A stretch of 24,000 nucleotides of DNA from Nitrososphaerota archaeon (GCA_021159365.1 JAGGRY010000036.1:63861-87860); one strand, 5' to 3'; counted from the first letter of the stretch, positions 1-24,000 are shown. The notes: generated from the letters alone by a model not told the origin. Translations and numbers: made by a program.

Positions 1-731
1 AAGTCTGTGGCGGAGGAGATGTAAAGTTCTGTCTTCGGAGCCTTGATCTTTGACTTAAGCTTCTCGCCAATTAAGACTATCGCCGCTGCCCCATCTCCAA
101 CACCGCTTACCTCGAATCTTCTAAGAGGCTCGGAGATATATGGTGATGATAGGATTTTCTCTAAGCTCACCTCGAATGGATATTGTGCATGGGCGACTCC
201 CTTGGCGTGTTTATGGCTTAGCATCGGGAAAACCGCGATCATATCATCTTTAACCCCATAATGCTTCATGTATAGTTTATAGAGTAATGCATTGATCGAG
301 TAGAAATCCGCACCTATGAATCCTTCATACTCCTGCCTCTCACCCATCAGGAGAGCCGATGAAACCTCCTCAGCCAATCCATCTGAGAGTTTCTCACCTC
401 CAACGATCAAGACTGCATCAGCTTTTCCAGAAGCGATCTCCAGGGCTCCGGCGTGAATTGCGGCGGCTCCAGAGGCGTTCGCTGCCTCAACTCTATATGC
501 TGGAGTTCCAACCATTCCGAGATCCTCTGCGATTATCGCTCCCAGATGGGCTTGCTCTTGTAGAAATTCTCCAGCCATGTTTCCGACATAGATCGAGTTT
601 ACCCGAGTTAAGCCAGAATCCTCTAAGGCTTTTAGAGCTGCTTCAACCATTAATTGCTCTAATCCTCTATCCCAATGTTCTCCAATCTTCGTTAACCCAA
701 CTCCAGCGACATAGATTTTTCCCAATTTCAT
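1..731 (-). CDS. Thiolase-fold protein (acetyl-CoA acetyltransferase-like), N-terminal 243 codons; the 3' end runs off the window
   Basis: Absent from the ORF track because no stop lies inside the window. Reverse-strand translation from the ATG at 731-729 stays open to position 1: MKLGKIYVAGVGLTKIGEHWDRGLEQLMVEAALKALEDSGLTRVNSIYVGNMAGEFLQEQAHLGAIIAEDLGMVGTPAYRVEAANASGAAAIHAGALEIASGKADAVLIVGGEKLSD... This is a typical archaeal/SCP-x-type thiolase N-terminus. GAGGTGAGC lies directly upstream of the ATG, which starts 2 nt after the HMG-CoA synthase stop, so the two genes form an operon. Confidence 0.85.
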   Translation of the reverse strand, partial: MKLGKIYVAGVGLTKIGEHWDRGLEQLMVEAALKALEDSGLTRVNSIYVGNMAGEFLQEQAHLGAIIAEDLGMVGTPAYRVEAANASGAAAIHAGALEIASGKADAVLIVGGEKLSDGLAEEVSSALLMGERQEYEGFIGADFYSINALLYKLYMKHYGVKDDMIAVFPMLSHKHAKGVAHAQYPFEVSLEKILSSPYISEPLRRFEVSGVGDGAAAIVLIGEKLKSKIKAPKTELYISSATD

Positions 732-733
732 GC

Positions 734-1783
734 TCACCTCAATCTAAGTTTTCCCCTAAATTTAGCATAGCTGGCATAATCTATGTAGATCTTCCTCTCG
801 ATGAAGTCCTTGAGTTTAGGCGCTCTATCTCTCTTCTCCTCGATTCCATCTAAGACTCTAAGAATATATGCGTCGCTCCCAGCCCCGGATCCGAATGATG
901 CAAGGAGAATGGCGTCTCCAGGCTTTGCCTCATCTAAAACTCTAACCAAGCCTAGGAGACTTGTGGCACTATAAGGATTTCCCAAGAATCCTGAGATCAA
1001 TCCAGATGAGACTTTCTCTCTTTCAAGCTTCAAGGCCTTTGCAACCGCTAACGGGAACTTCACATTAGGCTGATGAAAGACGAAGTAATCTATGTCCTTA
1101 ATCGAGTATCCCTCATCATTTAAGAGCTCGTTAATCGATCCCAGAATATGTCTGAAATAAGCAGGTTGACCGGTGAATCTCGCAGCATGGCTGGGATAAT
1201 TTTCACTCTCTCTTCTCCAGAAATCCGGTGTATCGGTTACATATGAGTTCCAAGCCTCAATTGAGGCCACAGCATCATCCGTCAATCTCCCAATTAATAG
1301 CGCCGCGGCTCCACTTGCCGCCGTATACTCTAATGCATCTCCAGGTCTTCCTTGAGCGGTATCCGCTCCTATCGCCAAACCATATTCTATTCTCCCACTC
1401 TCAACTAGTCCAGTTATCAATTGGATCGCCTCGGTTCCAGCCTTACACGCGAACTCTAGATCCGCTGCTAAGATGTTTTGACCGGCTCCGATGGCCTCAG
1501 CCACGATCGTCCCAGTCGGCTTTACGGCATAAGGCTTAGACTCGCTTCCAACATGTATTGCCCCAATCTTCTTAGGATCTATCCCAGCCCTCTTAACGGC
1601 GATCCTAGCCGCTTCAACAGCCATAGTGACCGAGTCTTCATCCAAGCCTGCGACCGCCTTCTCCTCTATTGGGAGTTCCTGTTTTTCTCTTCCCCAAAGC
1701 CTTCCAATCTCCTCAGCCCTAATCCTATATCTAGGAACATAGCCTCCATAGCCTTGTATCGCCACACCGTTCAGCCTTACCAT
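734..1783 (-). CDS. Hydroxymethylglutaryl-CoA synthase (archaeal type)
   Basis: 349-aa ORF with [11 protein letters not shown] (catalytic Cys context), FHQPN and GNPYSATS motifs and the overall archaeal HMGCS layout. It is coupled to the downstream thiolase-like gene. Confidence 0.9.
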
Positions 1784-1811
1784 TTTTCAAGGGATTTTTA
1801 GCCGCGGATCT

Positions 1812-1819
1812 CTTTAAAT
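1812..1819 (-). promoter_or_regulatory. TATA box (ATTTAAAG on the minus strand) for the HMGCS-thiolase operon
   Basis: The A/T octamer sits 28 nt upstream of the ATG at 1783. The same ATTTAAAG(AG) element and spacing recur upstream of cdvC. Confidence 0.5.
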
Positions 1820-1915
1820 GTTTTAACGAATCTCTTAACGTCAATTGACGAATAGGGAGAAGCCGCATCAGATTGGAGGAAGCTTAAGTTGATGGAGAAT
1901 CTCATTTAAGGATAG

Positions 1916-2374
1916 ATGAGAGAGAGCAGGGGACTTGATGAAAAAGATCTGAAGATTCTAAGGGCATTAGAGTTCGATTCATCTAGGAGCGTTAGGGAGA
2001 TCGCGGAGGAATTAGGTCTACCTAGGACGACTGTTCAAGAGAGGATTAGCAGGCTTAGGAGATTGGGCGTGATCAGGAGATTTACGATAAAGGTCGATAA
2101 GTCCAAGCTTGGGAAAGAGGCGACCGCGTTCATCTTAGTATCCTTCATGCCTGGACCTCAGATCTCTCAAAAGATGCTCGCTCATCAAATCTCCATGCTC
2201 CCAGACGTTGAGGAAGTCCACCTAATCTCAGGTGAATGGGATATCTTGGTAAAGGTTAGAGGCTCCTCGATGAAGGAGATAGGTGAACTCGTGATCGAGA
2301 GAATTAGAACTATGGATGGAGTCGCGAGAACCTTAACCTGCACGGTCTTCTACACCGCTAAAGAAGATCCATAA
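1916..2374 (+). CDS. Lrp/AsnC-family transcriptional regulator
   Basis: 152 aa. N-terminal HTH (SVREIAEELGLPRTTVQERISRLRRLGVI) plus a C-terminal RAM/AsnC-type ligand domain (AFILVSF...VEEVHLISGEWDILVKVR). Divergent from the HMGCS operon. Confidence 0.9.
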   Translation: MRESRGLDEKDLKILRALEFDSSRSVREIAEELGLPRTTVQERISRLRRLGVIRRFTIKVDKSKLGKEATAFILVSFMPGPQISQKMLAHQISMLPDVEEVHLISGEWDILVKVRGSSMKEIGELVIERIRTMDGVARTLTCTVFYTAKEDP

Positions 2375-2446
2375 AAGACGGAGATTACTGGAAACATACC
2401 ATAAAATATCTCAAAGTATTTCATCCGTCTCCAATTATGCTTAGAG

Positions 2447-2454
2447 ATTTAAAG
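2447..2454 (+). promoter_or_regulatory. TATA box (ATTTAAAG) for cdvC
   Basis: Located 27 nt upstream of the ATG at 2482. No Shine-Dalgarno sequence is present, consistent with a leaderless mRNA. Confidence 0.5.
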
Positions 2455-2481
2455 AGCTACTCACGTCCTCTAACTTGAGCT

Positions 2482-3606
2482 ATGAAGGAGCTTGAGAGAC
2501 TTGCCGCTGAACATGCGAGGGCAGCCGTTAGACTCGACAAGGTTGGGATGAAGAAGGAGGCTGCTCAAAAATACAAGGAAGCGATTAGGCTCTTATCGAG
2601 GTTAATCGAGCTCACCGATGATTCTATGATGAAGCAGATCTATATGGAGAAGAAGGAGCAATATGAGAGGAGGATAAAGGACTTAACCGAATCAGTTTAT
2701 GAAGGATTTCGAGAACTCAGCAAACAGGTTAAGGAATCCGGTTTCGCAAAGGATCTAATCGTCGAGAATCCTCCGCCGATAACTTGGGATGACATCATAG
2801 GGTTAGATCACGCGAAGAGGGCGATAAGGGAGAGCATAATCTATCCGATGAAGAGGCCGGACCTATTTCCCCTAGGATGGCCACGGGGGATCCTCTTATT
2901 TGGACCACCTGGATGCGGGAAGACGATGTTGGCGGCGGCGGTGGCGAATGAGATCGACGCGGTCTTCATGCATGTTGACGCCTCTGTGATCATGTCTAAG
3001 TGGCTTGGAGAATCCGAGAAGAATATATCGAATATCTTCAAATCTGCTAGAGAATATGAGGCTCAGGGAAAGGCCGTCATAATCTTCATGGATGAGATAG
3101 ATTCCTTAACGGCGGCGAGGTTGAATGAGGTCGGCGGAGAGGCGAGGGCGAGAAACCAGCTGATAAAGGAGATGGATGGATTATTCGATAAAGGTAAGAA
3201 TACTAGGATCTATGTCCTCGCAGCGACGAATAAGCCGTGGCTCCTCGATAAACCATTCATCAGGAGATTCCAGAAGAGAATATTCATAGGTTTACCCGAT
3301 TATGAGGCAAGGTTGAAGATGTTTGAATACTATGCTAGAAAACTTGATTTAGATGGGAATGTCGAATTCGGGGAACTTGCGAGGATAACGAACGGATACT
3401 CTGGAGCAGATATCTACAATATCTGCATGGAAGTCCAGATGAAGGTTGTTAGCGAGTTCTTTGAGGAAGGGAGTGGAGATGAGGGGAAGCCTAGGAAGAT
3501 TAGGATGGAAGATTTCATGGAGATCATTAGGAAGAGGAAGCCGAGCGTTGATTTAGAATCCATGGAGAAGATGCTTAAATGGGCTTCGAAGTATGGGACA
3601 TCCTGA
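2482..3606 (+). CDS. cdvC: CdvC / Vps4-like AAA+ ATPase with N-terminal MIT domain
   Basis: 374 aa. N-terminal helical MIT-like region (AAEHARAAVRLDKVGMKKEAAQKYKEAIRLLSRLIEL), Walker A GPPGCGKT, Walker B IIFMDEID, SRH region ATNKPWLLDKPFIRRF and a Vps4-type C-terminal helix. Converges on an ESCRT-III gene. Confidence 0.9.
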   Translation: MKELERLAAEHARAAVRLDKVGMKKEAAQKYKEAIRLLSRLIELTDDSMMKQIYMEKKEQYERRIKDLTESVYEGFRELSKQVKESGFAKDLIVENPPPITWDDIIGLDHAKRAIRESIIYPMKRPDLFPLGWPRGILLFGPPGCGKTMLAAAVANEIDAVFMHVDASVIMSKWLGESEKNISNIFKSAREYEAQGKAVIIFMDEIDSLTAARLNEVGGEARARNQLIKEMDGLFDKGKNTRIYVLAATNKPWLLDKPFIRRFQKRIFIGLPDYEARLKMFEYYARKLDLDGNVEFGELARITNGYSGADIYNICMEVQMKVVSEFFEEGSGDEGKPRKIRMEDFMEIIRKRKPSVDLESMEKMLKWASKYGTS

Positions 3607-3611
3607 CTCCT

Positions 3612-4346
3612 TTATCCAACGAGCTGAATCAGACCTTTTTGCTCAAGCCTCTTCAAAACATCTCTAATCTGATCCTCATTTAATCCAAGTTCTCTGGCGC
3701 ATCTCTTGAGATCGAGTTCCTCATCACTGGCCGAGATATATGAATAGACGAGCTTCTCCTCTTCACTGAGCTTTGGAACATCTGGGAATGCATCCTTAAC
3801 TCTTTCAGCGGCCTTCTTCTGAGCTTCCTCTAAGATCTTCGACGCCTCGGCATCCAACTCTTTAGGAACCTGAACGATCTCTTCTCCAGCCTCAGACATG
3901 GATGTGAAATCCTCTATACATGATGCTAGCTCCCGAAGACTTTCAGCCGCCTCTGGAGCAACGCCTCTCACCTCGTCCTCAACCTCCGCCACTAACGAGA
4001 TCAATGGAATCAGGAGTCCTAGAACATCGCTTATCTCGAGAATAGTCTCGAGTCTGAGCTTGACTTGTTCGAGGACTAGTTGGGTTTTAACTATTATTCC
4101 CGCTAATCTCCTTATTTCGGCGATCTCTTCGGCGTAGATTGAAGCCCTATTCTCATCTCCATTCATTAACGCTTGAACTACTTCTTCAAAGTATTCCTTA
4201 CTCCTTGCCACCATTTCACCATATTTTGATCTGAGCTTTATTATCTGGGCGCTTAACTGGTTGAGCGAATGCTCAAGTTTTAGCTTAAGTCTTTCTCTCG
4301 CCTTCTCGTCGAACAGTGATTCATCGAAATCTCCCTGATTAACCAT
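3612..4346 (-). CDS. cdvB: CdvB-type ESCRT-III (Snf7-like) protein with C-terminal winged helix
   Basis: 244 aa. Long helical-hairpin core, acidic linker, MIM2-like FPDVP (3774-3788) and a C-terminal wH (LVYSYISASDEELDLKRCARELGLNEDQIRDVLKRLEQKGLIQL). This matches the Sulfolobus CdvB architecture. Its stop lies 5 nt from the cdvC stop. Confidence 0.85.
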   Translation of the reverse strand: MVNQGDFDESLFDEKARERLKLKLEHSLNQLSAQIIKLRSKYGEMVARSKEYFEEVVQALMNGDENRASIYAEEIAEIRRLAGIIVKTQLVLEQVKLRLETILEISDVLGLLIPLISLVAEVEDEVRGVAPEAAESLRELASCIEDFTSMSEAGEEIVQVPKELDAEASKILEEAQKKAAERVKDAFPDVPKLSEEEKLVYSYISASDEELDLKRCARELGLNEDQIRDVLKRLEQKGLIQLVG

Positions 4347-4372
4347 CTCTGGATTGATGAACTGAGATAGGA

Positions 4373-4380
4373 TATTTTAT
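4373..4380 (-). promoter_or_regulatory. TATA box (ATAAAATA on the minus strand) for cdvB
   Basis: Located 26 nt upstream of the ATG at 4346, with no SD. This is the leaderless pattern seen at other first genes in the window. Confidence 0.5.
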
Positions 4381-4463
4381 TCCTTTCTAAACGCGAATTC
4401 GTCTTAAATCTTATGAGAATTCATGCGAAATACCCCGCACATATCATCATATTGCCTAGATCC

Positions 4464-4476
4464 ATTTGATCAAAGA
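4464..4476. repeat. ATTTGATCAAAGA, copy 1 (contains the perfect 10-bp palindrome TTTGATCAAA)
   Basis: Exact 13-mer shared with 4663-4675. Both copies lie in the 358-bp non-coding gap upstream of cdvB. Confidence 0.7.
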
Positions 4477-4662
4477 GTTGCCGTGGATTCCCTGCTCAAC
4501 TTAACTTGACGGTTTCTTCTCTTCGATTCTCCTCGACTTATGATGCCCTAATCTACAGCTCTGGCCAACAATTTCGCCTACCTCTTCCTTCGATAATTGT
4601 TGCGAATAAGCGGATATCTCTAATGGGGTTTCTCTCGCGCCTTATCTCTTTTCTACCGACAA

Positions 4663-4675
4663 ATTTGATCAAAGA
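4663..4675. repeat. ATTTGATCAAAGA, copy 2 (contains the perfect 10-bp palindrome TTTGATCAAA)
   Basis: Exact 13-mer shared with 4464-4476, 199 bp away. Confidence 0.7.
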
Positions 4676-4704
4676 TGGTGAAGGATGTTCTAAAGATTTT
4701 GCAG

Positions 4705-6147
4705 TTAGCCTCTCAGCCCGAAGACAAGCTTCGTCTCTCCCAGCATCTTTAATGGCATCTCCCTAACTTTCACAACTATCGGTAGATCATTCACTATTCT
4801 CCCGATCATTAGACAGTGTCGAGGTGGAAGAGCTTTAGCTATAAGCTTCACGGTGTCTGAGTCTATTCTCGCGGTCTTTGAGATGTAATTTAAATCCGAT
4901 TCATTTGTGAAGTTGAATAGGAATATGTTATCCGCTTGCCTATAGATCGTCTCTGGAATCGTATCGGGTTGATTCGTTACGAGTATTGGGAATATTCCGA
5001 TGTGCCTCATCCTCGTTATTAGGTCATCCCAGTAAGTCTCTCTCAGATATAGGTGCGCCTCCTCCGCTAAGAGAAACAATGGATCTATCAATCCATCTCT
5101 TAGTAGAGTTGAGAGCTTGCTTAAGACATACTCGACCACGATTCTCCTGCCATGTGAAGAGATTTTGGAGAGATTTATCACGAATATTCCACCTTCCTTA
5201 ACCGAGTTTATCATCGAGTCTATTTTTACAGGATTTTCATCGTCGAAGAATCTCGTCGCCTCTAAGCTTAGAAGTCTACTCATTAAAGCATCTCTAACCG
5301 ATTCATGTAGCTGAACCCTTCCTATTGCATCTATCAGTCCTCTAAGGGTAACTTTCCCATTCACCTTCTTAACGAGCCTCCATAATCTGATGAACTCCCT
5401 CAGACTCGTCGCCGGAGTATTTAGAATATATCTCAAGATGTCTGTGATCGTTGCTAAGCCAGCATCTTCCATCGAGACTCTAAAATTTTCTCCAGGAGTT
5501 AGAACTACATGCTTGTCGGCGACATCGCTTAAAGCTCCATCAATTCTCATCGAGAGGCCGATGTATTCTCCGTTAACATCTAGGGCTATCACCTTTGCTC
5601 CATACTCGGCCAAAGATGTTATCAGAATCTTAGCGAGATGGGATTTACCGGTCTCCTTCTTTCCAGTAATTATTGTTAATCTACCATCCAAGTCTTCGGC
5701 GTTTATCGAGATTATTCCATTCATTGATTCTCCTATTATTATCGGTCTTCTACCGGCGGATGATGAGAGCTCCATGATCAATTCAGGCGAAGCTCGCTCT
5801 ATCCTCGATTCAAGTCTTGATGGAAGCCACAGTAGATCATTTCTGAGAGATCCATCCTCAACCACTCCCCTAACCTTCCCAACGATAAGCCTGGAATCCT
5901 TAAGCTCGGTTAAAATAGATCCAACATCATATGGGTCGAAGATCTTGAGCGAGAGGGGCTCAGAGGCAAGTTCTCTTAAGGTATCTTCTAGGATTCCGGG
6001 AAGCTCCGCATAGTTCACATCTAAGATCTGGACGAGTAGCTTCTTGCCTCCATCCGAAACTATCACGTAATCTCCTCTTCTAAGCCCATCCTCACCTGGA
6101 GCCGCCAGAAACTCTATCTTATCCCCATTCTTCGATAAGATCTTCAA
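4705..6147 (-). CDS. HerA/FtsK-superfamily ATPase (HerA-like, DUF87-type) with N-terminal HAS-barrel-like domain
   Basis: 480 aa. N-terminal beta-barrel-like segment (RRGDYVIVSDGGKKLLVQILDV), Walker A GKKETGKS (5641-5664) and Walker B-like PLFLLAEEAH. The TTG start overlaps the upstream stop (TTGA at 6144-6147) and is preceded by GGAGGTGA (6154-6161, 6-nt spacer). Confidence 0.8.
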   Translation of the reverse strand: MKILSKNGDKIEFLAAPGEDGLRRGDYVIVSDGGKKLLVQILDVNYAELPGILEDTLRELASEPLSLKIFDPYDVGSILTELKDSRLIVGKVRGVVEDGSLRNDLLWLPSRLESRIERASPELIMELSSSAGRRPIIIGESMNGIISINAEDLDGRLTIITGKKETGKSHLAKILITSLAEYGAKVIALDVNGEYIGLSMRIDGALSDVADKHVVLTPGENFRVSMEDAGLATITDILRYILNTPATSLREFIRLWRLVKKVNGKVTLRGLIDAIGRVQLHESVRDALMSRLLSLEATRFFDDENPVKIDSMINSVKEGGIFVINLSKISSHGRRIVVEYVLSKLSTLLRDGLIDPLFLLAEEAHLYLRETYWDDLITRMRHIGIFPILVTNQPDTIPETIYRQADNIFLFNFTNESDLNYISKTARIDSDTVKLIAKALPPRHCLMIGRIVNDLPIVVKVREMPLKMLGETKLVFGLRG

Positions 6148-7253
6148 GCGGGCTCACCTCCATCTATTGGTCTGAATAGGAGCCATCTAATCGAGGTAGG
6201 CTTAAAGAGCTTAATCCCCCTTCTCCTCAGGATCGATTGCATGGCTATTAGATCCATTTTATTGAAGGTGCAGAGATCGTGGGCTAGGATCAAGGTTTCT
6301 GGATAACCATAGATTAATGAATCGCTCTTCAAGAGGCTTCCAAGAACATCTCCAATGCTTTTCCTAATTGCTGCGTCGACTCTGAAGCCTTCGCCTCCAG
6401 CTGAGAGTCTCGCTAAATATGTCTCTCCCAAGACTTTAACTCTCATCTCTAATTCCTTGATCGCCCAAGTCATCTCCACGACATATGGAGGCTCTGCATC
6501 GAGTTTAAGCGAGGTTATGAGTTCTCCCCAAACTCTGAGGATGCTGGTCTTAGAAAAGGCGAGAATATCGTTTCCCCTTGGCCTCGCTCCATCAATTATC
6601 CTCGATACAAGCCAAGTTGGATTGTCTAATGGTCCCGCTGAGAGGGAGCCGTCGAAGAGCAATATCGTATCCTTAAATCTCTCAACGGCGTATTCTTGCA
6701 GCCTCTTCTCCAAAATCCCGGCCAAGACCTTTTGAACGGAGTTATAGAGCTGATAATCTCCCCAATAATCTAGTCTAACTTCCCCGCCCAGCATGGATGA
6801 GAGGAGTTCTCCAACTCCATCATAATCTATGTATACCATGAATGGACCGATTATCTCGGCCCAAATTCTCGACCATTCTCGAATGACCAGAGCTCCCCTA
6901 ATCGCGACCACGACCCCTTTAGAGCCCACCGCGACCTTAATCGAGGAAGTATCTATGGCCACAACTCTCCTGGACGCCGCATCTTCAACCGAGACCTTGA
7001 TCGGCTTAACCCCCTCTTTCAAAAGCCTCTCAACTAGCTGAATAGGCCACTCATCTTGAACAAAGACTTCAGAGGTCTCAACCCCAAGCTTAACCCCCTT
7101 GATCGAGCTAAGGCTTCTATCACTCTTCTCTAGGAAAGCTTTAAAGAGGCTTTTAAATCCATTTATTTGGGGTTGCTGGTATTGGGTCATCGCCCCTCTT
7201 CCCACGGGATTATTGGGCTTCATGTGCTTATAAATGTTGCTCAAATTGAGCAT
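6144..7253 (-). CDS. NurA-domain nuclease (RNase H-like fold)
   Basis: 369 aa. NurA motifs appear in order: VVAIDTSS, ILLFDGSL and GYPETLILAHD. Translationally coupled to the HerA-like gene. The start is uncertain: the ATG at 7190 (MTQYQQ...) fits the TATA at 7228-7235 better than the ATG at 7253. Confidence 0.8.
   Translation of the reverse strand: MLNLSNIYKHMKPNNPVGRGAMTQYQQPQINGFKSLFKAFLEKSDRSLSSIKGVKLGVETSEVFVQDEWPIQLVERLLKEGVKPIKVSVEDAASRRVVAIDTSSIKVAVGSKGVVVAIRGALVIREWSRIWAEIIGPFMVYIDYDGVGELLSSMLGGEVRLDYWGDYQLYNSVQKVLAGILEKRLQEYAVERFKDTILLFDGSLSAGPLDNPTWLVSRIIDGARPRGNDILAFSKTSILRVWGELITSLKLDAEPPYVVEMTWAIKELEMRVKVLGETYLARLSAGGEGFRVDAAIRKSIGDVLGSLLKSDSLIYGYPETLILAHDLCTFNKMDLIAMQSILRRRGIKLFKPTSIRWLLFRPIDGGEPA
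7228..7235. promoter_or_regulatory. Shared, near-palindromic TATA element (TTATAAAT on plus / ATTTATAA on minus) between the nurA-like operon and small wH gene 1
   Basis: Located 26 nt upstream of the ATG at 7262 on the plus strand. On the minus strand it lies 37 nt upstream of the ATG at 7190, with a purine-rich GGGAAGAGGGG in between. Confidence 0.45.
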
Positions 7254-7261
7254 GATGAAAA

Positions 7262-7678
7262 ATGAGCGATCAAGAAAAAATCAAGATAGAGGTGGTAATA
7301 GGCCCCGCAACGGTTAGGGTTGAAGCTCCACCAGAAAAGCTGGAAGAAGCCGTTAAACAGGTTATCTCAGCCATTAAAGCCGTTCTTCCACAGATCTCGG
7401 CCGAGGAGCTTGGCCACGTCCAGCGAGGAGAGAGAACTAGGAAGAGAATGCAGCCAACATGTTCCGAGCTATTGAGGGGGTTAATGGAGGAAGGATGGTT
7501 CGATACTCCTAGAACCCTCTCTGAAGTGGTTCAAGAACTCGCGCGAAGAGGATATAATTATAATTCGACAGCAGTATCGCATAGTCTTCTAGACTTGGTT
7601 AGAGAGAGGGTTTTGTCCAGGGAAGGCACGCCGAGACGCTACGTCTACTATAGATCAAAGAAGGAGGGAGGCAATTAA
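7262..7678 (+). CDS. Small winged-helix protein, paralogue 1 (N-terminal beta-beta-alpha module plus C-terminal wHTH)
   Basis: 138 aa. N-terminus MSDQEKIKIEVVIGPATVRVEAPPEKLEEAVKQVI resembles the N-termini of the three neighbouring proteins. C-terminal wHTH-like RTLSEVVQELARRGYNYNSTAVSHSLLDLVRERVLSREGTPRRYVYY. Confidence 0.7.
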   Translation: MSDQEKIKIEVVIGPATVRVEAPPEKLEEAVKQVISAIKAVLPQISAEELGHVQRGERTRKRMQPTCSELLRGLMEEGWFDTPRTLSEVVQELARRGYNYNSTAVSHSLLDLVRERVLSREGTPRRYVYYRSKKEGGN

Positions 7679-8190
7679 TCGGAGGCTTGCTCTCCCATCG
7701 GCTTCTGACCATAATTATCCAGGATATATTTTATTCCTTGAATCGTTATCGCGTAATCTCCTCTATCAAGCCTCTTAAGCATGACTCCTTGAGAGAGTTC
7801 AGCAACCCTATTGGAGAGAGTCTTTCTCTTAATCCTCGGCAGATATTCGGAGAAATCGGAGATGCTTGTATTCGGCTTCTCTCTCCTGCCAAGCTTATAC
7901 TCAAGATAATTTTTGAGGGCTATGAAGTAGACGGCGTCTTGGAATGGGAGTTCATTCAAATCTTTTAGGAAGAATATGCCAGCCTCTGGATTATATGCTA
8001 GATAATTTTTCAATCTCTCCAGCATGTCTTTGAGCTCCACATTATATTGAATCTTCTTCGCGAGCGAGTATTCTGGAATAGCTTGTTCGAGGAACGCTAC
8101 AACTTGATGGTAGACTGCTTCGGGGCTTCCCGAAAATTCAGCCTCCAAGTCCCCATACTTGATGTGTATCTTAAGTTCTTCATCACTCAT
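7675..8190 (-). CDS. Small winged-helix protein, paralogue 2
   Basis: 171 aa. N-terminus MSDEELKIHIKYGDLEAEFSGSPEAVYHQV; C-terminal wHTH-like TSISDFSEYLPRIKRKTLSNRVAELSQGVMLKRLDRGDYAIT. ATGA overlap with the upstream gene (8187-8190) and GGTGAGGAG SD. Confidence 0.7.
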   Translation of the reverse strand: MSDEELKIHIKYGDLEAEFSGSPEAVYHQVVAFLEQAIPEYSLAKKIQYNVELKDMLERLKNYLAYNPEAGIFFLKDLNELPFQDAVYFIALKNYLEYKLGRREKPNTSISDFSEYLPRIKRKTLSNRVAELSQGVMLKRLDRGDYAITIQGIKYILDNYGQKPMGEQASD

Positions 8191-8657
8191 GGCTCCTCAC
8201 CGAAGAGCTCCCTAATCGATGCTTTCGTGAATCCATATAATCCTTCCCCATACTTGATCACTAGGCCGGCCTTCTTAAGCTCGCTTAGCCTAGCCCTGGT
8301 AACCTTCTCATTCAATCCAGTGTAGGATGCTATCTCCTTTGGAGTAAGCTTATCTCTCTCCAAGAGTCCTAAGAGTTTTCCAACGTATGCTCCAGCGAGG
8401 CAGAGGAGGATCTTCCGCTTCGCGCCGGTATCCTCTAACACGCTTATCATCCCCTCCCTTATCTCAACGAGGCCTTCGAGCTTCTCCATCAGCAGATTTA
8501 CATCTATGGCTCCGATGAGCTTCTTAACGGCTTCAATAGATGGATAGATCTCTGATAGATACTTGTTTATGCTTCTCCAAACATCTTCATAGTTTCCGCT
8601 GAACTCCACCTCGGTCTCTCCATGTCTTAGAACCGCTTTGAGTTCTCCATCGCTCAT
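8187..8657 (-). CDS. Small winged-helix protein, paralogue 3
   Basis: 156 aa. N-terminus MSDGELKAVLRHGETEVEFSGNYEDVWRSI aligns with paralogue 2. C-terminal wHTH LTPKEIASYTGLNEKVTRARLSELKKAGLVIKYGEGLYGFT. ATGA overlap at 8654-8657 and GAGGTGAGGAG SD. Confidence 0.75.
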   Translation of the reverse strand: MSDGELKAVLRHGETEVEFSGNYEDVWRSINKYLSEIYPSIEAVKKLIGAIDVNLLMEKLEGLVEIREGMISVLEDTGAKRKILLCLAGAYVGKLLGLLERDKLTPKEIASYTGLNEKVTRARLSELKKAGLVIKYGEGLYGFTKASIRELFGEEP

Positions 8658-9115
8658 CTCTCCTCACCTCTAAACTTGTTCTCAACATGTTTTATCCCCT
8701 TTCTGAGAATTCTGAAGGTCTTCTTCCCCTCTCGTCTTCCAGCCTCTTCCATATATCCATCCTTTATCAAATCGGACATAACATCGCTTAGATTCTTCGG
8801 CATGGGCCATCGAACTCTTTGATAATATTCCTTGACATCGTCATAGGTCATGTCTCTTCCCTCATGTTTGTGGAGATAATAGGCTATGGTCAAGAATCTC
8901 TGCGGATGAGTCTCAGGCTCAAGCTCATCAACATACTCCGTGAAGCTCATCTTTTCACTAATCAACTCGGCTTGTTTAACCGGTTCATGAGCCTTGACCT
9001 TCTCCAAGACTTTATCGAGCCAAGATAGATCGGAGAACTTCTCCTCTATGAACTCCTTATCTCCCTCGATCTCTATCTCCAATCCTCCAACCGAGATCCT
9101 CACCCTGTATGTCAT
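8654..9115 (-). CDS. Small winged-helix protein, paralogue 4 (first gene of the three-gene operon)
   Basis: 153 aa. N-terminus MTYRVRISVGGLEIEIEGDKEFIEEKF; C-terminal wHTH-like MTYDDVKEYYQRVRWPMPKNLSDVMSDLIKDGYMEEAGRREGKKTFRIL. TATA-like element 23 nt upstream. Confidence 0.7.
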   Translation of the reverse strand: MTYRVRISVGGLEIEIEGDKEFIEEKFSDLSWLDKVLEKVKAHEPVKQAELISEKMSFTEYVDELEPETHPQRFLTIAYYLHKHEGRDMTYDDVKEYYQRVRWPMPKNLSDVMSDLIKDGYMEEAGRREGKKTFRILRKGIKHVENKFRGEER

Positions 9116-9138
9116 CCGTGCCCATTTCAGAGTATCTA

Positions 9139-9146
9139 GTTATAAG
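9139..9146 (-). promoter_or_regulatory. TATA box (CTTATAAC on the minus strand) for the three-gene small wH operon
   Basis: Located 23 nt upstream of the ATG at 9115, with no SD. Confidence 0.4.
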
Positions 9147-9152
9147 GGTTTT

Positions 9153-9162
9153 AGAGCGCTCT
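9153..9162. promoter_or_regulatory. Perfect 10-bp palindrome AGAGCGCTCT next to the TATA box on its upstream side (candidate operator)
   Basis: Read directly from the sequence. It is nested in a larger inverted repeat, TTCAGAG (9127-9133) / CTCTGAA (9160-9166), that brackets the TATA element. Confidence 0.35.
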
Positions 9163-9228
9163 GAAAGTGGATATTCGCCCACTATCTAAAGATATAAAAG
9201 CACTAGAAGGGCACAATAACTCGCCTTC

Positions 9229-11139
9229 TCAGCTTCCACCACCTTGGCCATGAATCCTCTCCCTAACCATTTGGTATAATTTTCCGCCGTCGATCCTTCC
9301 CCTATAGATCTTCATGAGTTCCCCCATTATTACGGAAGACGCCTTCCTCGGATTCTCCTCAATCATGGACTTGTATCTCTTGATGAGCTCATCTATTTTC
9401 TTCTCAACCTCACTCATATCCACCGGCCTGAGGTTTAAGGCATCTAAAGCATCCCTAACACTCTTTCCCGGATTCTTGGATAACCATTTAATTATCTCAG
9501 GTGCTGCTTCCTTCGCTATCTCGCCGCCCGCGATCAACTTTGAGATCTCGAAGAGATCTGAATCGCCTACAAGCTCGACGTTGAATCCCTCTCGCTTTAA
9601 GCTCTTCATATGTTCCGCTAGGATTGAGGCCGCTACCCTAGGCTTAACACCGGTCTCCGAGACTATTCGCTCGAATAACTCAACCTTCTCCAAGTCGATC
9701 AATTCATTCGCTATCTGCTTACTCAAACCATATTTTCTCGAAAGACTTTCCGCTACCTCGTCCAAGGTCGGTGGAAGCCTTCGCTTAAGCTCCTCTAGAT
9801 ATTCTCTGCTTATCGGGTATGGTGGTATATCGGTTTCGGGATACATTCTAGCAGCCCCGGGTCTTGGTCTGAGATAAATGGTCGTTCCATCCGATCTCGC
9901 CGCCCTTGTCTCTGAGGGAACTCCTCTTAAAGCCTCAATAGCTCTCTCCTTGACTCGTTGAAGGGCGTCTTCAGCCTTAGACTTCTCATCTGCAACTATT
10001 ATTACGGCGTCAAGTTCACCTGCCTCCATGAAGTCTTTTAATCTCCTCACCTCGGCTTCAGTTATTCCATATCCGGGTAACTCATCTGTGTGGAATATTC
10101 CCTCGACTTCAGACCAAGCTCTAGCTCTTCCAGCGAACTCCGCTCCAAGCCTTATTCCTGGAGCTGCTTCTAAGCCCAGTAATCCGCCGAATTTTCTCAA
10201 TCTTAACGCGAGAACTCTTCCACCTGAATCGATCTTTCTCCTCAAGATTCTCGATCTCGTTTTCTTGAAGATCTCTGTGACATCTTTTATCGGCTCCTCT
10301 GAGATCATCTGCTCCGTGACTCCTCTCTTCTTAAGCTCGTCTCTAATCTTTAGGAGATGGAGTTGTCGTATAACTTCGAGTTCGACCACTTTTGGAAGTA
10401 GATCTAATTCCTGAACTCCCTTAATCTCGATTAATGCTCCATCTCTTATCGAGATGTTTAGATCCTGTCTAACAGTTCCTATTCCACGCTTAACTTTTCC
10501 AGTAGCCCTCAAGAGTCTCCCAATTGCATAAGCAACTCTATAGGCTTCTCTCGGAGAATTTATGACTGGAGCTGTCGAGATCTCGATCAGCGGTATTCCA
10601 AGTCTCCTCAAGTCATAGTGAATCTCATGAGGTTTCCTCTCAATTATCCTCGCAGCGTCTTCCTCGATGGTTATCGTTTGGATGGGTATCTTCTTTCCAT
10701 CAACGATTATCTCTCCTCCTAGCGCAATCACACAAGTCCTCTGAAATCCAGTCGTATTCGATCCATCTATCACTATCTTTCTCATGACGTGGATCTCGTC
10801 AACGGGCTTTGCGTTCATCAATAATGCTGTGACCAAACCCACCTCAACTGCTTCACGATTCAAATCATGCGGCGGCTCTTCATCCATCTCCACGAGACAG
10901 GTGTTTAGGGTGTCAGCGTGATAGACTATCTTCCTACGTTTTCTCGCCTCGAAGATCGCCGCTGGATCGACTTCTCCGAGCTCGCTTTGAGCCTCTCTAA
11001 GCCATCTGACAAATCTTATCTCCCTTCCACCATCGACGAACTCTGTTGGGCATTCGCAGAACAACTTACATCTAGTATCGAGCTGCCTATGGATCTCCAG
11101 CCCAACCTTTAATCCAATTGATTGGTAATCTATCTTCAT
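9229..11139 (-). CDS. gatE: Glutamyl-tRNA(Gln) amidotransferase subunit E
   Basis: 636 aa. GatB/E-type core (GLEIHRQL..., CECP...) with the archaeal GatE insertion and a C-terminal YqeY-like tail. Directly follows gatD (TAATG overlap at 11139). GGAGGTGA lies 12 nt upstream. Confidence 0.93.
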   Translation of the reverse strand: MKIDYQSIGLKVGLEIHRQLDTRCKLFCECPTEFVDGGREIRFVRWLREAQSELGEVDPAAIFEARKRRKIVYHADTLNTCLVEMDEEPPHDLNREAVEVGLVTALLMNAKPVDEIHVMRKIVIDGSNTTGFQRTCVIALGGEIIVDGKKIPIQTITIEEDAARIIERKPHEIHYDLRRLGIPLIEISTAPVINSPREAYRVAYAIGRLLRATGKVKRGIGTVRQDLNISIRDGALIEIKGVQELDLLPKVVELEVIRQLHLLKIRDELKKRGVTEQMISEEPIKDVTEIFKKTRSRILRRKIDSGGRVLALRLRKFGGLLGLEAAPGIRLGAEFAGRARAWSEVEGIFHTDELPGYGITEAEVRRLKDFMEAGELDAVIIVADEKSKAEDALQRVKERAIEALRGVPSETRAARSDGTTIYLRPRPGAARMYPETDIPPYPISREYLEELKRRLPPTLDEVAESLSRKYGLSKQIANELIDLEKVELFERIVSETGVKPRVAASILAEHMKSLKREGFNVELVGDSDLFEISKLIAGGEIAKEAAPEIIKWLSKNPGKSVRDALDALNLRPVDMSEVEKKIDELIKRYKSMIEENPRKASSVIMGELMKIYRGRIDGGKLYQMVRERIHGQGGGS

Positions 11140-12479
11140 TATTCAAGCTTCACCTCCATGCTGGGCATGCTTCTCTCGCCGAGTTCTCCGGCGATGGGCT
11201 TAAGCATGAGTTCCTCAACTTCCTCCAAGTTTCTCGCTCTAGCCAAGCACCAGCTAAGCTTGACGTATGCGGTTTCGGGAAGCATGTCGTCAAGCGCTAT
11301 CACTCCGGCCTTCAATAGATCTCTTCCAGTATCATAGACTCTCATATTCACTCTTCCGAAGATGCATTGAGACGTCATCCCGAAGAATATTCCATCATCA
11401 TGTAATTTCTTGATCGTCGGAATTATTCTCGTGCTCACATGCCCAAGCCCCGTCCCCTCCAAAACTATGCCTCTAACACCTTTCTCAACTAAGAACTCTA
11501 GGATATCTGCATCCATTCCGGGATAGAACTTTACCAGAGCTGCTTTGGACGAGAATCCCGGCTCAAATCTATATTCACGTGATCCTCTCTTGTTCAAGTT
11601 CTCAGAATTCAACTTAATCTTTCCATCCTTGACATAGGCTATTGGAGGCGAATTAACGGATCTAAATGCGTCTCTGCTACTCGTGTGAAGCTTCCTAACT
11701 CTAGTGCCTCTATGAACGGCCAACAAATCATCTGAATGCCAAGCATGCATTACCACGCAGACCTCGGCGAATGGAGCATGGCCAGCAACACGCGTTGCCG
11801 CTATCAGGTTTGTCGCTGCGTCGCTTGATGGTCTATCAGAGGATCTTTGAGCTCCCACGAAGACTATCGGTATCGGCGGTTTTTGGAGGGCGAAGCTTAA
11901 GGCTGCGGCCGAGTATCCCATCGTATCGGTTCCATGGGCTATGATCACGCCGTCAACTCCATCCTTGATCAATCTATCGACCTCTATGGCCATCCTATTC
12001 CAAAGCTCCGGAGTCATGTCTTCGCTGAAGATCGAGAACAGTATCTTTGCATCTATCTCTGCTATATTGGAGAGCTCTGGAACTATTGAGAGGAGATCTT
12101 CAGCGGTCAACGCGGGTCTAACGCCTCCGGTTCTATAGTCTATCCTGCTGGCTATCGTTCCACCCGTGCTCATAATCGTGACCTTTGGAAGACCTTCCTT
12201 GAACTTGGGCTTAGGCGGCGGAATGAATCTAGGCTTCTTCGCGGATGCGATCCTCTTAACCTTCACCTCACCCTCAACTCTTATCCCAACATTGTAGCCA
12301 TTTGGAAGCTTGATCACGATATAGTTTGGATCAGCGAGCTCATATCTCGCCATGAGGATTCCCCTATAGGTCTCATCTCTAACCTCAACCTCGATCTCAT
12401 CCCCGATCTCGACTCCGCTCTCCTTGAGAATCTCCCTAACCCTTCCAGAATATCCCTGAAGCCTATCACCTACGGCCAT
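11139..12479 (-). CDS. gatD: Glutamyl-tRNA(Gln) amidotransferase subunit D (asparaginase-like)
   Basis: 446 aa. N-terminal GatD-specific domain plus an L-asparaginase-type core (TGGTIAS...HGTDTM). Operon with gatE. Confidence 0.93.
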   Translation of the reverse strand: MAVGDRLQGYSGRVREILKESGVEIGDEIEVEVRDETYRGILMARYELADPNYIVIKLPNGYNVGIRVEGEVKVKRIASAKKPRFIPPPKPKFKEGLPKVTIMSTGGTIASRIDYRTGGVRPALTAEDLLSIVPELSNIAEIDAKILFSIFSEDMTPELWNRMAIEVDRLIKDGVDGVIIAHGTDTMGYSAAALSFALQKPPIPIVFVGAQRSSDRPSSDAATNLIAATRVAGHAPFAEVCVVMHAWHSDDLLAVHRGTRVRKLHTSSRDAFRSVNSPPIAYVKDGKIKLNSENLNKRGSREYRFEPGFSSKAALVKFYPGMDADILEFLVEKGVRGIVLEGTGLGHVSTRIIPTIKKLHDDGIFFGMTSQCIFGRVNMRVYDTGRDLLKAGVIALDDMLPETAYVKLSWCLARARNLEEVEELMLKPIAGELGERSMPSMEVKLE

Positions 12480-12504
12480 GTTCTATCAAGAGAGATTCAT
12501 CCCA

Positions 12505-12512
12505 GTATTAAG
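12505..12512 (-). promoter_or_regulatory. TATA-like element (CTTAATAC on the minus strand) for gatDE
   Basis: Located 25 nt upstream of the ATG at 12479. It is weaker than the other TATA boxes; an alternative AATAAGC lies 7 nt further upstream. Confidence 0.3.
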
Positions 12513-12595
12513 CTTATTATGCTGATTACGAAGAAAGTTCACTAAACATCATATCAAATAAACTGCGGATAATTCGCCGTAGAATTCTTCAAACA

Positions 12596-12603
12596 CTTTT
12601 AAG
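12596..12603 (+). promoter_or_regulatory. TATA box (CTTTTAAG) for the aminotransferase gene
   Basis: Located 25 nt upstream of the ATG at 12629, with no SD. Confidence 0.4.
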
Positions 12604-12628
12604 CAAGTCAATCAATAAAATCCCCTGC

Positions 12629-13828
12629 ATGTGTGGATATGAGGCTCCCAGAAGGATTGCGAATGTGAGCGCTGAAGCAGCCTTCGCGGTTTTGAAAATT
12701 GCGAAGAACGTTGAAAGAACGGGTAAGAGAGTCATCCATTTGGAGATAGGGGAGCCGGACTTTGACACTCCCAAACACATAAAGGACGCCGCCATGGAAG
12801 CTCTAAACAAGAACTTCACCCATTATACTCCAACCCTCGGAATCCCGGAGCTTAGAAAGGAGATAGCCGAGAGCATCAAGAGGGATTATGGTGTTGAGAT
12901 CGATTGGGAGAAGAATGTGGCAGTGACTACTGGATGTAAGCAGGCGATACTTGCGTCAACTTTGGCGGTAGTCGATGAGGGAGAAGAGGTGATCTATCCA
13001 AATCCAGGTTATCCAGAATATGAGGCTGCAGCATACTTTGCTGGGGGTAAACCTGTTCCCTATAGGCTCAGGCTCGAAGACGGTTTTAGGATGACTCCCG
13101 AAGGATTGGCTGAGCTCATAACTGCGAAGACGAAGCTCGTCGTATTGAATAGTCCAAATAATCCATGTGGAGTCGTGATGCCTGAGGAAGATGTCAAGGG
13201 CATCGTTGACCTCGCGGAAGACCATGGCTTCTACATACTCTCAGACGAGGTCTATCGTCCAATACTCTTCGACGGCTCAAAACATTACTCACCACTACAC
13301 GCTAAGAAAAACCTGGATAAGCTGATCATAGTTGACGGATTCTCGAAGAGATATGCGATGACGGGATGGAGGCTTGGATACGCTCTAGTTCCAGAGGAGA
13401 TCCTGCCACAAGTCTTCAAGCTCCTAAATGTCATGACCTCATGCCCGAATTCAATCTCTCAATACGCTGCTCTAGCGGCTCTCAGAGGTTCTCAGGAACC
13501 CGTCATGAATATGGTTAAGCAGTATTGGAGAAGGAGAGATGTAGTCGTGGAGGAGCTTTCAAAGCTCGAGAACATCAGGTTCGTGAGGCCTAAAGGAGCG
13601 TTCTATGCATTAGTGGATGTGAGCAAGGTCTTGAACAAGCTTAAGGTCAATTCTGAGGAGTTCGTCAAGATGTTGATAGAGAAGTATGGAGTCGCATTCC
13701 TCCATGGAACGGCTCTAGGCTCCTATGGTGAAGGATTCATAAGGATAAGCTTCGCCACATCTGAGGAAAACATAAGAGAAGGAATCAGGATACTCGGTAA
13801 AGCCATAGAAGAATTGTCTAAGTCTTAA
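12629..13828 (+). CDS. Class I PLP-dependent aminotransferase (aspartate aminotransferase-like)
   Basis: 399 aa with IGEPDFDTP, NSPNNPCG and the PLP-lysine context SKRYAMTGWRLGY. Confidence 0.9.
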   Translation: MCGYEAPRRIANVSAEAAFAVLKIAKNVERTGKRVIHLEIGEPDFDTPKHIKDAAMEALNKNFTHYTPTLGIPELRKEIAESIKRDYGVEIDWEKNVAVTTGCKQAILASTLAVVDEGEEVIYPNPGYPEYEAAAYFAGGKPVPYRLRLEDGFRMTPEGLAELITAKTKLVVLNSPNNPCGVVMPEEDVKGIVDLAEDHGFYILSDEVYRPILFDGSKHYSPLHAKKNLDKLIIVDGFSKRYAMTGWRLGYALVPEEILPQVFKLLNVMTSCPNSISQYAALAALRGSQEPVMNMVKQYWRRRDVVVEELSKLENIRFVRPKGAFYALVDVSKVLNKLKVNSEEFVKMLIEKYGVAFLHGTALGSYGEGFIRISFATSEENIREGIRILGKAIEELSKS

Positions 13829-14501
13829 TGGCCTCGAAGAGGACGAGTCTCCAACAAACCCTTCCCAAATGATCGTAAACATAGTCTGAATCCGGCAGCG
13901 ATTTAAGGTGGTTAAGTAATCTGCGAAGAATCTTCCCGAATGGATGGACTTGATAATCTAAGATCTTCGGGATGAAACCTCTCCCCAACAACGCTTGATA
14001 GGTTCTCCCTATGCCAACTAGGGAGATGACTGGCAGGATGAGTCTCCCATTCCTTCTTAGATGGCTTGGAGGCTCAACTAAAACCCTTACCGAGAAAAAC
14101 CTTCCAACAATACCTCCCCAAGTAAATCTCCGCAACTGAATTGGGGATGGAGTCATTGGGGGATTGCAGATTATCAGGTCGAATAACTCACCTCTTACGG
14201 GATTAAATAGGTCTCCAACCCTAAAATCTATCTCAACGCCGTTGATCTCAGCATTCCTTTTAGCGATCTTGATAGCTCTATCTGAGACATCTGTTGCGAC
14301 GACATTCCTCGCCCCAAGCTTCGATGCAAGTATCGCCAAGACCCCTGACCCGGTTCCTAGGTCGAGGACTCTTAAACCGTCTATCTCATGGAGATTCTCG
14401 GCTATAAGCCTCGTTGCAGCCGATGGCATATAGATTTTTCGATCCTTGATGAGCTTTATCTCGATTCCCTTAACCTTGAATGTCGTGATCTTCTCCACCA
14501 T
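13818..14501 (-). CDS. Class I SAM-dependent methyltransferase (HemK/Mtq2-like small MTase domain, NPPM motif)
   Basis: 227 aa. SAM-binding VLDLGTGSGVLAILASKLG, acidic loop VATDVS, and LIICNPPMTP (a variant of the (D/N)PPY motif). Its 3' end overlaps the aminotransferase 3' end by 11 bp. The substrate cannot be inferred. Confidence 0.75.
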   Translation of the reverse strand: MVEKITTFKVKGIEIKLIKDRKIYMPSAATRLIAENLHEIDGLRVLDLGTGSGVLAILASKLGARNVVATDVSDRAIKIAKRNAEINGVEIDFRVGDLFNPVRGELFDLIICNPPMTPSPIQLRRFTWGGIVGRFFSVRVLVEPPSHLRRNGRLILPVISLVGIGRTYQALLGRGFIPKILDYQVHPFGKILRRLLNHLKSLPDSDYVYDHLGRVCWRLVLFEAIKT

Positions 14502-14535
14502 TATCTCTAAAGGATAAATAGCCTCGGTTTATGAA

Positions 14536-15510
14536 ATGGTTATTGTGGAGCCGCCGACTCAGCCCATTGAGGGTTTTTATGTCAAGATAGAGGAGACGAT
14601 CATGGCCGTTAAAGGAGTCCTACAACCTCCGGGGAAAGTGATCGCTCTTCCAACCTACATACTGTTCAATGGAGGCTTTAAGAGAATTAGACGCTTCAAA
14701 GAGTCTTTAGATCATTTCATTAAGAGATATCCAGATTACTATAGTTGGTTTGACTTCGCTGGAAGAAAGTTGCCCGCCCTGCCTCTAAGCATCGTCGATG
14801 AAGTCTATAATCCACTATCCATGAAGCATGTCGGACATCTCTCGCCTGAAGCCGAAAAGCTTAGGAGAATATTAGTTGAGGAATCTGGAGTCGATGAAAG
14901 CTTTGTCGGGATAACTGGATCGATACTCCTTAAAACATATTCACCGAAATCCGATATAGATCTCATAGTATATGGAATTGAGAATGGGAAAAGGATATAT
15001 GAATCGCTGAAAGAGCTTAGGAGAAGAGGAGATTTAGGATGCTTGAAAGATGATTATGAGTTGAGAAAGTCGAGGCTGGATTCATCTTTGCCGTTAAAGA
15101 CTTGGATTGCCGTCGAGAGATCTAAGATCTTAACTGGAACATTTTCTGGAAAAATCTATACAGCGAAGATAGTTCCACTGCCATCTGAATATTGGGAGAG
15201 CTTAGATCAAGAATGCATAGAGATCGGATCAACAGGCTTCATAGGAGAAGTTATAGACGATAGATATTCAATTCTAACTCCGAACAGTTATTCTGTATTT
15301 GTGAGGAGGAAATTGTTCGGCGAGGTCCAGGAGGGCGAAATAGTTGAGGTCTTCTCGATGAGGAGTAGGTTTGCGGAAATGGCCTCGCGTGGAGACTGGG
15401 TGAAGGTTGTGGGAAGACTTGAGCTTGTCAAGCTCCATGGGAAGAAATGGAAAAGAGTATTCCTAGGAAATAATGAGGAAGACGTGATAATCTCACTCCA
15501 CTACATCTAA
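14536..15510 (+). CDS. Predicted Pol-beta-superfamily nucleotidyltransferase, tandem paralogue 1
   Basis: 324 aa with the NTase signature GITGSILLKTYSPKSDIDLIVYG (G-S ... D-x-D). The C-terminal third is beta-rich (EIVEVFSMRSRFAEMASRGDWVKVVGRLELVK). It aligns end to end with the downstream ORF. Confidence 0.7.
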   Translation: MVIVEPPTQPIEGFYVKIEETIMAVKGVLQPPGKVIALPTYILFNGGFKRIRRFKESLDHFIKRYPDYYSWFDFAGRKLPALPLSIVDEVYNPLSMKHVGHLSPEAEKLRRILVEESGVDESFVGITGSILLKTYSPKSDIDLIVYGIENGKRIYESLKELRRRGDLGCLKDDYELRKSRLDSSLPLKTWIAVERSKILTGTFSGKIYTAKIVPLPSEYWESLDQECIEIGSTGFIGEVIDDRYSILTPNSYSVFVRRKLFGEVQEGEIVEVFSMRSRFAEMASRGDWVKVVGRLELVKLHGKKWKRVFLGNNEEDVIISLHYI

Positions 15511-15529
15511 ATATGGATCCAGGGATCTA

Positions 15530-16546
15530 ATGGTTGAGTTGATAAGAGATCACGACTTCCTAGAAACAGCAGATTCATGGATATTCTGCGTCGTCGGAGA
15601 CATTCATCCACCAAATAGATTCTTCTCATACTTGAAGTATGTTCCAGGAACAGGGCCGTGGAGAAGAGAAGGAAAAAGCTTCTCAAGAGTGTTCTCAGAT
15701 TATTCGATGAATGAGTTCAAGAAAATATTAGAATACTTGAAGAAGGTTAAACCGGAATTCGTGGGGTATGACCCGATAATAGGAACTGAGATGTCTTCAG
15801 TTCCAATAGAGTTTGTCAAAAAACACTATAATTGCTTAGAGGGATTGCGTGAACTCATCAAGCGTGGGCCGAGAGATAAGTTGGAGAAACTCACGATTGC
15901 CCTCGTTGAGGAGATATGTGATCACGGGGGTCTCCGTGAAGATGACTTCGGGATAACTGGATCAATCCTCCTCCAAATACATCATGAGAGATCCGACATA
16001 GATCTAATAGTTTATGGGAGGAGAGAGTTTTGGAAGGCGATTGAGATTCTAGGTGAACTTGGCTATCTAGGAGTCAGATCTAGGGAACAAGCTCTGAGAA
16101 GCATGCTTAAACGTTATCCAATAACATTAAGCCACGCCTCAAATCTAGTCGATCGAATAAGGTATAGGGGAGTCTATCGGGGAGTGGAATTCTCAATACA
16201 TGGAGTCAGAAAGAATGAGGAAATTACCGAGGAATACTCTGATAAAATTTACCGAAAGATTGGATTGGCACACGCGATCCTTGAAATCGACGACGCATCT
16301 GATTCATGCTTCAATCCAGCCATTTACAAAGTTCATGGAAGCGCCGAGGTCGGCGGTAAAGAGTATCATGTTGAACAATTAATGTGTTATGATCTCACAT
16401 TTTCGGCAATGTTTGAGAGAGGGGATAGGATTGAGGCTTATGGGAAACTAGAATTTGTAGTGGATAAGATTCGTGACAAAAGATTTTACAGCCTATTAAT
16501 AGGATCTATTGAAGCAGCTGGGAGAGAATATGTCAGGCTAGTCTAG
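15530..16546 (+). CDS. Predicted Pol-beta-superfamily nucleotidyltransferase, tandem paralogue 2
   Basis: 338 aa with GITGSILLQIHHERSDIDLIVYG and a C-terminal beta-rich region (YHVEQLMCYDLTFSAMFERGDRIEAYGKLEFVVDK). It starts 19 nt after paralogue 1. Confidence 0.7.
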   Translation: MVELIRDHDFLETADSWIFCVVGDIHPPNRFFSYLKYVPGTGPWRREGKSFSRVFSDYSMNEFKKILEYLKKVKPEFVGYDPIIGTEMSSVPIEFVKKHYNCLEGLRELIKRGPRDKLEKLTIALVEEICDHGGLREDDFGITGSILLQIHHERSDIDLIVYGRREFWKAIEILGELGYLGVRSREQALRSMLKRYPITLSHASNLVDRIRYRGVYRGVEFSIHGVRKNEEITEEYSDKIYRKIGLAHAILEIDDASDSCFNPAIYKVHGSAEVGGKEYHVEQLMCYDLTFSAMFERGDRIEAYGKLEFVVDKIRDKRFYSLLIGSIEAAGREYVRLV

Positions 16547-18138
16547 GATCTTAAGATTTCCGTCACCACCTTCCTTATCTTTGACTGAATCCATAAGGGG
16601 GTCCATGGGACGAATATTCTGAGAAACCTCTGATCCAATGCATCTTTAACCACGTCTTCTTCTCCAACCTTAAGATATCCTTGAACGACATTTTTAGAGA
16701 ATCTATCAACCTCTCCTGAACTTAAGTAATGGGCAGTGTAGAATAACAATTCGCATAGATCCCAGGATTTCGAGTCTTCAAAAGAGCATTGTTCAAGGTC
16801 TATTAGGTATATTTTGCCATCGCTTCCGAAGATGAATGTGAATGGATTACAGTCCCCTATGCAGATTCCCTTTTCATGGACTTCCGCCAACGTCTTTCCC
16901 ATCCTGTATGAGATATCATCGAATATTCTCGGCTCATCGGCGTTCTTCAACGCTTTTAATCCATCGGCGCCATCTATGAATCTCTGAAAGATTATCTTCT
17001 TAGGCCAATTTATGTGGAGTATTTCAGCGGTGTTGAATCCAAGTTCGGAGAGTTTGTTTATGAAATAGATCTCGTTACTCATTCTAGATGAGGCCAAGAC
17101 CGAGAAGTTCTTCACACCTATAGCCCAAAGCCACGCCGCCACCCACTTAAAATCTGTCCAATTAAGATATTTCTTGACGAAGATCTTCTCTTCATGATCA
17201 TCAATCTTGAACGATGCAAAATAAGTTGAATTAAAGACGCTTCCAACCTTCCTTAACTTGACATCTATGGATCTAACTCCATAAGTCTCTCGAATAAAGT
17301 CCCTTATCCCCCTACTCATCGCTAAAGGTTGAGGTCCAATGGAGGTCTCCATGTAAAGCATCTTGCTCGGATCTGGGATCTTCACGGGGACTAAGACGTC
17401 GAGATCGAATCTAATGTTTCTAATGGCATCTAGTGGAGATGAGAAGCTGGCCGTTAGATAGAGTTTAAAGAAGTGTTCAAGTTCATCCGAAAATCTGTCA
17501 TAGACGGTTTTCCTCGACAAGACTTCATGGACGAATCGATCAGTTGGAGAATATCCTCCATGTCTTTCCTCGAGTATGCCTTGATCCACTAGATCCTTTA
17601 TCGCCTTTAGGAATCCATCCAAAACCATGTTGATCTCGCCTCTCGATCCTCTAAACATCTCCTTGACAAATCTCCTAGACGGCGGATAGATTGCTGTGAG
17701 CCTCCTGAGCTTATCATAGAGAAAGTATTCCGGCTTAATTATCAGCCTGGTCGAGGCCAATTTATGCTCTAAAATTACGTTTTGAAGAGATTCGACTATG
17801 ACGTGCCTCTTATACATCTTCTCAAGATCTTCTAAGAGCTTCTCATTGATTATGGGATAATATGGAAATAAGAAGCTATGCGCTATAATTCCCCCGAACT
17901 TTTCATCCGAGGCATCTTTCAAGACACTTTTCTCATCCGCCAGTATCACGAGATCCGCTCCCCTCTTCACGAGTCTGAACTGCTTAATTATGTCCGTTAT
18001 CGCAAGTATGATCGAAGAACCTCTCTCGATCAATGCACCGTGAACGCTGAGGGCCTTAACCGCTTCCACGCTAATCCCGATACGCTTTAGCTCCTCAATT
18101 ACTCTTTCACGCCGTTCATCTCCATCGAGGAATTGCAT
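16543..18138 (-). CDS. Protein with a C-terminal Bud32/RIO-like protein-kinase-fold domain and an uncharacterised ~300-aa N-terminal region
   Basis: 531 aa. The C-terminal part carries a beta3-Lys context KIFVKKY, a catalytic-loop-like HEKGICIGDCNPFTFIF (compare Bud32 H-x-D-L-T-T-S-N-F-I-F) and a DFG-equivalent IYLIDLEQ. I recognise no motif in residues 1-300. Confidence 0.6.
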   Translation of the reverse strand: MQFLDGDERRERVIEELKRIGISVEAVKALSVHGALIERGSSIILAITDIIKQFRLVKRGADLVILADEKSVLKDASDEKFGGIIAHSFLFPYYPIINEKLLEDLEKMYKRHVIVESLQNVILEHKLASTRLIIKPEYFLYDKLRRLTAIYPPSRRFVKEMFRGSRGEINMVLDGFLKAIKDLVDQGILEERHGGYSPTDRFVHEVLSRKTVYDRFSDELEHFFKLYLTASFSSPLDAIRNIRFDLDVLVPVKIPDPSKMLYMETSIGPQPLAMSRGIRDFIRETYGVRSIDVKLRKVGSVFNSTYFASFKIDDHEEKIFVKKYLNWTDFKWVAAWLWAIGVKNFSVLASSRMSNEIYFINKLSELGFNTAEILHINWPKKIIFQRFIDGADGLKALKNADEPRIFDDISYRMGKTLAEVHEKGICIGDCNPFTFIFGSDGKIYLIDLEQCSFEDSKSWDLCELLFYTAHYLSSGEVDRFSKNVVQGYLKVGEEDVVKDALDQRFLRIFVPWTPLWIQSKIRKVVTEILRS

Positions 18139-18237
18139 GACGTGTTATTGATATTAATCCGAGAATAAATATCCAAAATCAGCGTTTCTGAGATAATATT
18201 AAAGCAGGGAGATCCAAGTAGGGGAAATTTTATTGCC

Positions 18238-19596
18238 TTGAGAAGTTTAGAGATTTTGAGGAGAATGGATCCAGGAAAGCTTACAAGATTCATAGTCTCA
18301 AATGCACTGAAGCTTGGAGCAACAGATGTGGTCGCCGAGATCTACGTCGGTAGGGAGAGGAGGATAAAGTTCGCGAACAATGAGGTTGTAGTCTCGGAGG
18401 AGCGGGATGAGAGAACGGCTGAGATATTCGTCGCCATAAGGGAGAAGAGGGCCAGCATCTCGATCGACGATCTATCGATCCAAAGCATTAGAGAAGCGGT
18501 GAAGCAAGCGATCTCCCTAGCAAAGATGAGCGAGCCGGCCGAGACCTATGCCGAGCTTCCAAGAGGGCCATTCAAGTATGATAAGGATCTATTAAGGGCT
18601 GGGAAGGTCTCAGGAGACCCGGAGAAGCTAATAGATCATGTTGAAGCGGCTGTAAACGCGGCTCTAGCCGAAGGAGCTGAAAGAGCTGCTGGAACCCTAA
18701 TCTACTCAAGCGGCAAGACATGGCTCAGAACTAGTGGGAGAGCTTATGGAGTCGCGAATGAGGCCACCATAGAGATCTCGGTTAGAGCTCTCGCTTCTGA
18801 AGACGCCGCGGGCCACTTCGTCTCAATCGCTGCGGATGATAGGGATTTTGATCCAGAAGGAGCTGGAAAGAGAGCTGGAGAGATAGCTAAGATGGCCCTA
18901 AACCCAATTGAAGGCGAACCTGGAGAATATGAGGCCCTCTTAGGGCCGATGATCTTCGCCCACCTAGCCGAGCACGTTGGAGATGCTTCATCGGCTTTCT
19001 ACGTCGATGCTGGGCTATCTTTCTTAAAGGATAAGCTTGGCCAAGAGGTCTCATCAAAGATCTTCAGCCTCGTAGATGATCCTACGATTCCAAAGACCTA
19101 TGGATCAGCGCCCTTCGACGATGAAGGTGTTCCAACCAGGAGAAATGTCATCATTGATAGAGGGGTCTTGAAGACCTATCTACATAACTCGACGACCGCT
19201 AAGAAGTTTGGAGCTGAGACCACCGCCAACGCGGGGCTCATAGTCCCAACACCATTTAATCTAATAGTCGAGGGAGGGGATAAGAGCTTCGAGAAGCTGC
19301 TCTCAAGCATAGATGATGGAATCTATGTGACGAATGACTGGTATCTAAGATATCAAAACTATAGGACCGGAGACTTCTCAACGATTCCGAGAGACGGCTT
19401 ATTCAGGATAAAGAGGGGGAGCATAGAATCCTCGATAAAGGGGCTGAGAATAAGCGACAACATGTTAAGAATACTGAGCGGGATAAGAGAACTTGGAAGA
19501 GAAAGATATTGGATAAGCTGGTGGGAAGTAGAAACCCCGGTCTACGCACCACACGCAATAATAGAAAAAGTAAACTTCACCAAATCAACGATCTAA
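18238..19596 (+). CDS. TldD/PmbA-family protein (peptidase U62 family)
   Basis: 452 aa with the typical PmbA/TldE layout and C-terminal motifs (GIYVTNDWYLRYQNYRTGDFS, ETPVYAPHAII). I saw no HExxxH, so it looks more like PmbA/TldE than TldD. The track start is a TTG; the ATG at 18265 (MDPGKL...) is an alternative. Confidence 0.85.
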   Translation: MRSLEILRRMDPGKLTRFIVSNALKLGATDVVAEIYVGRERRIKFANNEVVVSEERDERTAEIFVAIREKRASISIDDLSIQSIREAVKQAISLAKMSEPAETYAELPRGPFKYDKDLLRAGKVSGDPEKLIDHVEAAVNAALAEGAERAAGTLIYSSGKTWLRTSGRAYGVANEATIEISVRALASEDAAGHFVSIAADDRDFDPEGAGKRAGEIAKMALNPIEGEPGEYEALLGPMIFAHLAEHVGDASSAFYVDAGLSFLKDKLGQEVSSKIFSLVDDPTIPKTYGSAPFDDEGVPTRRNVIIDRGVLKTYLHNSTTAKKFGAETTANAGLIVPTPFNLIVEGGDKSFEKLLSSIDDGIYVTNDWYLRYQNYRTGDFSTIPRDGLFRIKRGSIESSIKGLRISDNMLRILSGIRELGRERYWISWWEVETPVYAPHAIIEKVNFTKSTI

Positions 19597-19600
19597 AAAT

Positions 19601-19610
19601 AAATATAAAA
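19601..19610 (+). promoter_or_regulatory. TATA box (AAATATAAAA) for tRNA-Thr
   Basis: Ends 26 nt upstream of the mature tRNA 5' end at 19637. Confidence 0.5.
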
Positions 19611-19636
19611 CCAGCAAAAGCCCACTAAAGATAAAA

Positions 19637-19713
19637 GCCCCGGTAGCTCAGTCTGGTAGAGCACCGGCTTGGTAAGCCGGTGGTCCCGGGTTCAAAGCCC
19701 GGCCGGGGCTCCA
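19637..19713 (+). tRNA. tRNA-Thr (anticodon GGU), CCA encoded
   Basis: Manual cloverleaf: acceptor GCCCCGG/CCGGGGC; D arm GCTC-AGTCTGGTA-GAGC; anticodon arm CCGGC-TTGGTAA-GCCGG; variable TGGTC; T arm CCGGG-TTCAAAG-CCCGG; discriminator T; then CCA. Confidence 0.93.
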
Positions 19714-19853
19714 CCTAAACCTTAGCTGTCATCTCCAAGTATCTTCTCTCGTAGTATATCGGAACTCACATATTTACATAGATCCTTCGTATAGGATGAC
19801 CCTTGTGTTAAGATATTCTTCGTATAATCTGAGAACCTCCTTTTTCCCTCTCT

Positions 19854-20336
19854 CTACCTAAGTAAGGCTTTCATTAGTCTTCCACTATGATTATGGAATA
19901 ATATGATGCAATAATCCCAGTCGCCGCTAAGATATGCGAACGAGGCCTTGGCGAGAGCCATCTTGAACCTCGATCCGGCTGAATGACCTGCACCAGAATG
20001 ATCCAATTCTATCGCAATTCTCATTGGTTTTAAGATGGCGATATCAGGATAGACCCCCTCAGATCCAAACAGATTATACGGCCTTCTCCACGCTATTGGA
20101 GTACCTTGCCCCTCAACATAGACTGCCTCCTTAAGTCTACCCTCGGGAAATAATTGATTGTAAATTCTTCTCACGACGTCTCCAATAATCTTTCTCGCCA
20201 CCTTATCCCAAGTCTCTCCGCTCTCCTCCACCTTCTTGATTATTTTGTTAAAAACTTGCTCACGTGCTAGGCTAGTTTCCAAAAGATGGATGAACTTCTT
20301 CATCGCCTTCTCATAATGAATTTTTACCATTGTCAA
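19854..20336 (-). CDS. Hypothetical protein; possible PD-(D/E)xK (restriction-endonuclease-like) fold
   Basis: 160-aa ORF with a TATA-like GATATAAG about 22 nt upstream. YPDIAILKPMRIAIELDHSG resembles a PD...(D/E)xK core with the Lys position not conserved. The assignment is weak. Confidence 0.5.
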   Translation of the reverse strand: MTMVKIHYEKAMKKFIHLLETSLAREQVFNKIIKKVEESGETWDKVARKIIGDVVRRIYNQLFPEGRLKEAVYVEGQGTPIAWRRPYNLFGSEGVYPDIAILKPMRIAIELDHSGAGHSAGSRFKMALAKASFAYLSGDWDYCIILFHNHSGRLMKALLR

Positions 20337-20650
20337 TAGATCCCGACCCCACCTTATATCTTAATCTCATAAGCCATACCTTTTCACTACTATCTTCGCA
20401 AGAAGAATCCTATAAAAGAGCTTTAGATAGTAGTCAACGCGAAAAAGACATAAAGGCCGAGAATAGCTCGGGAACACCTAGGCTCCATCTTAAACTTCAA
20501 AGCCCTGTCACGCGATGTGGCTCTCAATCGTATGAAGTAGTCGACGATGGTCTAGACATGTATTTAGAGGGATTTCTGCTGAGTTATAGCTCTATAATTT
20601 TCTCTAGGATTGATGCTTCTCATCCTTTAGGCTCGTCATAGACGTAGGTG

Positions 20651-22255
20651 TTATAGCTTCTTCACTATTACAGGTAATACAGCTTTGGTGAGCTCGCGGG
20701 TGCTTCTAATATCGACTTTAGTGTATACTTTATCCACAATGTTGGGATCTCTCTCTACGCCGCTTATCCAACTTTCTAAGGCATCTATGGCGTGGGATGC
20801 TAGATTGCTGAATATTCTTGAGAGTAGCGGGTTCTTAATTCTTATCACCCTTCTAGCCAATGTCTTGGAGTTGACGGCGCTTAACTTGCAGCCGGCTATC
20901 ATGCAGTCGATCGCCTCTTGCGATAGCTTAGCGATGCATGAACTCGGGAAATTCATTTTCTCCTCTTCTATTATGGTTCCGCCCATGGGTATCAGTAGTA
21001 GTGGGAAGGTCCATCCTACGAATCCTTCACTCTTCAATCTGTCTATCAATTCCGTAGTCGCTATATAGTCGTCTGGCGTGGCGTCGGGGAAGCCGATGAT
21101 ATACGTGAAACACGGATACCAGTATGAGTCATTGAATAATTTTGCAGCCTCAACCACGATGCTGGGCCAATCCTCCGGCTTCCAAGGATACGCCTTTCCT
21201 CTAAAGTACTTAGCGACGATCCTAGGACTGCCGGATTCCAAGCCTACTTGAGGAAACGTCGGCTCAACGTCACTTAACCCCTGGATATCAGTTATGTACT
21301 TGACAACATCTTTCAAAACCAGAGCCGAGGCACAGGACACGTGTGAGAAACCTATTTTGTCGGGAGCCCCCCATCTTCTTGCCAAGTCCACAACCACTTT
21401 AAACAACTTCTTAACGGCGTCGGAGTTTAATTTAAGCCCATGGGCACCATATAACAGCACATCCTCCGTAACAAGTGATATGTTCTCGATACCATTCTTT
21501 AGGTTAAACTCTATCTCCTCTGTAATAATGTCCAGTGGGAAAGACCTAAAATGCCACATAGTTGGATTGCAAAAGTGGCATTTCCTAGGGCATCCGCGGG
21601 TGATCTGAACCAGCCCGTTTCTAGAAGGCGTTATTATCAATGGAATCTTATCCAATGGCGTGGGCTCTCCTTTAACATATCTCGGAACCTCCTCGCCGTT
21701 GAGCAGTTTCTTGACGATTATGGGGAAGGTTAGCTCGGCTTCCCCATCGAATAGCACGTCTATCCCATACTTATACTCATATCCCCTTAACTGCCAATTT
21801 CCCGGCCCGCCTACAATCACCTTAAACCCATACTTCTCCTTTAATGATCTTACAACGTTCATCAGCTTCTCAAACTCAAGTTCGGTGCAACTCTTGCCGC
21901 CACCGGCTAATGCCTTTAAGGTCCAAGTGACCGGCGCTAAACCCTTAGGATCAAGCACGTGTATTGCAACTATCTCCGTATCCCCGTCAATAGCCTTCGC
22001 AACCATGCGTGGGGGAACGATGACAACATCATCCCTACTGAAGCCTGCGGCGATCAGCGACGCCTCCACCTTACATATAGCGTAAGGAGCATACTTGGCC
22101 CTCAAACCCCTAGTAGGAACCTTGGGAGAAAGTATGTGGTATTGCACTAGCTCGGGTACAAGTCTATAAGGCAGGCATAGCCCGAAGCCGAAGAGATCAG
22201 CTCCATGATAATCGGTAAAGACTGCCCTATCAGCTGTTAAGATGATCTTAGCCAT
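20651..22255 (-). CDS. Radical SAM protein with an N-terminal B12-binding-like (Rossmann-type) domain
   Basis: 534 aa. The CxxxCxxC cluster motif sits in ITRGCPRKCHFCNPT. It is preceded by a B12-binding-like domain (EIVAIHVLDP..., FKVIVGGPG) and followed by a long C-terminal extension. Confidence 0.85.
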   Translation of the reverse strand: MAKIILTADRAVFTDYHGADLFGFGLCLPYRLVPELVQYHILSPKVPTRGLRAKYAPYAICKVEASLIAAGFSRDDVVIVPPRMVAKAIDGDTEIVAIHVLDPKGLAPVTWTLKALAGGGKSCTELEFEKLMNVVRSLKEKYGFKVIVGGPGNWQLRGYEYKYGIDVLFDGEAELTFPIIVKKLLNGEEVPRYVKGEPTPLDKIPLIITPSRNGLVQITRGCPRKCHFCNPTMWHFRSFPLDIITEEIEFNLKNGIENISLVTEDVLLYGAHGLKLNSDAVKKLFKVVVDLARRWGAPDKIGFSHVSCASALVLKDVVKYITDIQGLSDVEPTFPQVGLESGSPRIVAKYFRGKAYPWKPEDWPSIVVEAAKLFNDSYWYPCFTYIIGFPDATPDDYIATTELIDRLKSEGFVGWTFPLLLIPMGGTIIEEEKMNFPSSCIAKLSQEAIDCMIAGCKLSAVNSKTLARRVIRIKNPLLSRIFSNLASHAIDALESWISGVERDPNIVDKVYTKVDIRSTRELTKAVLPVIVKKL

Positions 22256-22564
22256 CCATAATTTAACTATCGTAATACTGCACGTTAAACTTTATCCACC
22301 CTAAAAACTGGGAGATGGTATGAGAATGTCTTAAGGGAGAAATATGATTTGTTCTGCTCTATTTTTAGATATCGTCTAACGGCTTCCTCTTAAGACCGCG
22401 TAACGCAATATTTAACCGCTTTGACGAAATGTTTCGAAGTCCTCTAGCGGTTCTCAAGGCTCGTCTAAGGAAGACTTAGGCTGAGGTAGAGTTTATTAGC
22501 GGAGCTTCAGAATGCGTTGGAGAGAAGGAATTGAATTTAATACCTGAAGGATCGATGTTATTAT

Positions 22565-22617
22565 GCCGGTGGTCCTGGATTCAAAGTCAAAACTCGGCCG
22601 GGACTTTTACCTAAAAG
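22565..22617 (+). repeat. Degenerate copy of the tRNA-Thr 3' half plus 3' flank (att-like direct repeat / tRNA fragment)
   Basis: GCCGGTGGTCCtGGaTTCAAAG[TCAAAA]CtCGGCCGGGaCT..ACCTAAA compared with tRNA positions 19674-19722, GCCGGTGGTCCCGGGTTCAAAGCCCGGCCGGGGCTCCACCTAAA. Matches are 20/22, 11/13 and 7/7 in three blocks, with a 6-nt insertion. Homology begins exactly at the 3' strand of the anticodon stem. Confidence 0.8.
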
Positions 22618-22711
22618 AGTCTACTTGTGCTGGAAACGTGTCAGATTTTTGCTCAGAAATCGTCCACCAGTTTAGGAGATGAGCCGCATATGTGTAAGCC
22701 TCACTCCAAGC

Positions 22712-22727
22712 TATGAGGATCCTCATA
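22712..22727. repeat. Perfect 16-bp palindrome TATGAGGATCCTCATA
   Basis: Read directly from the sequence. It lies in the ORF-free stretch about 95 bp beyond the tRNA fragment. Confidence 0.6.
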
Positions 22728-23168
22728 CTGAGCATAGTGGACTCAGCAATGATTCAGTCTCTTTCTCTAGCTGTCTTATGTCTATGATAATAGCGCTCCA
22801 TCACACTTGCTAAGGTCTATTCTATACTTCTACTTCCCAACCCCAATCCATGGAATGACCTCCACCCCAAGATCTGATAAGGTGTCCAAGAGATCTTAGA
22901 GAGGGCGAAGCAGGGGGTGAGCGAGGAGAAATGAGTGTTTAGAACTTTTATTTCTCTTTTTGAGATGAGTATGTTCAGGAACTTGGAAGGTTGATTAGAC
23001 CGTCCTTCATGGCGGGGCTACCTTCTATCTTGAATCGTGGGATGTAAAATCTACTTAAGTAGGATGAGCATATCTTGGATGGACGATGATTTGAGTCCGG
23101 CTTCTGAGCTTATGATGATGCTTGAAAGGGATGAGTCGATTATCTTTTTCACCTTTTAATTCTCATTT

Positions 23169-23573
23169 TTATGCGAATAGCTTCTTACATGTGCTTAGCA
23201 TAGATCCTTTGTAGTCGATCATGTCGAATACCTTATACGCCACTTCTTTGAATCCATTGGATTTTATGTCTTGTGGGTGGAAGACTGTTCTCAGGATTGT
23301 TGGATTGTAGTGCTCTAATGTGTCCATATAGTTTCTGTTAGCTGGTATTAAGAAGTATTCTCGCTCATTGATTCCCATCAGGTTTAGGAATTGATCAAGC
23401 CTCTCCACATATCCTTGGTTATAATTCCATGGATCTAGATCATGTATCTCGATGAAGCATTTTCCTTCCGCTCCTTCGGCACGCTCACCTATCATTATTC
23501 CATGAGAGTAGAATCCTACTGCGAATGCCGCCAAGCTCGTTAATCCCAGCTTAAGGACTTCCCTTCTCTTCAT
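23169..23573 (-). CDS. Small secreted/exported protein with a twin-arginine (Tat)-type signal peptide
   Basis: 134 aa. MKRREVLKLGLTSLAAFAVGF matches RRxFLK plus a hydrophobic core. I do not recognise the mature part. Confidence 0.6.
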   Translation of the reverse strand: MKRREVLKLGLTSLAAFAVGFYSHGIMIGERAEGAEGKCFIEIHDLDPWNYNQGYVERLDQFLNLMGINEREYFLIPANRNYMDTLEHYNPTILRTVFHPQDIKSNGFKEVAYKVFDMIDYKGSMLSTCKKLFA

Positions 23574-23661
23574 TACACTTATCTCGATCTTCTTAGGCTA
23601 AAAAGTAATACTTTTGCGTGGTGAGCCGTCACAAATAGATGTTCTTGAATCAAGTATTGTT

Positions 23662-23774
23662 CGCCGGGGGTGGGATTTGAACCCACGCGCCCCGCATGGG
23701 GCATCGGCTTACTCGATCTGACCAGCGGTTTATGATCTCGAGGCCGACCCTCTACCAGGCTAAGGCACCCCGGC
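23662..23774 (-). tRNA. tRNA-Ser (anticodon CGA) with a ~27-nt intron in the anticodon loop
   Basis: Minus strand: acceptor GCCGGGG/CCCCGGC; D arm CCTT-AGCCTGGTA-GAGG; anticodon stem TCGGC ... GCCGA; loop CTCGAG|intron|A; long variable arm TGCCCCATGCGGGGCGC; T arm GTGGG-TTCAAAT-CCCAC; discriminator G; no encoded CCA. 113 nt in total, about 86 nt after removing the intron (approximately 23710-23736, at or near canonical position 37/38). Confidence 0.85.
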
Positions 23775-23800
23775 GCCAATAATAGCATGGGTTCTTCAAG

Positions 23801-23808
23801 TATTAAAC
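23801..23808 (-). promoter_or_regulatory. TATA box (GTTTAATA on the minus strand) for tRNA-Ser
   Basis: Located 26 nt upstream of the tRNA 5' end at 23774. Confidence 0.45.
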
Positions 23809-24000
23809 TCCATCTCCATAAGCCATTACCTTGAAGACTTTTGGAATTTGAGAGAGTTAAAGAAGCCGCAGATCTGGTTATTCGGGTGATTCAGGGAAAG
23901 TCTGCGCCGTTGGGAAATATCCTGATTAAATATATAAATAATATGATAGGGATCAGGTGTTGATGAATCGACGTTTATTCAGAAAGCTGAGATATGCAAC

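What the first reader, a model, noticed from the sequence alone, without database searches (positions are those of the whole stretch)
4705..9115. Stand-alone NurA-like nuclease / HerA-like ATPase operon wired to a four-member family of small winged-helix proteins
The NurA-like (6144-7253) and HerA-like (4705-6147) genes are translationally coupled: a TTGA overlap plus GGAGGTGA.

They are not embedded in the classical archaeal herA-mre11-rad50-nurA repair operon. No Mre11 phosphoesterase or Rad50 ABC ATPase appears anywhere in the window.

Instead, nurA shares a divergent promoter region of 71 bp or less with a 138-aa winged-helix protein. That gene's 3' end overlaps a three-gene, translationally coupled operon (ATGA overlaps at 8187 and 8654). 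The operon encodes three more proteins with the same architecture: an N-terminal beta-beta-alpha module (MSDxELK...E(F/I)xG...) and a C-terminal wHTH.

Four paralogous DNA-binding-type subunits next to a nuclease plus a ring translocase suggest a dedicated DNA-targeting or DNA-processing machine. Candidate roles are defence, plasmid/virus-derived functions, or chromosome resolution. I do not recognise this combination as a described system.
Basis: partly seen in the sequence, partly recalled or inferred. Interest (0 to 1): 0.78.

Follow-up and report, generated by a model that had tools for sequence, protein, structure and literature searches.

The report
HerA/NurA paralogue with dedicated winged-helix family

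Summary
The window comes from a thermophilic Nitrososphaeria archaeon close to Ca. Wolframiiraptor. It encodes a translationally coupled NurA-like/HerA-like pair and four small paralogous proteins with a C-terminal winged helix.

The pair is a genuine but divergent NurA/HerA subfamily, only about 16% identical to canonical HerA. The link to the small proteins is not local chance:
- Of 80 species genomes found through the ATPase, 79 have the nuclease gene directly upstream. All 71 with enough flank have a small-family gene next to it, divergent in 64.
- Of 62 metagenome loci found through the small protein, 59 have the nuclease.

New here: the shared promoter carries tandem TTG-N2-CAA boxes abutting the TATA box. 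These are conserved from Caldarchaeales to soil ammonia oxidisers and Bathyarchaeia. They co-occur perfectly with one recognition-helix motif in the divergent small protein.

I therefore read the small proteins chiefly as dedicated autoregulators, not proven subunits.

The context is chromosomal and apparently vertically inherited, next to gatDE. In some genomes mre11-rad50 follow directly. This points to DNA-end processing, not defence or a mobile element.

Verdict: an undescribed variant of a known system, of moderate interest.

The parts
4705..6147 (-). HerA-like hexameric-translocase-type ATPase (HerAL), 480 aa, TTG start. Walker A is GKKETGKS (162-169), Walker B is LLAEEAH (359-365), and a conserved TRMRH motif lies at 378-382.
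   Evidence: Pfam DUF87 6.8e-12. PDB 4d2i HerA 6e-12 over residues 136-472. NCBIfam HerA_Thermprot scores only 43.9 bits against a cut-off of 800. Identity is 37-71% to module orthologues but 16% to a canonical HerA.
6144..7190 (-). NurA-like nuclease (NurAL), 348 aa from the conserved ATG at 7190; the ORF itself extends to 7253. The catalytic set is D101/E182/D201/H325 in ORF numbering.
   Evidence: Pfam NurA 24.0 bits against a cut-off of 21. D, D and H are invariant and E nearly invariant in 43 orthologues and 36 database homologues. AF2 model pLDDT 77. Foldseek hits: TdpB 8wfd_G 3.5e-9, Sulfolobus NurA 2ygk 7e-8, T. kodakarensis and P. furiosus NurA.
7191..7261 (.). 71-bp divergent promoter. 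It holds a single palindromic TATA box (TTATAAAT, 7228-7235) and an abutting inverted repeat TGCTCAAATTGAGCA (7238-7252), which amounts to two TTG-N2-CA(A/T) boxes.
   Evidence: There is one exact palindrome in the window. The block CAAnTTGAGCAACATTTATAAGCACA is invariant in 8 related genomes whose flanks have diverged. Tandem boxes sit next to the TATA box in 62 of 79 genome loci. Exact-box density is 4.0/kb in the promoter against 0.33/kb elsewhere.
7262..7678 (+). wA: a 138-aa small protein with an N-terminal beta-hairpin plus helix and a C-terminal winged helix. Its recognition helix is highly conserved (YN(S/R)TAVSHSL). It is transcribed divergently from NurAL.
   Evidence: A small-family gene is adjacent to NurAL in 71/71 genome loci with enough flank, divergent in 64. 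Invariant residues are T66, C67, H107, R120, G122 and Y127 across 18 diverse orthologues. Weak Pfam HTH_27 and Penicillinase_R hits.
7675..8190 (-). wB: a 171-aa small protein. Order of elements: beta-hairpin (6-21), three helices, a second hairpin (64-74), a canonical winged helix (83-148), and a C-terminal helix.
   Evidence: AF2 model pLDDT 94.2. Foldseek against PDB matches only generic wHTH regulators over the C-terminal half. The family has 191 clusters at 50% identity, mostly 160-175 aa and full length.
8187..8657 (-). wC: a 156-aa paralogue of wB, translationally coupled to it (ATGA).
   Evidence: BLASTP against wB 1e-11 over full length. Pfam HTH_5 (ArsR) 24.9 bits against a cut-off of 22.
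8654..9115 (-). wD: a 153-aa divergent, clade-restricted paralogue and the first gene of the three-gene operon.
   Evidence: hhalign against the wB/C family gives 95.8%, E 6.7e-9 over 138 columns. Orthologues occur only in the window's own clade (14 ORFs).
9116..9228 (-). Promoter region of the wD-wC-wB operon, downstream of gatE. It has TATA-like CTTATAAC and a conserved CCACTTTCAG element, but no TTG-N2-CAA box.

Best explanation
This is a chromosomal, apparently vertically inherited paralogue of the archaeal HerA-NurA DNA-end-processing machine. It is kept under the control of its own family of small winged-helix DNA-binding proteins.

Shown:
- NurAL has the NurA fold and the full D-E-D-H metal-binding set.
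- HerAL has intact Walker motifs.
- The two genes are translationally coupled and adjacent in every complete locus.
- One to four paralogous small proteins always accompany them.
- The shared promoter carries tandem palindromic TTG-N2-CAA boxes flanking the TATA box.

Inferred:
- A NurAL dimer docks on a HerAL hexamer, as in solved HerA-NurA complexes. Together they thread and degrade DNA ends using ATP.
- wA binds the boxes as a dimer or higher oligomer, possibly together with wB, wC and wD. The boxes lie between the TATA box and wA's own start, and directly upstream of the TATA box for nurA-herA. Binding would therefore repress wA itself and gate expression of a potentially dangerous nuclease-motor.
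- The conserved N-terminal hairpin-helix module mediates oligomerisation or senses a signal such as DNA damage.
- The cellular role is most likely double-strand-break or replication-fork end resection together with Mre11-Rad50.
For: Family membership:
- Pfam, PDB and fold evidence place both large proteins in the NurA and HerA families.
- The catalytic residues correspond to P. furiosus NurA Asp51/Glu105/Asp126/His411 (PMC3300031).

Conservation of the module:
- ATPase-seeded scan of one genome per species: at least 175 relatives in Nitrososphaeria (Nitrososphaera, Nitrosocosmicus, Nitrosopumilales, Nitrosocaldus, Caldarchaeum) and Bathyarchaeia.
- In that scan 79/80 loci have NurAL directly upstream of HerAL. 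71/71 have an adjacent small-family gene, 64 of them divergent.
- Small-protein-seeded metagenome scan: 59/62 loci have NurAL and 41/42 have HerAL.

Regulatory evidence:
- A conserved box array lies next to the TATA box, enriched 12-fold over the rest of the loci.
- Co-occurrence of the wA recognition-helix motif and an exact box: both present in 106 loci, motif without exact box in 8, neither in 14, box without motif in 0.
- Lineages whose small genes are co-directional carry a different repeated palindrome, with an ACGT core, around the TATA box upstream of the first small gene.
- The winged helix resembles MarR/ArsR/IdeR/IclR-type regulators.

Repair link and housekeeping context:
- mre11-rad50 lie directly downstream in L029, L031 and L056. 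A canonical nurA-herA-mre11-rad50 operon is adjacent in L011.
- gatD-gatE lie upstream in about 40 loci of two classes.
- The subfamily is absent from IMG/VR.
Against: - No binding, expression or activity data exist.
- The box/helix correlation is confounded by phylogeny: the 14 'neither' loci come from only a few lineages.
- Two to four conserved paralogues is more than a two-gene operon normally needs for regulation.
- In several lineages the small genes are translationally coupled to NurAL by 4-8 nt overlaps (L056, L075). That pattern is also typical of complex subunits.
- The wD-wC-wB operon has its own promoter without the box.
- In two marine loci (L136, L138) the small genes and the box-bearing promoter persist without NurAL/HerAL within 5 kb. 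The small proteins may therefore have targets beyond this operon.
- Whether this genome also has a canonical herA-nurA could not be checked.
Confidence: 0.55

Rival explanations
1. The small proteins are stoichiometric DNA-binding subunits or adaptors of the HerAL-NurAL machine. They would form a hetero-oligomer that recruits or orients the motor-nuclease on particular DNA sequences or structures. This is comparable to the winged-helix gamma domain that loads FtsK on KOPS sites. The promoter boxes would then be only one of their binding sites.
For: - Two to four non-redundant paralogues are conserved over class-level distances.
- Genes are translationally coupled within the small-gene operon. 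In co-directional lineages they are also coupled to NurAL (L056, L075).
- A conserved N-terminal module has no counterpart among solved regulators.
- Other FtsK/HerA-superfamily motors use winged-helix domains for DNA recognition (own knowledge).
- TTG-N2-CAA occurs 12 times in the window against 4.7 expected.
Against: - No fusion of a small protein to HerAL or NurAL appeared among 191 family clusters. The fusions seen are to a Ser/Thr kinase, to DUF488 and to an unknown domain.
- The number of paralogues varies from 1 to 4.
- wA is usually on the opposite strand with its own promoter.
- L136 and L138 keep the small genes without the enzymes.
- No multimer modelling was possible with these tools.
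Confidence: 0.25
2. The module is an anti-virus or anti-plasmid defence system built on a HerA-like ATPase and a NurA-like nuclease, like TdpAB, with the winged-helix proteins acting as sensors or regulators.
For: - The best structural match of NurAL is TdpB of the TdpAB complex (8wfd_G, E 3.5e-9, TM 0.57).
- HerAL matches PADLOC mad8 (1.3e-17) and anti-phage HerA models.
- HerAL matches TdpA only weakly.
Against: - The module is present in at least 175 genomes of the one-genome-per-species scan across Nitrososphaeria and Bathyarchaeia, and never more than once in any retrieved locus.
- It keeps the same housekeeping neighbours (gatDE) across classes.
- No modification or effector gene is conserved beside it. 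tdpC is needed for the Tdp system (PMC12914056).
- It lies adjacent to mre11-rad50 in several genomes.
- It is absent from viral contigs.
- The small proteins have no strong PADLOC hits; only weak hits (E 2e-5 to 0.03) to the wHTH parts of AbiEi, Csa3, CasR and CARF models.
Confidence: 0.07
3. The module acts in chromosome segregation or resolution coupled to Cdv-type cell division. The HerA-like motor would be the functional counterpart of FtsK.
For: - In the window's clade, herA-like is followed about 360 bp later by cdvB and then cdvC/Vps4.
- cdvB paralogues lie 6-8 kb downstream in three Nitrososphaerales loci.
- HerA and FtsK belong to one superfamily.
Against: - The cdvB/cdvC adjacency is confined to one clade (17 loci) and is absent in Bathyarchaeia and most ammonia oxidisers.
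- The TTGATCAA boxes upstream of cdvB in the window are not conserved in relatives.
- An obligatory nuclease partner fits resection better than segregation.
Confidence: 0.05

Closest known systems
Canonical archaeal HerA-NurA end-resection complex (Sulfolobus, Pyrococcus, Thermococcus; PDB 4d2i, 2ygk, 3tai, 9x1l-9x1n)
   Same: - Both pair a NurA-fold nuclease carrying the D-E-D-H site with a DUF87/HerA ATPase.
- The genes are adjacent and translationally coupled.
- In some related genomes they are in one cluster with mre11-rad50.
   Different: - HerAL is only about 16% identical to a canonical HerA from the same contig.
- It falls far below the NCBIfam HerA equivalog cut-offs.
- In the window it is separated from mre11-rad50.
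- It is always accompanied by 1-4 small winged-helix proteins and a conserved operator-like promoter, neither reported for the canonical operon.
- It coexists with a canonical set in L011.
TdpAB of the TdpABC phosphorothioate-dependent defence system (PDB 8wet, 8wfd)
   Same: It is also a HerA-like hexamer plus NurA-like nuclease outside the mre11-rad50 context. TdpB is the best fold match of NurAL, and the two are similar in size (358 vs 348 aa).
   Different: - No tdpC-like modification gene is present.
- The context is housekeeping synteny rather than a defence island.
- Distribution looks vertical in archaea rather than patchy in extremophilic bacteria (PMC12914056).
- TdpA is only a marginal sequence match (E 0.013).
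Bacterial HerA-NurA (Deinococcus radiodurans, PDB 7f6d)
   Same: It is a two-gene herA-nurA unit not embedded in an mre11-rad50 operon. The NurA fold matches.
   Different: The sequence match is weaker (E 3.4e-4). No associated winged-helix family is known for it (own knowledge).
MarR/ArsR/TrmB-type winged-helix autoregulators
   Same: - The C-terminal winged helix gives weak Pfam HTH_5, MarR_2 and TrmB hits and matches MarR/IdeR/IclR structures in Foldseek.
- The gene is transcribed divergently from its target.
- Palindromic boxes overlap the core promoter.
   Different: - No family-level profile match.
- A distinct, conserved N-terminal beta-hairpin/helix module.
- Multiple dedicated paralogues at a single locus.
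- The operator is conserved across class-level distances.
FtsK gamma domain recognising KOPS (functional analogy only)
   Same: A winged-helix DNA reader is associated with an FtsK/HerA-superfamily motor (own knowledge).
   Different: Here the winged helices are separate polypeptides and no interaction is shown. The only mapped candidate sites are in the module's own promoter.

Membership tests
NurA nuclease family (PF09376) | Profile match above the curated threshold | tested here: met
   24.0 bits against a gathering score of 21. Most of 347 homologues carry PF09376, and NCBI names them 'DNA double-strand break repair nuclease NurA'.
NurA nuclease family (PF09376) | RNase H-like/PIWI fold shared with solved NurA structures | tested here: met
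   AF2 model (pLDDT 77) matches TdpB 8wfd_G 3.5e-9, Sulfolobus NurA 2ygk 7e-8, T. kodakarensis 9x1n_G, P. furiosus 3tai, then EndoV and Argonaute PIWI.
NurA nuclease family (PF09376) | Catalytic Asp-Glu-Asp-His metal-binding set | tested here: met
   D101, D201 and H325 are invariant and E182 nearly invariant in 43 orthologues and in 36 database homologues. The order matches PfNurA D51/E105/D126/H411 (PMC3300031).
NurA nuclease family (PF09376) | 5'-3' exo/endonuclease activity and dimer formation | not testable with these tools
   Needs biochemistry or multimer modelling.
HerA ATPase (FtsK-HerA superfamily, PF01935) | DUF87/HerA central-domain match, Walker A and B motifs | tested here: met
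   46.4 bits against 23.2. GKKETGKS and AEEAH are invariant in orthologues. 4d2i matches at 6e-12.
HerA ATPase (FtsK-HerA superfamily, PF01935) | Orthology to canonical double-strand-break-repair HerA (NCBIfam equivalogs) | tested here: not met
   HerA_Thermprot 43.9 bits against a cut-off of 800; helicase_HerA 29 against 970. 16% identity to the canonical HerA of L011. It is a separate subfamily.
HerA ATPase (FtsK-HerA superfamily, PF01935) | N-terminal HAS barrel that docks NurA | not tested
   The PDB sequence match starts at residue 136. No model of HerAL was made.
Classical herA-mre11-rad50-nurA operon | All four genes clustered | tested here: not met
   No Mre11 or Rad50 in the 24-kb window. 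Related loci L029, L031 and L056 do have mre11-rad50 directly downstream of the same subfamily.
TdpABC-type or other HerA-based defence systems | Linked modification/effector gene; patchy, island-like distribution | tested here: not met
   The conserved partners are only the small winged-helix genes. Neighbours are gatDE, cdvBC or enolase. The subfamily is absent from IMG/VR.
Winged-helix transcription regulators | wHTH fold | tested here: met
   wB AF2 model, pLDDT 94, shows a canonical H-H-H-hairpin at 83-148. Foldseek matches MarR, IdeR, IclR and PhiH1 repressor. wC passes the Pfam HTH_5 threshold.
Winged-helix transcription regulators | Cognate palindromic operator at the regulated promoter | tested here: inconclusive
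   A conserved TTG-N2-CAA array lies next to the TATA box and co-occurs with the wA recognition-helix motif. Binding itself is not shown.
Tandem winged-helix structural proteins (ESCRT-II subunits, kite proteins such as ScpB) | Sequence or fold similarity over two winged-helix domains | tested here: not met
   No Pfam hit to ScpB or ESCRT-II families at E<=1. No such structure among the 50 best-ranked Foldseek PDB matches listed, of 771 at E<=10. Considered only because of the cdvB/cdvC neighbours.

The most novel reading that the evidence does not exclude
The paralogous small proteins assemble into a hetero-oligomeric, sequence-reading adaptor that physically loads or orients the HerA-like motor and NurA-like nuclease at TTG-N2-CAA-type sites. 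That would make a sequence-guided nuclease-translocase, an FtsK-gamma/KOPS-like principle in archaeal DNA processing. The promoter boxes would provide built-in feedback.
Probability: 0.15. Interest if true: 0.8.

Novelty: new variant of a known kind. Interest (0 to 1): 0.55.

Why it matters
Ammonia-oxidising archaea and Bathyarchaeia are among the most abundant archaea on Earth, yet almost nothing is known about how they control DNA repair.

This locus offers a concrete, testable regulatory circuit. It comprises an undescribed winged-helix family, a short operator conserved across class-level distances, and a defined target, a HerA/NurA paralogue.

It also shows that what genome papers list simply as 'HerA-NurA' in these lineages is a distinct subfamily that can coexist with the canonical pair. 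This bears on how many end-resection machines archaea have and what each one does.

If the small proteins turn out to be subunits rather than regulators, this would be a new way of targeting a HerA-type motor.

Tried and rejected
- ESCRT-II-like or kite-like tandem winged-helix idea, prompted by the cdvB/cdvC neighbours. There is no profile or fold support, and the cdv adjacency is confined to one clade.
- Shared regulation of cdvB. Two TCTTTGATCAAAT copies lie upstream of cdvB in the window (4466, 4665), but they are not conserved in relatives.
- A common operator for the wD-wC-wB operon. Its promoter has different conserved elements and no TTG-N2-CAA box.
- Extra module genes in the 1-3 kb gaps seen in Bathyarchaeia loci. 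These hold unrelated genes: a channel-like membrane protein, a low-molecular-weight phosphatase-like protein and others, judged by eye from their sequences with no profile search run.
- Locus search with the 76-sequence small-protein alignment failed because no conserved stretch was available.
It was rerun with database homologues.
- Iyer et al. 2004 on the FtsK-HerA superfamily is not held in the library.
- A literature search for COG2380/COG0433/COG1630 gave nothing relevant.
- Whether the window's own genome has a canonical herA-nurA-mre11-rad50 locus could not be tested. Only 24 kb, plus flanks of related contigs, were accessible.

Full report
**What is in the window.** The 24-kb window is ordinary chromosomal DNA of a thermophilic Nitrososphaeria archaeon. 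Proteins at least 90% identical are recorded from Ca. Wolframiiraptor and from 'Thaumarchaeota/Nitrososphaerota' metagenome-assembled genomes.

On the minus strand, in order of transcription:
- gatD and gatE (12479-9229)
- three small genes: wD 9115-8654, wC 8657-8187, wB 8190-7675
- a NurA-like gene (ORF 7253-6144)
- a HerA-like gene (6147-4705)
- cdvB (4346-3612)

On the plus strand, wA (7262-7678) is transcribed divergently from the NurA-like gene, and cdvC/Vps4 lies at 2482-3606.

- TTGA overlap with GGAGGTGA upstream
- two ATGA overlaps
- a 4-nt convergent overlap of wA and wB

No Mre11 or Rad50 is encoded in the window.

**The two enzymes.** The 480-aa protein matches Pfam DUF87 (HerA central domain; 46 bits against a cut-off of 23) and Sulfolobus HerA 4d2i (6e-12). 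Its Walker A (GKKETGKS) and Walker B (AEEAH) motifs are invariant.

It is not an orthologue of canonical HerA. It scores 44 bits against an NCBIfam cut-off of 800. It is 16% identical to the canonical HerA that sits on the same contig as a module orthologue, against 37-71% among module members.

The NurA-like protein passes the Pfam NurA threshold, 24 against 21. Across 43 orthologues and 36 database homologues, D101, D201 and H325 are invariant and E182 nearly so. This is the same ordered Asp-Glu-Asp-His set that binds manganese in P. furiosus NurA (PMC3300031).

An AlphaFold model (pLDDT 77) finds the following in the PDB, in order: TdpB of TdpAB (3.5e-9, TM 0.57), Sulfolobus NurA (7e-8), the T. 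kodakarensis HerA-NurA complex, P. furiosus and Deinococcus NurA, then EndoV and Argonaute PIWI domains.

NCBI already names many members 'DNA double-strand break repair nuclease NurA', including one in Ca. Nitrososphaera gargensis.

**The small proteins.** wB and wC are clear paralogues (1e-11 over full length). wA and wD join at profile level:
- hhalign wA-type vs wB/C-type: 96.4%, E 1.2e-9
- hhalign wD-type vs wB/C-type: 95.8%, E 6.7e-9
- jackhmmer runs started from wA, wB or wC converge on the same ORF set

A wB model (pLDDT 94) has, in order:
- a beta-hairpin
- three helices
- a second hairpin
- a canonical winged helix
- a terminal helix

Only the winged helix has solved analogues, namely MarR, IdeR, IclR and PhiH1-repressor types, with best E 0.0085.

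No curated family covers these proteins, and only wC passes the ArsR HTH_5 threshold. A profile search of 1.84 billion representative proteins finds 191 clusters, mostly 160-175 aa. Rare fusions join the family to a Ser/Thr kinase, to DUF488 and to an unknown N-terminal domain. All public names are 'hypothetical protein'.

**Is the association conserved?** It is, in both search directions.

Seeded with the ATPase, a scan of one genome per GTDB species returned at least 175 relatives. The 80 best come from Nitrososphaera, Nitrosocosmicus, Nitrosopumilales, Nitrosocaldus, Caldarchaeum, Hecatellales, Methylarchaceae and many Bathyarchaeia.
- In 79 of 80 the NurA-like gene lies directly upstream. 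The exception is a truncated contig.
- In 71 of 71 with at least 600 bp of flank, a small-family gene is adjacent to it. It is divergent in 64 and co-directional in 7.
- One to four small genes lie within 5 kb.

Seeded instead with the wA-type protein, a metagenome scan gave 526 relatives.
- Of the best 80 loci, 59 of 62 with enough flank have the divergent NurA-like gene.
- 41 of 42 with enough flank have the ATPase.

Contexts fetched for distant wB relatives agree, even where the flanks differ (enolase and topoisomerase VI instead of gatDE and cdv).

The minimal form, seen in soil ammonia oxidisers, is wB, wA (opposite strand), NurAL, HerAL. It is present in a contig carrying a protein identical to Ca. 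N. gargensis NurA.

**A conserved operator-like promoter (new here).** Between wA and the NurA-like gene, the window has one palindromic TATA box (7228-7235) abutted by the inverted repeat TGCTCAAATTGAGCA (7238-7252). This is the only exact copy in the window.

In eight genomes of the clade the block CAAnTTGAGCAACATTTATAAGCACA is invariant while the flanking codons have diverged. A conserved ATG about 40 nt downstream marks the likely true start of the nuclease gene, at 7190.

Across the whole distribution the same architecture recurs:
- Two or three tandem TTG-N2-CA(A/T) boxes, about one helical turn apart, lie directly upstream of the TATA box.
- Further boxes lie near the nuclease start. 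In ammonia oxidisers the pattern is ...catgTTGCGCAAtATTAATATA...attgTTGAACAAcATG.

Exact boxes occur at 4.0 per kb in this region against 0.33 per kb elsewhere in the same loci, and 61 of 73 loci have at least one.

wA has an unusually conserved recognition helix (Y-D-R-T-A-V-S-H-x-L). Presence of that motif and of an exact box go together:

| wA recognition-helix motif | Exact box | Loci |
|---|---|---|
| present | present | 106 |
| present | absent | 8 |
| absent | absent | 14 |
| absent | present | 0 |

. These counts are not phylogenetically independent.

Lineages in which the small genes are co-directional with the enzymes lack both the motif and the box. Instead they show repeated ACGT-core palindromes around the TATA box upstream of the first small gene.

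For wA the boxes lie between the TATA box and the start of a probably leaderless transcript. For nurA-herA they lie where a bound protein would touch the BRE/TATA region. The simplest reading is autoregulation of wA and gating of the enzyme operon.

**What the module does.** The context argues for a housekeeping DNA-processing role.
- gatD-gatE lie upstream in the same orientation in about 40 loci of two classes.
- Identity falls with taxonomic distance.
- The subfamily is absent from 2.9 million viral contigs, which hold only distant partial ATPase matches.

Mre11-Rad50 follow the ATPase directly in L029, L031 and L056, with E-values of 1e-120 to 1e-194. In L011 a canonical nurA-herA-mre11-rad50 operon follows immediately, and in L038 a canonical herA and mre11 lie 2.5 kb away.

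The variant is therefore a paralogue that can coexist with the canonical pair, and it is genomically tied to the double-strand-break machinery. I infer a HerA6-NurA2-type complex that resects DNA ends.

I consider defence unlikely, despite the TdpB fold match and PADLOC HerA/mad8 hits. No modification or effector partner is conserved, and tdpC is required for Tdp (PMC12914056).

A role coupled to Cdv cell division rests only on clade-restricted adjacency to cdvB/cdvC.

**What remains open.** It is unresolved whether wB, wC and wD are co-regulators, sensors, or physical partners of the enzymes.
- Pointing beyond a simple repressor: the multiplicity of paralogues, their conservation, and translational coupling to NurAL in some lineages.
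- Pointing away from obligate subunits: no fusions to the enzymes, variable copy number, the opposite-strand wA, and two marine loci that keep three small genes and the box-bearing promoter but have an 86-aa ORF in place of the enzymes.

I could not run multimer predictions. I also could not check whether the window's own genome has a canonical herA-nurA-mre11-rad50 locus.

The enzymes are members of known families. The dedicated winged-helix family and its deeply conserved operator are, as far as the held literature shows, undescribed. I rate it a new variant of a known kind, interest 0.55.

Noticed in passing
window 2482-3606 (+) and 3612-4346 (-): cdvC/Vps4 (NCBIfam CdvC 3e-145) and cdvB (7e-39, full length including the C-terminal winged helix) lie immediately downstream of the herA-like gene. 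This adjacency is conserved in 17 loci of the window's clade only. cdvB paralogues lie 6-8 kb downstream in three Nitrososphaerales loci.
   Followed up: partly
window 9229-12479 (-); loci L024-L094: gatD-gatE sit directly upstream of the small-protein genes, in the same orientation, in about 40 loci spanning Nitrososphaeria and Bathyarchaeia. This is unusually deep synteny between a tRNA-amidotransferase operon and a DNA-processing module. The reason is unknown.
   Followed up: partly
window 9116-9228 (-); L007, L015, L016, L019: The promoter of the wD-wC-wB operon has a conserved CCACTTTCA(G) element about 20 nt upstream of the TATA box. It contains ACTTTC, which fits the ANTTTC hexamer reported for Orc1-2-dependent DNA-damage promoters in Sulfolobales (own recollection, not checked in a paper).
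   Followed up: no
L136 4600-6435 and L138 (metagenome contigs, low G+C, marine-type): Three small-family genes in tandem keep the TTG-N2-CAA/TATA promoter, but an 86-aa ORF lies where the NurA-like gene would start. No NurA-like or HerA-like gene lies within 5 kb. The enzymes were either lost or relocated.
   Followed up: partly
window 4466-4473 and 4665-4672: Two identical TCTTTGATCAAAT copies, each a perfect TTGATCAA box, lie 199 nt apart in the herA-like/cdvB intergenic region. They are not conserved in related genomes.
   Followed up: yes
window, whole: TTGNNCAA occurs 12 times against 4.7 +/- 2.4 expected from dinucleotide shuffles (0 of 100 shuffles reach 12). Most copies are inside coding sequence. 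Codon effects were not controlled.
   Followed up: no
proteins P0058, P0157, P0106, P0138 (representative-library hits): The small-protein family occurs fused to other domains. One fusion has a Ser/Thr protein kinase with two tandem copies of the C-terminal two-thirds. Another is to DUF488. A third is to an unannotated ~200-aa N-terminal domain. Their genomic contexts could not be fetched.
   Followed up: partly
window 7262-7678 (wA), residues T66, C67, H107: A Thr-Cys pair at the start of the winged helix and a His in the recognition helix are invariant in 18 diverse wA orthologues. Most non-Caldarchaeales members have a further Cys in the N-terminal hairpin (WEVEIxC). This could be a redox or metal-sensing site.
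   Followed up: no
L191 (contig carrying a protein identical to Ca. N. gargensis NurA) 14140-17020: Hel308-type helicase and MCM genes lie 4-6 kb downstream of the module in this soil ammonia-oxidiser locus.
   Followed up: no
window 14536-15510 and 15530-16546 (+): Two adjacent genes of similar size (324 and 338 aa) each have a weak nucleotidyltransferase (NTP_transf_2) match. They lie next to a 531-aa protein with a weak Kdo/WaaP-type kinase match (16543-18138). All are otherwise unannotated.
   Followed up: no

Follow-up and report, generated by a model that had tools for sequence, protein, structure and literature searches.

Archaeal tRNA genes are said to undergo integrase-mediated 'gene capture' by SSV-type and pNOB8-type elements, as reportedly set out by She et al. 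in Nature in 2001. Such capture is also treated in PMC7253208 and PMC6563490, and CIMEs and tandem accretion at the att sites of bacterial integrative elements have been reviewed (PMC5704250). In the Thermococcales, integrases drive chromosomal rearrangements between tRNA genes (Cossu et al. 2017, PMC5495485), and in Caldiarchaeum subterraneum heterogeneity has been described at the tRNA-Thr(GGU) locus itself (Sugahara et al. 2012, PMC3293823).

The locus considered here lies in a window of 24,000 nucleotides from a Nitrososphaerota archaeon (the window being the whole stretch of DNA analysed), which stops at a contig end of a metagenome bin of 58 contigs, 89% complete (G000). An intact tRNA-Thr(GGU) gene is followed downstream, across 2.9 kb, by a decayed copy of its own 3' part. 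The Caldiarchaeum case (PMC3293823) concerns the same order and the same tRNA, and shares with this locus a tRNA-Thr fragment near the intact gene (about 2 kb away there), population variants with flanks more than 98% identical, variable introns, and rearrangement breakpoints at tRNA-Thr. There, however, a 5' fragment is found upstream, with a multi-copy putative transposable element making up the 1.87 kb between, whereas here a 3' exon lies downstream and the 2.9 kb is single-copy chromosomal DNA ending in a tRNA-Ser promoter. Gene capture is resembled in the intact tRNA with a downstream direct repeat of its 3' part, in the recombinase-less genes that the two enclose, and in the integrase element found at the site in sibling strains, but here there is no integrase, split or whole, no empty site, and the distal arm is the leader of a host tRNA-Ser. 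Likewise, as in CIMEs (PMC5704250), genes without recombination functions lie between two att-like cores beside the site of an integrase element, and mobilisation in trans is possible in principle; the setting is archaeal, however, the distal 'att' is longer than the known core and already decaying, and mobility is only predicted. Finally, as in the Thermococcales (PMC5495485), close genomes differ by inversions and translocations at tRNA genes, here Thr(GGU), Thr(CGU/UGU) and Ser(CGA), although G000 holds no causative integrase and the junction does not lie between two homologous tRNA copies.

The left side of the locus is stable. A PmbA/TldD-type metallopeptidase gene, pmbA (18238..19596, plus strand; Pfam PF19289, E 5e-65), precedes tRNA-Thr(GGU) in genera g1, g2 and g3, an order whose retention in relatives makes it the conserved left anchor. 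The tRNA-Thr(GGU) gene (19637..19713, plus strand; ARAGORN, and 69 bits with the Rfam tRNA model) is intact and intron-less, while at position 37/38 an intron of 29 nt is present in G001, G002, L105 and L106, and the gene has a 15-16-nt intron in G004 and G008. Its last 16 nt and 6 nt of trailer (19698..19719, plus strand) are identical to the att core of the integrase element found in sibling strains L128/L129; in this genome the core is unoccupied. Within it, 19706-19719 is the 14-nt stretch duplicated around a 1.9-kb cassette in L104-L106.

That the segment at 22565..22617 (plus strand) is a direct copy of the 3' half of this tRNA, as an earlier note made from the sequence alone had proposed, holds up well. 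It corresponds to tRNA positions 39-76 and 7 nt of trailer (ACCTAAA), matches tRNA-Thr(GGU) at 40 of 47 aligned bases with one 6-nt insertion, and gives a local alignment score of 44 (20.0 +/- 2.1, maximum 29, when the downstream 4.3 kb was Markov-shuffled 300 times), which is 11 standard deviations above the null; a second contig agrees. Among 32 tRNAs of the genome, called by ARAGORN without the intron option, the adjacent Thr(GGU) is the best source by far (score 41, next 27), Thr(CGU) and Thr(UGU) reaching 18 each. The repeat, a recombination scar, is a genuine duplicate of the 3' half of the tRNA; it is directly oriented, and its size is typical for archaeal att sites. The few substitutions and the stem-breaking insertion described in that note are likewise seen. 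In the G000 copy all but one of the seven substitutions are C>T or G>A, and the insertion repeats TCAAAG in tandem within the T loop; duplication and substitutions together break the T stem in both known copies (G000 and contig L127). The Rfam tRNA model gives no match to the relic, which is non-functional and is eroding fast through C>T and G>A changes; the G000 and L127 copies differ at 4-5 of 53 nt in strains that are 99% identical overall. Two features bear on its source. At positions 74-75, which vary among lineages, the relic has TT where the resident tRNA-Thr has CC, and TT is already present in the freshest copy, that of L127. Further, compared with the arms of the elements in L128 and G019, the relic holds tRNA positions 39-60 where an attR would hold element arm, and so looks like the 3' portion of a genuine tRNA gene that has kept its own flanking DNA.

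L127 is an independent JGI contig from another sample (2483 bp, 99.0% identical to window 20324-22798) and carries the same junction with a fresher relic, whose first 22 nt equal the tRNA and whose 6-nt duplication is perfect; the junction is therefore not an assembly artefact, and no 17-mer around it recurs anywhere in the assembly. Immediately left of the relic stands leader U (22520..22564, plus strand), an orphaned tRNA-Ser(CGA) promoter/leader with a TTTAATA box, which lacks its native last 4 nt (TGGC) and is fused in G000 to the tRNA-Thr fragment. In G001, L104, L105, L102, L128/L129 and L091, leader U passes directly into the tRNA-Ser gene that it drives, with no relic. The native leader end TTATTATTGGC stands directly before GCCGGGG in the U of L102, G001 and L104 and in a second leader of G000 itself, U prime, and the L105 leader differs by one substitution (TTATTATCGGC). 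Since TGGC is lost from U in G000/L127 alone, the derived state is the fusion. The tRNA-Ser(CGA) gene of G000 (23661..23775, minus strand), intron-containing and the sole copy in the genome, lies inverted 1.1 kb from the junction behind U prime (23776..23820, minus strand; complete, ending TGGC). It points towards tRNA-Thr, opposite to its orientation in G001, L102, L104, L105 and L128, and the layout is convergent as in G007 of genus g2. Counted from the printed sequences, U prime is only about 75% identical to U, and what precedes it bears no relation to the radical SAM region that precedes U. The join shows no clean microhomology: tRNA-Ser (positions 1-5) and the relic both start GCCGG, but a join there would have kept TGGC, which is missing. 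A simple inversion between two tRNA-Ser leaders was rejected on the roughly 75% identity, on the differing flanks beyond the block and on the TGGC loss, which it leaves unexplained, and a tandem duplication of the 2.9-kb unit was rejected on a relic flank that matches the tRNA trailer over only 7 nt. A Thr relic in the tRNA-Ser-to-b spacer of G001/G002, a similarity spotted by eye, did not rise above a shuffled null.

To the right of the scar, 365 bp of ORF-free DNA (22618..22982) finds a homologue only in L127 among the 76 genomes of the order and all fetched contigs, and would be the DNA that natively followed the tRNA-Thr allele from which the relic derives. Then come a conserved C/D-box-like small RNA gene (23082..23138, plus strand), 87-97% identical in six genus-g2 genomes (G015 lowest), with three weaker, shorter matches in two g5 genomes and a position adjoining tRNA-Lys(UUU) in four g2 loci (L121-L124), and orf134 (23169..23573, minus strand), a copy of a secreted DUF2334-family gene with a 384-bp internal deletion; in L102/L128 this gene carries a frameshift, and elsewhere it has its full length of about 265 aa. 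The last bases of the window (23898..24000, plus strand) are shared, at 99% identity, with the end of contig C39 read in reverse complement, and the locus therefore continues into two surface-protein genes, one of at least 399 aa that runs off the contig end and one encoding an 856-aa CARDB protein, and then an MBL-fold gene. In L102/L128 the MBL-fold gene directly abuts the Y2 block (window 22983-23318), the surface-protein genes of G000 being an extra 4.3 kb.

The gene content ascribed earlier to the interval is confirmed, namely a 160-aa ORF, a 534-aa B12-type radical SAM gene and non-coding gaps of 314 and 309 bp, as is the absence of a visible recombinase, no ORF in 19714-22564 having a recombinase domain. 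The smaller gene, orf160 (19854..20336, minus strand), belongs to a family whose members have roughly 170-190 aa and a conserved PD...ExD...K-type core, and has been truncated at the C terminus by a frameshift; its full-length homologue (orf188, 188 aa, 91% identical) is present in L104-L106, while G001 has a deletion of the gene. For a putative PD-(D/E)xK nuclease of restriction-endonuclease-like fold, orf160/orf188 keep the conserved residues D98, E110, D112 and K125/K130, but neither matches Pfam, and Foldseek returned only weak matches (E at least 0.02, TM about 0.3) to XPF, Mus81, XisH, Card1 and SgrAI folds; the AlphaFold model of orf160 has a pLDDT of 90. This is a decaying gene and not a recombinase. 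The larger gene (20651..22255, minus strand) encodes a B12-binding-type radical SAM enzyme (Pfam PF04055; 72 bits, under the cut-off, with NCBIfam TIGR04013) whose matches are only to generic B12-type radical SAM proteins, the nearest solved structures being remote. It is an accessory extra copy, with a paralogue of about 37% identity in every searched genome of the family that has a full-length match, G000 included, and lies at a different locus in genus g2. Both cargo genes are accessory and patchily distributed, and nothing in the interval is multi-copy.

Integration into the tRNA-Thr(GGU) gene is demonstrated in this population. L128/L129, which match window 19698-22564 at 98.6% identity, carry at the tRNA-proximal edge of that stretch a tyrosine integrase gene (PF00589, 34.5 bits), an element arm and a 22-nt core of the tRNA-Thr 3' end, which sits at the equivalent of window position 19698. 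The same integrase (92% identical; 61.7 bits) occurs in a 3.7-kb element with clean attL and attR at the tRNA-Thr(CGU) of G019 (genus g4). The core of this known element is 22-25 nt and its arm is unlike that beside the relic; the right edge of the core equals that of the relic repeat. Similarly, L104-L106 carry at the same spot a different 1.9-kb cassette, the PDC-S05 cassette, bounded by the 14-nt tRNA-end repeat; it is a candidate defence cassette. Its 269-aa protein in L106 has only two matches in the 76 genomes of the order and is not multi-copy; an identification with the Caldiarchaeum 'b' recombinase is rejected as far as copy number goes, the protein being nowhere multi-copy. The tRNA-Thr(GGU) site is thus a real recombination hotspot.

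The reading of the whole interval as a footprint of site-specific integration, advanced in the earlier note, is partly supported: the direct repeat of half a tRNA and the use of the site by an integrase element stand, while the search for an empty site, an integrase or foreign relatives gave nothing. An empty site was sought without success around pmbA and tRNA-Thr in 17 relatives, in the 76 genomes of the order and in every fetched contig; relatives instead keep the radical SAM gene beside tRNA-Thr, and scanning a metagenome for a 22-nt junction pattern gave nothing beyond a 23-nt match by chance. PF00589 has no match anywhere in the 89%-complete G000. The composition of the interval is unremarkable (tetranucleotide distance at the 89th percentile, ordinary GC). 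Virus or plasmid relatives of the cargo were absent from IMG/VR (searched with an orf188 profile and the exact tRNA core), PLSDB and INPHARED, and the ORFs of the interval have no match in PHROGs. Conserved synteny of the radical SAM gene, named in that note as counting against integration, is largely what is seen across the genus, because U in six assemblies runs straight into tRNA-Ser without the relic. The 'insert' is therefore a chromosomal module rather than a stranded virus or plasmid remnant; its right end is the tRNA-Ser(CGA) promoter/leader and not an element end.

The arrangement without the scar, version 1 of the locus, reads pmbA, tRNA-Thr, (orf188/160), radical SAM, tRNA-Ser leader and a tRNA-Ser pointing away. 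It is seen in G001, L104, L105, L102 and L128/129, and its identity to G000 is 98-99% in L090, L102 and L128/129 and 82-86% in G001 and L104; the radical SAM protein of the L091 version 1 is 78% identical. Six other assemblies of the genus have the same radical SAM gene and upstream region beside tRNA-Thr. Structural variants therefore co-exist between G000/L127 and L102/L128/L129, given their 98-99% identity in the shared module. More broadly, the contexts of tRNA-Thr(CGU), tRNA-Thr(UGU) and tRNA-Ser are swapped between G000 and G001/G002.

The relic is tentatively explained, at something short of an even chance, as the orphaned 3' exon of a second tRNA-Thr(GGU) allele, left where two versions of an island recombined. 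The island would be a strain-variable one bounded by tRNA-Thr(GGU) and tRNA-Ser(CGA), with the scar marking the join. A putative version 2, G007-like, would have carried pmbA, tRNA-Thr, its trailer and the 365 bp, the small RNA, the DUF2334 gene, a tRNA-Ser pointing back with its own leader, and then the surface-protein genes; G000 would be version 1 up to 4 nt before tRNA-Ser, and version 2 from position 39 of its tRNA-Thr onwards. From the standpoint of version 2, tRNA-Thr would have received an insertion of 2.9 kb, a module made up of the tRNA 3' half, its trailer, orf160, the radical SAM gene and the tRNA-Ser promoter; this is what the earlier note had noticed. Such a join might have come about by one homologous crossover on the left and one illegitimate join on the right, the favoured mechanism, or by a Campbell-type insertion, via the 45-nt tRNA homology, of a segment that had circularised, and a co-resident integrase may have helped. 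In favour of the two versions, the right block is 89-96% identical to L102 where the module is 98-99% identical, and U prime is about 75% identical to U, which points to different histories of the two sides; the convergent Thr/Ser layout of G007, the repeated use of tRNA genes as breakpoints in these strains and the Caldiarchaeum precedent in the same order (Caldarchaeales) also count for it. Against it, no module-free version 2, the empty site, was found in any available genome or contig, the join lacks clean microhomology, and the right boundary of the repeat is that of the integrase core, which a site made by an integrase fits equally.

That last point leads to classical integration, in which an element with an attP of tRNA-Thr positions 38-76 would have entered the gene, the relic being attR and the recombinase and most element genes since lost; the element may have encoded its integrase or been mobilised in trans, and the genes left behind would be a case of gene capture, or of a non-autonomous element akin to a CIME. 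The repeat has a suitable size, extent and direct orientation, integrase elements occupy the same tRNA in siblings and tRNA-Thr(CGU) in g4 with matching right edges, two copies of the core now flank the module so that excision in trans is possible in principle, and the cargo is accessory and found at another locus in genus g2. Nevertheless this account is judged unlikely. Its supposed element arm is the chromosomal tRNA-Ser leader, collinear with six assemblies whose arrangement is the ancestral one, the known element has a core of only 22-25 nt and a different arm, and neither an integrase in G000 (89% complete), an empty site, a virus or plasmid homologue nor a composition signal was found.

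A templated insertion would dispense with any insertion into tRNA-Thr: replication or repair, switching template at the heavily transcribed tRNA-Ser, would have copied some 50 nt of the tRNA-Thr 2.9 kb behind and resumed elsewhere, inverting the tRNA-Ser block. A short copy from nearby lying exactly at the breakpoint, an inverted tRNA-Ser block relative to near-identical strains, GCCGG at both partners and the near identity of the L127 copy to the resident gene all agree with this. It is nonetheless improbable, given that U prime, the 365 bp of orphan DNA and the extra 4.3 kb of surface-protein genes go unexplained, that the TT in place of CC at 74-75 is already in the freshest copy, and that direct orientation and an end exactly at the att-core boundary would be coincidences.

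Very little, by comparison, speaks for a split tRNA, that is, a promoter-equipped 3'-half tRNA-Thr gene once paired with a separate 5' half. A tRNA-type promoter/leader does stand directly before a fragment that starts at the canonical 37/38 intron or split position, where relatives carry an intron, but neither copy has an unbroken T stem, the promoter can be shown to belong to tRNA-Ser, the relic has an intact tRNA-Thr(GGU) as its neighbour, and the Rfam tRNA model does not recognise the relic; a genome scan for 5'-half relics by blastn-short, insensitive enough to have missed even this relic, returned none. An assembly chimera or chance similarity, suggested by the 58-contig bin and the contig end, is scarcely credible when a second assembly from another sample shares the junction, no 17-mer is repeated and the score lies so far above the null.

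It is conceivable, if doubtful, that the fusion of an active tRNA-Ser promoter/leader to a tRNA-Thr 3' exon that starts exactly at the 37/38 intron or split position has been caught in the act as an origin of split tRNAs or scattered tRNA fragments, with chromosomal segments shuffled as non-autonomous cassettes. If true, promoter-equipped half genes in Caldarchaeales would arise by recombination at tRNA-Thr, with or without a trans-acting integrase. A direct repeat of half a tRNA is not in itself sufficient evidence of foreign cargo, and the locus documents the speed at which such a relic erodes by C>T and G>A changes. More broadly, it is a well-resolved natural case, with co-existing variants, of a tRNA recombination hotspot in uncultivated hydrothermal Caldarchaeales of a Wolframiiraptor-like family, in which one and the same tRNA-Thr is home, in different strains, to an integrase element, a candidate defence cassette or a chromosomal module that has been reshuffled.

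The direct repeat of the tRNA-Thr 3' half reported in the earlier note at 22565-22617 withstands scrutiny; the interpretation given there is borne out in part. The window forms the final 24 kb of contig C2 in a 1.25-Mb MAG (G000; 58 contigs, 89% complete). Its intron-less tRNA-Thr(GGU) gene lies at 19637-19713 (ARAGORN and Rfam), and the relic aligns to positions 39-76 of that gene and the first 7 nt of its trailer, with 40 of 47 aligned bases identical and a single 6-nt insertion, itself a tandem duplication of TCAAAG. The local alignment score of 44 lies well above shuffles of the downstream 4.3 kb (20.0 +/- 2.1, maximum 29), and no tRNA of the genome other than the neighbouring tRNA-Thr(GGU) scores this high, tRNA-Thr(CGU) and tRNA-Thr(UGU) reaching 18. 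Given that a JGI contig assembled independently (L127, with 99.0% identity across window 20324-22798) carries the same junction, that no 17-mer near it is repeated in the G000 assembly, and that the score exceeds all shuffles, the junction is genuine and not an assembly artefact. The L127 copy is fresher: its first 22 nt are those of the tRNA, its TCAAAG duplication is perfect, and apart from this it departs from the gene only by a C>T in the T stem and by TT in place of CC at positions 74-75. In the G000 copy, C>T or G>A account for six of the seven substitutions. Between the two known copies 4-5 of 53 positions differ, in contigs 99% identical overall; the relic is non-functional and eroding quickly.

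The neighborhood of the relic is best read against its relatives. G001, a genome of the same genus, is collinear with window 11689-19733 and 20636-22564, is missing the orf160 segment, and loses homology exactly at 22564, where tRNA-Ser(CGA) stands on the + strand. The same order of radical SAM upstream region, leader, and tRNA-Ser is present in JGI contigs of a G001-like species (L104, L105), in L091, with a radical SAM enzyme at 78% protein identity, and in the near-identical strains L102 and L128/L129, whose shared module is 98-99% identical to G000. In nearly all assemblies with this order the leader ends TTATTATTGGC directly before GCCGGGG, the start of tRNA-Ser; the leader end of L105 has one substitution and the L091 leader is more diverged. 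In G000 and L127 the same leader ends TTATTAT and runs into GCCGGTGG of the tRNA-Thr fragment. As the TGGC-containing form of the leader occurs in every other context, the fusion of leader and relic is the derived state. The only tRNA-Ser(CGA) of G000 (23661-23775, - strand) has a complete leader of its own that ends in TGGC and is only about 75% identical to the first (counted from the sequences), and the DNA upstream of the two leaders is unrelated. Contig L090 independently confirms the order pmbA, tRNA-Thr, orf160, radical SAM at 98.6%. In G007 (genus g2), pmbA and tRNA-Thr are followed by two unrelated genes and then by tRNA-Ser(CGA) pointing back, the same convergent tRNA pair as in G000 but without the radical SAM gene. 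For the 365 bp after the relic, 76 genomes of the order yielded no homologue. Several informative contigs are short, L090 and L102 among them. L090 (QMXE01000182.1) is filed in a 'Bathyarchaeota' bin and L102 (QMUP01000139.1) in a genus-g2 Wolframiiraptor bin that carries a radical SAM orthologue of its own (76% identical) at another place (L092); with 98-99% identity to G000, both are probably mis-binned in their source MAGs.

Of the two enclosed genes, orf160 (19854-20336, - strand) matches nothing in Pfam, NCBIfam, PHROGs, or PADLOC and belongs to a family of metagenomic proteins of roughly 170-190 aa with an invariant PD...ExD...K-type core. Compared with the 188-aa homologue of L104-L106 it is without the last ~28 residues, lost through indels. 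The AlphaFold model of the full-length homologue is confident, with a pLDDT of 90, and Foldseek with this model gave weak matches only, enriched for XPF, Mus81, XisH, Card1, and SgrAI folds. Measured against 41 related genomes, orf160 is specific to G000. The other gene (20651-22255, - strand) encodes a 534-aa radical SAM enzyme of the B12-binding type and is an accessory extra copy, with close orthologues within the family only in G000, G001, G015, and G045, while a ~37% identical paralogue is also present in the genomes with a full-length match, G000 included. In genus g2 the gene occupies a different locus, adjoining DNA homologous to G000 contig C4, and bins of Methanomethylicota, Nitrososphaerales, and Desulfurococcales contain homologues at 59-79% identity. 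Given these patchy orthologues, the different g2 locus, and the absence of orf160 from those 41 genomes, both belong to the accessory gene set and have changed place within the family, and they bear no mark of a virus or plasmid. The view of the pair as stranded viral or plasmid cargo finds no backing in IMG/VR, PLSDB, or INPHARED, which hold no relatives of either gene, nor in the composition of the enclosed DNA, which is not anomalous. That the interval has no recombinase is borne out and extends to the whole 89%-complete genome, in which there is no PF00589 (Phage_integrase) match, XerA-type recombinase included.

The tRNA-Thr(GGU) site is nonetheless a genuine integration hotspot on three independent lines of evidence: an integrase element, a gene cassette, and rearrangements with tRNA breakpoints. 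In L128/L129 homology to G000 begins at window 19698, within the tRNA 3' end, and directly adjoining on the left are a 26-nt arm and a gene for a tyrosine integrase (L128:2-778, - strand, also in L129; PF00589, 34.5 bits) that is cut off by the contig end. The same arm, and the same integrase at 92% identity, recur in G019 (genus g4) within a 3.7-kb element in tRNA-Thr(CGU) (G019:C35 = L137:11808-15601) that also holds a ParE-like toxin gene, and its attL and attR are a clean 23-25-nt direct repeat that spans the 3' end of the tRNA and about 10 nt of trailer. Small integrative elements of one family target tRNA-Thr genes at their 3' ends, tRNA-Thr(GGU) in the G000-like strain and tRNA-Thr(CGU) in G019, and by this comparison G000 is an unoccupied site for a real tRNA-Thr-targeting element. 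Directly after tRNA-Thr(GGU), the G001-like strains L104-L106 carry a 1.9-kb three-gene cassette (L106:1347-2968) bounded by GGGCTCTACTTAAA and GGGCTCTACCAAAA, a 14-nt tRNA-end repeat to both copies of which the single G000 copy aligns. Its products are a 134-aa protein, a 147-aa protein that alone of these two matches a Pfam winged-helix model significantly, and a 269-aa protein that hits PDC-S05, a candidate defence family of PADLOC (E 1.4e-17). Larger rearrangements between G000 and G001/G002 have breakpoints at tRNA-Thr(CGU), tRNA-Thr(UGU), and tRNA-Ser(CGA) (G000:C2:39996-40173, C35:8569-10705; L022:10136-20000; L075; L087; L088). A block of more than 10 kb stands after tRNA-Ser(CGA) in G001 and G002 but after tRNA-Thr(CGU) in G000, the block after tRNA-Thr(CGU/UGU) in G001/G002 follows tRNA-Thr(UGU) in G000, and one context is shared by the CGU gene of G001 and the UGU gene of G002. 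In Caldiarchaeum, of the same order, the same tRNA species is reported to be structurally heterogeneous, with variable introns and a gene fragment (PMC3293823).

Other tRNA features of these genomes may be recorded here. The tRNA-Thr(GGU) gene is without an intron in G000, L090, and G007, has a 29-nt intron at 37/38 in G001, G002, L105, and L106 (L022:7963-8068 among the loci), and one of 15-16 nt in G004 and G008. Elsewhere in G000, an intergenic 27-nt copy of the tRNA-Lys(UUU) 3' end (C29:15892-15918, L115), beside an MCM C-terminal fragment at the contig end, may be another integrated-element border; a 33-nt stretch (C34:7284-7316, L114), 29/33 identical to the tRNA-Val(UAC) 3' part, sits in the 5' region of a PilB/T2SSE-type ATPase gene; and a tRNA-like sequence at about C1:91560-91660, not called by ARAGORN even with the intron option, probably has non-canonical introns. 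To the right of the relic, the end of C2 overlaps that of C39, so that the locus goes on with two surface-protein genes, followed by an MBL-fold gene that in L102/L128 lies directly beside a block of tRNA-Ser, DUF2334 pseudogene, and small RNA. The secreted DUF2334-family gene (window 23169-23573; L102:1342-2139) is a pseudogene in both strain types, through a 384-bp in-frame deletion in G000 and a frameshift in L102/L128. The 57-nt C/D-box-like small RNA (23082-23138, + strand), without an Rfam match, is 87-97% identical in six g2 genomes, G015 lowest, with three weaker, shorter matches in two g5 genomes; it lies 45-60 nt from tRNA-Lys(UUU) in four g2 loci (L121-L124) and near tRNA-Ser(CGA) in G000.

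The relic resembles the rear part of a real tRNA-Thr gene that has had its front part replaced. It carries genuine tRNA positions 39-60 where the attR of the known element would hold the element arm, and it has its own trailer and flank. The simplest single event for this structure, tentatively preferred, is recombination between two haplotypes of the island bounded by tRNA-Thr(GGU) and tRNA-Ser(CGA), or an equivalent Campbell-type route. One haplotype, observed in G001, L104, L105, L102, and L128/L129, reads pmbA, tRNA-Thr, (orf188/160), radical SAM, leader, and tRNA-Ser pointing away; the other would have held convergent tRNA-Thr and tRNA-Ser. On the left a single crossover in DNA common to both would be combined with one illegitimate join of the tRNA-Ser 5' edge of the first to tRNA-Thr position 38/39 of the second; equivalently, a circularised Thr(39-76)-to-leader segment could have inserted by a Campbell-type event via the 45-nt tRNA homology. 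The join is without clean microhomology, since the GCCGG present at both partners leaves the missing TGGC unaccounted for. Seen from the convergent haplotype, the proposed 2.9-kb insertion into tRNA-Thr stands, yet what was inserted is a module of the chromosome that ends in a tRNA-Ser promoter. A classical attR made by an integrase, its element later lost, is unlikely: the right boundary that relic and integrase core have in common speaks for it, but the would-be arm is the host tRNA-Ser leader, and an empty site, with tRNA-Thr followed by the sequence beyond 22617 as in the empty convergent haplotype, was not found in 76 genomes of the order and the fetched contigs. The two strain types carry the tRNA-Ser block in opposite orientations (89-96% identical, versus 98-99% for the module), and templated insertion at an inversion breakpoint is an improbable source of the relic. 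A dead split-tRNA half gene is very hard to credit, and an artefact, the junction recurring in L127, harder still; some of the probability falls to none of these readings. More broadly, recombination scars at tRNA genes and gene capture are of a known kind in archaea; particular to this locus is the fusion of a tRNA-Thr 3' exon to an orphaned tRNA-Ser promoter.
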